A DNA stretch of 58,289 nt from Candidatus Zixiibacteriota bacterium. Its GTDB lineage: Bacteria > Zixibacteria > MSB-5A5 > UBA10806 > 4484-95. Location of the stretch: positions 1-58,289 of the forward strand of contig JAOZPT010000010.1 of assembly GCA_029932605.1 (NCBI GenBank), in the 5' to 3' direction. This document shows, piece by piece, positions 1 to 58,289 of this stretch (positions within the stretch are counted from its first letter, which is position 1; each line of letters opens with the position of its first letter). The position numbers and the translations under genes are program-made. The notes below the pieces were generated by a model. That model was not told the DNA's origin and did not search any database. It saw only the letters and a list, made by a program, of their open reading frames with translations.

Positions 1-1268
1 CTAACACCCGTAGCTCCCAGCACAGCAAAAGTGATATTAGTTTTAAACATTCCCAGTAAAATCAGGAACTCGCCTACGAAGCCGTTGGTGCCAGGGAGAC
101 CAATGGAAGAGAGGGCAATTATCATAAAACCGGTAGCATAGACCGGCATAACATGGGCGACTCCACCAAATTCGTCTATAAGCCTTGTATGCCTGCGTTC
201 GTAAATCATTCCCACCAACATAAACAAAGCGCCGGTGGAGATGCCGTGGTTGACCATCTGCAGAATCGAGCCGGAAAGACCCTGGGTATTTAAAGCAAAC
301 ATCCCAAGCATAACAAACCCAAGATGAGCAACAGAAGAAAAAGCCACCAGGGATTTGACATCTTTCTGGACCATCGAAACAAATCCGCCATAGATGATAC
401 CTATGATGGCCAGGATGCTTATTAACGGCATAAACTGAATTGTAGCCACCGGGAACAACGGTAAACAAAACCTGACGAAACCGTAAGTTCCCATTTTCAG
501 TAGAACCGCGGCCAGGATTATCGAACCCGCTGTAGGTGCCTCAACATGAGCATCAGGAAGCCACGTATGGAAAGGAAACATGGGCACCTTTATGGCAAAT
601 GCCAAAGCAAAAGCGCCAAATAACCAAAGCTGGATATTATGGGCAATGGGCATATTGAGAATCACGGTCAGGTCAAACGTATATATACCCGTATACTGGT
701 AATTAAGGAAATACAAAAAGATAATAGCCAGAAGCATCAATAATGAACCGGCCATGGTAAACAGTATAAATTTTATGGCGGCATAAATTTTCCTCGGGCC
801 ACCCCAGACACCAATAATAAAATACATTGGCAGAAGCATAACCTCCCAGAAAACGTAAAACAGGAACAAATCCATAGCCAGGAAAACGCCGAGTATACCC
901 GTTTCCAACATTAAAAAAGCTATCATGAAACCTTTAACCTTCTCGGTTATGGCAGTCCAGGTCGAAGCGATAGATATAACGCTTATAAATGTCGTAAGCA
1001 AAACCAAAAGTATTGAAAGGCCATCCACGCCTAAGTGATAATCGATGCCAATAGACGTAATCCACTTTACTTTCTCGACGAATTGCATATCTGGTGTTGA
1101 ACTGTCAAAACGGAAAACCAGAATCAACGAAATGATAAAATCAACAAAGGCAAATAATAAGGCTGTTGTTCGCAGTAAGTTCTTTCTATCTTTACCAATC
1201 ATCAAAAGCGGTATAACGCCAATAAGAGGCAAAAATACAATCCAGGTTAAAATCGGCCAGTGGTCCAT
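1..1268 (-). CDS. nuoM: NADH-quinone oxidoreductase subunit M (partial, 3' end outside the window)
   Basis: Not in the ORF track. Manual translation from ATG at 1268 gives [17 protein letters not shown]...LGVDGLS...[17 protein letters not shown]...[38 protein letters not shown]...YERRHTR, open to the window edge; follows nuoL. Confidence 0.96.
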
Positions 1269-1340
1269 CAGTATTGCACCATTTCAAAGATTAAAACATT
1301 CAACAATTTTATCTGTTTCTTCATATCTTTTCCAAACATA

Positions 1341-3272
1341 TCACCTAAAAATATAACATAAATAACCTACGAGGATTATTACACCGATAAAAAATACCAA
1401 TGCATAATTACGCACAAATCCGGTTTGCAATATTCTGAACCTTTCCGACATGCTTCCAAAAAACTTTGCCAGTCTGTTGACAAAACCATCTATAACCCTC
1501 ACATCAAATATCTTCCAAAATATCAGAGAAAGTATATACAAAGGTTTAACAATCAGGTAATCGTAAACTTCATCGATATAATACTTATTGAATATCAACC
1601 TGTAACAACCGGCAAACCTCTGCGCCAGCTGTTTGGGTTTTTCGGGATTTTTAATATAGAAATTATAGGCAACGACAATCCCCAGAAGAACAGCCACCAC
1701 CGATGCCAGCATCAGAATATATTCCAACGAAGGTGCATGATGGGAGCCAGTTTCGATAACATGGGCAGATTCAGCGATAACGGGCATTAGGAAATTCTCA
1801 AACCAGGCACCACCTCCAAGGGCGTGGGGAAGGCCGATATATCCACCGAAAATCGACAGGAAAGCCAGTATATAAAGAGGTATAAGCATAACCGGTGGAG
1901 ATTCATGGAGATGTTTTTCGGCCTCGGCGGTGACATTCGATTTGCCATGGAAAGTCAGGTATAGCAAGCGGAACATATAAAAAGCGGTTAATATGGCGGT
2001 GATTAATCCCAGAATCCACAAAAGAGGATGACCATGGCCAGATGAATATGCTTTCCAGAGAATTTCATCTTTAGAGAAAAAGCCGGCTAAAAGCGGGATA
2101 CCCGAGATACTCAATGTAGCAATCAGGAAAGCCTTGTAAGTAAACGGTAAGCGGTTTTTCAGGCCACCCATATATCGCATATCCTGTTCACCGGATAAAG
2201 CATGAATAACCGAGCCAGCCCCCATGAATAATAAGGCTTTGAAAAAGGCATGAGTTGTTAAGTGGAAAATGCCGGCAGAAAAAGCACCCACTCCACAGGC
2301 TAAAAACATGTAACCAATCTGGCTTATCGTCGAATAGGCAAGCACCCTTTTTATATCGTTCTGGGCAAGGCCAATAGTTGCTGCATACAAAGCGGTAAAG
2401 CCACCCACAATGGCAACTATGGCCATCGAGGTTGGTGCAAGAACATACAATGCCGACAACCTTGCAATCATATAAACACCGGCGGTTACCATGGTTGCAG
2501 CATGGATAAGCGCCGATACGGGTGTAGGGCCCTCCATAGCATCCGGTAACCAGACATACAAAGGTATCTGAGCCGATTTACCAACAGCACCAACTAAAAA
2601 CAAAAGCGTAATGGCAGTTACTAATCCACCGCCAGCCACAAGCATCTCAGGGGCCAAATGAGAGATTTCTTTGATATTGGTTGAACCAAGTGTCCAGAAT
2701 AAGAGCATAATTCCCAGCAGGAATCCGAAGTCACCAATACGGTTCACGATAAACGCTTTCTTGCCGGCATCGCTGGCTGATTTTTTATGGAACCAGAATC
2801 CGATTAAAAGATACGAGCAAAGACCAACACCCTCCCAGCCCACGAAAAGCAAAAGAACATTATCAGCAAGGACTAATAATAACATAGAGAAAACGAACAG
2901 GTTTAAAAATGAGAAGTAGCGCCAATAACCGCCATCATGAGCCATGTATCCTATAGAGTAAACATGGATGATAAAGCTAACACCAGAAACCACAAGCACC
3001 ATGACCGCTGCCAGCGGGTCAAACATGAAACTTACTGAGCTACTAAACGAACCGGCGATAATCCAGTCAAACCAGAAACCTGTTATGAAACGAGAATTGG
3101 ACGGCATTCCCAGCAATGAGAAGAAGGCGATTGTTCCGGCTACAAAAGATAGAAAGACCGAACCGCAGGCGATGATATTAACAACCTGCTTGGGCATTTT
3201 CTTATTCGTTAAGCCAATAATAAGAAATCCGAAAAGCGGGAAAACGGGTATTAGTTTTACTATCATCTCCAT
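1341..3272 (-). CDS. nuoL: NADH-quinone oxidoreductase subunit L
   Basis: Motifs GWEGVGLCSYLLIGFW, AFIVNRIGDFG, GKSAQIPLYVWLPDAMEGPTPVSALIHAATMVTAG, THAFFKALLF; operon position. Confidence 0.98.
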   Translation of the reverse strand: MEMIVKLIPVFPLFGFLIIGLTNKKMPKQVVNIIACGSVFLSFVAGTIAFFSLLGMPSNSRFITGFWFDWIIAGSFSSSVSFMFDPLAAVMVLVVSGVSFIIHVYSIGYMAHDGGYWRYFSFLNLFVFSMLLLVLADNVLLLFVGWEGVGLCSYLLIGFWFHKKSASDAGKKAFIVNRIGDFGFLLGIMLLFWTLGSTNIKEISHLAPEMLVAGGGLVTAITLLFLVGAVGKSAQIPLYVWLPDAMEGPTPVSALIHAATMVTAGVYMIARLSALYVLAPTSMAIVAIVGGFTALYAATIGLAQNDIKRVLAYSTISQIGYMFLACGVGAFSAGIFHLTTHAFFKALLFMGAGSVIHALSGEQDMRYMGGLKNRLPFTYKAFLIATLSISGIPLLAGFFSKDEILWKAYSSGHGHPLLWILGLITAILTAFYMFRLLYLTFHGKSNVTAEAEKHLHESPPVMLIPLYILAFLSIFGGYIGLPHALGGGAWFENFLMPVIAESAHVIETGSHHAPSLEYILMLASVVAVLLGIVVAYNFYIKNPEKPKQLAQRFAGCYRLIFNKYYIDEVYDYLIVKPLYILSLIFWKIFDVRVIDGFVNRLAKFFGSMSERFRILQTGFVRNYALVFFIGVIILVGYLCYIFR

Positions 3273-3285
3273 CAGATTCGCCAGT

Positions 3286-3588
3286 TTACCATTTCATCAG
3301 GTTAACGTCATCAACGTTGATACTTTCTTTAACCCTGAATATCGAGACGATGATAGCCAAGCCCACCGCTACCTCAGCAGCTGCTATAGCCATCACCAAA
3401 AACACAAAGACCTGTCCCGAGAAATCTTTCAAGAAACTCGAAAAAGCCATCAGGGTAATGTTAACAGCGTTTAACATCAGTTCTATTGACATAAAAATAA
3501 TTAGGGCGTTACGGTTTCTTAAAACACCCCATACACCGATAGTAAAGAGCATTGCCGATAATATGAGATAATAACTTAAAGGCGCCAT
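3286..3588 (-). CDS. nuoK: NADH-quinone oxidoreductase subunit K
   Basis: 100 aa, three TM helices, [11 protein letters not shown] and [12 protein letters not shown]. Confidence 0.98.
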
Positions 3589-3591
3589 AAC

Positions 3592-4092
3592 TTATTTCCC
3601 CATCTTCTTCTTAGCGATAACAACCGCTCCTATAATAGCCGCCAACAAAAGCACCGAGATTATCTCAAAGGGATACAAGTACTGGGTAAAAAACTTGGTG
3701 GCCAAGGGGGCAACCCTGCCCATCTCCGTATCAACCGGCTGGCCAGCTACAACCGGGAGTCTGGAAACAACCATTATCAGCTGGACTAATAGGACTATAC
3801 CCAGCAGACCCGCAAAAAGCCGCTGAAATACTCTTGTATCAAAACCAAATTCATCTTTTCTTAAATTCAATAACATTATCACAAATAAGAAAAGGACCAT
3901 AATAGCGCCCGCATAGATTATAATCTGCAAAGCGGCTATAAAAACAGCGCCCAACTGCACAAACAAACCAGCAATGGCACACATGGTAACAATTAAATAC
4001 ACCGCCGAGGTGACAGCGTTTTTACGGGTTACCACCATCAGGGCGCTGGTCAGAGCAATTACAGCTAATATGTAGAAAATCACATTTGCCAT
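3592..4092 (-). CDS. nuoJ: NADH-quinone oxidoreductase subunit J
   Basis: QIIIYAGAIMVLFLFVIMLL and YLYPFEIISVLLLAAIIGA. Confidence 0.97.
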   Translation of the reverse strand: MANVIFYILAVIALTSALMVVTRKNAVTSAVYLIVTMCAIAGLFVQLGAVFIAALQIIIYAGAIMVLFLFVIMLLNLRKDEFGFDTRVFQRLFAGLLGIVLLVQLIMVVSRLPVVAGQPVDTEMGRVAPLATKFFTQYLYPFEIISVLLLAAIIGAVVIAKKKMGK

Positions 4093-4098
4093 AATAAT

Positions 4099-4629
4099 TC
4101 AGTGCAATGGTTCAGCCGGTTTTTTAAACTGAAATTTATCCTCTCTGATACATGGTTTTATCTTTTTAGCCACCCGCTCCTTTTCGATTTTATCGAAATT
4201 AGCTAATAGCATTTCTTTTGTCCAGATAAAATCACCTCTGTTGCCAGATGCCAGCTCAAACCCATGCCCCAGGAAAATAGCCTCCTCGGGGCAAGCCTCC
4301 TCGCACATTCCACAAAATATACATCGAATCCCGTTTATCTCATATACTTTTGAATATCTCTCCCCTGTCTCGGTCTCGGCTGGTTCCATGTAAATAGCAT
4401 CCGCTGGACAAGCGGCAGCACATAAACCACAACAGACACAGCGCTCGGTGCCATCGGGATAGCGTGTTAGATAATGCAATCCCCGATATCGGTCCTCAAA
4501 CACAGGTTTAACATCTGGATACTTCTCGGTAACCTTCTTCCTGAAAATGTAGCGGAAAGTGATAGACAAACCTTTAGGAATCGCTATAAATACAGATCTT
4601 AGGGGACCCCACATCGATTTTAACCTCAT
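4099..4629 (-). CDS. nuoI: NADH-quinone oxidoreductase subunit I
   Basis: Two CxxCxxCxxxCP motifs (CVCCGLCAAACP, CIFCGMCEEACP), RYRGLH. Confidence 0.97.
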   Translation of the reverse strand: MRLKSMWGPLRSVFIAIPKGLSITFRYIFRKKVTEKYPDVKPVFEDRYRGLHYLTRYPDGTERCVCCGLCAAACPADAIYMEPAETETGERYSKVYEINGIRCIFCGMCEEACPEEAIFLGHGFELASGNRGDFIWTKEMLLANFDKIEKERVAKKIKPCIREDKFQFKKPAEPLH

Positions 4630-5612
4630 AAAACCATCACTAAACCAGTGACTAAAATATTAACCAGGGTTAGAGGGAATATCACCAGCCAGCCGAAACG
4701 CATAAGCTGGTCATACCGGAAGCGGGGCAATGTCCCTCTCACCCAGACATAGATAAACAAAAAGGCTACTACCTTGATTAAAAACCAGACGATTGGCGGT
4801 AAAAACGGCCCCGACCATCCTCCAAAAAAGAGACTGGCGGTTACCATTGAAACAGTTATCATGTGGGCATACTCACCCAAAAAGAACAGGGCGAATCTCA
4901 TGCCTGGATATTCAGTATGATAACCTGCGACAAGTTCCGACTCGGCTTCGGGAAGGTCGAAGGGCAAACGGTTGGATTCAGCCATGGCGCAGATGAAAAA
5001 CAGGAAAAAAGCCACCGGCTGTTTGAAAAAGTACCAGTTTAATACCGAGCCACTTTGCTGACGGACGATCTCGGCAATCGAAAAAGTTTGAGCGATCATC
5101 AATAAACCAACTACCGATAAACCTAGACCGATTTCATAACTTATCATCTGAGCAGAAGAGCGTAAGCCACCTAGAAGCGAGTATTTTGAATTTGACGACC
5201 AGCCTGCCAGAACCAAACCGTAAACACCAATCGAGCCCAATGCAAAAACATAAAGTATCCCGATATTCAAATCAGATATCAACAGTTCAACCTTACGACC
5301 GGCTATGGTTATTGTGTCGCCAATCGGAACAACCGCTACAGCCAGAATAGGTGGGATGAATGCTATCATCGGCGCCAGCGAGAACAACACCTTGTTGGAT
5401 TTTTCAGGCAGAAATGGTTCTTTAAAGAGTAGTTTAAAGGCATCGGCAATCGGCTGTAACAAACCAGCTGGACCCACACGATTGGGACCAAGCCTGCTTT
5501 GAATAAAGGCAACCATTCGTCGTTCAAACCAGGTAGTATAGGCAATCATGATCATAAAACCGGCAAAAATCACTATCACTTTAACAACATCTATAAATAT
5601 AGACAAAAGCAT
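4626..5612 (-). CDS. nuoH: NADH-quinone oxidoreductase subunit H
   Basis: RLGPNRVGPAGLLQPIADAFKL, AESNRLPFDLPEAESELVAGYHTEY, TLPRFRYDQLM. Confidence 0.98.
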   Translation of the reverse strand: MLLSIFIDVVKVIVIFAGFMIMIAYTTWFERRMVAFIQSRLGPNRVGPAGLLQPIADAFKLLFKEPFLPEKSNKVLFSLAPMIAFIPPILAVAVVPIGDTITIAGRKVELLISDLNIGILYVFALGSIGVYGLVLAGWSSNSKYSLLGGLRSSAQMISYEIGLGLSVVGLLMIAQTFSIAEIVRQQSGSVLNWYFFKQPVAFFLFFICAMAESNRLPFDLPEAESELVAGYHTEYPGMRFALFFLGEYAHMITVSMVTASLFFGGWSGPFLPPIVWFLIKVVAFLFIYVWVRGTLPRFRYDQLMRFGWLVIFPLTLVNILVTGLVMVL

Positions 5613-5613
5613 C

Positions 5614-7989
5614 TCATACCTTTTCTATCTTTGCATATACCGGTTTATTAAATCCCACCATAAACTTATTGGGAGGATTTTCATCTGAATAACCCGAAAG
5701 TAATAATTCACCCTGATTTATATCCTCACTTACAATCGCCGTTATCTCACCGGCCGCCGAATCGGTTGAAAGCCTGATTTTACTATCATTCATGACACCC
5801 TCTTTACGAGCGTCATGTGGGTTTATCAACAATTTTTGAGATGGCGTTAATTTTCGTAGTGTATTAGACTTAAAAGTCATACCTGAAGCCCCGTAATAAA
5901 CGTTTTTAGCAAACATCAAAACATATGGATAATCCGGCGGTGGTTTAACATCCAATGCTTTCAGATTATCACTTGCCTCCAACTCTACCGAAGGGAAAAT
6001 ATGCCCCTCTGAAACTTTATATCGCAAACCATTAAATTCGGGTATAACTCTTGCCATCTGTGGAAAGACATCGCTGGCAGAATAATAAAGCCCTCCTCCA
6101 AGCTCAATTTTGATATCCGTAAAAAGTTTTATTAGGGAGGTAATCTCTTTGGGCGTGGAATACGATTTATCTAAAAATTGAAGTCTGCGCTCAACGTTGA
6201 TAAAAGACCCGTTATCTTCTGTTGGTAACACCGATGGCATAACAAGAGTTGCCAGACGAGCCGTATGGTTTAAAAATGCTCCCCAGTAAATCATATAATC
6301 AAGTTTTTTGAAAGCTTCGGTAATCCTATTTCTGTCTGGATAGACATTGACGGGATCACCTCCAGCTACAAAAAGTGTTTTTATCTCCCCTTTCTCGATT
6401 TTTTCTATAATTTCCTCGAAGGTCGCATTTGTTCTGCCCACAAGTCCAATCCCAATGTAATTGGTTTCCGTGGTTAATATTGATAATTTTGCTCTCAAAG
6501 ATTTTCCAAGTTCAAAAAGACTTTGAAGATATTTATTGCGGTTTGGGTTAGCTAACAGATCACCACCGGCAATCATATGAATATTTTTGGCACTAGTGAT
6601 ATTTAATTTCAATTGCTCCTTAATATCCTTATTAATCTTAATATCATCATTACCATTTCTTAATGATATTATATCCTCTATAACCCGGAATTCCCTTCCG
6701 TAATTTGCTCTTATATTGTAAACGTTGAACCTGCCAAGATATAATTGTCGCGGGCTTATAAAATATACCGGAACGCCCTTGTTAATCAATTTCTTTATTC
6801 TTAAACCAATTATGGGGTGCTCAACAGCTAGGTCACAACCAAGAATAATCACCAAGTCAGCGTTTTCAAGTTCAGATAAAGACACCGATAGGCCAAGATG
6901 CCCATAAGACATGATATCGTTAAGCTCGATTTCACTGGTGATGGCGATTGAAGAACCGGGCAGTTTTGTCTGAAAATAATCGGCGGCACTAAAGGCATTC
7001 TCATTGGTTAGGGATGTATCAAGAAGCAAAGCCGATGTTTCTCCTTGTACCTCGGTAAACCTGTGAACCATCATAGCCAGGGCTTCATCATAACTCACCT
7101 TTTCAAGGTTATCGCCATTGACAGCATGTGGAACAGTTATTCTTTCGGGGTGAGAGGTTATATCAAAACCGTAGCGCCCCTTATCACATATAAACCCCAT
7201 ATCGACATCATCATTACGACGGCTCTGATGACGATAAATCCTGCCCTGATTATGCTCAATGGTGATATTGCAACCGTCAGGACATAACCAGCACACCGAG
7301 TCAGTTCCTTTTAGAAGCCATGAGCGTATTTTATAACGGAACGAATCAGACATCAATGCCCCAACCGGACAATTTTCAACGGTGTTTCCAGAAAATTCGT
7401 TAGCATACTTGATTTCTTTAGGGATATCCACCTTAGCGAAAGCGCCCCTCTGGAAGATACCCAGGTCAGCTCCGCCGGCAAGGTCACGAGCGATGCGAAC
7501 GCATTTATAGCACATGATACAACGGTTTTTATTCATCCAGATTTCCGGACCCAGTTTGATATCATCAAATTTCTGGTTAGGATCATCCTGAAACCTAAAT
7601 TTATCCTCGGATAATCTGCTAACGGTTGGACCATACTGAAAAGTCAGGTTCTGAAGAGTGCACTCGCCACCCTTATCACACGTAGGACAATCAAGCGGAT
7701 GATTTACTAATAAGAACTCCAGAACGGATTTTCGTGCTTTTATTACTTTTTCAGAATTTGTTTTTACTACCATACCGGGAGCTACAGGAGTGGCACATGA
7801 GGCAACAAGTTTGGGTGACTTTTCCACTTCGACAAGACACATACGGCAGGCACCAACCGACTTGAGCCTCTGGTCATAGCAAAAAGTAGGTATCTCGATT
7901 CCCAGTTTCCGGGCCGCTTCAATTATATAAGTGCCTGGCTCGACCTCTACATCCTGCCCATCTATATTAAGCATTATCAAGTTAGCCAT
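5614..7989 (-). CDS. nuoG: NADH-quinone oxidoreductase subunit G
   Basis: IPTFCY...GACRMCLVEV, NHPLDCPTCDKGGEC, RCIMCYKC...CPVGAL, N7-type CWLCPDGC...C; molybdopterin-oxidoreductase-like C-terminal half. Confidence 0.95.
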   Translation of the reverse strand: MANLIMLNIDGQDVEVEPGTYIIEAARKLGIEIPTFCYDQRLKSVGACRMCLVEVEKSPKLVASCATPVAPGMVVKTNSEKVIKARKSVLEFLLVNHPLDCPTCDKGGECTLQNLTFQYGPTVSRLSEDKFRFQDDPNQKFDDIKLGPEIWMNKNRCIMCYKCVRIARDLAGGADLGIFQRGAFAKVDIPKEIKYANEFSGNTVENCPVGALMSDSFRYKIRSWLLKGTDSVCWLCPDGCNITIEHNQGRIYRHQSRRNDDVDMGFICDKGRYGFDITSHPERITVPHAVNGDNLEKVSYDEALAMMVHRFTEVQGETSALLLDTSLTNENAFSAADYFQTKLPGSSIAITSEIELNDIMSYGHLGLSVSLSELENADLVIILGCDLAVEHPIIGLRIKKLINKGVPVYFISPRQLYLGRFNVYNIRANYGREFRVIEDIISLRNGNDDIKINKDIKEQLKLNITSAKNIHMIAGGDLLANPNRNKYLQSLFELGKSLRAKLSILTTETNYIGIGLVGRTNATFEEIIEKIEKGEIKTLFVAGGDPVNVYPDRNRITEAFKKLDYMIYWGAFLNHTARLATLVMPSVLPTEDNGSFINVERRLQFLDKSYSTPKEITSLIKLFTDIKIELGGGLYYSASDVFPQMARVIPEFNGLRYKVSEGHIFPSVELEASDNLKALDVKPPPDYPYVLMFAKNVYYGASGMTFKSNTLRKLTPSQKLLINPHDARKEGVMNDSKIRLSTDSAAGEITAIVSEDINQGELLLSGYSDENPPNKFMVGFNKPVYAKIEKV

Positions 7990-9270
7990 TTATTCAAACC
8001 TCTGATCCAACTGAACAAGACATTTTTTGTTTTTTATATGATACTCATATTCATCCCTGAAATACTTAATTGACGAGCGAACCGCTGGAACAGAAGCATC
8101 GCCTAACGGACAAATAGTATTGCCCTCGATATTATTACAAATATCCAGCAGAAGGTCGATATCTTCCATTTTCCCTTTACCATGCTCGATGCGGTCAAGT
8201 ATTCTATACATCCACAAAGTTCCCTGGCGGCATGGAGAACATTGCCCACATGATTCATGCTGATAAAAGCGGGAGATGACATAAGCGGCATGGACTATAC
8301 AGGTGGTTTCATCCATCACGATAACGCCTGCGGAACCAAGCATCGAGCCAGCCTCGACAAGCGATTCAAAATCCATTTTGACATCAACCTTGTCAGCGGT
8401 CAATATCGGCACCGATGAGCCACCCGGTATCACTACCTTGAGATTTCTATCGTTTTTGATACCCCCAGCATATTCATACAAAAGCTCACGCAGAGATATC
8501 CCCATTGGAAGTTCGTAATTGCCCGGTTTATTTACATGACCGGAAACACAGAATATCTTGCTACCGGTGGATTTTTCAGTGCCCATTGATTTGAACCATT
8601 CAGCACCCCTGTTCATGATATGAGGTATATTGCAAATGGTCTCTACATTGTTAATTATAGTGGGCGATAGATACAATCCCGATACGGCAGGAAACGGGGG
8701 CTTAAGGCGAGGATAACCTTTACCGCCCTCAAGAGAGGTCATCAGAGCAGTTTCCTCACCGCATATATAAGCACCGCCACCACGATATATTGTAATCTCC
8801 AAATCGAACCCCGAGCCGAGTATGTTTTTGCCAACAAATCCCTTTTCGGTAGCCTCAGCAATAGCCCTTTCAAGCTGGTGAGCCTCGGTGGCAAACTCGC
8901 CTCTTATATAGATGAACGCACGATTGCATTTAATGGCATAGGCGGTTATAACTGCTCCCTCTATTAACATATGGGGATGTTTAAGCATCAGTTCACGGTC
9001 TTTAAAGGTGCCAGGTTCAGACTCATCAGCATTAACACATAGATATATTGGCCTATCCGTGTCCTTGGGAATAAATGACCATTTCCTACCAGTAGGAAAA
9101 CCGGCACCGCCACGCCCGCGAAGACCGGAATTGATTACTTCCTGAGTAACCTCCTCCGGAGTACGTTCCTTTAAAACCTTTGATAAAGCAGTATAACCCC
9201 CATGCTTTAGATAAACATCAATCTTATCATGGTCGGGAACAGGCGTTAGTAAAAACGGTTCGAAACTCAT
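7990..9270 (-). CDS. nuoF: NADH-quinone oxidoreductase subunit F
   Basis: SGLRGRGGAGFPTG, NADESEPGTFKD, GAYICGEETAL, ESCGQCSPCR...ICPLG. Confidence 0.98.
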   Translation of the reverse strand: MSFEPFLLTPVPDHDKIDVYLKHGGYTALSKVLKERTPEEVTQEVINSGLRGRGGAGFPTGRKWSFIPKDTDRPIYLCVNADESEPGTFKDRELMLKHPHMLIEGAVITAYAIKCNRAFIYIRGEFATEAHQLERAIAEATEKGFVGKNILGSGFDLEITIYRGGGAYICGEETALMTSLEGGKGYPRLKPPFPAVSGLYLSPTIINNVETICNIPHIMNRGAEWFKSMGTEKSTGSKIFCVSGHVNKPGNYELPMGISLRELLYEYAGGIKNDRNLKVVIPGGSSVPILTADKVDVKMDFESLVEAGSMLGSAGVIVMDETTCIVHAAYVISRFYQHESCGQCSPCRQGTLWMYRILDRIEHGKGKMEDIDLLLDICNNIEGNTICPLGDASVPAVRSSIKYFRDEYEYHIKNKKCLVQLDQRFE

Positions 9271-9764
9271 GCTTGGTTCCTCAAGGTTTCAAGTATCTTA
9301 TCAACCTTCGCCTTGGTAAGATTCTCATAATATGTATCATTTATCCGCATCACCGGGGCTGTTCCACATGAACCGAGACACTCTACAGTTACCAACGTGA
9401 ACAAGCCATCAGCAGTGGTGCCACCCGGTTTTATCCCGAGCTTTTCTTTTATATAATCGATTAAACTTTCAGCGCCCATAAGGGTACAGGAGATATTATG
9501 GCACACCTGTATGAGGTACTTCCCTACCGGTTCAAGCGGGAACATTGTATAAAAAGATGCGGCCTCTTCAAAATAGACATCGGGTATTTCCGTAATTGAA
9601 GCGGCTTCCTTTATCGCCTTAGAATCCAAATAACCAAGCTGGTCATATATCACGTGCAAAACCGGCAAAATAATTGATTGCTTATCGGGAAAGATACAAA
9701 TGAGTCCCTCTATTTTTTCTTTAGAACTTTCTGAAAGTAATCCTTTTGATGATTTGTCTATCAT
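9267..9764 (-). CDS. nuoE: NADH-quinone oxidoreductase subunit E
   Basis: 2Fe-2S ligands VCHNISC and ECLGSC. Start moved from 9800 to ATG 9764, just after the nuoD stop. Confidence 0.95.
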   Translation of the reverse strand: MIDKSSKGLLSESSKEKIEGLICIFPDKQSIILPVLHVIYDQLGYLDSKAIKEAASITEIPDVYFEEAASFYTMFPLEPVGKYLIQVCHNISCTLMGAESLIDYIKEKLGIKPGGTTADGLFTLVTVECLGSCGTAPVMRINDTYYENLTKAKVDKILETLRNQA

Positions 9765-9768
9765 ATCG

Positions 9769-10938
9769 CTATCTATCAACTTCACCAAGAACAATATCAA
9801 CCGAACCGATGATGGCTATCAAGTCGGATACCATTTGACCACGAGCAAGTTTATCCAATGCCGAGATGTTTACGAATGACGGTGGGCGAAAATGCACACG
9901 GTATGGTTTATTTGTTCCATCTGAGACTATATAACACCCTATTTCTCCTTTGGGCGATTCGATAGAGTGATAAACATCACCTTTCGGTGGTTTAAAACCC
10001 TCTGTCCAGAATTTGAAGTGATGGATTAACTGTTCCATCCCCTTAAGGGCTTCTTCTTTTGGCGGAGGAGTGATCTTTCTATCTTTTGTGATGTAAGGTC
10101 CGGAGGGTAATCCATCAAGGGCTTGCCTGATAATTCTCAGGGATTGACGCATTTCCTCAAGCCGGCATTTGTACCGGTCATAAGTATCACCATTTTCCCC
10201 CAGTGGAACATCGAACTCGAAATGGTCATAGCTTGAATAGGGGTTGGATTTACGTATATCCCAGTTAACACCCGAGGCTCGCAGTAATGGTCCCGACAGG
10301 CCGGACTTAATAGCCTCCTCAGCAGAAATTTTACCAACACCGATTGTTCGATTCTTCCAGATTTTATTTTCAGTGAGAAGTCCCTCATACTCTTCAATCT
10401 TGGCCGGGAAGGTATCGAGTATATCTTTTATGCGAACATCAAACCCAGGAGGAACATCATTGTCCAGACCACCAATACGGAAATATGACGACATCATCCG
10501 CACACCTGATACAAACTCATACATCTGGGTAATTTTCTCACGTTCACGGAAACAGTACAACAGCATTGTCATGGCGCCGATATCCGTAGCATGGGTGCCC
10601 AACCAGACCAGATGCGAATTTAACCTGGTTAGCTCGGTTAAAATAACACGAATATACTGGGCGCGTGGAGGCACCTCAACATCCATCAGTTTCTCAACAG
10701 CCATAACATAAACAAGGTTATTCGACATCGGAGCAAGATAATCCATACGGTCGGTCATGGTAATTGCTTGTGTATATGTTTTCACTTCCATATTTTTCTC
10801 GATGCCCGAGTGCAGATAACCGATGATGGGTTTGGCGCTCACTATAGTCTCGCCGTCAAGCTCAATTTTTACCCGTAATACCCCATGAGTTGCCGGATGT
10901 TGAGGCCCCACGTTGAGCGTTATGGTCTTATAGCTCAA
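9769..10938 (-). CDS. nuoD: NADH-quinone oxidoreductase subunit D
   Basis: NVGPQHPATHGVLR, IGYLHSGIEK, DRMDY, ESPKGE, DIVLGEVDR; TTG start overlapping the nuoC stop. Confidence 0.98.
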   Translation of the reverse strand: MSYKTITLNVGPQHPATHGVLRVKIELDGETIVSAKPIIGYLHSGIEKNMEVKTYTQAITMTDRMDYLAPMSNNLVYVMAVEKLMDVEVPPRAQYIRVILTELTRLNSHLVWLGTHATDIGAMTMLLYCFREREKITQMYEFVSGVRMMSSYFRIGGLDNDVPPGFDVRIKDILDTFPAKIEEYEGLLTENKIWKNRTIGVGKISAEEAIKSGLSGPLLRASGVNWDIRKSNPYSSYDHFEFDVPLGENGDTYDRYKCRLEEMRQSLRIIRQALDGLPSGPYITKDRKITPPPKEEALKGMEQLIHHFKFWTEGFKPPKGDVYHSIESPKGEIGCYIVSDGTNKPYRVHFRPPSFVNISALDKLARGQMVSDLIAIIGSVDIVLGEVDR

Positions 10939-11462
10939 AAGACCTCCTTGTCAGGGCTTTTGTTGAGTAACTTGATGTTATCCCGATTATGGCTAAACTC
11001 AGGTGTTTGGTATGTCAAAGGGAAATCTTTTCGCTGGGGATATCCAACCCAATCATCGTCTAATAATATCCTGGTCAGGTCTGGGTGGCCACTGAACTTA
11101 ATTCCGAACATATCGAAGACTTCTCGTTCTTGCCAGTCAGCGGTATCCCACAAAGCGGTCAGGCTGGGAATTTCCTCATCCTCATCCACACATATTTTCA
11201 ACATTATCCGGTGGTGATAAGTTATTGAGAAAAGCGAATAAACCACTTCGAATCGCTTCTGATTTTTACTAAGATAATCAACGGCGGTAATCATCGATAG
11301 GTAATTAAACTTGAGGTTATCATCATCCCTAAGATAACAGCACAGGTCTATTAAGTTATCTTTCTTCACATAACCAACCAAACTCCCGCGGAAAACAAAC
11401 AGCCTTTCAAAACTATCCGGTTGTTTCTCCTCAAGTTGTTTTTTTATATGGTCAACAAGCAT
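10935..11462 (-). CDS. nuoC: NADH-quinone oxidoreductase subunit C
   Basis: RFEVVYSL, ADWQEREVFDMFGIKFSGHPDLTRIL, YPQRKDFPL. Confidence 0.97.
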   Translation of the reverse strand: MLVDHIKKQLEEKQPDSFERLFVFRGSLVGYVKKDNLIDLCCYLRDDDNLKFNYLSMITAVDYLSKNQKRFEVVYSLFSITYHHRIMLKICVDEDEEIPSLTALWDTADWQEREVFDMFGIKFSGHPDLTRILLDDDWVGYPQRKDFPLTYQTPEFSHNRDNIKLLNKSPDKEVF

Positions 11463-11938
11463 TAATTTGCCCTCAGTTTTTCGTTTTTGATTTTTTCATG
11501 AAGCTTTAAGATACCATCTATCAACTGCTCGGGTCGAGGTGGACAACCGGGTATATAGATATCCACCGGCACTACTTTATCGACTCCCTGGACAATAGCA
11601 TAGTTATTGAATATTCCGCCAGAGGATGCGCAGGCCCCCATGGATATGACATATTTGGGATTGGGCATCTGCTCGTATAGGTGTTTTATGACCGGCGCCA
11701 TCTTGACTGAAAGCCGTCCGGCTACTATCATCAAGTCTGCCTGACGCGGTGATGACCTCATTACCTCCATGCCGAATCGAGCCAGGTCATACCGTGAAGC
11801 AAAAGTGGCCATCATTTCAATAGCGCAGCAGGCCAAACCAAACCCCAATGGCCAAACTGATGACCTACGTGCCCAGTTTACCATTTTTTCCATAGTAGTC
11901 AACAGAATACCCTCGGGGATATATCTTTCTATTCCCAT
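11462..11938 (-). CDS. nuoB: NADH-quinone oxidoreductase subunit B
   Basis: [40 protein letters not shown]. Confidence 0.98.
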
Positions 11939-12285
11939 TTAAGCACCCCTTTACCAACGATATAAAAGAATCCAAGAAGTAAAATCAAAATGAAAAGTCC
12001 CATTTCAAATAAGCCGAAAAGCCCAAGGTCCTTATAAATTATAGCCCAGGGATAAAGAAAAACCACCTCAAGGTCAAATACGACAAAGGCAATGGCGATC
12101 AAGTAAAATTTGATTGGAATGCGCTCTCTGGCGTCGGTTTGGGGAATCAGGCCGCATTCATAAGGAGAATATTTTCGCTTGCTTTTAGTTTTGGGACCTA
12201 AAATCTCAGGCAAATAGAACATTATTAAAACAGTTAATACGGCAAAAAAAGCTAATACAAATATTGGAAACAAGGTCTCAAACAT
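11929..12285 (-). CDS. nuoA: NADH-quinone oxidoreductase subunit A
   Basis: [28 protein letters not shown]. Confidence 0.97.
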
Positions 12286-12295
12286 AATTATAATA

Positions 12296-12313
12296 CTGTG
12301 ATATTTTTCACAA
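12296..12313. promoter_or_regulatory. Rex-type (or CRP-family) operator just upstream of nuoA
   Basis: Minus strand TTGTGAAAAATATCACAG: perfect TGTGA-N6-TCACA core, 12 of 14 matches to the Rex consensus TTGTGAA-N4-TTCACAA. Confidence 0.7.
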
Positions 12314-12383
12314 ACTTACGTTTAAAATTTTAAAACTCCCATTATTTTATCCAATTGCAAATTACGTTGCCATATTAGCGATG

Positions 12384-12412
12384 ATAATAATAAAGCCAAA
12401 TTTTGATGTCAA
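12384..12412 (-). promoter_or_regulatory. sigma70-type promoter of the nuo operon
   Basis: TTGACA (12412-12407), 17 bp spacer, TATTAT (12389-12384) on the minus strand. Confidence 0.7.
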
Positions 12413-13687
12413 CTACTTTTTATCATTTATTAGCTTGATACTATTAGGATCTCCCTGCAAGGCATCATTGGAAAATTCATTAACTTTTATCTCGACATAT
12501 TTTTTCATCAGAGTATCATCACCGGTAAATCCAACCCTAAGATAATTACCGGATATGCCATTGAGTCTCCCGGAACTTTGCCTATTCTCAACGATAACAT
12601 CAAGTTTTTTGCCAATGAAACTTTTCATATGAGCGCGTTTCTTTTTGTCACCTATTCTTTTCAAACGCTTACTTCGTTCCGATTTTTCCTGCGGCGAAAT
12701 TTTATCGGAAAACAACGACGCCGGTGTGCCAGGGCGGTCAGAATAAGGGAATATGTGGAGGTGAACAATCGGGATATCTTTTACCATCGCTATCGTATTT
12801 TCAAAATCATCTTTTGTTTCACCCGGAAAGCCAACGATAAAATCAGCACCTATGGTTATCCCCTGCCTTGCCTCAACAAGGCGATTGACCAGCTGGTAAA
12901 CTGACTTGGCACTATACCTTCTACCCATACGTTGCAATATAGTATCATCTCCCGACTGCACCGGAAGGTGAACATGGGGACAGATTCTTCTTTCAGTGGC
13001 CAGCAGTTCAATAAGTTCATTTTTAAATTCGTCAGGTTTGAGGGATGATAGGCGAACTCTGGGTATTTCCGTCTCTTTAAGAATAGTTTTCAACAAGCCT
13101 GTTAAGTTAAATCCGTTTTTAAACTTGCCTATATGCACCCCTGTAAGAACGACCTCGTTATACCCATTCTGATAAAGATCGTTTATCTCTTTGATGATTT
13201 CACCGGGATCCCTTGAGGAGGGTTTACCCCGCGCCTTCCATATAATGCAATAACTACATCTCTCAGTGCATCCCTCCTGTATCTTTATAAATGCCCGGCT
13301 ATGGCCATCCATCCTGGTTATAGAATACCCAGAAGCCTTGTCGTTTTTAATTTTGCAAAGGTTTAGAATTATTTGAGGTAAATCTCTTTTTTGTTTGTTA
13401 CCGGTAACAAACGTGATATTTCCCAATGATTTAATTGTCGATGGTTCAAGCTCGGCATAACAGCCGGTGACTATTACTTTACCTGATTTCCTTAAAGCCC
13501 GCCGTATCATCTGGCGAGATGTGTAATCGGCTTTGGCAGTTACAGTACAAGTATTGATTACATAAATATCAGCCCTCTCGTCAAACGGAACAACCTGGAA
13601 ACAATACGGCTCCAAAGCCTCGGCCATACACTGGACCTCATACTGGTTTATCTTACAACCAACCGCCGAAAATGCAACTTTTAACAT
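12413..13687 (-). CDS. mtaB: tRNA threonylcarbamoyladenosine methylthiotransferase (radical SAM)
   Basis: UPF0004 N-terminus GCKINQYE...INTCTVTAKAD, RAFIKIQEGCTERCSYCII, VVLTGVHIG, HIFPYSDRPGTPA, C-terminal TRAM-like domain. Confidence 0.92.
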   Translation of the reverse strand: MLKVAFSAVGCKINQYEVQCMAEALEPYCFQVVPFDERADIYVINTCTVTAKADYTSRQMIRRALRKSGKVIVTGCYAELEPSTIKSLGNITFVTGNKQKRDLPQIILNLCKIKNDKASGYSITRMDGHSRAFIKIQEGCTERCSYCIIWKARGKPSSRDPGEIIKEINDLYQNGYNEVVLTGVHIGKFKNGFNLTGLLKTILKETEIPRVRLSSLKPDEFKNELIELLATERRICPHVHLPVQSGDDTILQRMGRRYSAKSVYQLVNRLVEARQGITIGADFIVGFPGETKDDFENTIAMVKDIPIVHLHIFPYSDRPGTPASLFSDKISPQEKSERSKRLKRIGDKKKRAHMKSFIGKKLDVIVENRQSSGRLNGISGNYLRVGFTGDDTLMKKYVEIKVNEFSNDALQGDPNSIKLINDKK

Positions 13688-13716
13688 GTTCTTTAATGCT
13701 AACCTATATCAAAACC

Positions 13717-14703
13717 TTAAAAAATTATTCGATTTTCAGGGGAATAAATTTCCATATTTTTTCGCCACCATCTATCAAATTTCGGAATGTAAAAATACAC
13801 AGGTATAGCAAGCGCCCAACCAGCTATCAGGTCGATGATATAATGGTGGCGAAGGTAAACCGTGGATAAAAACAAACCGATGCAAAATGGAAGCATCAAC
13901 CAAAACGTTATCTTCGTATATTTCCAGGCGAACATCAAAGACAATAATGTCACGGCAGCATGCAACGAGGGAAAAGCGCACCGTGATTTACTTGGTAAAA
14001 CGCTCATAACTTTCAGAGCAACATCGGATATAGGCGTGCCGTCAAAATTGACCGTAAACATATGAACAAGGGTATGACGTGGAGGTGCTGCGGGGAATAT
14101 CACATAAAGGATGTAACCGCAATAAAAACACAATATCACGGTTACCAGTGTCTCCCGAAATTCCCTTTTCCTTCCCTGGACAATTAAAACCAATGCCACA
14201 ACCGGAGCAAACAGAAAAAATACCATGTAGCAAAAGGAAAATATCTCCGTCAGCCAGGGTTGGATGAACTTTTGTACCCAGACACACGGTTGACACCCAA
14301 AGAGCCACTGGTCAATAGCGATAAGGCTGTCATGGATATCATGAGGATTGGCAAAATGGACGGTATCATGAAGGTTGGTGTAAATTGCCAGGCAGTAAGC
14401 AAGTGGCAAAATGTCTCGTAGGAAAGACCAGCCTGAGCGAAAACGAGCGATTAAATAGGTTGCGATGATAACTATAACTACCACTGCTAACCTCTGCATA
14501 TCACCGACAAATAATTTTGGTACATCTCCTTGAGATTCGAAGAAAAGGTACGCTTTGATAGTCAGGTAAGCCATCGGAAAAAAAGCTATCAAAGCAATAA
14601 ACTCCTCCAGTCTAAAGGAAAATACAAATCTTTTGAAGGCGATATAGAATTTACGGCAATGATTTACCTTTTCAGCTTCAACCTTTTCTTCGGTTTTTAA
14701 CAT
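13717..14703 (-). CDS. PAP2-superfamily membrane phosphotransferase/phosphatase (AUR1/PAP2_3-like)
   Basis: Multiple TM helices; YVIFPAAPPR, CAFPSLHAA, STVYLRHHYIIDL. Confidence 0.85.
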   Translation of the reverse strand: MLKTEEKVEAEKVNHCRKFYIAFKRFVFSFRLEEFIALIAFFPMAYLTIKAYLFFESQGDVPKLFVGDMQRLAVVVIVIIATYLIARFRSGWSFLRDILPLAYCLAIYTNLHDTVHFANPHDIHDSLIAIDQWLFGCQPCVWVQKFIQPWLTEIFSFCYMVFFLFAPVVALVLIVQGRKREFRETLVTVILCFYCGYILYVIFPAAPPRHTLVHMFTVNFDGTPISDVALKVMSVLPSKSRCAFPSLHAAVTLLSLMFAWKYTKITFWLMLPFCIGLFLSTVYLRHHYIIDLIAGWALAIPVYFYIPKFDRWWRKNMEIYSPENRIIF

Positions 14704-14777
14704 AGATTGTTATATAAATTATTAGATTATTAAAGTAAATGGTTTTTATGTGATAGATTGTGACATTTATTGAAATC

Positions 14778-14805
14778 AGGGGGCGTATCGCGATACGCCT
14801 CTACA
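14778..14805. repeat. REP-like GC-rich palindrome
   Basis: Perfect 18-bp palindrome GGCGTATCGCGATACGCC (14782-14799). The minus strand reads GTAGAGGCGTATCGCGATACGCCCCC, with the GTAG lead typical of REPs. Confidence 0.6.
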
Positions 14806-14904
14806 TACCCACAAAACAAACTGATTATTTATCCGGTGTTTTAGGAACAATAACTGGGGAAACAAAAACCGTCACGAACACGCTACAGCCAAATATAACA
14901 ATCC

Positions 14905-15300
14905 TTACTTCAACAGGAGCATCTTTCTTGATTGAGAAAATTCACCGGCAATTATCCTGTAAAAATACACTCCTGAAGGAACATCATCAGCATTACAGAT
15001 CACCTGATGGTATCCCGATGGCTGTTGTTTATTAACAAGCGTTTCAATTTTGCGGCCGAGAATATTATATATATCGATAGTCACCTGAGCGACATTCGGT
15101 AAATCATACTTGATTTTGGTCTGAGCATTGAAAGGATTAGGAAAGTTTTGTGATAAATAATAATCAACGGGGATTTGATGATCTCTATAAACTATTCCCA
15201 CTTGAATTGAATCACCGCCGCCATAAGCTCCCATGTCGCTTAATATCGTACCCAAACCCCATAAACTATCCAACATACTATCTACGATATCCGGATGGCC
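14905..15300 (-). pseudogene. 5'-truncated secreted-protein gene retaining a T9SS type-A-like C-terminal sorting domain
   Basis: Frame reads GHPDIVDSMLDSLWGLGTILSDMGAYGGG then LSQNFPNPFNAQT...IYNILGRKI...PSGVYFYRI...KMLLLK. No signal peptide; in-frame stop shortly upstream. Confidence 0.7.
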
Positions 15301-15423
15301 TTCTTTGTTTTTGATTATTATACTAAAAAGAGGAAATCACTCAATCTTTTCTACCGCTAAAAGTCCATTTTTAATTTAGGCAAAAAAGATTTTATAACTT
15401 CGAATGTGGACAGGAAAGGATTT

Positions 15424-16296
15424 TTACATCCCTTTTGCTGATAATACTACAAAGACCGTTTTCAGGATTATTTTAAAATCCATTAAAATTTTCAAATTTC
15501 GAATGTAGTCGATATCATATTTGACCTTAAGCCTCACATCATCCTCAGATTCATCATACTTATGTTCAACCTGTGCAAGACCAGTTAGTCCGGGCTTAAC
15601 CAGAAGACGTTTTTCATAATTATCAATACTGTTTTTAAGCTTTCTTATAAAGAATTCTCTCTCTGGTCTAGGCCCCACCAAGCTCATATCACCTTTTAAT
15701 ACATTAAATAACTGGGGTATTTCATCGATACGCGTAGCTCTTAAGAAAGCACCTATTCTGGTAATACGTGGGTCTTTTTTCTTTGCCCAAACAGGCCCGG
15801 AGGTTTTCTCAGCATACCGATGCATTGTCCGAAACTTAATAACCATAAACGGTTTGCCAAAGCCAGCTTTTTTACGGCGGTCGGCCATCCCCATCTCTTT
15901 CTGAACTTTAATATTCAAACGGCGACGATTTATACCAATCCTCTCCTGACGATAAAAAACTGGTCCCGGTGAATCCAGCTTAATCAATATCGGAATTACT
16001 ATGAAAAATGGTACTGTCAAAATAAGACCAATAAAAACCCCAACAACATCAATTATACGTTTAATTGCCCATCTGAAACTATAAGCATTAAACGATTTCG
16101 TGATGGATAAAGGCTTAAAAAGAGATATCCTTTTAATAACATTAAAAACAAAAACTAAATTTTTTATTAAACATCCAGCCCAAAAAGCTTTGAGCCAGTT
16201 TATAAAATTATTCCAATATCTTGAAAATCCACCGCAAACTAAAACCTCTTCCCAATACTGACAAAATGGATTTGCAACAGGACTTTGATATCTCAC
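15424..16296 (-). CDS. Priming sugar transferase (polyprenyl-phosphate hexose-1-phosphate transferase family)
   Basis: KRIID, IKLDSPGPVFYRQERIG, KFRTM, DPRITRIGAFLRATRIDEIPQLFNVLKGDMSLVGPRPE, VKPGLTGLAQV; GTG start with AAGGAG SD. Confidence 0.93.
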   Translation of the reverse strand: MRYQSPVANPFCQYWEEVLVCGGFSRYWNNFINWLKAFWAGCLIKNLVFVFNVIKRISLFKPLSITKSFNAYSFRWAIKRIIDVVGVFIGLILTVPFFIVIPILIKLDSPGPVFYRQERIGINRRRLNIKVQKEMGMADRRKKAGFGKPFMVIKFRTMHRYAEKTSGPVWAKKKDPRITRIGAFLRATRIDEIPQLFNVLKGDMSLVGPRPEREFFIRKLKNSIDNYEKRLLVKPGLTGLAQVEHKYDESEDDVRLKVKYDIDYIRNLKILMDFKIILKTVFVVLSAKGM

Positions 16297-16348
16297 ACCT
16301 TCTCCTTAACATAAGTTAATAACATTCATCATTAAAATTCAATATTAC

Positions 16349-16363
16349 GCAAATTATATGCCA
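16349..16363 (-). promoter_or_regulatory. sigma54 (-24/-12) promoter of the priming sugar transferase
   Basis: Minus strand TGGCATATAATTTGC (GG-N10-GC), about 50 bp upstream of the start codon, in a 260-bp AT-rich intergenic region. Confidence 0.8.
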
Positions 16364-16557
16364 CCAAGACCATAATTAAAAAAAAAGAAACATAAAAGAG
16401 TAAAACGTAAAATATTACATAACACATTGTGATACGGGTTGTTAGCAGAGAGTGATGTTTATTATAAGATATTTATAAAGTTCTTTTTGATTATTAATTA
16501 TTGCAGCAATTAAAGATATATTAATCTAATGCATGAGTTTTCATAATGTATGCAATA

Positions 16558-17265
16558 CTATTCACCTTTCCCCCCTGCTTTTTTATGGTAATACTTATAA
16601 CCATAATACTTTGAACTATAATAGAATGGCAGAACAGAATCAAAATCATTTATAACTGCCCCAAGGATTTTGATGTTGGAATTAATTAACAGGTTAGTGG
16701 TTCTCTTGACAACCTCTTTTTTAGTTGTTCCTGCTTTGATAACCAGCAGAACTCCATCAACCTCGCTGGCTATTAAAAGGGGATCTGATACAGGAATAAC
16801 TGGCGGTGCATCTATAATTATAAAATCAAAGTAAAATTTGAGTTCCTCAGTTACTTTTCTTATGTTTTCCTGATTAAAGATCAAAGTAGGGCTTTCACTT
16901 ATTCTACCAGCAGTAATTATCTTCAAACCGGAAATAGAAGTATCTTTAATAGTCTTACCAACTTTGCACTTCTTTTCAAGTATATCAGACAAACCTTTCT
17001 CGAGGGGAAGCTTAAAAAGTACATTTATCATTGGTCGGCGCAAGTCAGCATCTAAAAGAAGCACTTTTCCCTCTTTAGCCTCGGCCATAGTTATCGCCAG
17101 AAACGATGATATCAGGGATTTTCCCTCCTCGATGGTCGAAGATGTTACAAGCACTGATTTTAACTGGTCATTGTCAGATTTCTTTATATTCGAATACAAA
17201 CGTCGAAACTCCGTTGCCTCCGGTGATTCCATATCATAAAAGCTGGCAATTGATTCAATTTTCAT
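16558..17265 (-). CDS. CpsD/CapB-type bacterial tyrosine kinase (cytoplasmic Wzc domain)
   Basis: EFRRL, Walker A TSSTIEEGKS, LLLDADLRRP, IIIDAPP, C-terminal Tyr cluster FYYSSKYYGYKYY. Confidence 0.93.
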   Translation of the reverse strand: MKIESIASFYDMESPEATEFRRLYSNIKKSDNDQLKSVLVTSSTIEEGKSLISSFLAITMAEAKEGKVLLLDADLRRPMINVLFKLPLEKGLSDILEKKCKVGKTIKDTSISGLKIITAGRISESPTLIFNQENIRKVTEELKFYFDFIIIDAPPVIPVSDPLLIASEVDGVLLVIKAGTTKKEVVKRTTNLLINSNIKILGAVINDFDSVLPFYYSSKYYGYKYYHKKAGGKGE

Positions 17266-18374
17266 TTTAAAATAGCCTTCAAAAGTGTTTTTAACCCCTT
17301 CAGTTCATTTTGTATAAGCTTCAAGTTTTTCATGGCAGTTTTATATTCAGGATTGATCTTCAAAGCTTTCTGGTAAGCCTCGACAGCATGCTGACTATAA
17401 AGTTGTGCCATAACAGCATATGCCATTCCTAAATCATTATAAAGGTCCGGATAGTTTGAGTTGATCTCAAGAAGTTTTTGTATTTTTTTAATATGATTTA
17501 CCACGACCTCTTTACTTAAGTGACCATTACTTAATAAATACTCAAGATGAAAATAATAATTATTTTTGAGAAATTTCCCTCTTATCGTCTTATCATAACC
17601 CTTACTTAAAACCTTAAAAGCACCATCAAGGTCCTTACTTTTTAAGGCGTTGAGCCCCTGCTGAAAATATTCATTATTAAGGGTTGAATTAAAACCTACC
17701 GATTTTCTCAGAAGCTTTATCGCGTTTTCCTCAAGGTTCTGGGCAAGGTCATAGTCATCTTTTTTTATGCCATTTAATATTATGGCCAGGGCGAGATTGT
17801 AATAAGCTTCACCATAATATATATTAAGATCGATAGCTTTCTCGAAGCTTTTCGACGCCTGATAACACTTACCCTGCTTTAAAAGCACCGTACCAAGATT
17901 GTTGTGGTAATCCGGGAAATCAGGTTCCATCTCAACAGCCTTTATTAGATATTCATGAGATTTCTGATAATCCTCAAGCACTATACATGTAAAACCAAGA
18001 TAATTATACAAACGTGAATTTCTGGCATCCAGCTTTATAGCTCTATTGAGTATCTCTAAAGCTTCCTTATACAATTTCTGGTCTAAAAGGGACACCGCCA
18101 GCATCTCCAACACAGCGACGTCGGTTTCATCCTCCATTTGTTCATAAAATTGGCTAAGGCGTTGTAGCCTTTCATAATGGGCATTGTGGTATTTCTCCAG
18201 GATATTAATGGCCTTATCGTTATTACTTAATAACTTAAACTTCACCAAATTGATGGGGTTGCCACTTTCATAAAGAACGCAGGTTCCCATACTTGTATCA
18301 GGGTTAGCTGAGGTTTGAAGGAGAAATTCCTTGCCCATCCCTTTTAGTTTGTCAGATAACGTTAATTGTTTCAT
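17262..18374 (-). CDS. Cytoplasmic TPR-repeat protein
   Basis: TPR signatures such as PDFPDYHNNLGTVL, YGEAYYNLAL, YPDLYNDLGMAY, ALKINPEYKTA; no signal peptide. Confidence 0.85.
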   Translation of the reverse strand: MKQLTLSDKLKGMGKEFLLQTSANPDTSMGTCVLYESGNPINLVKFKLLSNNDKAINILEKYHNAHYERLQRLSQFYEQMEDETDVAVLEMLAVSLLDQKLYKEALEILNRAIKLDARNSRLYNYLGFTCIVLEDYQKSHEYLIKAVEMEPDFPDYHNNLGTVLLKQGKCYQASKSFEKAIDLNIYYGEAYYNLALAIILNGIKKDDYDLAQNLEENAIKLLRKSVGFNSTLNNEYFQQGLNALKSKDLDGAFKVLSKGYDKTIRGKFLKNNYYFHLEYLLSNGHLSKEVVVNHIKKIQKLLEINSNYPDLYNDLGMAYAVMAQLYSQHAVEAYQKALKINPEYKTAMKNLKLIQNELKGLKTLLKAILK

Positions 18375-18380
18375 GAAAAA

Positions 18381-19967
18381 TCAACCATTTTTAAATCTCA
18401 TAAAAATAATCACTACTGCCAAAATCAGGCATAGCAATACCCCCAAAAATATAAAACCCCTGCCTTTCTTTTTAGAATAGTAAGGAATTGATATGCGTGG
18501 TATTATCGCCAGAACCGGTATATTAAGGTAATTCTCGACATCCTCAACTTTTTTAAAAGAATCATCAAAATACTCAATTAACAGTATTGCTCCAAATCCT
18601 ACCATAATCCCGAGAACAAGACCCATGAATACTATTTTCTTGCGGTTGGGGCTTGTCGGTACCATCGGTAAAACAGCTGGTTGTATTATCATATACTTAG
18701 ACCGAGCCTCTATCTTCTTAGCGCTTTGTTCAATCGCTGCATATTGTGAATGCTGAACAAACAAGTTATAAAGTTCCCTGTATCGGTTCACCTCGGACTG
18801 AAGCCTTTCAAGAGTTATTTCGATATCAGGATTGCGTGTTAATCTCGATTTAATTCTACCGAGGCTCTGCTCCAGAGCTGACCTCTTGGCCTGAGTAAAC
18901 TCAATTTTCATCTCCAGAACAAGATAACGAACAATATCATCCCGAATATCATCGGGATATTCCTTGAAGACCCTGCCAACATAATTTATGATTTCACTTT
19001 CAATGGAGGCAAGCAGGTCTTTGGCATCTTTATTCAGCGCTATTACTTTAGCGTTACGCCAGTTATGACGGCTTAGAAGGTCAGCCAGTTTATCATTTGT
19101 ACTCATCAATTCATTTTTCAGTCTGACAATATCATTCTGTTGTTGAATAGTAGAAACATCGATCTTCTTTGAATATAAAATATACCTTAGGTCTGTCATC
19201 TCCTGTTGTGCTTCATCTATCTCGATATCTAAAGCCTCGATCACAGAAAGTATCGAATTCAAATTAAGGTTTAATACTTCTGCATCTCCATCAACTGAAG
19301 TTGTAATCATTTGCTGCCTGAACTTTTTCAGCTTATCCTCCGCTATACTTAGTTTTTCTTGATACACATTCAATTGGTCTTCAGTAAAAGAGATACTTCC
19401 TTGAATGCCAGCTAACTCCTGAGCAAGATTTTCTTCGAGGAATATTTCAGCCAATGTTTGTGTCATTTTCCGAGCCATAGTTGGTGAACTGGAAACTGCA
19501 GATATTCTGATTATATTAGAGCCCTCCATTCGCACATCTATTCTTTCACGAATCGAGGAAACCAAAAGGTTATCAGTAAGTTCAGCTGCGGAAACATCTG
19601 GCATATTCTTAATCTGTTCAGCTACGGCCTCTTTTATGGCCTTAGGTATAGGGATGTTAAGTTTGGCAATGAGGCATTTGATGTATTTCGTGGATCGAAT
19701 CTGATTGTATAGAATATTACGGATATCACTTGGGGAAAGCCTTCGCATCTGGTTTGCAGACTCAAGGCTTCTCTGAACTGTCGGCGGAAGGATATTGGGT
19801 TCATTTATCAAAATAGAGGTTGATGATTGATACTTCGGTGTCATAAAGAAAGTAACCAGAATAGCAGCAAGGGGAACGATGATAGCCGGCATAATTAAAA
19901 GCCATTTTTTCTTTAACAATATTTGCCAGTAATCCCTTATATTTATATTCTGGTAAGCCTCAGCCAT
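18381..19967 (-). CDS. Polysaccharide co-polymerase / chain-length determinant (Wzz/GumC family)
   Basis: N-terminal INIRDYWQILLKKKW plus TM and PKYQSSTSILI; long coiled coil; IIQPAVLPMVPTSPNR-TM-EYFDDSF...LNIPVLAIIP. Confidence 0.9.
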   Translation of the reverse strand: MAEAYQNINIRDYWQILLKKKWLLIMPAIIVPLAAILVTFFMTPKYQSSTSILINEPNILPPTVQRSLESANQMRRLSPSDIRNILYNQIRSTKYIKCLIAKLNIPIPKAIKEAVAEQIKNMPDVSAAELTDNLLVSSIRERIDVRMEGSNIIRISAVSSSPTMARKMTQTLAEIFLEENLAQELAGIQGSISFTEDQLNVYQEKLSIAEDKLKKFRQQMITTSVDGDAEVLNLNLNSILSVIEALDIEIDEAQQEMTDLRYILYSKKIDVSTIQQQNDIVRLKNELMSTNDKLADLLSRHNWRNAKVIALNKDAKDLLASIESEIINYVGRVFKEYPDDIRDDIVRYLVLEMKIEFTQAKRSALEQSLGRIKSRLTRNPDIEITLERLQSEVNRYRELYNLFVQHSQYAAIEQSAKKIEARSKYMIIQPAVLPMVPTSPNRKKIVFMGLVLGIMVGFGAILLIEYFDDSFKKVEDVENYLNIPVLAIIPRISIPYYSKKKGRGFIFLGVLLCLILAVVIIFMRFKNG

Positions 19968-19968
19968 A

Positions 19969-20925
19969 TCAATAATACCTTCTTATTATTATTGCTGTTG
20001 CTATTGATGTTACTAAACCTGGGATAATATATTCTGGAAGTCTTGACCAGAACGTTCGTTCTCGTCGAAAAGGAATTATTATTGTATCCTCCGGATGAAG
20101 TTTATACCTGGCAGGTTGTCCCTTTTTGATATATTCATCAAGGTTAAAACTTAAAACCGATGAATATTTCACATCTTTCATCACAATACTTATATTCTTA
20201 GTATCAGATAACTCGGTAATACCTCCAGCAGCGGCAATGGCGTCAACAAGTTCAAGGTTTTCAGAAAGGTTTTTGACACCGGGGTCATTTACAGCGCCAT
20301 AGATGAAATAAACATTTTTCCCCTTAAAGGTGGGACCAACAAGTAGTTCTGTTATCCCCCCATATGGAGAAACAGGAATATTTATCATGTCTTTGGCCTT
20401 TAGTTGTGGAAGACCAGCAAGGTCACCCTTGCGGAGGTGGTCAAGCACATCAACTTCTATAATCTTTGCCTTGTTATCCTCCTGGCGAATTATAGTAACC
20501 CTTGAAAGGTCAGCTGAGGAAGTGGCGCCACCAGCTTGGCGAATGACATCTAAAAGATTGGGGATTCGCTCAAAATGATATTCACCCGGCTCGTTTATCT
20601 CGCCAGATAACACAACGGTTTGGCTATTATACTCGGTCACAACAACGGTCGCCTGGGAAATCCTTGGATTATAAAATGAAACCTGTTCAACTATAGATTT
20701 GGATAGTTGATTTGTTGTAAGCCCAGCTGCTTTAATATCACCGATAATCGGTAGTGTTATTATACCATTTTCATTAACCCTGACTTCCGTATCAAGGTCT
20801 GGTTCTTGCCAGAAGCTTATACTTAATCGATCACTTACACCGATTTTGTACGGCTGATAATCCTGAGCAAATGATAACGCCCAACAGGCCAACATAATCA
20901 CAACTATTTTTTTATATGTCTTCAT
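19969..20925 (-). CDS. Polysaccharide export protein (Wza/Poly_export with SLBB domains)
   Basis: Signal peptide, YKIGVSDRL, GIITLPIIGDIKAAGLT, two SLBB repeats (GEINEPG...AGG; GAVNDPG...AGG). Confidence 0.9.
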   Translation of the reverse strand: MKTYKKIVVIMLACWALSFAQDYQPYKIGVSDRLSISFWQEPDLDTEVRVNENGIITLPIIGDIKAAGLTTNQLSKSIVEQVSFYNPRISQATVVVTEYNSQTVVLSGEINEPGEYHFERIPNLLDVIRQAGGATSSADLSRVTIIRQEDNKAKIIEVDVLDHLRKGDLAGLPQLKAKDMINIPVSPYGGITELLVGPTFKGKNVYFIYGAVNDPGVKNLSENLELVDAIAAAGGITELSDTKNISIVMKDVKYSSVLSFNLDEYIKKGQPARYKLHPEDTIIIPFRRERTFWSRLPEYIIPGLVTSIATAIIIRRYY

Positions 20926-22681
20926 ATATCCCTTTATCGGTTAATTGATGTTGAGAATTTCTCTTTAATTCCTCATCCTCCAACATCGAGCTGTTAAACA
21001 TCATCGAACGATTTCGCCCCTCGGCCTTAGCTTTCAATAAAGCCATATCAGCACAATATATCAAACGGTCAACTGTCTGGGCATCACTTGGATATATTGC
21101 ACCCCCTATTGAAATAGAGATTTTATACCCACCATCAACATACCCACTTACAAATTTGTAATTTTCAATTCTTTTCCTCAATCTCTCAACAAATATAAGA
21201 CAGTTAGCAAAACCTGTATCAGGCATAATTACACAAAACTCCTCGCCACCATAACGGCTTACTATGTCGATAGCCCGAACACTCCTGGTAACCAAAACCG
21301 CTAGATTTTTAAGCACCTCGTCGCCTGCCTGATGACCATAGGTGTCGTTGAAGGTTTTGAAATTGTCAATATCAAATATAACCATCGCCAACATCCGATC
21401 AAAACGTTTTGCTCTAAATATCTCCTCATTGAGCCGTTTGTAAAAATATCGGTAATTGTAAAGTTCGGTCATACTATCCGTATATGACATTTTCTCAATC
21501 AACCTGTATTGCTGGATATTACCAATAGCCAGTGATGTCATATTTGACATGGTTGAAAATACCTCAAGGTCAGCCTCGGTATAGCTTCCCTTTCCACTTT
21601 TATCCCCAATTAAAACAAATCCATATATCTTCCCACCAACATAGAGTTTTTCGATATGAGTAAACCCGAAGGCTAATGCCTTTTCCATAAAAGGATCACC
21701 GCTTTGTAAACCAGAGCTTACAACGGGCAAGACCATAACACGTTTTTTAGCTGCTAACAACTTGTATATTTCAGAGCCAGTAAGAAGTTCAAGCATCTGA
21801 ACATCGCGGGTAACCTGGCCGCTGGAGGCAGCGATTGTAAAAATACCGCTATCACTTTTACTTCTTCTTAAAATAGCTATACGTGAAGGTGAGAGAACCG
21901 AAGCGATAGAATTTAAATAAGTTTCTATGAGGCGGTGCTCATCGTAAATAGTAAATATCCTGTTGGAAATATCGAGAAACGAATGTAAGTTGAAATCTTT
22001 TTGTTTTACCTTGCTGTTTAAATTGGTTATTTCGATTTTAACCCTGTTCAATTCTTTTTCAAGGTCTCTAATTTTTTCCTGCCGCCTTTTGATGTTATTG
22101 TTACTGTGACATATCTCGTATAACAACGGCCAAACCGCCTGATTGAACTCATCGGATGCACAAAAGCGGGTTAGCTCTTTATGAGGATCTTCTCCCGCAA
22201 ACAAAACCCGTTGTTCGCTAAACTCATACAAAAAAAACAACAAATTCGAAATATCACTAGGAAGATCTGCCAAACGAGAAATCATTTTAATCTCATTTTC
22301 ACCCAAGACCACACCACAACCAGGATATTTCCCCCTGCGATTATTTGAATTTGATGAAAGCAAGAAGTTATTCACAAGTTCGATTCTAATCGGCTTTATC
22401 ATTCTCAATCTCAGCCCCACGCCCATCAATGGCAACAATATATTCCGTTCTGAACAAAACAACACAAAACGACCGAGTTTGAAATCTTTTTTAAAAGCCT
22501 CGGCAGCAATTAACACGGGGCTTTTTCGAGACTTACAGCGTACCGAGTTAAAAACCGACCGACAAACCTCGAATACTTTTTGTTTTATGGTCAGCTCGGA
22601 ACCCTTCTTGTACAAATCCATAGTTATTTTGCGAGTTTTCATTCGATGCTTACCAACCAATAAAACAACGGTAAGAATCAA
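20912..22681 (-). CDS. GAF-GGDEF diguanylate cyclase with N-terminal membrane anchor (start uncertain)
   Basis: TDSMTELYNYR, FDIDNFKTFNDTYGHQAGD, I-site RAID five residues before GGEEF; upstream GAF region and coiled coil. Confidence 0.92.
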   Translation of the reverse strand: MILTVVLLVGKHRMKTRKITMDLYKKGSELTIKQKVFEVCRSVFNSVRCKSRKSPVLIAAEAFKKDFKLGRFVLFCSERNILLPLMGVGLRLRMIKPIRIELVNNFLLSSNSNNRRGKYPGCGVVLGENEIKMISRLADLPSDISNLLFFLYEFSEQRVLFAGEDPHKELTRFCASDEFNQAVWPLLYEICHSNNNIKRRQEKIRDLEKELNRVKIEITNLNSKVKQKDFNLHSFLDISNRIFTIYDEHRLIETYLNSIASVLSPSRIAILRRSKSDSGIFTIAASSGQVTRDVQMLELLTGSEIYKLLAAKKRVMVLPVVSSGLQSGDPFMEKALAFGFTHIEKLYVGGKIYGFVLIGDKSGKGSYTEADLEVFSTMSNMTSLAIGNIQQYRLIEKMSYTDSMTELYNYRYFYKRLNEEIFRAKRFDRMLAMVIFDIDNFKTFNDTYGHQAGDEVLKNLAVLVTRSVRAIDIVSRYGGEEFCVIMPDTGFANCLIFVERLRKRIENYKFVSGYVDGGYKISISIGGAIYPSDAQTVDRLIYCADMALLKAKAEGRNRSMMFNSSMLEDEELKRNSQHQLTDKGIYEDI

Positions 22682-22762
22682 AGCAACAACTGCTAAAATA
22701 CAAACCAGTAATATTAATCTAAAATCAGGCGTAAGATCCTCTTCTACTTTTAAATATTATAT

Positions 22763-23563
22763 CTATTTTGAAATATTCCGGGTTCGTGCAAAATAAAACC
22801 TTTTTTTCTTAGATCCAAGGCCTGATTTTTTTAATGTCCACCAGACTTTGAAAAACCCCGTTCCCGGAAAATCCTTTTTAATTTCTTTTTTAATTTCAAC
22901 AACGCTGAGAAATGGGTCTTTCCCTACCAGCTCTAATATAGCTTCTTTAAGCGTCCTGGCCACTCTGGGGACATCACGTTTTACGCGAGAATGTTCACCT
23001 TTAGGAAAATCTAACTTGGAATCCCTGCTACGTTCTTTTGGCAAAGTTGCCCCAGCCAGTTTGTCGGAAACATCCCGGTCCCCAGAAACAGCTGGCTTAG
23101 CCGATGATCCCTGAACCCTAACATCAGGTGAAACCTTTCCTGATATCGGTATCGGTTCCGGTTTTTTAACCTCGTGTAATCTCAGCCCATTCTGCGGTTC
23201 ACCGGCAAAATCAGCCTTGGCTTTTTCTATGTTATCATATGCTTTAAGAATGCTGTCGAACTCCAATAGTTCGAAAATCTCATAAACATTGGGTATCATT
23301 CGAGCAAGTTTAATATCGCCATCGTTCAAGCGTATCTCTCTGATGTTTGAGATAAAAATACCCCAACCGGCTGATGAAATATAATCGACACCACCGAGGT
23401 CAACAATAATTTTGAATTTCTTTTGAGCAAGAAGAGAGTTTGTAACCTCTTCCAACTGCGTAGCAGTCATTGTATCGATTACTCCATCTACACGGATAAT
23501 GGTGATTTCACCATCAATCTGTGTTGTCTGGGTTGTTTCTACGGAAATTTTGATATCGCTCAT
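22763..23563 (-). CDS. STAS (anti-anti-sigma) protein with linker and C-terminal HTH-like domain
   Basis: STAS motif IIVDLGGVDYISSAGWG with phospho-acceptor Ser; low-complexity linker; basic helical tail ILELVGKDP...LKKSGLGSKKKRF. Confidence 0.88.
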   Translation of the reverse strand: MSDIKISVETTQTTQIDGEITIIRVDGVIDTMTATQLEEVTNSLLAQKKFKIIVDLGGVDYISSAGWGIFISNIREIRLNDGDIKLARMIPNVYEIFELLEFDSILKAYDNIEKAKADFAGEPQNGLRLHEVKKPEPIPISGKVSPDVRVQGSSAKPAVSGDRDVSDKLAGATLPKERSRDSKLDFPKGEHSRVKRDVPRVARTLKEAILELVGKDPFLSVVEIKKEIKKDFPGTGFFKVWWTLKKSGLGSKKKRFYFARTRNISK

Positions 23564-23566
23564 CTT

Positions 23567-24310
23567 TTACCTATCCAATCGTTCCAATGCCTCTTTGGAA
23601 AAATGATAATAATCATACGCACCATTAGAATATGGAGCGTATTCAAATATGGTTTTATTATTCATCTGCGACTCTTTTATCTGGGTGTTGACCCTGATAG
23701 CTGTCGTAAAGACTTTTTCATCGTACCTTTCTTTCAAATTACTCAGTATCTTTTTTGAAATCCTAGTCCTTACATCAAAAAACGTCGGCAAAATACCGAG
23801 CAGTTTTATATCTCTACCCATTTCAGAAGTTACCTCATCGATTATCTTCAGTGTTAATGCCGCTCCCTCCAAAGCGAAATAGTCCATTGACACGGGAAGC
23901 AAAACCTTGTCGATATAATACAATATGTTTGAATTTATTACATTTATCGACGGGGAGCAATCTAAAATTATTATTTCAATACCGGTGAATCTATTCAATG
24001 CCATAGCTAACGGGTATTCGCTTTCGGGTTGTTGGGCCAAGTAACGTTCCACCATATAAATATCGCTTTTGCCAGAACCCACGAGATAAAGGTCTGGACG
24101 AATATTATAAATATCCACCTTATCGCATAAGAGAAGGTCTGATAATCCCTGGGCTCCATTCAAATCAAAAGCTAAGGAGGTCGAACCTTGAGCATCACAG
24201 TCAATCAGCAATGTTTTCCTGCCCATCATGGCCAGGGCATGGGCAAAGTTAATGGCCGTAGTGGTCTTACCGGTTCCCCCCTTAAAAGCTGTAACTGCTA
24301 TCTTGTGCAT
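23567..24310 (-). CDS. ParA/Soj family ATPase (no parB in the window)
   Basis: Deviant Walker A KGGTGKTT, LLIDCDAQG, IILDCSPS, ILPTFFDVRTR, IFEYAPYSNGAYDY. Confidence 0.92.
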   Translation of the reverse strand: MHKIAVTAFKGGTGKTTTAINFAHALAMMGRKTLLIDCDAQGSTSLAFDLNGAQGLSDLLLCDKVDIYNIRPDLYLVGSGKSDIYMVERYLAQQPESEYPLAMALNRFTGIEIIILDCSPSINVINSNILYYIDKVLLPVSMDYFALEGAALTLKIIDEVTSEMGRDIKLLGILPTFFDVRTRISKKILSNLKERYDEKVFTTAIRVNTQIKESQMNNKTIFEYAPYSNGAYDYYHFSKEALERLDR

Positions 24311-27120
24311 TATTTATTGAACTTTTCAGTTAATCTCTTCTCGTATTCTTTAAAATCGCTTAAAACATTCTTTGGACTATTTCCTTTAATGGCTTTTTCT
24401 CTAATATCGATTTTTTTACCACTTATCCCATCCGCCTTGATGGGTTTTATAATTTGTTTATAACCAGGTTCTTGTTTGGAAGTTTCATCTTTTTTTGAGG
24501 TTAAGCCTTCATTCATCTTGGATACTACCGACTGCAACATGCAAGCGATCTCCTTGCCTCCTTCAAGCTCCTCAAGTTCCTTGGCAATTTCATTATAAAT
24601 GTCATTCCCGCTAACAGTTGGACCGATCTGCTTTAATTGTGAGATTATTCTTCCAGTCTCCCTCGTGATCCTTTTTACCTCGCGGCTTTCGATATTCTTC
24701 TTTAAATCTTCCGTATATTGCATTCTATCAAGTCTCTTACGTTCTTCACGTAACATCTCTTTTTCCAAAATTTCTTTTTGTTCCGGTTTAAGTTTGCCAA
24801 CTCTCTCGACATAAGCCAAACGACGTCTGCGTGTATTAAGTCTCATATTTACCAACTCATCATAGATGTTCCCAACCGAGTAGTTCTCTCCTCGTTTGGC
24901 AAGCGTTTTCTGAATTCTGGTTGCCCCAAATTCAGGATTTTGTCTAATGATTTCAAGTATCATTTTACGTGTGTTATATGGCAGAATTTTAATAGAAGCC
25001 TCGGCCCTCAACCTTTTATTCAGAAGCCCTGAGTCACCATGTTCTTTCCATCTTTTGCGATACTTATAAAAAGACGCCAGAGAAACTCCCACCTTTTTAC
25101 AAGCCTCTTCCGCCGACATCCCCTCATCCTCGACCATTTTCAACAAGCGTTTGCGCTTCTCAAGTATAAGCTCGTCAACCATTATTTTTTCCTTTATCAC
25201 CACCAGAGTGATATCATCATTCTGGGGAGCATTTCCGGTAAACTGAACGATGTCTTTGTCAAGAGCGGTAGCGAACTCCTCAGGTGATAAGTGAGCGTTT
25301 TCCTTTATAAAATTGATCAGCCTGTCATTACCATATTGCTCGGATCTGTTGTTCATCGCCTCGGTTATTCCATCAGTGTAAACCACAAGCATGTCATCTT
25401 TTTTCAATTTCAGCTTATCGGTTTGAATGCTTCCTCCAAATGAAACATCATCGGGCAGAGTTAAGCCAAGAGGCATTCCTTTCGGGTTTAGGAAGTAACA
25501 TTTAGCAGTATCCTTACGATACAGAATCATCGGATTATGTCCAGCTGAGGCGAAAGATATCTGGCGGTTTTTTGAATCAAGAATCATGAAAAATATCGTA
25601 ATAAACATCCCCTTTTTCACATCCTCGGCTACGAAATCATTAACTTTGGCCAGGATATCATTCGGCGAGTGGTTATCTCTTGCCTCGAGTCTCAAGGCAG
25701 TGCGAATCATTGTCATAACCAGTGACCCCGGAACCCCCTTACCGGAAACATCGGCTACAGCTATTCCAAGCGAGTGTTCATCAATCCACACGAAATCAAA
25801 ATAATCGCCTCCGACATCCTTTGCTGCCCGATATATTGCAGCAAGTTCGTACCCCTCTATCTCAGGGAAACGTGAAGGTAACAAAGCATGCTGAATATCC
25901 TGGGCAACCTGCATTTCCTTTTGCAAACGTTCCTGTTCGACTATATTCGCCTGGGCTGATTTGAATTTAAGGGTGATCTCGTTAAAAGCGCGGGCAATCT
26001 CCGAAAACTCGTCCGAACCATCAACCGGCAAGGTTTCCTCAAGGTTGCCCTGGCCTATTTTCAACACACCCTCGGTGAGTTTCTGAATTGGCTTTACAAA
26101 ATAGTAAGAGAGAAGGTAAACAGCTCCCAAACCAACTATAAGTCCCAAAAAGGCGATAACAAGTAGAACATTTCTTGCCTTGATAAGCTGGTTAGAAAGA
26201 ACAGCTTGAGAAAAGCCGAAGTTAATCTTACCTAACTTTTTATTATTCTGTACCATATCTGTTATTAAATGATAAATATTCCCATATTCTTCACTTTCAT
26301 AATATTGAAATGTATCGGTAATGGCCGAATCTATGGTTGGAGGATAACTATATGGTGATAAAATACTCTGCGGTCTTAAGGCATCAGCCCAGATTAAACC
26401 ATTCCTGTCAACAACTGTGATATATTTCAAATTGGGATTACCTTGTAAAGCCAAGCTAACCAAAGCTGATAGTTCAAGTTCGTTACCAACAACCATTTTA
26501 TCCGCTGAATTCAAAGTGGTGGTGTTAGCGAAATTTCTGGCTTCGGAAAAGAAACGTTCTTTGATAGAATCAGCATTTCTACCGTTGTAATAAAAGAATA
26601 TCACTCCAACAATCACAAAAACCACCAACGAAGCCCACATGGCGAATTTCAGGCGTATGGAGGTTCCTCTGGGTTTTAAGATTATCGGTTTTTTAGGGGG
26701 TACTTTCTTAACCATGCGAAGTTCATTTTCACCATCGCGGGAAAAATAATCTACGGAATCCATTATCTTGCGGATAAGATACAACCCCAATCCACCTTTC
26801 CTGCCGGTCTTGATATAGCGGTCAAGATTCGGGGAATCAGCACGATTGAAATCAAACCGCCGTCCCTTATCGTAAATGGAAAATACGATCTTATCCGGAA
26901 ATATTTTTAATTTTATCCTTATGGTTCCAGGGCCGTAAAGGTAAGCGTGGCGTATTACGTTGGTGCAGGCCTCTTCAACAGCCAAAAGGATGCCATTTCT
27001 TTCCTTATTGCTTACATTTACATCGACAATGGCATCTTTAACTGACCGACGGATATCCTCCAGCATGTTCTCATCAGCTACAAAGCTCATGAATATCTCT
27101 ATCGGTTTTCTAAATGCCAC
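24310..27120 (-). CDS. Hybrid membrane signalling protein: RsbW-like kinase, 2TM sensor, HAMP, SpoIIE/PP2C phosphatase, tandem HTH
   Basis: Kinase: EEACTNVIRHAY, DKG, GGLGLYLI. Two TM helices, then HAMP (KPIQKL...DEFSEIARAFN). PP2C: VGGDYFD, ADVSGKG, SAGH, YTDGITEA, DDITL. Then HTH region. GTG start with GAGGTGG SD. Confidence 0.9.
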   Translation of the reverse strand: MAFRKPIEIFMSFVADENMLEDIRRSVKDAIVDVNVSNKERNGILLAVEEACTNVIRHAYLYGPGTIRIKLKIFPDKIVFSIYDKGRRFDFNRADSPNLDRYIKTGRKGGLGLYLIRKIMDSVDYFSRDGENELRMVKKVPPKKPIILKPRGTSIRLKFAMWASLVVFVIVGVIFFYYNGRNADSIKERFFSEARNFANTTTLNSADKMVVGNELELSALVSLALQGNPNLKYITVVDRNGLIWADALRPQSILSPYSYPPTIDSAITDTFQYYESEEYGNIYHLITDMVQNNKKLGKINFGFSQAVLSNQLIKARNVLLVIAFLGLIVGLGAVYLLSYYFVKPIQKLTEGVLKIGQGNLEETLPVDGSDEFSEIARAFNEITLKFKSAQANIVEQERLQKEMQVAQDIQHALLPSRFPEIEGYELAAIYRAAKDVGGDYFDFVWIDEHSLGIAVADVSGKGVPGSLVMTMIRTALRLEARDNHSPNDILAKVNDFVAEDVKKGMFITIFFMILDSKNRQISFASAGHNPMILYRKDTAKCYFLNPKGMPLGLTLPDDVSFGGSIQTDKLKLKKDDMLVVYTDGITEAMNNRSEQYGNDRLINFIKENAHLSPEEFATALDKDIVQFTGNAPQNDDITLVVIKEKIMVDELILEKRKRLLKMVEDEGMSAEEACKKVGVSLASFYKYRKRWKEHGDSGLLNKRLRAEASIKILPYNTRKMILEIIRQNPEFGATRIQKTLAKRGENYSVGNIYDELVNMRLNTRRRRLAYVERVGKLKPEQKEILEKEMLREERKRLDRMQYTEDLKKNIESREVKRITRETGRIISQLKQIGPTVSGNDIYNEIAKELEELEGGKEIACMLQSVVSKMNEGLTSKKDETSKQEPGYKQIIKPIKADGISGKKIDIREKAIKGNSPKNVLSDFKEYEKRLTEKFNK

Positions 27121-27146
27121 TTTACCACCTCACATTTTGCTTTAAA

Positions 27147-27175
27147 ATTATAGGCCAAATGTTGCCCAAAGTAAA
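27147..27175 (-). promoter_or_regulatory. sigma70-type promoter of the signalling/EPS operon
   Basis: TTTACT (27175-27170), 17 bp spacer, TATAAT (27152-27147). Confidence 0.65.
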
Positions 27176-27186
27176 GCTAAATTCAG

Positions 27187-27221
27187 TTGAAATCATTATT
27201 TCAAATGCCAACCTATTTCAA
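27187..27221. promoter_or_regulatory. Candidate operator: TTGAAAT-N4-ATTTCAA palindrome plus an extra half-site
   Basis: Perfect 7-bp inverted repeat at 27187-27204 and a third ATTTCAA at 27215-27221, directly upstream of the -35 box. Confidence 0.5.
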
Positions 27222-27340
27222 CAAGCCAGCCTTATTAAATTTGTTACTACCCTTTTATATGTTATCGAACATCCCCACCCGAACATTTCTAAAAAGCAAA
27301 GATTATTAAACATATATTTATCGGGAAGACTGTTTAAGTA

Positions 27341-29161
27341 TTACTTTTTTAAAGACCTTGCCCTAGCCTGCTCGATATTTCGTATCAGGTTAGGGTTATT
27401 TGGATAATAATCTAATAGTAAGCGCCACAGATCAAGTGCCTTATCATACTCGCCGGCTTGATATTTCTCCATACCCTGGATATATATCCGCCAATGTTCA
27501 TCATTTGCCTTGATATCCTCTAAAGTTGTTTGCTTGGTCATATATTGTGCAAGCCGGCGTTTGAGGCTTATTGCACCCTCCGACCGAGGATTTAAGATTA
27601 ATGCCGAGTCAACCTGGACCGCAGCACTTTCATATTCACCATCGTTGAACATTCGTATCGCCTTATCAAGATATTTTGACGATTCAAACATTCGATAAAC
27701 CTCTGCCTGATTCCGGATCGCCCAACTATCGTCAGGAACAACATGCAGGATTTCATTTAAAACTGCAATAGCGCGTTCGTAATCTCCGTTTTGTATATAC
27801 TCTGCAACTAGGCGCCTTTTTCCAGTAATTTTGTCTTCATTGATCTTTTCTATATCCGCAAGCATTCTAATCGCCTCCCGGTTCTCAGGATCAATAATTA
27901 ACGCTAACTCAAATTGCTCAGTCGCCTTATCGTATTGCTTCTTATGATAATAGTTGTTTCCAAGTTGTATTTGCTTATCAACCAAGTTACTGATATAATC
28001 CTTACCAACCTGCTTGGCCATCTCTTCTTTCATTTTATTAAGCAACTCCAAAACCTTAACCCGGGCCTGACTGTTCTGGTCATCTAAACCCAACACTCTA
28101 TAATATGCCTCGATCGCTTCATAGGTTTTTCCGTTCTGCTCATGCTTGGTGGCGATGGCAAGCTCTTTTTGTATTTTTTTAATAACTTCTTGTTCCTGTT
28201 TTTGTTTAAACTCCATTACTTTCTCATTCGCTATGGCCTTCTCTCTTCGCTCTCTTTTAACCTCAATCGGTGTACCAAAATCGATGCTCAATGACAACCT
28301 ATGCGATGTTCCGAGGTCTGAAAGAGTTGCATAAGCATAATCAAATCTGAAACTGTAATATGAAACTCCCGCGCCAATAGTAATCTTATCCCCCATATAC
28401 CCAAGGCGGGCAAAAACCATATCTTTAACACCAAGCTCGCAACCAGCATAAACATCCGTCTCATTGTTTTCCGTTTTCTCGACATCGGCACTAATCAAAA
28501 GCCCATATTTACCGGAAAACGCTTTCGAATATGATAATCCGCCCCTGATTGACCAGGGAAATCTTTGTTCCAACCTGTGAAGTTTGATACGAGGACCACT
28601 CAGGTCAGACAGTTTCAAACCAAAAGAAGTCCCTTTTAAGAATGGAAGAAAATAAATTATACCCAAATCTAAACCGAAACCGGTGTCTTTATAATCCTCG
28701 ATATCGAAATAAACACCTTTAACGGTGATTCCCGCCAATATTTTTCTCGTAGGTGAAAAGCCATAACCAAGCAAAAACAAGTCCTGGCGACTGGAAAATG
28801 TGCCGTTTGTTGCATAATCAACAATTTTGTCAAAATCATCACTTGAAATATCTCCAATACCTAACCCAAAACCTCCGGCCATGGTGGGATAAGCAACTGA
28901 TAGAAACTGATATCGGGTATCCATAAACAAACTCATGTGGAATAACTGCACCTGTGGTCGCTGTAATACAGCCAGACCGGCCGGGTTCCAATATACCGCT
29001 CCAGAACTGTTAATGAAAGCAACCGAAGCTCCTCCCATACCAAGTTGTCTAGCGCCTACACCAACGGCAAACGGTGATCGATATCCCCCATCATTAGCTA
29101 TGGCAATGGCTGAAACAAACAAAACTGTAATGGTCATGAATAATCGAGATTTTCTTACCAT
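27341..29161 (-). CDS. PorV/PorQ-family outer-membrane barrel fused to a C-terminal coiled-coil/TPR region
   Basis: Signal peptide, GVGARQLGMGGA...AVYWNPAGLA, barrel end FDYAY...LGTSHRLSLSIDFG, then about 310 aa of TPR-like helices. Confidence 0.85.
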   Translation of the reverse strand: MVRKSRLFMTITVLFVSAIAIANDGGYRSPFAVGVGARQLGMGGASVAFINSSGAVYWNPAGLAVLQRPQVQLFHMSLFMDTRYQFLSVAYPTMAGGFGLGIGDISSDDFDKIVDYATNGTFSSRQDLFLLGYGFSPTRKILAGITVKGVYFDIEDYKDTGFGLDLGIIYFLPFLKGTSFGLKLSDLSGPRIKLHRLEQRFPWSIRGGLSYSKAFSGKYGLLISADVEKTENNETDVYAGCELGVKDMVFARLGYMGDKITIGAGVSYYSFRFDYAYATLSDLGTSHRLSLSIDFGTPIEVKRERREKAIANEKVMEFKQKQEQEVIKKIQKELAIATKHEQNGKTYEAIEAYYRVLGLDDQNSQARVKVLELLNKMKEEMAKQVGKDYISNLVDKQIQLGNNYYHKKQYDKATEQFELALIIDPENREAIRMLADIEKINEDKITGKRRLVAEYIQNGDYERAIAVLNEILHVVPDDSWAIRNQAEVYRMFESSKYLDKAIRMFNDGEYESAAVQVDSALILNPRSEGAISLKRRLAQYMTKQTTLEDIKANDEHWRIYIQGMEKYQAGEYDKALDLWRLLLDYYPNNPNLIRNIEQARARSLKK

Positions 29162-32100
29162 ATTACAGCGACCTTACATTTGGCAGTTTCACCGGTTGAA
29201 TTATTGGTTACAACAATATAATAAACACCGCTTAACACCTTAATAGCCGAAGAATTCAGACCATTCCACTTCACAGCGTTTTCGCCATAATGGGCTCCAG
29301 CAACTCCCTCACCGGTGCTTGGTGTTGCGCGATACTCCCAGACTTTCTCGCCATATAAGTTATAAATAATAAAATCGACAACGGCTTCATCAACAAGGTT
29401 ATAACCTATTTCCAGCTCTCCCTCGGATGCTAAATAAGGGTTGTTATTGACCCTGATCGATGTTATAAAATCATCTCCTAGTACAGCTAGGTTACCTGTC
29501 TCAATTAAGAAATCCCCGCCGTCGGGTAAAACAACCTGTATATACTGTTCATAAACATCCTCGACCACGGCTCGGGCAAAGATATCATCCGAATCGAGGG
29601 TTATACTGAATACATCAATTGCGGGGTTCTCAATCAAAGTGACACTCAATACTATTTCAACAGACATATCAGGTTCTATCAATATACCGGGGTCAAAGAT
29701 GAAGCTTACGGTCGAATCGTTAAACTGACCATTATACGGAATACCATTAACATACAAAACCGAGGCTGAAAATATCTGGCCAGGGTTGACGACATCATGG
29801 TTGTAAAAAACCCGATATGTCAGCGATGTTAAAGCCACCCGATTTTGACCTATCTCGGTCGAGTTTTCAAGGGAAAATCTATAAACATTAATTTGCTGAC
29901 TACTAACGGCTGCTCCCCTGATTGGCACAGGATTGTGTAATATCAGCCGGGAAAGTTCATTTTTTAATATGATATCGAAACCGGTTGAATCATTCAACGC
30001 AAACGCAGACTCACCAGAATTTAAGTCAATGGGTATAGAATTTATGATTACCGCTACTTCGGTTCCAGAAAGAATTTGCGAATCAGGAGTAATGACCATC
30101 CATTGGACAGGAACACCTGGAGTAAAAACCCTGGTTGTCGGTTCATCTGTTGAAAAATCATCGTTTTCAAACAATATCGTAAGTTCACCATCGCCGGTTT
30201 CAGCCTGGCCAACGTTTTCAACCAAAGCCTCCAGAACGAAATACCCACCTGGCTCAATTACCCTGTCAAGGGCAGATGGTGGTTGAGTTATATCAACCCC
30301 CAAAGTAAGTGTCGCTTTCTCAACAACCTCAACTGGTATCCAGATAGCTGTGTCATATACCGAATCGCCGGTGTTGCTATCGAAACTCCAGCAATCGATA
30401 CGCAGGGAATCGACGGTAACATCCGATGGAGCATTTACCTGCCAGGTAATCACCTGTCCTGATAGTTCCTGGACCACCGGGTCAACACAACCAAAACCAG
30501 ATGGCAGAATCACTCTGGCAAAACTCGAGCTGACATTGCCGGATGGAAATAATGAATCGGTTATCGTAAAAAACTGTGATGTCGATATAATGCCGTCTGT
30601 TGCTCCCGATGGAGAGGTTATATAAGCACTATGATTTATTGATGCCCGGTCTGTAACCACTACGGTTATTGTCATCGTTGAGTCAGTCCCCAGAGCAGTT
30701 GAAGAGTCGTTTAAGTCAACGAAAGTGCCATTAAAAGTAACTTCTATGGCCGAAGAGGTTCTCACCGATGATGGAGCGGTCACATCCCATGAAACAACCT
30801 GTCCCGGTATGAAATCACGGGCCAAAGAATCCGCCACCACAAATCCGGTATCTCCTCCAAAATCTATTAGAAGCTGGTCAGAACCGGAATAGCTATCACT
30901 TCCAGAATGGGAAACCTGTCCGAATACTGTAAACAACTGATTGGTCGAAAGGGAATCATCCAAAACATAAATCGTATCTATCCAGAAAACCACTGGCTCT
31001 TCGATAACAGCCATAGCAGAGTTATCAAGAGGCGATGCGATCTGGGCATCCTGGCCCGATATCCTGTTTATAGCATAGATTACACTGCATTGAAATATCT
31101 CGGTTGGATCGGGAATTGAGTCGGCCGTGATATTATAATCGAACGTCGCACCCAGGAGGCCATCAATTGAGCCAACATCCAAAGTTTCAGCAAACGAAGA
31201 ACCACCATCGGAAATAAGTCTCAGATAAATCGAATCAACAGGTTCAATACCCAAGTTGCTGATATAACCGTGAATTATGAATTGTTGCATTGTATTAACC
31301 CTGGGGGAATTATAGCATACCGTATACAATGAATCTAACCTTATTTGCCCTGGGGTAATAACGTTTACTGAATCTATGTTTAAGTCAACAAAAAAAGTGT
31401 GCTGATTTTGAATACCGGCAATATGAACTACCGGCTGGTAGGTTCCCGGTGCAAACCCCGATGGCACCACTGACGAGCAAAAAGTCAACGATGTATCTCC
31501 TGTCTGGATTTCATCGATTCTTACTCCCGAAGAGGTGTCGATAAGTGCGTCAAACATATTTATGCCATCGTTAAAGAATATTCTAGTCAGGTTGTGGTCA
31601 AGAAACAGAGTCGCCTGGCCGGAGTTATTCACCCGAACAGAAAAAGAAACCTCTGAACCGGTCAATACAGTATCCGGCGCAGAACTACCTGGTTCATAAG
31701 CTATGTTAACAGCTGTTTGTACTAAGACGCTATCAGAAAGTAAAAAAGAATCAACAACTGTGCTGTTCAATTCGGTTCCATAAATATAAAACCATACAGG
31801 ATAGATTCCTCCAATAAAAGTCGAGGGAATCTGGAGTTGGTCAAATGAGAGATTCCCCTGGGCGCTAGGTTCGATCACTACGCTTTGATATAAGTTGGTA
31901 TTATATTCTATGGTGCCATCGGTAAAATAAATATAGGAAGTATCATCGAGACTTATAGAGGCATCGCCATCATTTCGAACAACAACGCTGAAGCTGTAAT
32001 CCAAGCCGGTTGACACTCCAATCGGCGATAATGTGCTATCGAGATAAACAAGCTGAGAAGCAGAAAGCACAGTCAGCGTATCTGTAAATACCTCGAGGCT

Positions 32101-35037
32101 ATCATATGTTAGCATACCTGAATACATACCTGTGACTTTCATGGATAACGGGTGCTGACCCATCGGTATATCATCCGGCACCACAAAACTAAAGGCAAAT
32201 GTGGTTTCCATTCCACCCGAAACAGTATCAGGTAGAACCGGAATGAAGTCCGGATTGAATTGGTTATAACCGTCCTCATCAAATAGCCCGATATCTGTTA
32301 CGACAACCGGCACACCGCTTAAATTGGTAAGGCTGACAGTGCCCGTTACGGTATCCAAACGGGCAACCTGGTGTATATCAAGGAGGAGGTTATCCGCAGT
32401 AAGCGAGACGACATCTACCACATTTGATTGGCCTGTTATTCCCGATTGAGATGTTGCCAAAAACGATACTGGACCACCTGGACCGTTATAGGTGACATTT
32501 AAAACAGCAAGGTCGGCAACACCAGAGATGAAATCCGAAATCTGGTTCAATACATCGTTTTCAATGGGACCACCTGTTGAGGCATCTATTACAACAGTAT
32601 CCACAGAGGCATCAAAGTCCGTCTTGATATTTCCGAAAATATCCTCAGCTGTTATCAACGATCCATCAGGCATAGGATTTCCTGACACCATTGGTGTATC
32701 AATAACAACTTCCAGATTCCCCAAGCTCCCGGGGTCCACAATGATGCTATCAGTAATTGAGATTATCGATCCAACAGTGCCTTTTAGAACAGCTATGCCC
32801 GTTCTAACCAGAATTTGTTCCGCACTGCCAGAACCATCCTCCACATGTATGTTGTTAAAAATCGGAGGAGTGCTATCAGGAGCGTTATCACAACCTATAC
32901 TGTCAGATATCACCACAATTCCCGAAGCTGGGTTGTTAAATTGATCAAGTGCTTCTACAACATCTAAAGGAAAAGCATTGCCGGCTGTTACGGTCAGTGG
33001 AGCATTTAAGTTAAACGAGTTTATCGGGGCAGCAAAGACCTGGATACATGACGAGGTGTCAGCTGATGAACCACTTGAAATAATAAGCCTTTGAAGGCCC
33101 GCAGATTGAAAAGAAAATTCCGAACCGTCAAACGAATGCTGACCTGAATCAGAAGCGGGTACGAAACTATATGGGTTAGGTAAAATAGCATTTATATCAG
33201 TTGACGAAAATGTTACAATATCAGCGAAATTGTATTTGAGGTTACCGTAAACGTCATAGACAGTTACCATAAGGTCGTTTGCAGGTGAAGGAAAGTACTC
33301 CCCTGCGGTAATAGTATCAGGGTAACCGGTTAGGCTAAGATTTCCCAGGACTCCGGGAATAACATCAAAAGTATCAGTATAAACCTCAGCCCCACCGGCG
33401 ATGCCTTTTAATACGGAAGGAACAGCATTCGTAAGCGTTTGCGCAGCAGAACCACTTCCACCGTCAACAACGATATTGTTGAAAACCGGCGGTATGCCAT
33501 CCGGTGAATTCCCTCCACCATACGAACAGCTGATAACAACATTCCCGCTACTGGGGTTATTTAAACTATCAACAGCATTTGTCACATACAAATCAAACGG
33601 TAAACCAGCGGTCTGAGTAACTACATCCAAAAAGGTGAAAGCATCTATAGGTGCGGGAATAACATTGATAACGTTTGAAGTTGTAGTGTCATTGTCATCA
33701 GTGATACTTATTGTTTGATAACCCGCTATCCTCAACCTGAAATTATTTCCCGGAAAACTATATTGCCCTGAATCTGAAACCGGTTGAAACTGATAAGGAG
33801 CGGGGAGCTGAGCGCTGGTATCGCTTGAGAAAAAATATACGGTATTGCTATAATCGTATTTAATATTATCATTCACATCAAAGGCGATAACTAGCACAGG
33901 CCCAGGGAAAAAGGCGCCTGCCGTCCGGGATATTGGATAACCGCTTAATTCAAACCTGTCCAAAGCCCCGGGAACAACCGTAATCAAACCGGAGGAATCG
34001 ATAATACCACCCGAAGTGGCCGTTATGTGACATTGCCCCAATTTAATAGCCTGAAAAGTACCCTCATCGATTGTACCGCATGAGTCAACAGTGATATTCC
34101 AATCATAGGTCAACCCATCCACATTATTTCCATATTGATCCTGGCCAACAGCATTAAAAACAACTACCGAGTCAGAAGAAACTGTCATATCATTCCCGGG
34201 TGTCACCAATATATGGTCAAGGTCGCCAGCGGATAGCGTAAACAGTTCCGAACTGGTAGGGCCGTTAACGAGGTTATCTAAGGAATCAACAGTCATAACG
34301 ATTACATAATAACTTCCGGCAACTGTGTCATTCCTAACCTCCGAGAAATCGACATCAATCCGCGAACCAAGGGCTGCAGGCGTGCCATCATCAAGCTTGA
34401 ATTTTACAATCTGTGCATCAACATCAATACCGGTAATATTGGGTTGGTCGCCATCGTTGGCAGGGTCATTATCGGAGTAAACAGCCCAAACCAGGGTATC
34501 AGAATAAACACCGAAGTTCGAACTAAAAGCCACCCATATTTCACCTTTTGGCTCAATCTGAAAATCAGCAACGGCAAAACCTACTTTATGGGTATCAAGA
34601 ACACCCACAACTCCTAAAGTAAGGGAATCTGTAACATCGAGAAGGTTGCCCGATGTTTGAAGCAAAAGCGGTTTGTAATCTTCAAAGTTATCACCGATTT
34701 TAAAACTGAAAATAGCATCAAATGATTCAGGTGTTTTGTCTGTTACCAAGAAGAAAGATATCCGCACACCCGCTTTAATTGTTCCGACCCCATCAACTAC
34801 GTAATGACCTGATGATATAGCCCTTATGGGTTTTAGAAAACCGTCGATTTCAACTACCAACAGGTCAATATCAACAGGAGCGGTATAAAGCTCTAATTGA
34901 TTTTGAATTTCATGACGGACGATTATATCAGCACGATAAACCTCGGCAGCGGCACCGTTAGATATAACAATAAATAAAAAGACCGTCAGCGGTAAAATAA
35001 ACTTTTCTAAAGGCAACTTGCCCCGATTCCCGTTCAT
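29155..35037 (-). CDS. 1960-aa secreted beta-rich repeat protein (adhesin/S-layer-like) with CTD/FlgD-Ig-like C-terminus
   Basis: Signal peptide, acidic Ser/Thr/Val-rich Ig-like repeats, tail NNPY...IYNLYGEKV...WNGLN...SGVYYIVV...KVAVIW. Confidence 0.8.
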   Translation of the reverse strand: MNGNRGKLPLEKFILPLTVFLFIVISNGAAAEVYRADIIVRHEIQNQLELYTAPVDIDLLVVEIDGFLKPIRAISSGHYVVDGVGTIKAGVRISFFLVTDKTPESFDAIFSFKIGDNFEDYKPLLLQTSGNLLDVTDSLTLGVVGVLDTHKVGFAVADFQIEPKGEIWVAFSSNFGVYSDTLVWAVYSDNDPANDGDQPNITGIDVDAQIVKFKLDDGTPAALGSRIDVDFSEVRNDTVAGSYYVIVMTVDSLDNLVNGPTSSELFTLSAGDLDHILVTPGNDMTVSSDSVVVFNAVGQDQYGNNVDGLTYDWNITVDSCGTIDEGTFQAIKLGQCHITATSGGIIDSSGLITVVPGALDRFELSGYPISRTAGAFFPGPVLVIAFDVNDNIKYDYSNTVYFFSSDTSAQLPAPYQFQPVSDSGQYSFPGNNFRLRIAGYQTISITDDNDTTTSNVINVIPAPIDAFTFLDVVTQTAGLPFDLYVTNAVDSLNNPSSGNVVISCSYGGGNSPDGIPPVFNNIVVDGGSGSAAQTLTNAVPSVLKGIAGGAEVYTDTFDVIPGVLGNLSLTGYPDTITAGEYFPSPANDLMVTVYDVYGNLKYNFADIVTFSSTDINAILPNPYSFVPASDSGQHSFDGSEFSFQSAGLQRLIISSGSSADTSSCIQVFAAPINSFNLNAPLTVTAGNAFPLDVVEALDQFNNPASGIVVISDSIGCDNAPDSTPPIFNNIHVEDGSGSAEQILVRTGIAVLKGTVGSIISITDSIIVDPGSLGNLEVVIDTPMVSGNPMPDGSLITAEDIFGNIKTDFDASVDTVVIDASTGGPIENDVLNQISDFISGVADLAVLNVTYNGPGGPVSFLATSQSGITGQSNVVDVVSLTADNLLLDIHQVARLDTVTGTVSLTNLSGVPVVVTDIGLFDEDGYNQFNPDFIPVLPDTVSGGMETTFAFSFVVPDDIPMGQHPLSMKVTGMYSGMLTYDSLEVFTDTLTVLSASQLVYLDSTLSPIGVSTGLDYSFSVVVRNDGDASISLDDTSYIYFTDGTIEYNTNLYQSVVIEPSAQGNLSFDQLQIPSTFIGGIYPVWFYIYGTELNSTVVDSFLLSDSVLVQTAVNIAYEPGSSAPDTVLTGSEVSFSVRVNNSGQATLFLDHNLTRIFFNDGINMFDALIDTSSGVRIDEIQTGDTSLTFCSSVVPSGFAPGTYQPVVHIAGIQNQHTFFVDLNIDSVNVITPGQIRLDSLYTVCYNSPRVNTMQQFIIHGYISNLGIEPVDSIYLRLISDGGSSFAETLDVGSIDGLLGATFDYNITADSIPDPTEIFQCSVIYAINRISGQDAQIASPLDNSAMAVIEEPVVFWIDTIYVLDDSLSTNQLFTVFGQVSHSGSDSYSGSDQLLIDFGGDTGFVVADSLARDFIPGQVVSWDVTAPSSVRTSSAIEVTFNGTFVDLNDSSTALGTDSTMTITVVVTDRASINHSAYITSPSGATDGIISTSQFFTITDSLFPSGNVSSSFARVILPSGFGCVDPVVQELSGQVITWQVNAPSDVTVDSLRIDCWSFDSNTGDSVYDTAIWIPVEVVEKATLTLGVDITQPPSALDRVIEPGGYFVLEALVENVGQAETGDGELTILFENDDFSTDEPTTRVFTPGVPVQWMVITPDSQILSGTEVAVIINSIPIDLNSGESAFALNDSTGFDIILKNELSRLILHNPVPIRGAAVSSQQINVYRFSLENSTEIGQNRVALTSLTYRVFYNHDVVNPGQIFSASVLYVNGIPYNGQFNDSTVSFIFDPGILIEPDMSVEIVLSVTLIENPAIDVFSITLDSDDIFARAVVEDVYEQYIQVVLPDGGDFLIETGNLAVLGDDFITSIRVNNNPYLASEGELEIGYNLVDEAVVDFIIYNLYGEKVWEYRATPSTGEGVAGAHYGENAVKWNGLNSSAIKVLSGVYYIVVTNNSTGETAKCKVAVIW

Positions 35038-35072
35038 AATATACCTTATATACTACAACTCCTGCTCAAATT

Positions 35073-36764
35073 TCAATCAGAAGATGACTTAAAATCGAAT
35101 ACCCCGATATCAGTCTCCCAGCGGGCACGAACCGTTACACTATCGACATGAAAAATAATGTGTTCAGCAAACCTGAATGGCTTTATCTTGCCACAACTAA
35201 ATTGGCCATTATTATCAGTATCACAAAATGCTCTAACAACGTAAGTTCCTGGGAAAAGCTTATTGAACATAAACTTACCATTATCAGAGGAGAAAGTGAT
35301 GGTGCTTTCCCCGTTCTCAGAAATAGCTTCCACAATTATACTATCAACTGGATAATTTATAAGCTGGCCCCCGACCTGACCGAAAGTATCCTCAGCAGCG
35401 GTATAATACTCATAAATCATGATTGAGTCGCCCAGAGGATTACCGGTAAGATCAAATATGCTCGACTCGTCCATGGAAAACAGGTAGGCCTCACCTGATT
35501 GAAAATCGGGTTTAACTACAAGCAGGTTCGGATATTCCCAATCTATCTTAAAAGATACGGGAACCTTTAACGTGTCAGATAAAAAAACCTTCTGCGTTAT
35601 ATCATTAGTATCACATGACTCAGAAAACATAAATTTAATATCGAAACCGGCGGGCAATGCCTGCCGTCCGGGTTTGGGGCTAATTTTAATAAGTTCTGGT
35701 GATGTCGTATCTGCACCCCCAGCCTCAAATATTTGAACAAGAGTGTCAGCAGCTATTTCATAAATCGAATACAGGTTGACAGCGGTTAGTCTATATTTAT
35801 TCCCGGTTACTAAACCCGGACATTCAAGAACTATAGTTTTCTTATCATCAGAATAAGGATAAATATCAACTATGGACACAGTTAAAATCGAATCTTCAAG
35901 GTTTTCTATTTTATAGTTTGATTTCAAGAAAACGCTACTGCTATCCATCCTCTGAGAAAACTCGATAAAAACTTTCCGGTCATCAGGCGATTCAACTTTG
36001 CTCAGATACGGTTTTAACGTATCTAATTCGCTTGCAATCATAAAAAGCGGTTTATACTCCATGGCGTTCTCATCTATTGTGATTAATGTATCAGGCAGGG
36101 CGATTTTCTCCGAGGGTGGAGTGAAAAATTGATCATTGTTCTTGTCCTCCACTGCAACCACTAAATAAATCCCATAACTTAAATATTCAAATTGGAATTC
36201 ACCCAAGCTGTCAGTTTGCGTGATATAGTCAGGTATACTCATCCAGAACATTCCAATTTCAGGTGAATCAAGTTTATAAGCCCAGATATCCATTCCTCTG
36301 GCGCTGGCATTAAGTACCCTTCCTGCAATGGAACCTGTATAAATAGTCTGACCAGTGGAAAAAGGAAACGATTGCGTCCGGCCAAGTTTATTTCCATGAC
36401 TGTCAACCGCTAACGCTCCAACCGTTAAAACATAGGTTGTATTTTCCTTGAGCTTCTCCGGAAGTTTAATTGAAAGCTTTTTCCCCGACCATTCAAACCG
36501 GGGATAATCAAATAAAAGGGGTAAAATAAAAATCGCCTTTTCAGTGGTCTCTTTTTTCATTCTCTCGGAAAACAATATCTCTAACTCGGGTTCCAAAGAT
36601 ACATTAACCGAACCTGCCCGTGGTATAACCGAAATGATCTCAGGTGGACTTTTGTCATCCGGGCCTCCTCCCGGAGGCTCAACTTTGGCACACATACAGA
36701 TACACAGTAAAATCAATATAAACCACTGAATGTTTCCTAATAAAAATTTCAAACTACCTGGCAA
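35073..36764 (-). CDS. Ig-like (Big_5) domain lipoprotein
   Basis: Lipoprotein-type N-terminus ...CAKVEPPGGGPDDKSPP; two Big_5-like repeats (FSERM, FSESC); VAVEDKNND and AFCDTDNNG motifs. Confidence 0.8.
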   Translation of the reverse strand: MPGSLKFLLGNIQWFILILLCICMCAKVEPPGGGPDDKSPPEIISVIPRAGSVNVSLEPELEILFSERMKKETTEKAIFILPLLFDYPRFEWSGKKLSIKLPEKLKENTTYVLTVGALAVDSHGNKLGRTQSFPFSTGQTIYTGSIAGRVLNASARGMDIWAYKLDSPEIGMFWMSIPDYITQTDSLGEFQFEYLSYGIYLVVAVEDKNNDQFFTPPSEKIALPDTLITIDENAMEYKPLFMIASELDTLKPYLSKVESPDDRKVFIEFSQRMDSSSVFLKSNYKIENLEDSILTVSIVDIYPYSDDKKTIVLECPGLVTGNKYRLTAVNLYSIYEIAADTLVQIFEAGGADTTSPELIKISPKPGRQALPAGFDIKFMFSESCDTNDITQKVFLSDTLKVPVSFKIDWEYPNLLVVKPDFQSGEAYLFSMDESSIFDLTGNPLGDSIMIYEYYTAAEDTFGQVGGQLINYPVDSIIVEAISENGESTITFSSDNGKFMFNKLFPGTYVVRAFCDTDNNGQFSCGKIKPFRFAEHIIFHVDSVTVRARWETDIGVFDFKSSSD

Positions 36765-38442
36765 GTTTCTGCTTAATGCTTTCGTTATCAGGGTCTAACT
36801 CTAAGGCCTTGCGCCAGTGTTTCCGGGCCTCTGAGATTTTATTCAAGGCTGAGTATATATCGCCCATGTGGTCGAACAACACGGCATCATCATCACCAGC
36901 CCGTAAAGCTTTTTGTTGGTATTCCAAAGCCTCCTGATACTCACCTCTTTTAAATAAAACCCAGGCATAACTATCGAGATAAGCACTGTTTTCCGGGTCA
37001 ATTTCCAAAGCTTTTTTTATCATTTTCCGGGCTTTTTTCAATTTTATACCTTTATCTGCATACATATACCCAAGGTAATTTAAGGCTAAGGCATTATCGG
37101 GTTCTAATTTTATCAATTTTTTAAAAATCTTTTCGGCATCATCAAAAAAACCGCCCCTCTCGTAAGCTGCGCCAAGGTTAAACATGACATCTGTGTTTTC
37201 CGGATCAGCTAAAAGAACCCTTTTATAATAGTCACAAGCCTGTAAGTAATTTTCCTGACGACTCAAAAATACTCCATAGAAAAACAATATGTTTAATGAA
37301 TCACTGGAACATTTCACCATGGCAGAATCGAAAGTAGCTCGAGCATCATCTGTATGACCAAGCTCGGCTCTTGTGAGAGCCAGGTTCACCCAGACTTCGG
37401 AAAGAGTATCATTTATGGCCAACGAGTAAACATACATCGATTCAGCCCGGGCAAAATCATTATTCATTTGAGCGATTCGCCCACGGTAATAATATATGAC
37501 AGGGTCATCTATTATCGACTCTGTAAGTTGAGCCATAACAGAATCAGCACTATTGTAATCACCGTTGGAAAATAAGAGAAGTGCATACCGCCTTTTAGTA
37601 AGGTAATCGTCAGGGAAAAGTTCTGTTATTCGTTTAGTAACCTTAATCGCCATCGGTATATCGTTCAATCGTATAAAACTCTGGGAAATCAATGTAAGTA
37701 TCTGGGCGCTATTCCAATTCTTGAAGACTATCATTTTATATAAGCTATCCGCTCCAATGGTATCTTTCTGCATCTCTCTAACAGCCGCCAGACCAAGCAA
37801 ACCGCGTATGTTCGAGGAATCCCTATTAATCATCTCCTGATATATTTTGATGGCTTTTTCAAGCTTTCCCGTTTGAATGTAAAAGGAGGCTAATTCAATC
37901 CTCCACTTGTCACTATCTTTTCCCATATTTATCAACCGTTGGAAATAACGCTCCGCCTTTTTAAGGTCTCCTTTGTTGCTGTAATAAATAGCCAGAAAAT
38001 GAGTGGGCACCTCCAGAGTTGAATCTATTTGAGTAGCCTTTTCATAATATTTCACCGCCATTTTTTCATCACCGGTCAGCCTGTAACAATCAGCAATTAA
38101 TAACAAATCATCAAAACCGATGTTAGCTATTTGAAGGCTCAAATCCAAAGCCTCATCATACCTTTTCAAACGACAATAGACATTTGCCAGCAGACGTTTT
38201 ATCTCATCAGAGGCTGGGTCATATACCAAAGCCAAACGATATTCATCAGCAGCCTTTTCAAGATCCCCCATTCTCTCAAGTAAATCCGCTTTGGAAAAAT
38301 GGTTAAATGCCCGGTGCTTGGTGATGATATCCTTTTTGTCGATTACTGCTTTCTGAGGATTGTCGGTATCACCTTCATGGATTGGTCCACCACAACCTAT
38401 AATCATAACTACAATTATAAACAACACTAAATATTTTCTCAT
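36754..38442 (-). CDS. TPR-repeat lipoprotein
   Basis: Likely start MRKYLVLFIIVVMIIGC (lipobox); many TPRs; ALNYLGYMYAD...AYLDSYAWV...DHMGDIY. Confidence 0.88.
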   Translation of the reverse strand: MRKYLVLFIIVVMIIGCGGPIHEGDTDNPQKAVIDKKDIITKHRAFNHFSKADLLERMGDLEKAADEYRLALVYDPASDEIKRLLANVYCRLKRYDEALDLSLQIANIGFDDLLLIADCYRLTGDEKMAVKYYEKATQIDSTLEVPTHFLAIYYSNKGDLKKAERYFQRLINMGKDSDKWRIELASFYIQTGKLEKAIKIYQEMINRDSSNIRGLLGLAAVREMQKDTIGADSLYKMIVFKNWNSAQILTLISQSFIRLNDIPMAIKVTKRITELFPDDYLTKRRYALLLFSNGDYNSADSVMAQLTESIIDDPVIYYYRGRIAQMNNDFARAESMYVYSLAINDTLSEVWVNLALTRAELGHTDDARATFDSAMVKCSSDSLNILFFYGVFLSRQENYLQACDYYKRVLLADPENTDVMFNLGAAYERGGFFDDAEKIFKKLIKLEPDNALALNYLGYMYADKGIKLKKARKMIKKALEIDPENSAYLDSYAWVLFKRGEYQEALEYQQKALRAGDDDAVLFDHMGDIYSALNKISEARKHWRKALELDPDNESIKQKLAR

Positions 38443-38477
38443 ATGATAATTATCGTCATGTTTTATCATAGACCAAA

Positions 38478-39377
38478 TTATACTTCCGTAACAATCCATT
38501 CAATTTTATCAAGCTCGGCACATCCAAGACCTGCATTTCCAGAAGTGTTAATACTTATAGCTTCTCGTCCACTATCTTTTAACTTCGCCAGACCATTCTG
38601 GGTTCGCAAACGGTCGATAATTTCCAAAGCCACCCTATCTAAAGCCACCGCATCGGTGGCCAGAAGCACAGCTTTATAGTCAGTTGCCCAGCGTGGGACA
38701 TATCCCGGCCCTCCGTTAAATTGAACACGAACGGCATCAAAAACAGCCAGCTTCTGTTTTCCTTTTATTATATTCATCGAATAAAGATCAGCCTGATATG
38801 GGTCACAATTATTTTCGTGGTACTTGTTGGGATTATGAATGACCCCGAAATAATTTTTCAGACAACCGGAAAGCCCGGCCAACGAATGATCCTTAAGAAT
38901 CGGAAAATTCACCACCGAATCAGTCAGTTCCGTTTGTATCCTTGAAATAAGCGAACCAACTGTCTTGTAGCTGAAAAGCTCCCTTGCAAACCCCACCCCT
39001 CTGGTATCAGTAGCAAAACAAAGATAATCCGAGCCCCGGGTAGTAATTTTATAACCAGCACGAGAAAGCTCATCCTCACGCCTGTCCCATATTATGATGT
39101 TCTTTTTCTTATGCCCCTGCCTGTGGAGTATTTCCGCCAGGCTATAAGCCATTTCCGGAGAGGTTGACATTATTTTACCGACAAGGGTATTTACCTTTAT
39201 ACCAATTGTCTCCTTTAAAGGAAAAAGTTGGTCCAATAAATCATAGCTCACCCCTGTAGGGCTGAGATTATCGAGTCCAACCTCCAACATCTTAAGGGCT
39301 TCAGCAGGGTTTATTTTGCCACCTTCAATAATACTTGCCGAACGAACCTCGATGACCTTGGCTAATTTTTGTGCCAT
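38478..39377 (-). CDS. DUF362 domain protein
   Basis: IGIKVN, IIIWDR, VVNFPILKDHSLAGLSGCLKNYFG, GGP, TDAVALD. Start reassigned to ATG 39377. Confidence 0.85.
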   Translation of the reverse strand: MAQKLAKVIEVRSASIIEGGKINPAEALKMLEVGLDNLSPTGVSYDLLDQLFPLKETIGIKVNTLVGKIMSTSPEMAYSLAEILHRQGHKKKNIIIWDRREDELSRAGYKITTRGSDYLCFATDTRGVGFARELFSYKTVGSLISRIQTELTDSVVNFPILKDHSLAGLSGCLKNYFGVIHNPNKYHENNCDPYQADLYSMNIIKGKQKLAVFDAVRVQFNGGPGYVPRWATDYKAVLLATDAVALDRVALEIIDRLRTQNGLAKLKDSGREAISINTSGNAGLGCAELDKIEWIVTEV

Positions 39378-39384
39378 TATAATA

Positions 39385-39413
39385 AGTTTAATTTTAGCGA
39401 GGTTAGATGTCAA
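39385..39413 (-). promoter_or_regulatory. sigma70-type promoter giving a probably leaderless mRNA
   Basis: TTGACA, 17 bp, TAAACT, 7 nt, ATG(39377); no SD sequence. Confidence 0.6.
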
Positions 39414-39565
39414 TAACTTATGCAACAGGAAGCAATTTTTACCTGATAATAAATATTGCCCAAAAATTATTCGAATCAGCAATTATTTCAAAAGCAACAT
39501 CTTCTTTGATTGAGTATAGTTATAAGCTTGAACTCTATAGAAATATAAATCCGAAAAAACTCTGA

Positions 39566-39717
39566 CTCGGTCTTAAATCGACCACTGGGTATCTAAAAGA
39601 TTTAAGATTCCGTTTATAAAGATGGGTAAAAAAGTGATGTTCGATATAAATGATGACTATGAATGGATTAAAAAGAACAAAATATTATCTAAAGATATTA
39701 CCGAATACCGATTATGA
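39566..39717 (+). pseudogene. Excisionase/HTH_17-like remnant
   Basis: LGLKSTT, then after a frameshift HWVSKRFKIPFIKMGKKVMFDINDDYEWIKKNK; no intact start. Confidence 0.65.
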
Positions 39718-39778
39718 AACTTATTCCCTTGACTAAGGAAAAAAATTGAATTAATTATATTTTTATTAAGGGATTCAA

Positions 39779-40112
39779 ATGGATGTTTTCAAAAAGGGGA
39801 AAATGTGGTACATCGACTATCATGTCGATGGGCAGAGGAAACGTGAAATTGTAGGATACAGCCACAAAATGGCTGAAAATGTCCTTGCTAGAAGGAAAGT
39901 TCAGATTGCAAAGGATCGTTTCTCAGATGTTGCTAAAAAGGCGAAAACTTCTTTCAAGATCATTTCAGACATATACATAGAATATGCAAAGAATAACAAG
40001 TTTCACCAACGCGGTAAAGTCAATGGAGTATTTTGATGGACACTATTCGGACACCCTGGCCATTTCAGAGCGTCCAGTCGATAAGCGTAATCATATGAAC
40101 AAACAAGAAATT
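39779..40112 (+). pseudogene. Internally deleted tyrosine integrase
   Basis: 39779-40000 encodes an integrase-type N-terminus (KKGKMWYIDYHVDGQRKRE...LARRKVQIA...F...YIEYAK). A second frame from 40008 gives an integrase-like tail (NAVKSMEYFDGHYSDT). No catalytic core. Confidence 0.75.
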
Positions 40113-40198
40113 GCCGGAATGGCGGAATAGGTAGACGCAAGGGACTTAAAATCCCTCGGATGGTTTCATCCGTGCCGGTTCGATTCCGGCTTCCGGCA
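40113..40198 (+). tRNA. tRNA-Leu(TAA), CCA not encoded
   Basis: GCCGGAA/TTCCGGC acceptor stem, AGGGA-CTTAAAA-TCCCT anticodon arm, long variable arm, GGTTCGATTCC T-arm. Confidence 0.97.
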
Positions 40199-40206
40199 TG
40201 AAAGAT

Positions 40207-40241
40207 AACGGGTTACGGCGCATAATCGTAACCCGTTTTTT
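40207..40241 (+). terminator. Intrinsic terminator after tRNA-Leu
   Basis: AACGGGTTACG-N9-CGTAACCCGTT followed by a T tract. Confidence 0.8.
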
Positions 40242-40422
40242 AATGGATTTTAGGCAAGTTACCAAGTTTCGTAGCTCTTCGGGTTTAACATTCTATATCA
40301 GTTGAACATAAACTATTACTTGATTCAGGGTGAACATATGTCTGAAAGTGAAGCAACTTGACCAGGTTTCTATTGAGGTTTTTCCATCCCATTGACACTT
40401 TGAGGAGAGAATTAACGGTAGG

Positions 40423-41358
40423 TTATTTTTCCTGTATCCGTTGGAGCAGTTGCAGGTTTTTCCTGGCATCTAAATTACCGGGCCAGATTTGCAAAGACTT
40501 TTGAAAGTGTTCAATCGCTTTGTTGACATCTCCCAAACGAGCATAGATTAGCCCTAGATGATTATGAGTCTTAGCTATTTCCGGGTCACTTTTTTGCAAT
40601 AGCCGAATAATTTCCAGATCGTAAGAGGCAAGGTCTTCAGGATGAATGTCCCTGGCTAGTTGTTCTTTGATGATTGGCAGGTTTATCGTATCATTTTCAA
40701 AAACGGCAATACTCTTTCGCAACATGTTCTTGTAAGAGGTGCACGGATCCAATTGGTCTGCCAAAGTCATTTCAAAAGCTTTTTTCGCTTTCTCATATTG
40801 TCCTATAGCGAGATAGAGAGTTCCCAATTTGCGATAAATTAAGCCCTGTTCAAATTCAGAACCTATAGCTTTTTCGTAATACTTAATTGCTTCATCCCAT
40901 TTTTCCTGTTTCTCAAGCAATTCACCAAGATTGTAATAAATAACTCCCTTTTGACTGGTTTGCATCTGTAAAGCATTCATGAGCATCTGCGCTGCCTGTT
41001 TTTCGTCACCGAGATGTATATAAGCTACAGCTAGATTTATCAATGCTCCCACATAATCCGGTTTTATCTTTAAGGCCTGCTTATATTGGATAATGGCCTG
41101 TTTATAGTTACGCTGGTTAAGAAAGCTGTCACCGTAGTTCTTGTAATCACGTGATTCAACTTTTACTCCAATGTAAGATAGATTTTTCAACCATTCTGGA
41201 TTAATCGTTGAGATAATGCCGAAAGACATAAGAATGAGCCAAAGCAAAAGTAAAACCCAGGTGAATATAGCTTGGTTTCTAGATAACCCTTTAGGTCGTT
41301 GTTTCTTGAAGCCTTCTTGACCTCGGTCAGCAGGTATTGTGAAGAATAAATAAAACAT
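40423..41358 (-). CDS. Membrane-anchored TPR protein
   Basis: One N-terminal TM helix, then TPRs (ALKIKPDYVGALINLAVAY, YYNLGELL, HNHLGLIYARLG); overlaps the upstream gene by 32 bp. Confidence 0.85.
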   Translation of the reverse strand: MFYLFFTIPADRGQEGFKKQRPKGLSRNQAIFTWVLLLLWLILMSFGIISTINPEWLKNLSYIGVKVESRDYKNYGDSFLNQRNYKQAIIQYKQALKIKPDYVGALINLAVAYIHLGDEKQAAQMLMNALQMQTSQKGVIYYNLGELLEKQEKWDEAIKYYEKAIGSEFEQGLIYRKLGTLYLAIGQYEKAKKAFEMTLADQLDPCTSYKNMLRKSIAVFENDTINLPIIKEQLARDIHPEDLASYDLEIIRLLQKSDPEIAKTHNHLGLIYARLGDVNKAIEHFQKSLQIWPGNLDARKNLQLLQRIQEK

Positions 41359-42583
41359 TTTTTCGCTCTTGTTTTAACCTGTTAAATAGGCGACATGCCT
41401 CGGGACTTTTAAGAATTATAATCTGGGTTCCCCTTTGAATATAAGGGTTATAGACAAACTGATTGGTTGTTTTTTCAGGGAAACCATAACCACCTTTGCC
41501 ATAAGCACCACTACCTATTATAATAATATCCGTTTTTTGCTTCATAAGAAACATCCGGTCGCGATAATTGAAGTAATGTTTCTTATCTACCAAACGGAAC
41601 GTCCCATCAGGAAAGATCATGACATCAAAGAAAAAAATCGGGATTCCTTTATACACAGTCAGACCATACTGGTTATGAACGATATCATCTGAACGATACT
41701 TAAAGAAAAAGTATGATTGGACCAGTAGGCCAACTACAATAATAGTTAAGATGCTGTATTTACCCCACTTATATAGGCTGAGGTGGAACAGAAGGAAAAA
41801 TATTACAAAACCGCCGATGGTGAAAAGAACGATAAACTTCCAGTAGGAGAGGTCTGTGAGAAGAGAGCTGAATAAAAGTAAGAATATAGTCAGGACAGTT
41901 AAAAGTATAAGAATGCTGAACGGTTGCTTGAAATAACCTGACAGCTTTGGATTGCGGATTTTTTTTATGCTCGCCAATAGTGTAGCAGGACGGTTTCCTC
42001 CTATGTAAAGTAGAACAATGCCGGTCAATGCTCCCCAAGTATCTTTGGCGATATCGCTGATATCGAAAGTCCTATTGCTCATGTGCATCTGAAAAGCTTC
42101 ATCAAAGGATGAGAATAACATTGCCAGGAAATAAGTAAGTAGCATGATTTGGGTTGGTGAAATTCTGCGCGGTGTCAGGTCGCGATACATCATAAAAGCG
42201 AAAATAGCGTAGGCAATATAGTGCCAGTTTTGTTGAAGGTCATAGAAACGATGACCAAAGTAATAATCGGTGATCTGCTGAGCAAAAGCGATCATGATCA
42301 AAGCTATAATACCAGCCAATATGTGAAGTTTAGTAAGGTAGGAACGTAAAAAGATAATTAACAAAACCAGCAATATTAACATTATTAAGGGAACAATCGG
42401 GATTTGCATATTGAATAGTCCAATAGTAGATGAAGAAATTTTTCCTATCGCTTCTTGCAAAAAATTCTGCAGCATCACAAAGGGAGTTGCTATCAAGAGC
42501 ATGCTATACATGATAACATGTAACCGAGAAGAATATATCCAGCTTGAATAAGTTGTTGATTTATAGGAATATCGTGAAGGCAT
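41327..42583 (-). CDS. Polytopic membrane protein with VanZ-like domain and C-terminal Mth938/DUF498-like domain
   Basis: VanZ-like WHYIAYA...FDEAFQMHMSNRTFDISDIAKDTWG; tail DIIIIGSG...SPEACRLFNRL...LFILHNTC; AGGAG SD before ATG 42583. Confidence 0.72.
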   Translation of the reverse strand: MPSRYSYKSTTYSSWIYSSRLHVIMYSMLLIATPFVMLQNFLQEAIGKISSSTIGLFNMQIPIVPLIMLILLVLLIIFLRSYLTKLHILAGIIALIMIAFAQQITDYYFGHRFYDLQQNWHYIAYAIFAFMMYRDLTPRRISPTQIMLLTYFLAMLFSSFDEAFQMHMSNRTFDISDIAKDTWGALTGIVLLYIGGNRPATLLASIKKIRNPKLSGYFKQPFSILILLTVLTIFLLLFSSLLTDLSYWKFIVLFTIGGFVIFFLLFHLSLYKWGKYSILTIIVVGLLVQSYFFFKYRSDDIVHNQYGLTVYKGIPIFFFDVMIFPDGTFRLVDKKHYFNYRDRMFLMKQKTDIIIIGSGAYGKGGYGFPEKTTNQFVYNPYIQRGTQIIILKSPEACRLFNRLKQERKNVLFILHNTC

Positions 42584-42835
42584 CTCTCCTAAAAAAATCA
42601 CATGAATAAAACTTTTACTCATTTAAAAATATACCATATCTTTAATTATTGCAAGGAAAATATCATTATTCCCTTACTCAGGACAATTAAAGATAAAGCC
42701 TGGCAAATTTATTTTTCAAGTTAAAAAAATATATTCTTTATGTTCCTTATGGAATAAAGCTAAAAATAGCTGTCTATATAATCTTTCTTATGCTATTTTA
42801 AAAATCGTTTGATTTTATCTAAATCAGTTATCCGA

Positions 42836-44788
42836 TTAATTTACATTTTTCTTTCTGCCGATAATCACCATACCTGCTGGTGGTGTATGTGGACACCAGA
42901 GGATTTCCGGATTGTAGCCTTTGAAGAACGCGACGAGGAATGTGATATCCGATCCTGTAAACTGGCAATTACCGTTGACATCACCACCAGAATACAGCCA
43001 GCTTTCATCAGAATCATTCCAGCAGGAGTCAGGAGGTGGATCACCGATCCCTTTGAAATAGCGAACTCCATATGTGATATCATTGCCCATCACATTTTCA
43101 TCACCGTTAATATCACCAGGGATGTAGTCACAGAGGCCGGAAGCATAAACGACGAGGGTGATGTCCTGGTTGTCAGAACTATACTCGTCAGCAACTTCAA
43201 CGCTGAAACCTGTCACAAACTGGCTGTCGGGCGCTGTGCCGACAAGGGAATCATTCTGGACCGATAACCATACCGGGTAATTGCTATAAGAAATTATGTG
43301 CACCGAATCGTCATCATCGATGAATTCAGGGCTGTAGGCGAAATAATCACCTGCCTGACAGGAAAATGAATCTGCTGAGATAATCTGCGGTGGTATGTTT
43401 ACGGTGAATATATGTGCCCACGGTTCGCCTATATAGGGATGCGTTTCAACCCTTCCCGAGTTGTCAGCGGCCTTTAAATAGTATGAAATCTGGGAACCCT
43501 GAGGCTGAGCGGGAATATATCCGAAAAAAGAGTCCGGTTGAGGAGAGGTATTTAAGTATGTATATTCCCAGGAACCTTCATTGATGCTGTAGTAAATCTT
43601 GAGCGAGTCTGTTATAAAAGATGAGTCCGAGTAGGCTATGATCATCGCCGAGACAAGATAACAGCTTGAAGTATCGCTTACCCGAATCAACGGAATATGA
43701 TGAATAAACAACATTCCATGGTCAGGTACACCCATCGTTCGGCAGTGGATAGCGTCATTATCATACCAGGAACCATCAAAACCAAGAACCTCGTATCCTG
43801 GCATCGCCTCACGATAGACCTGAAGAGCAATGGCATCATAACTGTTATCGAAAGTGGGAACAAAAACTTTCCCATTGAGAATCAGCGAGTTGGTATAAGC
43901 CGTTCCATAGGGGCAGTAAACCCTTACTATTGTATATGGTTGACCCCAGGCTGAAATCTGTTGTGATAGGTATTCAGCCCGTGCATTCAGCAGATGGTAG
44001 CTTGGATTACCGGGCGAGACATCCTTAATAAGAATTGTTGTGGGGTTTAAAAATTTCGCCCAGCAATCGATGTGATGAATACCGCCCGATTCAATGTAAC
44101 CTAATACCGTGTAATCGTTACCGAGATAAGCCATCATAATGGAATCAATCTCTGCCGGCGTTTTATCGGGGTTTTCATTATAAACAAGCTGCGTTGACAT
44201 CGACATACCCAAACCATCCGACATATGATTACCGCCAGTATGAATCAGGTCCATACCGTATACGTCGAGGTTCCACTCTTCACCGATCCTTTGTGGAATG
44301 ACATCATCTAAGGGCCTGGGGCGATTATAGATATGGTCAACGATGGCAAGATTGTTATCCTGGAAAATAAACCAAGGACCATAATCACGTGTCCAGATGC
44401 TGTTGGTGGGAGCGATGATGAATTGAGTGTTGTCCATATTCACACCGCCTGATGAATAAGCATTGCGAGCCTGGTTTTCCTCATAAGAGCTACCGACGAG
44501 AGTTGTCACCATCACATCCTCGGATAATTCCGCTATGAGGGATATCGAGATTCCCAGTGGCCAACGGATTATCACACCCTCAGAGGGTTCCCATTCAGCT
44601 GGATTGCGAATTACTCCCTCGGGAGGAATAGTAGTTTGGTGGGTTATACCGATTTCATCCAGGCGCTGGATTTCTTCTTCTGTTAAGCCTATTGGAAGGA
44701 AATCTTTCTGAGACTGTTCATCAGCAAAAAGTATAGCGACGGCTGTTATCAGAAAAAATAATATAAGGAATACGTTTATCTTATTCAT
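42836..44788 (-). CDS. Secreted agmatine/peptidylarginine deiminase-family protein with Ig-like and dockerin-like domains
   Basis: Signal peptide; PAEWE, WTRDYGP, GGN, HHID, AIHCRT; tail GDINGD...DITY and GDVNGN...DITF. Confidence 0.88.
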   Translation of the reverse strand: MNKINVFLILFFLITAVAILFADEQSQKDFLPIGLTEEEIQRLDEIGITHQTTIPPEGVIRNPAEWEPSEGVIIRWPLGISISLIAELSEDVMVTTLVGSSYEENQARNAYSSGGVNMDNTQFIIAPTNSIWTRDYGPWFIFQDNNLAIVDHIYNRPRPLDDVIPQRIGEEWNLDVYGMDLIHTGGNHMSDGLGMSMSTQLVYNENPDKTPAEIDSIMMAYLGNDYTVLGYIESGGIHHIDCWAKFLNPTTILIKDVSPGNPSYHLLNARAEYLSQQISAWGQPYTIVRVYCPYGTAYTNSLILNGKVFVPTFDNSYDAIALQVYREAMPGYEVLGFDGSWYDNDAIHCRTMGVPDHGMLFIHHIPLIRVSDTSSCYLVSAMIIAYSDSSFITDSLKIYYSINEGSWEYTYLNTSPQPDSFFGYIPAQPQGSQISYYLKAADNSGRVETHPYIGEPWAHIFTVNIPPQIISADSFSCQAGDYFAYSPEFIDDDDSVHIISYSNYPVWLSVQNDSLVGTAPDSQFVTGFSVEVADEYSSDNQDITLVVYASGLCDYIPGDINGDENVMGNDITYGVRYFKGIGDPPPDSCWNDSDESWLYSGGDVNGNCQFTGSDITFLVAFFKGYNPEILWCPHTPPAGMVIIGRKKNVN

Positions 44789-45045
44789 GATTAAAGTTCA
44801 TTCCTAAAGCGTGTATCATCATTAAAAAACCCGCCAAACTATTCAAAGACTCGTTATATATAATTTAATATGAATCTGAATTTTAGCAATACCAATTTTT
44901 AAGATTTTGATTCTAGAGGGCTTAATAAAAATTTAATCATTTATCGGAGCTATTATAATTTTTACCTGAATCTTAACAGATTTAATTTTCGGGATTTACT
45001 GTTATATGGATTTGCAGTTTTTAATAATGTTTGTTATGAAGTAAA

Positions 45046-45080
45046 TTGGTTCATTTTGAACCAAGCTGGTTAAAAACCAG
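45046..45080. promoter_or_regulatory. Two adjacent inverted repeats in a divergent promoter region
   Basis: TTGGTTCA-TTT-TGAACCAA (45046-45064) and CTGGTT-AAA-AACCAG (45066-45080). Confidence 0.45.
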
Positions 45081-45263
45081 GGAGTAACCTGTATATGTCT
45101 TTGATAGAATTCGTTTTGCAAAAAACCATTTTTATGATTAAAATTACTTGAATTTTTTGAATCAGGGCTCAGTTAATTTTAACATACTATACTATCAATT
45201 CCCGATTAAATTATTTAAACCATTAACTCTTGGATGCCGATTAAGTTATTGCTGAGGAATATA

Positions 45264-45653
45264 ATGACCAGACAGATATTGGTGATAGATGACCAACCCG
45301 AGGTTGGGGCACTTATTGGTAATTACTTAAAGCAAATCGGATTTATACCGGTTGTGATGTCCAGTGTAGAAGAGGCATTGGATAATTTTGACCCGTCGGA
45401 GTATCTGATGATAATAGCTGACGTCATTATGCCCGGTAAAAACGGATTTGACCTTGTCCGTTTTATGTGTAGCAACCATCCCCGGATACCGGTTGCTTTG
45501 ATATCGGGTTATTTTGACAAGGAGATGGAAAACCTGCAAAAGGTATTCGGGATCGATAAAATATATCGCAAGCCCGTGTTTCTTAGAAGTGTTAAGGAGA
45601 TGGTTGCCGATTCCCTTATCAAACTTGCTACTCAAACGGCCTTTTCATCTTAG
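45264..45653 (+). CDS. Single-domain response regulator (REC)
   Basis: ILVIDD, ADVIMPGKNG, LISGY, RKP; GAGGA SD before ATG 45264. Confidence 0.9.
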   Translation: MTRQILVIDDQPEVGALIGNYLKQIGFIPVVMSSVEEALDNFDPSEYLMIIADVIMPGKNGFDLVRFMCSNHPRIPVALISGYFDKEMENLQKVFGIDKIYRKPVFLRSVKEMVADSLIKLATQTAFSS

Positions 45654-45707
45654 TTTCAACATTAAAGGAAGTTAATGACCCGATAGCACAAAACGAAATA
45701 CGGGGTT

Positions 45708-47024
45708 ATGGAGAAATTTTTGGACGATTTATTAAAAACGGATGAATCACTAAGGAAACGTGTTGTTCAACTTGAGGACAAGCTTGATGACCAAGTGACC
45801 AAGATATTAGACCTTTCTCGGTTAGGTGCGGTTTTCACCTCGATAATGGACCTTAAAATGGTTCTACCTACCGTTATGGAAACCGCTTTAGATATTGTTA
45901 AAGGTGAGGTTGGCGAGATTGTTATATTCGATCTCAATGGCAGGCAGGAATCGGTAAGCTGGGGACTTTCACCAAAAATAACAGACAGGCTTCATATTAA
46001 AACCGGCGAAAAAATATACGAGATTATAAAGCAAACAAAGGAACCCTTAATTATTGATCATGTTAATTTTAAAGGCGATAATCTTTCAGGTGTTGGATCT
46101 GTGAATATTGAATCTTTGTTGATTGCTCCACTTAAAACCCAGGATAAGGTTATAGGAGCTATTACTATTGCCAACAAGAAACCTGCGGGTAACTTCGACG
46201 ATGATGATAAATTTGCTCTTGATGTTCTTGGAAGCTTTGCCGCGGTGGCCGTATTAAACGCAAACCTTCACCAGGAGGCCCTAAAAAAGCAAAAGATCGA
46301 ACACGAACTTGAGTTGGCTCAACAGGTCCAACGGACTTTAATGCCCGAAAAGGTTAATACTTTCGAGGGGCTTGAGGTCTTCACCTTCAATGCCCAAGCG
46401 GCTCAGGTGGGTGGCGATTTTTATGATATCATTGAAGTGGCTGATGGTAAATATCTGATTATTGTAGCTGATGTATCTAACAAAGGTGTTCCCGCTGCTT
46501 TGATAATGTCTACAGTGCGATCTTATGTTAGAGTGGTAGCTTTGAATATGGACTCGCTTGCCGAGCTTGCCTCTAAAATAAACAACCTTCTCTGTCATGA
46601 TATCCAAAATATTGGTAACATGTTTGTCACAATGTTTTTTGGACTTATCGATTTGAGCAAACATGTAATCTACTCGGTGAATGCTGGCCATCCACCGGGC
46701 TATCTTTTAAGTAATGGTAAGTCCACAAAGCTGAAAACTGGGGGATTGTTTTTGGGGCAGTTTTCTGACCTGGAGTATAAAGAGATACAGAATATTATTA
46801 AACATGGTGACAGGTTATTTGTATTTACCGATGGTTTATTTGAGTGCGTTAACTCTAAGGGCGAAATGCTGGGTTTGGCTAATGTGGAAAAATTCCTACT
46901 TCAAAACGAACATACCTCCTGGGAAAGGTTGTTAAGCAAACTTAAAGGTTTACTTGAAAAATATTCGTACGACGAAGGCCGGGTTGATGATACCACCCTG
47001 ATGATGGTCGAGGTGAAAAAATGA
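45708..47024 (+). CDS. GAF-SpoIIE (RsbU-like) PP2C phosphatase
   Basis: GAF (LLIAPL...IGAITIANK), VGGDFYD, VADVSNKG, NAGH, FTDGL, DDTTL. Confidence 0.92.
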   Translation: MEKFLDDLLKTDESLRKRVVQLEDKLDDQVTKILDLSRLGAVFTSIMDLKMVLPTVMETALDIVKGEVGEIVIFDLNGRQESVSWGLSPKITDRLHIKTGEKIYEIIKQTKEPLIIDHVNFKGDNLSGVGSVNIESLLIAPLKTQDKVIGAITIANKKPAGNFDDDDKFALDVLGSFAAVAVLNANLHQEALKKQKIEHELELAQQVQRTLMPEKVNTFEGLEVFTFNAQAAQVGGDFYDIIEVADGKYLIIVADVSNKGVPAALIMSTVRSYVRVVALNMDSLAELASKINNLLCHDIQNIGNMFVTMFFGLIDLSKHVIYSVNAGHPPGYLLSNGKSTKLKTGGLFLGQFSDLEYKEIQNIIKHGDRLFVFTDGLFECVNSKGEMLGLANVEKFLLQNEHTSWERLLSKLKGLLEKYSYDEGRVDDTTLMMVEVKK

Positions 47025-47446
47025 ATCAACCCGTTAGGATAGTGTTTCCTGTATCCGAAATATCTTTAAAGATAGCCGATGAGATATTTGATGTTATCGC
47101 CAGGATTGCCACCCCAGATGCTAAAAAGAGACATCATATATTAACGGTTTTATCAGAGGCTTTCAACAATGCTTATATCCATGGCGACAAGATACTTAGC
47201 GACGGGGGTATTGAATTTGAAGCCCATTTCGATGAAAATAAATTTTATGCATCCATTATAAACAGAGGTAAAGGTTTTGCCGATAGTAAAATGAAAGGTT
47301 ATTCTGTTGATACTGACATTGCTGAATCAGGTCGAGGCCTTAAGATAATAAAAGAGTTAAGTGACAGAGTTGATTTTAAGCAGGTAGATGGTAATAGATT
47401 TGGTATATTTTTAGAGTTTAATCTTTCTTCTGAGAGCGGATATTAA
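47021..47446 (+). CDS. RsbW-like anti-sigma factor / Ser kinase (HATPase_c)
   Basis: LSEAFNNAYIHG, INRGKGF, ESGRGLKII. Confidence 0.85.
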   Translation: MNQPVRIVFPVSEISLKIADEIFDVIARIATPDAKKRHHILTVLSEAFNNAYIHGDKILSDGGIEFEAHFDENKFYASIINRGKGFADSKMKGYSVDTDIAESGRGLKIIKELSDRVDFKQVDGNRFGIFLEFNLSSESGY

Positions 47447-47474
47447 AAGCTAACTTGATACTATGGAGGACGTA

Positions 47475-47807
47475 ATGGACATTCACAAGCGTTATGAGGG
47501 TGATGTTGCTATATTACAACTGGATGGCCAATTGAACCTTACAAGTGCATCAACCTTGAAGGAAGCTTCGAAAGAGGTGCTGGCTAATGATACTAAAAAG
47601 ATGGTGTTGAATCTCGAAAAGGTCGATTTCATCAACAGCTCCGGTTTGGGAGCGCTTGTGTCGATTTTAAAAGATGTACGCAATGCTAGGGCCTCGATGA
47701 AGATTTCCAATCTAGCACCCTATGTAAAGGAGATATTTGACATCACTCAGCTCTCTAACATCTTTGAAATTTTCACTGATGAAAACAAGGCGGTTGCAAG
47801 CTTTTAA
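47475..47807 (+). CDS. RsbV-like STAS anti-anti-sigma factor
   Basis: LNLEKVDFINSSGLGALV, VKEIFDITQL; GGAGG SD before ATG 47475. Confidence 0.92.
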   Translation: MDIHKRYEGDVAILQLDGQLNLTSASTLKEASKEVLANDTKKMVLNLEKVDFINSSGLGALVSILKDVRNARASMKISNLAPYVKEIFDITQLSNIFEIFTDENKAVASF

Positions 47808-47925
47808 CGATTATGTGTTTTGGCATCCTATTTATTGCTTATAGAAATGAAGTAAAGCGACATAGTCAGATACTTGAATATAGCAAAGATTGATGTACGG
47901 ATTGCCGAAACCATTGGAATTTATT

Positions 47926-48381
47926 ATGCCTGAAGCTAAAGATATTGAAATACTGGTTGTAGATGATGAATTATTGGTAAGAGATCTTATTTATGATTTT
48001 CTTTCTTCAAATGGTTATACGGTTTATTTAGCTGAAGATGGAAAGAAGGCTATATCGTTAGTTGATGAAGTAGATTTCAAGGTAGCCTTGGTCGATTTAA
48101 AAATGCCTGAAGTCGATGGTCTTGAGGTTGCTGGTGTCTTGACCGAAAAAAAGCCATATGTGCCAATAGTGATAATGACGGCATACCCATCTGTAGATAG
48201 CACTGTCGAGGCGATTAAAGAAGGGGTTTTTGACTATATAATCAAACCATTTAACATTTCTCAATTATCTAAAACCATCGGTAAGGCAGTTAATGAATAT
48301 ACGGCAAGGTCAAGTAGCAATTATATACGGGTTAAAGCCGATAACATTGATACTATAAATTTGGATGACAGTATATGTTGA
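47926..48381 (+). CDS. Response regulator (REC with short tail)
   Basis: ILVVDDE, VDLKMPEVDG, IMTAY, DYIIKPF. Confidence 0.9.
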   Translation: MPEAKDIEILVVDDELLVRDLIYDFLSSNGYTVYLAEDGKKAISLVDEVDFKVALVDLKMPEVDGLEVAGVLTEKKPYVPIVIMTAYPSVDSTVEAIKEGVFDYIIKPFNISQLSKTIGKAVNEYTARSSSNYIRVKADNIDTINLDDSIC

Positions 48382-48501
48382 TTGAAGTGTTAGATTCTTT
48401 GTATTGCAAAGTGCAAGCCTCGAGGATGTATTTTTCTTATTTTTGACGTTTTGGGTTTAAAAAAGTATTGAAATTTCCCATCGTTATGATAAAATAGTTA
48501 T

Positions 48502-49704
48502 ATGGGCTCTGATGATCAACAATTAGATGAATTGACCAAAATTACCGATTCATATGTTTCGTTATCAGAATTGACTGTTCGGCTTCAAGCCGATTACCTT
48601 GAATTATCGGACAAGTTCGAGAAGCAAAGTCGCCAGCTTGAGGAAATCAACAACCAGGTCACCAAGGCTCTGGAAGCCAACAGCAAACTGTCAACCTACC
48701 TTAGCAATATCCTTGAGTGTCTCGATGCTGGTGTTGTGGTTTTTGGTGTTGATGGCAAAATCTGCCTGTTTAACAGGGCAGCAGAGATGCTAACAGGTAT
48801 ATCCCGTCAGAAAGCGATAGATAAACATTACATTACGATTTTCCCCGGTGATGAGCACGAATCCACTTTCAGCCTTTTAAATGGCACACAAACCAAGGCT
48901 CGTGGTGAAAAATGGTTTGGCTCACAGCCGGTGGGTTATTCATCAAGCAAGATTTTCGATGATAATGGAAACTGTTGTGGTGTGGTTGAGATATTATACG
49001 ATATTTCAGGTGAGAAAAAGTTAAGGAAGACGATACGCCAGGTTTCCGCTCTGGCGGCTCTGGGTGAGATGTCGGCTATTGTGGCTCATCAGGTCAGGAA
49101 TCCGCTGGCCGGTATCATTGGTTTTGCCAATCTCTTGCAAAGGGATTTGCCCTCAGATCATCCGTCAGCTAACCTTGCCCAGAAGATATCCAGGGGAGCA
49201 AATGAACTTAACAGGATAATGACAAATCTCCTTAATTTCACAAAAAAAACGAAACCAGATTTTCGCGAACTTGATTTTATCAAGTTTACGAAAGAGGTGA
49301 TATCCTCTTTTTCAAATGAGCCTGTTGCCGGGAAGATAAAGATCGATTTCCGGACTGATATCGACAAGATTTTATACAAGTTCGACCCGGTATTATTTCG
49401 CCAGGCGTTTTTAAACATTATGGAAAATGCGATTCAGGCAATGGAGCCGGATGGAGGTAAGTTGAAATTGTCGGTTAAGGCAAAAAACGGTCGGAGCTTA
49501 AAAATAACTTTTAGAGACACTGGAAAGGGATTTCCACAGGCTGATTGTGAGAAACTTTTCAAACCTTTCTATACGACCCGGCGCAACGGAACAGGGTTAG
49601 GTTTATCGATGGTTAAAAAGATGGTTGACTTTCATAAAGGTACCATCAGGGCAAATAGCCCCGCTGGAGGTGGTGCAGAGTTTATAATAGAATTACCTCT
49701 TTGA
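48502..49704 (+). CDS. Cytoplasmic PAS histidine kinase (NtrB/FleS-like)
   Basis: Coiled coil, PAS (FNRAAEMLTG), H-box VAHQVRNPL, NAIQA, DTGKG, FYTTR..GTGLGL. Confidence 0.92.
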   Translation: MGSDDQQLDELTKITDSYVSLSELTVRLQADYLELSDKFEKQSRQLEEINNQVTKALEANSKLSTYLSNILECLDAGVVVFGVDGKICLFNRAAEMLTGISRQKAIDKHYITIFPGDEHESTFSLLNGTQTKARGEKWFGSQPVGYSSSKIFDDNGNCCGVVEILYDISGEKKLRKTIRQVSALAALGEMSAIVAHQVRNPLAGIIGFANLLQRDLPSDHPSANLAQKISRGANELNRIMTNLLNFTKKTKPDFRELDFIKFTKEVISSFSNEPVAGKIKIDFRTDIDKILYKFDPVLFRQAFLNIMENAIQAMEPDGGKLKLSVKAKNGRSLKITFRDTGKGFPQADCEKLFKPFYTTRRNGTGLGLSMVKKMVDFHKGTIRANSPAGGGAEFIIELPL

Positions 49705-49716
49705 TAGGGTTTTAAA

Positions 49717-51069
49717 ATGGATTCAAAAATATTAATTGTTGATGATGATTCCCTGGTTAGAGAATTTATCGTTGAGACATTAGAGCGTAAAGGTTATTAT
49801 GTAGACCAGGCGGATTCCGGTGAACAGGCGATAGAGATGATTGGTCATGCCGAATATGACCTTGTCATAACTGATTTAAAAATGCGCCAGCTAAGCGGCA
49901 TGGACGTTCTTAAAGAGGTGCTTGAGGTTCAACCCGACTGCCGGGTGATGGTTATCACCGCTTTTGGCACAATTGAAAATGCCGTCGAGGCAATGAAAAT
50001 AGGTGCCTGCGATTATATTACGAAACCCTTCACTGCTGACGAGCTTGAGATACTTGTTGAGCGCGCCCTTGATTATAAGAGACTAAAAGAGGAAAATCTG
50101 TATTTAAGAAAGGAATTGGTGGGAAGTTATTCATTTGACAACCTAATAGGAAGGTCCCCATCAATGATGAAGATATTCGAGCTTGTCAAAAATATTGCCG
50201 CTTCTCCTTCCACAGTTTTAATAAGCGGAGAGACCGGCACAGGCAAGGAGTTGGTAGCCAGGGCTATTCATTACAATTCGAACAGAGCAAAAGAGCCGTT
50301 TGTTAAAATGAATTGTGCAGCCCTTCCCGAGGGGCTTATTGAATCAGAGCTATTTGGGCATGAGAAAGGAGCTTTTACCGGAGCTATTAAAACCACCAAG
50401 GGACGTTTTGAGCAAGCTAACAATGGAACCCTTCTTTTGGATGAGATATCGGAGATACCCTTAAGCACACAGGCGAAGCTTTTGAGGGTTATTCAGGAAC
50501 GCGAACTTGAAAGACTCGGCTCGGGGCAGACGATACCTCTTAATGTGCGACTTATCGCTACCTCAAATCATGACCTTAAAACCGAGGTTAAAAAAGGTAA
50601 GTTCCGCGACGACCTTTATTTCAGGCTCCAGGTGATTCCTATCGATTTACCACCCCTGAGGGAACGCCTTGAGGATATCCCCCTTTTATGCGATTATTTT
50701 TTACAGAAATATTGCCAACGTGAGGGCGTTCCCCTGAAAACGCTCTCGGAGAAAGTAAAAAAGTTATTCATGAGTTACAATTGGCCGGGTAATATCAGGG
50801 AACTGGAAAATTACATCGAGAGAGCAGTAGTAATATCCAAATCTTCGGAGTTGAGAGTTTCAGATTTCCCGATTGAAATAGCTGTTGGCTCATCCGGACT
50901 GGCCAGTGTCGATACTGATGTCGGACAGACTATTGCTGAAATGGAAAAACGGTTAATAATAAAAACGCTTGAGGCAAATAACTGGAACAAAGCCAGAACC
51001 GCTGAAATTTTAGGTGTCACAACCCGCACCTTGAGAAACAAGCTTAACGAGTATCGCTGTCAGGAATAG
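49717..51069 (+). CDS. sigma54-dependent response regulator (NtrC/FleR/AtoC family)
   Basis: REC, GETGTGKE, ESELFGHEKGAFTGA, LLLDEI, WPGNIRELEN, Fis-type HTH. Confidence 0.95.
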   Translation: MDSKILIVDDDSLVREFIVETLERKGYYVDQADSGEQAIEMIGHAEYDLVITDLKMRQLSGMDVLKEVLEVQPDCRVMVITAFGTIENAVEAMKIGACDYITKPFTADELEILVERALDYKRLKEENLYLRKELVGSYSFDNLIGRSPSMMKIFELVKNIAASPSTVLISGETGTGKELVARAIHYNSNRAKEPFVKMNCAALPEGLIESELFGHEKGAFTGAIKTTKGRFEQANNGTLLLDEISEIPLSTQAKLLRVIQERELERLGSGQTIPLNVRLIATSNHDLKTEVKKGKFRDDLYFRLQVIPIDLPPLRERLEDIPLLCDYFLQKYCQREGVPLKTLSEKVKKLFMSYNWPGNIRELENYIERAVVISKSSELRVSDFPIEIAVGSSGLASVDTDVGQTIAEMEKRLIIKTLEANNWNKARTAEILGVTTRTLRNKLNEYRCQE

Positions 51070-51165
51070 AAAGTGCTATCAAGACTATAAGAGTCTTGGC
51101 CAGTATGCTTTTCCTCACTTTTTTTTGAATTATTCACCAAGTATTCTATTGCTTATCGGTTTCTA

Positions 51166-51194
51166 TTGACACCGGCTATCTTTTATGTTAAAAT
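51166..51194 (+). promoter_or_regulatory. sigma70-type promoter with extended -10
   Basis: TTGACA (51166-51171), 17 bp, TGn-TAAAAT (51189-51194). Confidence 0.7.
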
Positions 51195-51272
51195 AACAAA
51201 AAAAGTATATGATATGATGTTGTTGTGCCTGTAGTTGAATGCTTAAAATGGTAAGCTGGAGGTAATGAGAGT

Positions 51273-52604
51273 ATGGAAGCATTAATCATTGCCGCGGGTG
51301 AAGGTAGTCGTTTAAGTAACGTTTTTTCTCCCAAACCGCTTATTCCTATTTTTGGTCTTCGTCTTATTGAACGAATTATAATGGTTGGAAAACGTGCGGG
51401 CATAAGGGATTTCAAAATTGTTGTAGGATATAAATCGACGAAGATTAAACAAACCATTGGCAATGGTAGAAAATATGGCGTTAATATAACTTATATTGAA
51501 AACCCTGAATGGAAAAAGGGAAATGGTGTATCTGTTCTGAAAGCGAAAGATCATTTTCACGGCAAATTTTTACTCCTAATGTCAGACCATCTATGTGATG
51601 AGGTTATGATAAAAAAACTTCTCTCAACGGACATTGGTTTCAACCGATGCAAGTTATGTATTGATAATAACTTAACGGGGGAACATTTTAGTATAGATGA
51701 TGTGACCAAAATCTATTATGAAGCCGATAAAGTGAAATACATCGGCAAATCATTGGATAATTTCAACGCCATTGATACTGGTGTATTCCTTTGTACTCCA
51801 GCTATTTTTGAAGCACTCGAGAAAAGCATCAAGCAGGGAGAATATAGTCTTTCTGCGGGAAATCAGATATTAGCCGAACAAGGAAAACTTGAAACAGTTG
51901 ATGCAACAGGTTGTTTTTGGATAGATATTGATAATGAGGAAGCTTTACAAAAAGCTCAAGATCTATTGATTAAACAACTTTTTAAACCAACAGATGGCCT
52001 TATCTCAAAAGTTATCAATAGAAAAATTTCCACCAGAATTTCAACCTACCTTGCTCGGTACAATATTTCACCGAATTTGATTACATTGGCTAGTTTTATC
52101 ATGTCAGTACTCTCCGCCATATTTTTCTTTTTCGGAGGATATGTGAATATTCTTTCGGGAGGAATAATGGCGCAGTTTTCGTCGATACTGGATGGTTGTG
52201 ATGGTGAAGTTGCCCGTTTAAAATTTAGATTCTGTGTTTTCGGAGAATGGCTTGATAGGGTATTAGATCGGTATGCGGATGGACTTATAATTTTGGGTAT
52301 GACCCACGCACTCTGGTTATCTTCAGGTGACGAATTTGTCTGGCTTCTTGGATTTTTGGCGTTAATTGGTACCTATATGAACAGCTATACTGCCAGAATT
52401 TATGATGATTTATTGAAAAAGAAATTCGTAAATAAAAACTCATTCCGCATAGGTCGTGATTTGCGTTTATTCATCATTTTTCTTGGCTCGTTATTCAATG
52501 AAATTTTGGTTGCACTTATAATTGTTTTTGTAATTACCAATATTGAATCAATACGAAGGATATTTATTTTAAGAAATGTGCACAGAATTAGATCAACATA
52601 TTAA
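51273..52604 (+). CDS. Bifunctional nucleotidyltransferase / CDP-alcohol phosphotransferase (IPCT/DIPPS-like)
   Basis: AAGEGSRL..PKPL, KGNGVS, LLMSDH, DTGVF, WIDID; then KPTDGLIS..INRKIS, SPNLIT, DGCDGEVAR...GEWLDRVLDRYAD. Confidence 0.9.
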   Translation: MEALIIAAGEGSRLSNVFSPKPLIPIFGLRLIERIIMVGKRAGIRDFKIVVGYKSTKIKQTIGNGRKYGVNITYIENPEWKKGNGVSVLKAKDHFHGKFLLLMSDHLCDEVMIKKLLSTDIGFNRCKLCIDNNLTGEHFSIDDVTKIYYEADKVKYIGKSLDNFNAIDTGVFLCTPAIFEALEKSIKQGEYSLSAGNQILAEQGKLETVDATGCFWIDIDNEEALQKAQDLLIKQLFKPTDGLISKVINRKISTRISTYLARYNISPNLITLASFIMSVLSAIFFFFGGYVNILSGGIMAQFSSILDGCDGEVARLKFRFCVFGEWLDRVLDRYADGLIILGMTHALWLSSGDEFVWLLGFLALIGTYMNSYTARIYDDLLKKKFVNKNSFRIGRDLRLFIIFLGSLFNEILVALIIVFVITNIESIRRIFILRNVHRIRSTY

Positions 52605-53145
52605 AAATAAAATACTGCTGATTTTAAAAAAATCACCCATTCCAGAGGATTATGAACATGCCCTCAATGTTTTGAAATGGGTGGAGAACTTAAAACCTGA
52701 TTCAGATATCGCTTTGCAAGTTGCTGCCTTAGGCCACGATATAGAACGTGCTTTACCTGTAGAAAAAGTCAAACGGGTCGATTTTGCGTCGTATGATGAT
52801 TTTAAGAGAGCACATTCAGAAAACAGCGCTAGAATTATGCAGAAGTTGTTGTCTGAATATCCTATTCCAAGAAACATTATCGAAAAAGTGGTATATTTGA
52901 TTACTTATCATGAAATTGGCAAAGATGGAGATTTAGATTTAAATATATTGAAGGATGCAGACAGTCTTTCGTTTTTTGAAGTTAATTTGCCCCATTATTT
53001 CAATCGGGAAGGCCTAAGAGAGACATACTCTCGGATGCTATGGGGCTATCGACGGTTGTCTGAAGGGGCTAAAGTTTATTTAAAGAATTTTCATTACAAT
53101 AAAGATATTTTAAACAGGTTTTTAAAAATGGTTAGATCTAAATAA
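52576..53145 (+). CDS. HD-fold protein (DUF4202-like)
   Basis: EHALNV, AALGHDIER, AHSENSA, YHE, LKDADSLSFF; GTG start overlaps the upstream gene. Confidence 0.8.
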   Translation: MCTELDQHIKNKILLILKKSPIPEDYEHALNVLKWVENLKPDSDIALQVAALGHDIERALPVEKVKRVDFASYDDFKRAHSENSARIMQKLLSEYPIPRNIIEKVVYLITYHEIGKDGDLDLNILKDADSLSFFEVNLPHYFNREGLRETYSRMLWGYRRLSEGAKVYLKNFHYNKDILNRFLKMVRSK

Positions 53146-53516
53146 TTATGAACCATTGTTGTTTTTATGTTAGAAGAAAAAGAGATGAACAACTTGGTCC
53201 GTTTAATATAAGTATTATATACATCCCCGAAATAACGTGTACTAGCCGCTAGGCGCTGTTGAAAATCCCGCTCTTTTAAAACGACATGCGTAATCAGTCA
53301 CTCATTTGTATTCTAAGTACGAATATTTATTTTACGCAGGCAAAAAGTGCCCAATAGTATTCTTGAAAGCCGAATTAAGTCCTAAAATAGAGTATATGGC
53401 GTAAAAAAGTCGCAAAAAACGGCTTGCGATTGAATATCTTGCTAAAATTCCAATCACCAATATCATTCGGACTTACAAAAACTCGAAATGAAACTTTTTC
53501 AGTGGCAACTAATTTA

Positions 53517-53589
53517 AGCCGGAGATGGGATTTGAACCCACTACCTGCTGATTACGAATCAGCTGCTCTACCAGCTGAGCTACTCCGGC
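53517..53589 (-). tRNA. tRNA-Thr(CGT), CCA not encoded
   Basis: GCCGGAGTAGCTCAGCTGGTAGAGCAGCTGATTCGTAATCAGCAGGTAGTGGGTTCAAATCCCATCTCCGGCT. Confidence 0.97.
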
Positions 53590-53605
53590 AAAAATTTTAT
53601 TCAGT

Positions 53606-54133
53606 TTAAATGACTTTTTGATAAGATAAAGTTTTTTTAGTCTCCTTAATTATTTTATTAAGGTTCGCTAATATAAAAACAGTTAATGGAATAAAACTAA
53701 AGGTCATAATAATTATCAATACCAAAGCTATCTTACTCATGGTTTCGGTTTTTGCTCCATATATAATCGAATACTGGATTGTCAGAAAAAGGAGGTTAAT
53801 CATTAAACATATTACCAATGACATCTTCGACAAATACTTATAGATAGGTTTTTTATTTTCCTCGGGCCAATTTTTAATTTCATTTTTCTGGGGAAAGTTG
53901 AATAATTTTGGATATCTTATAATCCAGATAAAAATAACAACCATAACAACCTGTATAGTGGGCATCATGTAAAATATCAGCGGGGTTTTATCACTCCATC
54001 TGTCTGGCTTTCCATTTAGGCCAAAATGGGTCGGAATACGCTCAGGCAATTCGTTAAAGGCGACAACGGAGACCATCCAAGCAAACAATACAATGGTGAT
54101 GTTTAACCATATCAAGGTTTTATTAGCTTCCAT
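53606..54133 (-). CDS. DUF1648 (SdpI-like) membrane protein
   Basis: LPERIPTHFGLNGKPDRW, four TM helices. Confidence 0.85.
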   Translation of the reverse strand: MEANKTLIWLNITIVLFAWMVSVVAFNELPERIPTHFGLNGKPDRWSDKTPLIFYMMPTIQVVMVVIFIWIIRYPKLFNFPQKNEIKNWPEENKKPIYKYLSKMSLVICLMINLLFLTIQYSIIYGAKTETMSKIALVLIIIMTFSFIPLTVFILANLNKIIKETKKTLSYQKVI

Positions 54134-54156
54134 GATACCCTGCTTAATTAAAGCAA

Positions 54157-55506
54157 TTAAAATTCCGTTTTACCAGAGAAATTAAATCTTTTTATCAATA
54201 TCGTCGGAGCGCTACAACATCCTATATCCTTCCACCAGTTTTTAACCAGCTGTGTCTCTTTAGAGATGCCGCCTATTCGGGAAAAGGCTTTTGTCACCGA
54301 TTCGGTAAATCGGAGGTTTTTTACCGGGCCAATAATCTTGCCGTTTTTAATCCTAAAAGTGCCATCTCTGGTCATACCTGTCATCATCGCTTTAGTAGTA
54401 TTCAGCAAGCCATTGATGTAGAAAAATCTGGTTACCAAAATTCCATTTTTGACACTGGCAATTAACGACGATTTCGATTTCTTTCCCGGCGCTATAAAGA
54501 TATTGCTTGCCATAGGTCCTCCACTAAAACCTGGCGGCATACAGTGGCCCGTAGAACGGGTTTTAGCTTTGGCAGCGTAAATAGTATCATAAACCGGCCT
54601 ACCGGCAATACCCTTTTTCACAAAATAAACCCTCTTTTTAGGTACTCCCTCAAAATCAAATGGAAATGCCAATCCGGAGCTATCCGAGCCATCATCATAA
54701 ATGGTCATCTCCGATCCCATTACTTTTTTGCCAAGCTTATTTGACAAGAAACTGGTTTTTTCAAGGTACGGTTTAGCTCCGAAAGCAATGCTGGAAAGCC
54801 AATCTATTATAGAAGATACAGCCACCGGTTCAAGTATTACATCATACCTGCCCGGCTCAATATCTACAGGATTTCTGCCATCCAGGCATTTCTTAAACGC
54901 AGTTTCAGTCAATGAAGCAAATGGGATTTTGACCACCCGACGAGACAATGCTTCCGCATAACCCGAAGATGTATCTGTCATAGCAATTAGGTTGATATAT
55001 GCTGTTGTCAATGGCTGGTATAGGGCGAGGCCGTTTGAATTTACAACAGCTATTTCTGAAGATGAGGTTGAAAATGCACCAGCCATTGTAATACCATATT
55101 TCTCTGCCTGACGGCATATTTTCCTGATGACTTCAGCCCGCTGCCTTGGTGAATAAATAGCAGTAGGCTCAAAAAATGTTTTGGTTTTTTTATCCTTACA
55201 CGACATCGGTAAACCCTTGAAATCGGGATTGGGCCGTTGGTGCTGGGCTATTTTAAAGGAGTTTACCAACCCCCGATAAAGGTCATCCTTGTTAAAAGAA
55301 TTCGTAGAAGTAACCCCTATTCTGCTATTGGTCACAGTCCTGAAAATAACCTTTGTATTATTTTCAGTTAAGTTCTGGTGAATATATGAATTGGCGTATC
55401 TAGTTAACCCTAAAGTGCCTCCGATAAAAACAGCCTCGGTATGCTCAGCTGGCGATTTCTTTATAACAGCCCTCAAGGTTGTTAGTATCCTGTTTTCACC
55501 TATCAT
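54157..55506 (-). CDS. tldE: TldE/PmbA family protein
   Basis: TRYANSYIHQN, YDVILEP, PFDFEGVP, TGMTRDG, PVKNLRF; no HExxGH; coupled to tldD. Confidence 0.88.
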   Translation of the reverse strand: MIGENRILTTLRAVIKKSPAEHTEAVFIGGTLGLTRYANSYIHQNLTENNTKVIFRTVTNSRIGVTSTNSFNKDDLYRGLVNSFKIAQHQRPNPDFKGLPMSCKDKKTKTFFEPTAIYSPRQRAEVIRKICRQAEKYGITMAGAFSTSSSEIAVVNSNGLALYQPLTTAYINLIAMTDTSSGYAEALSRRVVKIPFASLTETAFKKCLDGRNPVDIEPGRYDVILEPVAVSSIIDWLSSIAFGAKPYLEKTSFLSNKLGKKVMGSEMTIYDDGSDSSGLAFPFDFEGVPKKRVYFVKKGIAGRPVYDTIYAAKAKTRSTGHCMPPGFSGGPMASNIFIAPGKKSKSSLIASVKNGILVTRFFYINGLLNTTKAMMTGMTRDGTFRIKNGKIIGPVKNLRFTESVTKAFSRIGGISKETQLVKNWWKDIGCCSAPTILIKRFNFSGKTEF

Positions 55507-56945
55507 TTTCTCACCCCCACACTAATGTTTCTAAACCGGCAGGGTGAGGCACCATGCGCAACATGAGCTGTTTGCATCGGCTCTCCCTTACCACACGACG
55601 GAATCCCCCATATATGCCAATGATTCATGTTGCAGATGGCATCACATGAATTCCAGAACTGTGGAGTAATACCTGTGTAAATCGGATTTTTATACATCTG
55701 CACTTTTTTACCGTTTTTTATTTGCCAGGCAACCTCGGTGCCAAACTGGAAATTAAGCCTTCTATCATCAATAGACCAGGTTTTGTTAGTATCAAAAAGA
55801 ATACCATCTTTTGTATCAGCGATTAAATCATCATATTCCCACTCACCCGGCTCAAGGTTGATATTGGTCATTCGTATAAGCGGAATCTTGCTCCAGCCAT
55901 CAGCTCTCATACAACCGTTAGAGACAGCATTGATAAGCGGAGCTGTCTCTCTGGAGGTGAGATAACCAACAAGCACTCCCTCTTTTATTATATTCGTACG
56001 GCAAGCCTTAACGCCCTCATCATCATAACCAAATGTGCCCAAGCCACCCTTTATAGTGGAATCGGCAACTATGTTGACAATGGGTGAACCATATTTAAAC
56101 CTGCCAAGCTTATCCAGTGTCATAAAAGAGCCACCGGCTAAAGATATCTCTGTACCTAAAACCCTATCCAATTCGGATGGATGACCACATGACTCATGAA
56201 TCTGTAAAGCCATCTGCGAACCCGTAATTATAATGGTTGTTTCTGTCGCCGGGCAGACCGGTGCTTTTAACAAAGCCACCGCTTCATCAGCAACCCGCTC
56301 CGCATTTTCAATCAGCCCCATCTGCCTTATAAATTCATAACCGGCGCAGGCAAAATCTCCCCGGTGAGAACTGGGATATGTACGTCGCTGGCTTTCTGTT
56401 CCCGAAACAGCGGTAGCCATATAGCCTCCACCCGACTCGATTATATCCTGCTCGATAAAAGCACCTTCAGTAGAGCAAAAAAACTTCTTTATACGATAAA
56501 AATCCAGGCTGGCTTCGGCAGTCTTAATCATCCTTTTTGCATGTAAAATTTCCGTTACCTTCAGAAGCAAGTCGATCTTTTCATCAAGTGGCACGGCAAA
56601 GGGGTCTTCTTTATATTTTGTGCTGTATTTATCTATGTATGGTTTCACCCTGGCTAAACGAACCTTATTTTTGACCGTCATAGCCGAGGTTTTGGCAATC
56701 TTGATAGCAAGGTTTGCGGTTTTTATAAGCTCTCCATCGGATAATTCGCTGGTGGCGGCAAAACCCCAACCGCCATCAACAATAACCCGTATTCCAACAC
56801 CACTGTCCTCATCCTGGGAAACGGATTCAACAATCCGGTCCTTGACATTTATTGATTGATGCGTAGTACTAACATACCTGATATCACCGTAAGCTACTTT
56901 TTTGGATTTTAAATGATGAATAACACTTTTGAGCTTATCCCGCAA
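55503..56945 (-). CDS. tldD: TldD metalloprotease
   Basis: GVGIRV..GGWGFA, IHESCGHPSELD, YDDEG, PLIRMTN, CGKGEPMQ; TTG start with GGAGG SD. Confidence 0.93.
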   Translation of the reverse strand: MRDKLKSVIHHLKSKKVAYGDIRYVSTTHQSINVKDRIVESVSQDEDSGVGIRVIVDGGWGFAATSELSDGELIKTANLAIKIAKTSAMTVKNKVRLARVKPYIDKYSTKYKEDPFAVPLDEKIDLLLKVTEILHAKRMIKTAEASLDFYRIKKFFCSTEGAFIEQDIIESGGGYMATAVSGTESQRRTYPSSHRGDFACAGYEFIRQMGLIENAERVADEAVALLKAPVCPATETTIIITGSQMALQIHESCGHPSELDRVLGTEISLAGGSFMTLDKLGRFKYGSPIVNIVADSTIKGGLGTFGYDDEGVKACRTNIIKEGVLVGYLTSRETAPLINAVSNGCMRADGWSKIPLIRMTNINLEPGEWEYDDLIADTKDGILFDTNKTWSIDDRRLNFQFGTEVAWQIKNGKKVQMYKNPIYTGITPQFWNSCDAICNMNHWHIWGIPSCGKGEPMQTAHVAHGASPCRFRNISVGVRK

Positions 56946-56965
56946 GATCAGACCTCCGCTTTTAA

Positions 56966-56997
56966 GACAATTTATAACTGGCAGATAAAATTGTCAA
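56966..56997 (-). promoter_or_regulatory. tldD promoter overlapped by an 8-bp inverted repeat
   Basis: Minus strand TTGACA, 17 bp, TAAATT; plus strand GACAATTT-N14-AAATTGTC (56966-56995). Confidence 0.55.
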
Positions 56998-57040
56998 GAT
57001 GTGATAAATTTATTATAGACAGATAAAGGCAAAAAATACA

Positions 57041-57069
57041 TTGACACACTATAAAGTTGAGATTAAGTT
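57041..57069 (+). promoter_or_regulatory. sigma70-type promoter
   Basis: TTGACA, 17 bp, TAAGTT, upstream of ATG 57109. Confidence 0.5.
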
Positions 57070-57108
57070 CTTTAATAAGAAGAGAATAAAAAACATAAAG
57101 GGGTTATT

Positions 57109-58289
57109 ATGAAGCGGTTGATACTTACCATAACAGGGGTATTGATCCTAATATCTTCAGTATTCTGCCAGGTTGATACCCTGATGCTGTTGGAGATAAA
57201 TGACTTTGAAATTGTCGATGATATCACTAATTTGTTCATTGAGGATTTAAACGGCGACAGCATAAAAGAATTAATCATCTGTACATATCACTTCATTTAT
57301 ATATACAACAGCTCAAACAACGATTTGCTATGGACAAGTCCCCCCTTGTTAAATCCAGAGGATTTGTTGTTTGAGGATATAAACCATGACGGCTTGCTGG
57401 ATTTATCTGTTAAGGATAGCCTTAATATCTACCTTTTCGACCCTCATAACTATAACACAATCTGGACAAGCCCGGCTCTGGACAGCACATATAAATGTTA
57501 TACACTTGGTGATAGAAACGATGATGGCTGGATGGATGTGGCGATTGTAAGTAAAGAGCCGTTTGTTAGGATTTATGATCCTTATAATCTTGATACGGTC
57601 TGGGTTTATTTATATGATGGGCCTTACTTTGAACAGCAAAGTAATTTTACAATCCTTATGCCAAATTACACATTTGATGGGATTAATGGTATTTATACAG
57701 ATACTCCAAACAATGTTGTAATTAATAAAATCTCAGACGAAATCGGATTGCAAACTAAAATCATTATTTTTTCTTACGTTTCCGAACATGAACATATTCA
57801 TGGTACAACGTTCTACTATTTGTACTCAGGAAATACATGGATTATTGATCCACTCAATTTCTATAATATTTGTATAGATAATACAGGCCGTTTATTATTT
57901 TATAATTTTTTAATGTTTAATGAATCCATTTATCTATTCACTCTTTGCCATTGGTCATATCAAGACTTAATTCTTTGGCCTGAACAATGGTCATTTAAAA
58001 AATATTTAAATTATTTATCCGCTGATTCTTTAATTAATTCGCAAATCTTATGGCAAATTGAAAATGTTGAATATGAGAATAACTGGGAAGGATATGTAAT
58101 AGGTGAAATTAGTAATATTTCTCAAATTGATGAAATCTGCTTCGGCGCACAGGATTCTCTTTACCTTTACTCTTTTCCCGAATTGGACAATATCTGGATT
58201 ACTACAGGCATAATAAATCTGAAATCAGTTCAATTTATAATTTCTGCATCTCTATTTGATAATCCTCAAGTTATATGTAGTATAGCTGA
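57109..58289 (+). CDS. Secreted FG-GAP/VCBS-repeat protein (partial, runs off the window)
   Basis: Not in the ORF track. MKRLILTITGVLILISSVFC signal peptide; EDLNGDSIKELII, EDINHDGLLDL, GDRNDDGWMDVAI; repeated WTSP; frame open to 58289. Confidence 0.85.
   Translation, partial: MKRLILTITGVLILISSVFCQVDTLMLLEINDFEIVDDITNLFIEDLNGDSIKELIICTYHFIYIYNSSNNDLLWTSPPLLNPEDLLFEDINHDGLLDLSVKDSLNIYLFDPHNYNTIWTSPALDSTYKCYTLGDRNDDGWMDVAIVSKEPFVRIYDPYNLDTVWVYLYDGPYFEQQSNFTILMPNYTFDGINGIYTDTPNNVVINKISDEIGLQTKIIIFSYVSEHEHIHGTTFYYLYSGNTWIIDPLNFYNICIDNTGRLLFYNFLMFNESIYLFTLCHWSYQDLILWPEQWSFKKYLNYLSADSLINSQILWQIENVEYENNWEGYVIGEISNISQIDEICFGAQDSLYLYSFPELDNIWITTGIINLKSVQFIISASLFDNPQVICSIA

Follow-up and report, generated by a model that had tools for sequence, protein, structure and literature searches.

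Organization of the Locus

A nine-gene array in the genome of an uncultured member of the Zixibacteria places a membrane sensor and a STAS protein ahead of a diguanylate cyclase and exopolysaccharide (EPS) export genes, and raises the question of what such a switch controls. The genome is a MAG, and the ORFs of the analysed window (the whole stretch of 58,289 nucleotides) were assigned domains using Pfam and NCBIfam profiles. The ORF coordinates place the nine co-oriented genes at 15424-27120 of the minus strand, on which all features described here lie. Their order is sensor, ParA-type ATPase, STAS protein, GAF-GGDEF cyclase, Wza, Wzz, TPR protein, BY-kinase and priming transferase. Gaps within the first eight genes do not exceed ~80 nt, and some of these genes overlap, in agreement with a preliminary description of eight closely spaced genes followed by a priming transferase; a 261-nt gap separates the BY-kinase gene from the transferase gene. 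The junctions between the genes were bridged without indels by contigs from four independent runs.

The same description placed the array behind one promoter. A putative promoter was identified at 27147-27175, with -35 (TTTACT) and -10 (TATAAT) elements that form the best consensus match in the region (10/12). Downstream of the putative -10 lie GAGGTG and then the sensor gene's GTG start codon. The pattern CTTTACwTT-17-TATAmT was invariant in the family relatives (5/5), and the remaining spacer was unconserved. This pair is, however, the sole basis for a single promoter, and the co-orientation extends 5' of the sensor gene to a PorV-like/TPR gene and a gene encoding 1960 aa.

The Hybrid Sensor and the ParA-Type ATPase

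The sensor gene (24310-27120) encodes a protein of 936 aa, the layout of which was assigned from Pfam, NCBIfam, hydropathy and an alignment of 20 orthologues. It comprises an RsbW-type serine kinase, TM1, a periplasmic Cache-like domain, TM2, HAMP, PP2C, a double HTH, a coiled tail and a C-terminal motif. The RsbW/SpoIIAB-type kinase domain (aa 14-138; 26707-27081) matches HATPase_c_2 with 92 bits against a cut-off of 27.4, and its nearest solved chain is RsbW (6m36_A). TM1 (aa 159-177; 26590-26646) and TM2 (aa 318-336; 26113-26169), both predicted from hydropathy, enclose a periplasmic sensor loop (aa 178-317; 26170-26589), also placed by hydropathy, which is the least conserved stretch of the alignment. 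The loop gave a weak sCache_3_2 match under the cut-off (E 0.0084), and PF17203 is precomputed for many of the sensor orthologues (27.9 bits in L048). HAMP (aa 337-381) and the PP2C/SpoIIE phosphatase (aa 448-643) span 25192-26112, with Pfam scores of 44 and 177 bits, respectively. The top NCBIfam family for the phosphatase region is SiaA, at 87 bits and far under its cut-off of 700.

As there are two TM segments and HAMP lies straight after TM2, the kinase and the PP2C are both predicted to be cytoplasmic. The N, G1 and G2 boxes of the kinase and the metal-binding Asp residues of the PP2C showed no variation across the orthologues; E49, E50, N54, H58, D84, G86, G109, G110, L111 and G112 of the kinase, and D439, D442, D457, G460, D583, G584, D635 and D636 of the PP2C, were invariant (20/20). 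This topology and conservation bear out the description of an intact kinase and an intact PP2C on the cytoplasmic side of a two-TM sensor. The transposase-type double HTH (aa 655-778; 24787-25158) was assigned from Pfam and NCBIfam; aa 655-753 match HTH_23 with 34.8 bits against a cut-off of 24.6, and HTH_32 with 31.1 bits, under its cut-off.

The gene for the ParA/MinD-type ATPase (23567-24310; 247 aa; AAA_31 110 bits, CbiA) starts in overlap with the stop codon of the sensor gene. The ATPase carries the deviant Walker A motif KGGTGKT, and its top NCBIfam matches are BcsQ (78 bits, cut-off 158) and ParA_partition (77 bits, cut-off 180). The C-terminal motif of the sensor, F-K-E-Y-E-K-R-L (aa 923-930; 24331-24354), was identified by a regular expression scanned over the last 45 residues. 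With this pattern, which was defined after inspection of the data, the motif was found in 18/18 (loose) or 17/18 (strict) of the hybrids with ParA directly after them, compared with 0/18 of those without ParA. The motif is a candidate peptide for the docking of ParA.

The STAS Protein

The STAS protein gene (22763-23563; 266 aa; Pfam STAS 66.5 bits) lies two genes from the sensor gene. Modelling gave a pLDDT of ~87 for the STAS domain, <50 for a disordered linker and ~94 for a C-terminal domain. The top Foldseek match of the modelled STAS domain (aa 14-115; 23219-23524; Pfam) is SpoIIAA (1thn_B, TM 0.87). The predicted acceptor, Ser64 (23372-23374), corresponds in alignment to the first of the two Ser residues in 'DSSG' of SpoIIAA, and VDYISSAGWG, which includes Ser64, is invariant in 16/16 STAS orthologues. 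This conservation agrees with the preliminary description of a STAS protein with its acceptor Ser.

Conservation in Relatives and Across Phyla

Among the genomes of 40 relatives, the sensor orthologue was intact in 29, split at contig ends or breaks in seven, and absent from four, in which there were PP2C-level matches only. Of 20 loci from class-level relatives, 14 have ParA between the sensor gene and that for STAS, 16 have an adjacent STAS gene, and in 15 GGDEF comes next. The sensor has no adjacent STAS in four of the 20. The full eight-gene order from hybrid sensor to BY-kinase, on the conservation of which the preliminary description had made its reading depend, is kept in 13/20.

A further comparison, across several phyla, covered 29 loci that encode the same full sensor. 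The double HTH was found in 24 of these sensors. STAS is kept downstream in 23 loci, a PorV-like/TPR gene lies directly upstream in 26, and a giant protein is encoded upstream in 22. A GGDEF gene is present in four only, and Wza in three; the genes 3' of STAS are unrelated, housekeeping or DUF genes. In three loci of another phylum-level lineage, the sensor and three STAS domains are encoded in one ORF. Because the two are adjacent in 23/29 loci and fused in three, the sensor and the STAS protein are almost certainly a cognate pair.

As judged from gene neighbourhoods, the unit conserved outside the Zixibacteria consists of the giant surface protein, the PorV-like/TPR protein, the sensor and STAS, without the cyclase or EPS genes, and the tie to the latter is confined to the Zixibacteria lineage. 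Since GGDEF is present in only 4/29 loci, the ancestral output of the switch was probably something other than the cyclase. The earlier designation as a biofilm or capsule switch fits the present locus, where kinase, PP2C and STAS precede the cyclase and EPS genes, but describes a link specific to the Zixibacteria.

The Cyclase and the Export Genes

The membrane-anchored GAF-GGDEF cyclase gene spans 20912-22756, with a canonical ORF at 20912-22681. The in-frame TM segment up to 22756 contains no ATG, GTG or TTG start that would include the membrane anchor, and no indel was found in the gene across four independent assemblies. All 15 cyclase orthologues compared have N-terminal TM helices. The GGDEF domain (residues 400-558; 21008-21484; Pfam 143 bits) carries a GGEEF site and an RxxD site (R469, D472), both invariant in the orthologues (15/15), and residues 226-559 show a DgcA-like GAF-GGDEF match (NCBIfam). 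The cyclase is one of two strong matches among the five GGDEF matches in the genome. Its own GAF-like region may also permit independent regulation.

The export genes encode Wza (19969-20925; Pfam Poly_export and SLBB), Wzz/PCP (18381-19967; Pfam Wzz and GNVR), a cytoplasmic TPR protein (17262-18374; Pfam, and TM pattern by hydropathy) and a BY-kinase (16558-17265; NCBIfam TIGR01007, 169.8 against a cut-off of 108) with a Tyr cluster at its C-terminus. Their top NCBIfam matches are to the XrtA/PEP-CTERM-type export set, all under cut-off, and eps_fam is over its cut-off. The polyprenyl-phosphate glycosyl-1-phosphate (priming) transferase (15424-16296) scored 217 bits with Bac_transf and 283 bits with EPS_sugtrans, slightly below the cut-off of 295.6; its gene is next after the BY-kinase gene in 9/20 relatives' loci. 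Of the 46 window ORFs, 41 were scanned, and these gave no glycosyltransferase, Wzx or Wzy match. No c-di-GMP receptor was evident among the export genes, and the single PilZ protein found in the genome is encoded away from the locus.

Proposed Output of the Switch

The conserved operon probably sets slime (exopolysaccharide) export. The reading we favour, at a little short of an even chance, is that the membrane kinase/PP2C sensor acts on Ser64 of STAS and that, in Zixibacteria, the state of STAS controls the cyclase and hence EPS export. The Cache-like loop would read a periplasmic cue and, through HAMP, shift the balance between the kinase domain, which would phosphorylate Ser64, and the PP2C, which would dephosphorylate it. 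One form of STAS would then bind the cyclase and alter c-di-GMP synthesis, and c-di-GMP would act through a receptor on the Wza/Wzz/BY-kinase machinery. For the ParA-type ATPase, the likely docking site is the C-terminal motif of the sensor. The HTH modules of the sensor and STAS, which are paralogous, would likely link the complex to DNA or bind one another, a role that is the least certain part of the scheme.

The cyclase is a plausible output by analogy with HsbR/HsbA/HsbD, BgrSTUWV/BgrR and SiaABCD. Phosphorylated HsbA is bound by HsbD, according to an excerpt of PMC5085249, and passages of PMC8457831 place BgrR and HsbD under STAS control and SiaD under that of SiaC. In HsbA/HsbD, BgrV/BgrR and SiaC/SiaD alike, a STAS protein controls a cyclase, and the same principle is proposed for the Zixibacteria STAS protein and GAF-GGDEF cyclase. 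The locus had been put forward as an undescribed switch. A literature search found no paper on this sensor or operon architecture, which is new as a variant, but the control of cyclases by STAS proteins is already known.

Alternatively, the switch may control the secretion, anchoring or assembly of the giant protein and PorV-like unit rather than the cyclase, a reading we consider rather doubtful. The cyclase and EPS genes would then be later neighbours, linked by theme (surface, attachment) or transcript and without protein contact. The cross-phylum counts given above point this way, as do a PorV-like/TPR ORF that overlaps the sensor start or ends no more than ~20 nt from it in several relatives and, in other phyla, a TPR370-like gene downstream of STAS or ParA. 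In the window, the PorV/PorQ-family barrel and TPR protein (27341-29161) exceeds its PorV_fam cut-off (110.8 bits against 90). The family matches of the 1960-aa giant protein (29155-35037) are weak, however, with profile matches suggesting a FlgD_ig/T9SS-type C-terminal domain (Pfam FlgD_ig, E 0.004; PorZ C-terminus, E 3e-4). Furthermore, in this family the sensor gene has its own conserved promoter-like motif and is separated from the PorV-like gene by a 220-nt spacer, and in Zixibacteria the cyclase follows STAS in 15/16 loci with adjacent STAS. Partner switches are not known to target T9SS-type components.

A DNA output, which we regard as unlikely, would make STAS a phosphorylation-gated DNA-binding factor through its HTH-like C-domain (aa 205-265; 22769-22951; hhalign and predicted model). 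The membrane complex would be anchored at the nucleoid by the sensor's double HTH and ParA, which would serve to control transcription of the EPS and surface genes or to position the complex within the cell. Pfam gave no significant match for the C-domain (best HTH_Tnp_Tc3_2, E 0.027), but hhalign against the second HTH of the sensor (96.7%, E 3e-10) identifies it as a paralogue, consistent with the HTH modules previously noted on both partners. It is predicted to be folded (pLDDT 84-94), its top structural matches are HTH regulators throughout (NarL, Z 6.2; ArgR; Fur; Rv1846c, Z 6.0), its family numbers 457 representative clusters (E <= 0.001), and one relative keeps it as a separate 88-aa gene adjoining a short STAS (hhalign 99.1%). 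The sensor's double HTH matches the N-terminal DNA-binding region of IS481 transposase (NCBIfam, E 2e-16, model positions 1-112), the ParA gene co-occurs with the tail motif, and the operon has no sigma factor gene, as the preliminary description had stated and the window scan agreed. Against this, the structural matches are middling (Z < 8), Foldseek returned nothing at E <= 0.001 for the C-domain, and HTH folds also serve protein contacts. The promoter spacer, compared among the family relatives, showed no conserved palindrome outside the -35/-10 motif. By a tblastn criterion that undercounts, the C-domain was seen with STAS in 6/29 loci and was missing from many STAS partners of other phyla.

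Finally, a classical anti-sigma switch, in which the membrane-tethered RsbW-type domain would sequester a sigma factor encoded elsewhere until unphosphorylated STAS freed it, is very improbable. The kinase is of the RsbW/SpoIIAB type, and Sigma70_r4 was matched 13 times in the genome, three times in ORFs of 264-487 aa. However, the window contains no sigma gene at or next to the locus, and none was found in ten other loci among the genes scanned 3' of the sensor. The 264-aa sigma ORF adjoins an FlhG-like ATPase match and the only PilZ gene and is thus probably flagellar, and the genome has two other, more classical kinase/STAS modules.

Domain organisation of the membrane sensor

Pfam and NCBIfam analysis of the 936-aa sensor, encoded by the first gene of the operon (24310-27120, minus strand), identified an RsbW/SpoIIAB-type kinase domain at residues 14-138 (HATPase_c_2, 92 bits against a cut-off of 27.4), a HAMP domain at residues 337-381, a PP2C/SpoIIE phosphatase at residues 448-643 (SpoIIE, 177 bits) and a transposase-type double HTH at residues 655-778. 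Two hydrophobic segments were present at residues 159-177 and 318-336, with the HAMP domain directly behind the second, and the kinase and the phosphatase are thus both predicted to be cytoplasmic, flanking a periplasmic loop of ~140 residues. The loop was weakly Cache-like (weak Pfam match), and PF17203 was precomputed on the orthologues. When sub-regions were run against Pfam, the periplasmic loop, the N-terminal part of the cyclase and the last 156 residues of the sensor each gave weak matches only. No Response_reg match was found on the sensor by Pfam, and its input consists of the two TM segments and HAMP. The anatomy given in the preliminary description, with an RsbW-type kinase and a PP2C on the cytoplasmic side of a 2TM sensor that also carries an HTH, was borne out by Pfam, NCBIfam and hydropathy, as was its reading of a membrane sensor in place of REC.

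Both enzymatic domains appear intact. In the alignment of 20 sensor orthologues, the N box (E49, E50, N54 and H58), the G1 box (D84 and G86) and the G2 box (G109, G110, L111 and G112) of the kinase were invariant (20/20). The PP2C residues D439, D442, D457, G460, D583, G584, D635 and D636 were likewise invariant (20/20), the six Asp being metal-binding. The closest solved chain to the kinase was RsbW (6m36_A), PDB 3ke6 (Rv1364c) was among the closest solved chains, and SiaA was the best NCBIfam family for residues 306-641. The names of the database matches placed the sensor in Zixibacteria; the best 120 matches listed all carried SpoIIE and HAMP, and nearly all carried HATPase_c_2 and an HTH family.

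Sensor residues 655-766 matched positions 1-112 of the IS481 model (E 2e-16, NCBIfam). This is the N-terminal DNA-binding region of IS481-family transposases; here it forms part of signalling proteins, and the DDE domain is absent. A relic of transposon insertion was ruled out as the origin of the HTH tail by the missing DDE domain and by the retention of the tail in 24/29 cross-phylum hybrids.

The STAS protein and its C-terminal domain

The 266-aa STAS protein is encoded at 22763-23563 (minus strand; STAS 66.5 bits by Pfam; ant_ant_sig 61.8 bits against a cut-off of 53.45). By phmmer, its Ser64 is equivalent to the first Ser in the DSSG motif of SpoIIAA, the phospho-acceptor of that protein. 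The VDYISSAGWG segment was invariant in 16/16 orthologues, in agreement with the earlier claim of a STAS protein with an acceptor Ser near the sensor. The predicted fold superimposed on SpoIIAA bound to SpoIIAB with a TM score of 0.87.

In the predicted structure, a confident STAS domain was followed by a disordered linker (residues 125-200) and a confident four-helix C-domain (residues 205-265). A profile of the C-domain (22 sequences, Calditrichota included) matched the second HTH of the sensor (residues ~718-778) at 96.7% by hhalign (E 3e-10), and gave no match to the first (2%). By these alignments, the C-domain would be a copy of the second half of the IS481-like region of the sensor. Its Pfam match was to HTH_Tnp_Tc3_2 at E 0.027. 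The top structural neighbours were all HTH regulators, the best at a middling Z of 6.2 (VIA), below the trust level of the tool, and Foldseek with the C-domain returned nothing at E up to 0.001. The proposal of HTH modules on both partners thus stood for the sensor, and for the STAS protein by hhalign, with no significant Pfam or Foldseek match for the latter.

The C-domain is also predicted to be autonomous, because a separate copy is encoded in one relative by an 88-aa ORF after a short STAS gene (L029:3517-3783; hhalign 99.1%), and because a profile search with the C-domain recovered 457 representative clusters, many of 85-110 aa. Another fetched locus has an 88-aa ORF directly after the sensor gene (L030:3181-3447); the sensors of L029 and L030 are without a tail.

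The same genome encodes three further STAS genes and two further RsbW-like kinases, each within its own module. The STAS protein is very probably the cognate substrate of the sensor, since the two are adjacent across phyla and occur in fused forms in three loci. In these loci (L035, L040 and L048), sensors of ~1400-1470 aa carry three STAS domains behind the HTH in the same reading frame. Downstream of these sensors come genes for ParA and a TPR370-like protein, and a further two single STAS genes.

The cyclase, the export genes and a proposed output

All genes of the switch/export operon are on the minus strand. The membrane GAF-GGDEF protein (20912-22681) scored 143 bits against GGDEF (Pfam) and 173 bits against TIGR00254 (cut-off 37.4). 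The GGEEF motif and the RxxD motif five residues upstream were kept in 15/15 orthologues, and the protein is a predicted diguanylate cyclase with intact active-site and substrate-binding residues. Its orthologues have one or two membrane helices at the N-terminus, with an ATG before the helix. In the window, the membrane helix is encoded in the same frame ahead of the TTG called as the start (22682-22756, minus strand); no ATG, GTG or TTG precedes the in-frame helix in the window sequence, and the start region showed zero indels across four independent assemblies. Use of a non-canonical start codon is possible.

The c-di-GMP set of the genome comprised five GGDEF matches, two of them strong, and one PilZ protein. 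Because this network is small, the cyclase is predicted to be a major c-di-GMP source in the genome. No c-di-GMP receptor was found among the export genes.

The export genes encode Wza (19969-20925), a Wzz/PCP protein (Wzz/GNVR, 18381-19967), a TPR protein (17262-18374), all assigned by Pfam and NCBIfam, and a BY-kinase (16558-17265; eps_fam 169.8 bits against a cut-off of 108) with a C-terminal Tyr cluster. A Bac_transf priming transferase (15424-16296) follows a 261-nt gap. A core of Wza-Wzc type (Wzx/Wzy-dependent) polysaccharide export, with Wza, PCP and a BY-kinase bearing a Tyr cluster, is therefore present, and an export function is predicted. No Wzx flippase, Wzy polymerase or glycosyltransferase was found in the 41/46 window ORFs scanned, which held the priming transferase only. 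Just downstream of the latter, a 123-aa ORF (14905-15276, minus strand) encodes almost nothing but a sorting domain of T9SS type A (Por_Secre_tail, 45 bits). The TPR protein has neither a signal peptide nor a TM segment, and may be part of the switch rather than of export, because its relatives come after STAS or ParA in other phyla where EPS genes are absent.

Upstream of the sensor gene, a -35/-10-like pair was invariant in 5/5 family relatives, which fits a real promoter. The remaining spacer was not conserved, and a comparison of the five sequences for an operator found only the -35/-10-like motif conserved. An assembly artefact was ruled out for the locus, as contigs of four other runs span it, mostly at an identity of at least 99% and with zero indels. 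DNA near-identical to 15400-29200 (mostly at least 99%) was present in hydrothermal vent, marine sediment and sediment metagenome runs from several studies.

In the mechanism we propose, a periplasmic cue would tip the sensor towards phosphorylating or dephosphorylating Ser64 of the STAS protein. One form of the STAS protein would then bind the adjacent membrane cyclase and alter c-di-GMP synthesis, and c-di-GMP would favour polysaccharide export. The cyclase is a candidate target of the switch by position and analogy only. A predicted complex of the cyclase with STAS residues 1-125 scored 0.00 in both runs, which were made without controls and count neither for nor against binding. Output through the cyclase is the leading reading, held tentatively at a little below even confidence, since in other phyla the conserved core lacks a cyclase.

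Conservation in relatives and across phyla

A sensor orthologue was searched for in the genomes of 40 relatives; it was intact in 29 and split by contig ends or breaks in seven, and four had PP2C-level matches only. Twenty loci of relatives were compared. The full order sensor-ParA-STAS-GGDEF-Wza-Wzz-TPR-BY-kinase was found in 13/20, and a fourteenth kept the order up to Wzz, where the contig ended. ParA lay between the sensor and STAS in 14 of these loci, STAS was adjacent in 16, GGDEF was next in 15 and the transferase was next in nine. The sensor stood alone in four distant loci.

For a cross-phylum set, each species was represented in the scan by one genome and the results were re-read by tblastn, which gave 29 loci with a single alignment running from kinase to PP2C. 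These were drawn from Calditrichota, KSB1, Latescibacterota, Eisenbacteria, FCPU426 and other groups, in addition to Zixibacteria. A PorV-like/TPR gene was directly upstream of the sensor in 26/29, and a relative of the 1960-aa protein was upstream in 22/29. The HTH tail was present on the sensor in 24/29 and a STAS gene was found within 3 kb downstream in 23/29. ParA was present in 6/29, GGDEF in 4/29 and Wza in 3/29. The genes past STAS in other phyla were unrelated (aconitase, Obg, DprA, GltX and DUF4159/DUF4175). On account of these counts and of the unrelated genes past STAS, the old conserved unit is predicted to be the giant surface protein, the PorV-like/TPR protein, the sensor and STAS, and the cyclase and EPS export genes appear to be additions within the Zixibacteria lineage. 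The synteny on which the preliminary description had depended therefore held for the eight-gene order among relatives, but its link to the cyclase and EPS genes was confined to Zixibacteria. In Planctomycetota-labelled loci, the same parts were split into HAMP-PP2C, kinase and STAS.

The target of the switch could alternatively lie in the surface-protein/PorV-like module. The PorV-like protein (27341-29161, minus strand) combines a barrel of the PorV/PorQ family with TPR repeats, and it scored above the PorV_fam cut-off. The 1960-aa protein (29155-35037, minus strand) gave weak T9SS-type C-terminal matches only, and an Atlas search with it returned only leads below 0.9, to FlgD_ig/Por_Secre_tail clusters. 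The cross-phylum tie of the sensor to these two proteins suggests an older cell-envelope role and makes such a target possible; with the cyclase as the next gene in most of the Zixibacteria-side loci, we regard it as somewhat unlikely here. In loci L033-L071, from many phyla, the genes upstream of the sensor encode a PorV/PorQ barrel-TPR protein and a protein of ~2000 aa whose C-terminal domain is weakly of T9SS type.

The ParA-type ATPase and a possible output at the level of DNA

The gene between the sensor and STAS genes (23567-24310, minus strand) encodes a 247-aa ParA/MinD-type ATPase (Pfam/NCBIfam) with a deviant Walker A motif. This motif is common to BcsQ of cellulose secretion and to ParA of partition, but the scores for both, which were the best NCBIfam families, were below cut-off (BcsQ 78 bits against 158; ParA_partition 77 bits against 180), and their partners are missing, with no ParB, BcsR or BcsE among the window ORFs scanned. 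A candidate partner is a short motif at the C-terminus of the sensor (here FKEYEKRL, residues 923-930). A regular expression for this motif, applied to the last 45 residues, matched ParA-followed sensors in 18/18 (loose) or 17/18 (strict) and sensors without ParA in 0/18; as the motif was defined post hoc from the sequences and about two lineages account for all 18 positives, this is not a statistical test. The pattern is suggestive of ParA docking on the C-terminal motif.

Output at the level of DNA, through the HTH modules and ParA, is a further alternative, and we consider it unlikely. It would make use of the HTH modules on enzyme and substrate and of an ATPase whose presence follows the tail motif. 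In its most developed form, which we likewise doubt, the output would be to DNA and cell position and not to a sigma factor: the paralogous domesticated transposase HTHs and the tail-docked ParA would form a ParABS-like device, either positioning a local c-di-GMP source and surface export along the nucleoid, or making STAS a phosphorylation-gated DNA-binding regulator. If true, this would be a partner switch of an undescribed kind, common to several FCB-group phyla. A sigma factor encoded elsewhere is highly improbable as the output, the window ORF scan having found no sigma factor gene within the locus, as the preliminary description had stated for the operon. These alternatives (the PorV-like module, DNA output and a distant sigma factor) are not mutually exclusive. 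The locus offers a small protein set for asking how the phospho-state of a STAS protein is read without a sigma factor.

Comparison with known partner switches

Output through the cyclase, the reading we prefer, has parallels in several systems. HsbR of Pseudomonas aeruginosa is soluble and takes its input via a receiver domain from a phosphorelay, whereas the window sensor has a 2-TM Cache-like/HAMP input and an N-terminal kinase. SypE of Vibrio fischeri combines an RsbW-type kinase and a PP2C in one protein that sets the phosphorylation of the STAS protein SypA at a polysaccharide locus; it carries a receiver domain at its centre and lacks a membrane sensor, and the SypE/SypA system is without a cyclase, ParA or HTH. 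To our knowledge, the receiver (REC) domain is the defining input of HsbR and SypE. Rv1364c of Mycobacterium tuberculosis, a single chain that joins PP2C, an RsbW-type kinase and STAS, resembles the three-STAS sensor relatives. It is soluble, PAS-regulated at its input and linked to sigma-F; in the window, STAS is a separate protein and there is no linked sigma factor.

A fused PP2C and RsbW-type kinase, a STAS partner and a nearby cyclase are shared with HptB-HsbR-HsbA-HsbD. In that system, the two domains of HsbR lie in one protein acting on the STAS protein HsbA, which when phosphorylated binds the nearby-encoded diguanylate cyclase HsbD and controls biofilm (PMC5085249). HsbR and HsbA lack HTH modules and a ParA gene, and HsbA also has an anti-sigma-related partner.

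According to a second source, STAS proteins control the cyclases BgrR and HsbD, and SiaC activates SiaD (PMC8457831). The SiaABCD system of P. aeruginosa is described there as a co-encoded membrane HAMP-PP2C sensor, kinase, phospho-substrate and cyclase, in which the substrate binds and activates the cyclase; SiaC is given as a DUF1987 protein and not a classical STAS (PMC8457831). The substrate in the window is a classical STAS, unlike SiaC. The SiaABCD kinase is a separate protein, the system is without HTH, ParA or same-operon export genes, and its families scored far below cut-off here (SiaA 87 against 700 bits; SiaD 146 against 290 bits). In BgrSTUWV-BgrR of Sinorhizobium meliloti, the STAS protein BgrV controls the cyclase BgrR and thereby a mixed-linkage glucan exopolysaccharide; kinase and phosphatase are separate, and a fused membrane sensor, HTH or ParA is not reported in the accessible part of that account (PMC8457831).

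The module would thus work like HsbR/HsbA/HsbD, BgrSTUWV/BgrR, SiaABCD and SypE/SypA, and by its sequence is a member of none of them, because it has no receiver domain, its STAS is classical and not DUF1987, and the SiaA and SiaD scores are far below cut-off. No literature on the sensor architecture or on c-di-GMP in Zixibacteria was found in a search of openly accessible articles. The view of the locus as an undescribed but analogous switch was consequently retained for its architecture; its principle is known from Hsb, Bgr and Sia.

The known partner switches for c-di-GMP and the biofilm matrix come from a few Proteobacteria. The same logic would operate here in uncultured FCB-group phyla in a different build, with kinase and phosphatase on one transmembrane sensor, a transposase-derived HTH on enzyme and substrate alike, and a ParA that tracks a tail motif. 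It may provide a handle on the control of attachment in vent and sediment Zixibacteria.

Other genes in the window and genome

A second, more classical signalling block is located at 45234-51069 (plus strand) and comprises REC, a GAF-SpoIIE phosphatase (45708-47024), an RsbW-like kinase (47021-47446), STAS (47463-47807), REC, a PAS histidine kinase and a sigma-54 activator. A third PP2C/kinase/STAS group is present on another contig of the same genome (C8). A complex I (nuo) gene row occupies 1341-12285 (minus strand). Between it and the EPS genes lie two genes, one for a MiaB-like radical SAM protein (12413-13687) and one for a PAP2-family protein (13717-14703). A 650-aa protein encoded at 42836-44788 (minus strand) has a Porphyromonas-type peptidyl-arginine/agmatine deiminase domain over its first 355 residues only.

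Follow-up and report, generated by a model that had tools for sequence, protein, structure and literature searches.

Homologous IS481-like helix-turn-helix domains on a membrane Ser kinase/phosphatase and its STAS partner in Zixibacteria

INTRODUCTION

What does a transposase-like helix-turn-helix (HTH) pair do at the end of a membrane signalling enzyme? The question is raised by a gene in a 58,289-nt stretch of a Candidatus Zixiibacteriota genome (assembly GCA_029932605.1, contig JAOZPT010000010.1; hereafter ‘the window’). The original prediction, made from the sequence alone, described a tandem HTH of IS481 type at 24800..25160, fused in frame to a PP2C phosphatase, and read it as a domesticated transposase module that turns a membrane-tethered sensor into a DNA binder. 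Here we analyse the enzyme, its HTH pair and its genomic partners, and weigh the explanations that they allow.

RESULTS

Architecture of the kinase/phosphatase

The residues quoted in the original prediction lie inside a single unbroken ORF, and the two HTHs map to the predicted position (Table 1). From the N to the C terminus, the encoded protein has an RsbW-type kinase domain, two membrane helices, HAMP, PP2C, the tandem HTH and a tail. The N-terminal kinase had been overlooked, as had a homologous HTH on a nearby STAS protein. Residues E50, N54, H58, D84, G86, G110 and G112 of the kinase domain, as well as the metal-binding aspartates D439, D457, D583, D635 and D636 of PP2C, are invariant in 56 of 56 aligned orthologues. 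Two marks of a partner switch are thereby present: a Ser kinase with intact ATP-binding motifs and a PP2C phosphatase with its metal-binding aspartates. Identity among relatives is low in the extracytoplasmic sensor domain; a short conserved linker connects PP2C to the HTH pair. Instead of the helical tail, distant forms have TPR or STAS extensions, and in two distant kinases the HTH pair is followed by three fused STAS domains.

Table 1. Features of the kinase/phosphatase locus (positions in the window)
Feature	Position	Strand	Evidence and remarks
Polysaccharide export cluster: Wza-like, Wzz-like, TPR protein, tyrosine autokinase, WcaJ-like transferase	15424..20925	-	
Diguanylate cyclase	20912..22681	-	GGEEF motif; RxxD site read from sequence
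STAS protein with linker and C-terminal HTH	22763..23563	-	STAS E 2e-18; two genes downstream of kinase
STAS-tail HTH, homologous to kinase HTH2	22778..22960	-	Net charge +11; below Pfam cut-offs
Dedicated ParA/Soj-type ATPase	23567..24310	-	Pfam; overlaps kinase stop by one base
Membrane kinase/phosphatase gene with tandem HTH and helical tail	24310..27120	-	936 aa
Helical tail	24505..24795	-	Conserved in close Zixibacteria
HTH2 and fourth helix	24805..24984	-	Residues 713-772; third helix acidic
HTH1	25012..25164	-	Residues 653-703; net charge +6; basic aromatic recognition helix conserved
PP2C/SpoIIE phosphatase	25192..25923	-	Pfam SpoIIE, residues 448-643, E 7e-52
HAMP domain	25951..26112	-	Pfam, residues 337-381
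Two predicted membrane helices flanking variable extracytoplasmic sensor domain	26104..26652	-	Hydropathy; residues ~157-339
RsbW/SpoIIAB-type Ser kinase domain	26707..27081	-	HATPase_c_2, residues 14-138, Pfam E 4e-26
Sigma-70-like promoter	27147..27175	-	10/12 consensus; upstream of kinase gene
PorV/PorQ-family barrel with TPRs	27341..29161	-	Directly upstream of kinase

Similarity of the HTH pair to IS481 transposases

Profile searches bore out the predicted HTH and transposase similarity. Pfam models HTH_23, HTH_28 and HTH_29 score over their cut-offs at residues 655-703 (HTH_32, at 684-753, stays under its own), and the NCBIfam IS481 model NF033577 aligns residues 655-766 with model positions 1-112 of 284 (E 2e-16; 60 bits versus a cut-off of 224). 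As predicted, no transposase body is attached: the 936-aa protein has no Pfam match to an rve/DDE catalytic domain, the IS481 match ends at position 112, and no inverted repeat brackets the module among the 25 longest (of 43) within 22500-27500. The GC3 value of the module (0.44) is close to those of the kinase and phosphatase domains (0.45-0.46).

Residues E755, R760, L761, N762 and R767 of HTH2 are invariant in 56 of 56 sequences, a figure inflated by the way in which the locus set was retrieved, as the scan patterns were the two HTH motifs themselves. The third helix of kinase HTH2 has a net charge of -0.6 (2.6 acidic residues) compared with values from +1.2 up to +3.0 in the three remaining groups of HTHs; of the two HTHs of the enzyme, HTH1 is more likely to contact DNA.

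An AlphaFold2 model of the pair has two helical HTH domains joined by a flexible linker (pLDDT 86, pTM 0.51), and its neighbours among Atlas models are IS481-like (TM 0.45-0.56). Against solved structures, Foldseek returned no match at E <= 0.001 for this model or for that of the STAS tail described below. Searches of solved structures with the pair name Pax, TnsB, Tc3 and ArgR, all without significance; the best VIA-align Z, 6.7, is within the range of common arrangements, and the best E in a PDB sequence search was 0.11.

Age and selection of the fusion

A fused module of this kind may be a recent, functionless IS481 insertion scar. IS481 elements are indeed frequent in the phylum, where 25 of 151 genomes have one that scores over cut-off, and the present genome has one partial copy; most phylum orthologues stop after PP2C.

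A search with residues 630-800, a query that contained the PP2C end, found 101 proteins among 2202 candidates, every one with a SpoIIE domain; the named records among them are from Zixibacteria and KSB1. A profile scan of species genomes yielded 61 loci, of which one is a true transposase and the other 60 contain the fusion, truncated in some of them by a contig end. Zixibacteria, KSB1, Calditrichota, Krumholzibacteria and Bacteroidota are among their labels, though 18 of the 61 loci have no phylum label and some labels appear loose. Short stand-alone forms accounted for two matches among 179 candidates, both on 1.2-kb contigs.

Purifying selection on the pair, proposed as a check together with the original prediction, was found: dN/dS is 0.076 (0.052-0.107) over six disjoint pairs of orthologues, compared with 0.036 for PP2C and 0.115 for the outer domain. 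A seventh pair (L087-L083; pN 0.44) was left out as a compositional artefact. The HTH tree has 37 of 53 splits in common with the tree of the enzyme core; parts of the core have 38 in common among themselves.

In an unbiased sample of 151 Zixibacteria genomes the enzyme core was detected in 127, and a strong match to the HTH pair in 32, from six families, with one copy each. Orthologues ending at PP2C had been named as the sign of a recent scar. Such orthologues exist: 95 of the 127 have no strong match to the pair, and the pair-less proteins stop shortly after PP2C. The tree points the other way. In a FastTree phylogeny that contains long branches, all pair-bearing proteins, those of other phyla included, are on the same side of a branch with support 94, and a root between the phyla would imply loss of the pair within Zixibacteria. 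Two loci, L112 and L114, have degenerate remnants of the pair. The tree thus favours loss within Zixibacteria over recent gain. With the fusion in 60 of 61 loci and conserved synteny, the low dN/dS, the congruent trees and the degenerate intermediates, the recent scar is refuted and retains a negligible probability; by these measures the HTH pair on the kinase is old and under purifying selection.

The STAS partner and its HTH

The STAS protein provides the third mark of a partner switch, a linked STAS domain with an acceptor serine: a Ser63-Ser64 motif is present in 25 of 25 aligned STAS proteins. By the SpoIIAA/RsbV motif, we take Ser64 to be the phospho-acceptor. The tail of the protein is a conserved domain, and its predicted fold has the same four helices as kinase HTH2. 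Pairwise BLAST of HTH2 against the STAS protein gave no alignment and narrow profiles of the two reached just 21%; distant loci were needed to reveal the homology, and once they were included hhalign gave 97% (E 3e-11). The best non-self match of the tail among the 24,365 reading frames of the genome is the kinase.

The third helix of the STAS tail is basic (+3.0). The domain occurs in 129 of the 151 phylum genomes, as a single copy in all but one, versus 32 for the kinase pair. Among the 60 fusion loci, a STAS-HTH gene is located downstream of the kinase in 42 and none is found downstream in 18. On these counts and charges, the STAS copy of the HTH is kept more widely and is more basic than the kinase pair.

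A run of 9-11 As was observed in the STAS-HTH linker of 50 of 112 STAS loci, in families f9 and f16; relative to STAS, the HTH is in the -1 frame in 38 of the 50, in frame in 10 and in the +1 frame in two. These proportions are no survey, as a few of the 112 loci are duplicated and 40 of the loci were picked by open-frame length, most of them short. Retention of the A-run in any frame suggests programmed slippage, by which cells would make STAS both with and without the HTH; phase variation or a homopolymer error in assembly could also produce such frames. The STAS gene of the window is fused, and its linker has no A-run.

Origin of the HTH modules

A profile search of the full library with the module retrieved 3028 proteins. 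The best 148 of these comprise 67 PP2C-linked proteins and 81 others, and none of the 148 has a DDE domain by the transposase profile. By eye, 69 of the 81 were placed in one family; 21 of the 40 matches submitted to Pfam were identified as GT2 glycosyltransferases. In this GT2 family, 66 of 70 proteins have two copies of the module, at the N terminus; one record is named Woesebacteria. The HTH2 profile is closer to the GT2 heads (99.1%) than to 28 sampled transposases (96.8%), and the STAS-tail profile gives 98.5% with GT2 heads, 95.5% with transposases and 97.2% with kinase HTH2. Judged by profile similarity among the 148 top matches, the nearest non-sensor relatives of the module are thus HTH heads on giant GT2 glycosyltransferases, not transposases.

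Domestication of a transposase module, as originally proposed, is supported in part, by the IS481 similarity, the missing catalytic domain, the age and the selection; descent from a direct transposase donor finds no counterpart among the top matches. We infer the direction from transposase to sensor from the breadth of the family.

A duplication of kinase HTH2 was considered as the source of the STAS tail. In a tree with transposases alone the kinase and STAS copies group together (99/89), and an insert is shared by 17 of 60 kinase and 11 of 42 STAS rows, versus none of 28 transposase rows. Once the GT2 heads were added the two were no longer sisters and the support for duplication was gone, although sisterhood is not rejected (p-AU 0.36). 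The HTH trees rest on ~70 columns, with which duplication and separate recruitment are both compatible.

Genomic neighbourhood and alternative roles of the HTHs

A PorV-TPR gene is located directly upstream of the kinase in 53 of the 54 fusion loci that have upstream DNA. The polysaccharide link is confined to Zixibacteria-like loci; in the sampled distant loci, housekeeping genes lie downstream.

Of the 151 genomes, exactly the 32 with the kinase HTH pair have a ParA orthologue, and in the window the ParA and kinase genes overlap by one base. This raises the alternative that the pair is a non-specific DNA binder and that, together with a dedicated ParA, it places the sensor complex over the nucleoid. 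The 32 genomes, however, belong to six related families and stand for few independent events; loci labelled KSB1, Calditrichota and Bacteroidota have the pair without an adjoining ParA; and the helical tail, which may itself be the ParA partner, co-occurs about equally well. We consider ParA-assisted positioning to be quite unlikely.

Still less probable, in our estimate, is a role of the pair as an input, with a nucleic acid such as ssDNA setting the kinase/phosphatase balance. The model would be CapK, described in the available part of PMC13373217 as an ssDNA-activated HTH-STAS-GHKL kinase, and the placement of the pair after PP2C, via the short conserved linker, would suit such a role. The same part of that report puts the predicted ssDNA site between STAS and GHKL, away from the HTH. 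The present protein already has an extracytoplasmic sensor and HAMP, and no defence operon was annotated among the 41 window proteins scanned.

Upstream regions were inspected by eye and by pattern scan, and no operator was recognised in those of orthologous loci, just sigma-70-like and sigma-28-like elements. Sites similar to the sigma-70-like promoter of Table 1 occur in 16 of 63 orthologous kinase upstream regions, versus 1% in the background. The motif TAAA-N15-GCCGA, which we take to fit the sigma-28 consensus, is over-represented before genes in this genome (20 occurrences versus 6.6 +/- 2.6), where FliA scores over cut-off and flagellins and a weak FlgM match are present. It precedes wza in 6 of 33 loci versus a 1.5% background, a circular comparison given that the pattern was read off the same loci, and it occurs also where STAS has no tail (L118, L119). 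For both reasons the motif is no evidence of an HTH operator. A palindrome at the -35 site, GTAAAG...CTTTAC, was discarded: the window does not have it, and it was found in no more than three loci, all related.

These flagellar elements bear on an alternative in which no DNA is bound: the HTHs would be protein-docking surfaces, and the STAS protein would switch between FlgM/sigma-28 and the diguanylate cyclase, an output like that of HsbR-HsbA-HsbD. Such docking would suit the acidic third helix of HTH2, with its invariant E755, R760, N762 and R767, the FliA, flagellins and FlgM match, the sigma-28-like motif (its occurrence before wza with the circularity just mentioned), and the GGDEF gene following STAS; the HsbA-type output has its precedent in the available text of PMC5085249. 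Yet basic recognition helices are retained in HTH1 and the STAS tail, the window has no sigma-28-like site before wza, and both HsbA and SypA work as STAS-only proteins, which leaves the upkeep of the HTH in 129 of 151 genomes unexplained. We regard docking as unlikely, though it is the alternative to be taken most seriously.

DISCUSSION

Proposed mechanism

The reading that we prefer, to which we would give about an even chance of being right, is a partner switch with a DNA-binding STAS output over c-di-GMP and export genes, in which the kinase HTH pair is an accessory tether. It builds on the architecture, the conserved catalytic residues, the synteny, the homology of both HTHs and the purifying selection, all of which are established. 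By analogy with SypE/SypA, HsbR/HsbA and CapK/CapS, an envelope signal relayed through HAMP would shift the balance of kinase and phosphatase; this balance would set the phosphorylation state of Ser64 in STAS, and a change at Ser64 would alter the oligomer state and DNA occupancy of STAS-HTH. Through its predicted DNA binding, STAS-HTH would then control the adjoining c-di-GMP and polysaccharide-export genes, while the conserved HTH pair of the enzyme likely serves as a predicted DNA tether by which the switch acts locally. On this reading the kinase pair is accessory and dispensable: most Zixibacteria probably lost it and retained the STAS-side HTH.

Several observations count against the partner-switch reading: the acidic third helix of HTH2, the lack of a recognised operator, the 95 of 127 orthologues without the pair, the 18 of 60 fusion loci without STAS-HTH, the distant loci without polysaccharide genes and the fold searches without significant match.

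A broader idea is that a domesticated IS481-type HTH family bolts polysaccharide membrane enzymes to the chromosome. If so, in the FCB group a membrane kinase-phosphatase and its STAS substrate would co-occupy DNA; in CPR a glycan synthase would itself have the module twice; and in one Zixibacteria clade A-run slippage would tune the DNA-binding form of the STAS substrate. Taken jointly, these three parts make a tentative proposal, rather more likely to fail than to hold.

Comparison with known systems

Literature searches, which covered few subscription papers, found no description of the kinase-STAS HTH system, nor of a GT2 family with HTH heads. Like the kinase module, the N terminus of IS481 has a pair of HTHs, arranged in this order and at this spacing, and one IS481 subgroup has the following L-x-T-x-x-x-R helix too. 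The kinase module differs in having no DDE/rve domain and no terminal repeats, in being single-copy, inherited with the enzyme and in fixed synteny, in the acidic third helix of HTH2 and in its greater closeness to GT2 heads than to the sampled transposases. It has the N-terminal HTHs of an IS481 element, without the DDE domain, repeats or mobility, and is not one. The GT2 heads have the same tandem module, fourth helix included, also on a polysaccharide-linked enzyme; they differ in their host group, their basic third helix and the presence of the module twice at the N terminus in 66 of 70 proteins.

Among partner switches, SypE of Vibrio fischeri has a central receiver domain. For enzyme layout and polysaccharide context the SypE/SypA pair of the syp locus is nearest, as far as the available parts of the reports go: a Ser kinase and a phosphatase in one protein, a STAS target and a polysaccharide locus (PMC10120452; PMC8256260). 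SypA is STAS-only, whereas here the enzyme is a membrane sensor with HAMP and both partners have HTHs. The HptB-HsbR-HsbA-HsbD system of Pseudomonas aeruginosa likewise combines a bifunctional kinase/phosphatase with a STAS switch and a linked diguanylate cyclase, and its host, as here, is flagellated and has FliA (PMC5085249, in part). The present locus has no Hpt/receiver input and a membrane anchor, and the available part of that paper describes nothing comparable to its HTH modules and ParA.

CapK/CapS, again from the available part of PMC13373217, is alike in that an HTH-bearing anti-sigma-type kinase and a STAS-HTH protein are encoded side by side ahead of an operon; the latter, CapS, is a repressor of STAS-wHTH architecture that its kinase releases. 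The STAS tail studied here, with its predicted HTH fold, is likewise a DNA-binding-type HTH fused to STAS, though modelled as a wingless, four-helix, IS481-type domain instead of a winged one. CapK is HTH-STAS-GHKL without PP2C, compared with GHKL-TM-HAMP-PP2C-HTH-HTH here, and downstream lie ParA, cyclase and export genes instead of an immune operon.

The locus would work like known partner switches and is neither an IS481 element nor CapK/CapS. Partner switches usually act via sigma factors or protein partners, and a DNA-binding STAS output was shown only recently, for CapS. If the partner-switch reading is right, the locus would represent a second, much older route to such an output, and a candidate bacterial transposase domestication kept across several phyla. 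The organisms are uncultured. Testable handles are offered by the predicted phospho-site, by two domains that are small and soluble, and by the candidate recoding site of relatives.

A-run at the STAS/HTH join

A run of 9–11 As (A9-11) is kept in the linker joining STAS and HTH in the STAS-HTH partner gene at 50 related loci (L107, L170-L175, L184, L185, L187, L188, L190-L220 and L222-L229). Relative to STAS, the HTH lies in the −1 frame in 38 of the 50 and in the +1 frame in two; the remaining 10 are in frame. The A-run is a candidate site of programmed slippage or frameshifting. Single frame breaks occur at four loci (L049, L060, L065 and L221), each in a kinase, PorV or STAS gene; these are probably assembly errors.

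Genomic neighbourhood and possible sigma-28 link

Among the genes beside the kinase gene, the PorV-TPR gene is the most constant, ahead of the polysaccharide genes. The adjacent 1960-aa protein has a weak FlgD-Ig match at its C-terminus. Sigma-28-like promoter motifs were found 5′ of the export gene wza at L066-L071, L107, L113, L116, L118 and L119; together with a FliA-family sigma gene, they suggest that a motility-linked sigma may drive the export genes in some lineages.

The second partner-switch cluster comprises a receiver, HAMP-PP2C, a SpoIIAB-like kinase, a short STAS and a receiver. By eye, a tRNA-like sequence adjoins an apparent short integrase-type remnant at about 39700-40100 of the window.

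Features of the window and its own genome
Feature	Position	Strand
PorV/PorQ-TPR gene and 1960-aa protein gene	window 27341-35037	−
Second partner-switch cluster	window 45234-48381	+
FliA-family sigma	G000:C66:35393-36184	
Partial IS481-family ORF	G000:C85:73724-74356	

The HTH module in other proteins

Similarity of the partial IS481-family ORF to the kinase HTH module is weak. The same module, in two N-terminal copies, heads giant GT2 glycosyltransferases (P0137, P0144, P0155, P0158, P0161, P0166, P0181 and others), one record of which is named Woesebacteria. Distant kinase-phosphatases (P0112, P0125; P0214, L073, L093) carry other extensions after the HTH pair, three STAS domains or TPRs replacing the helical tail.
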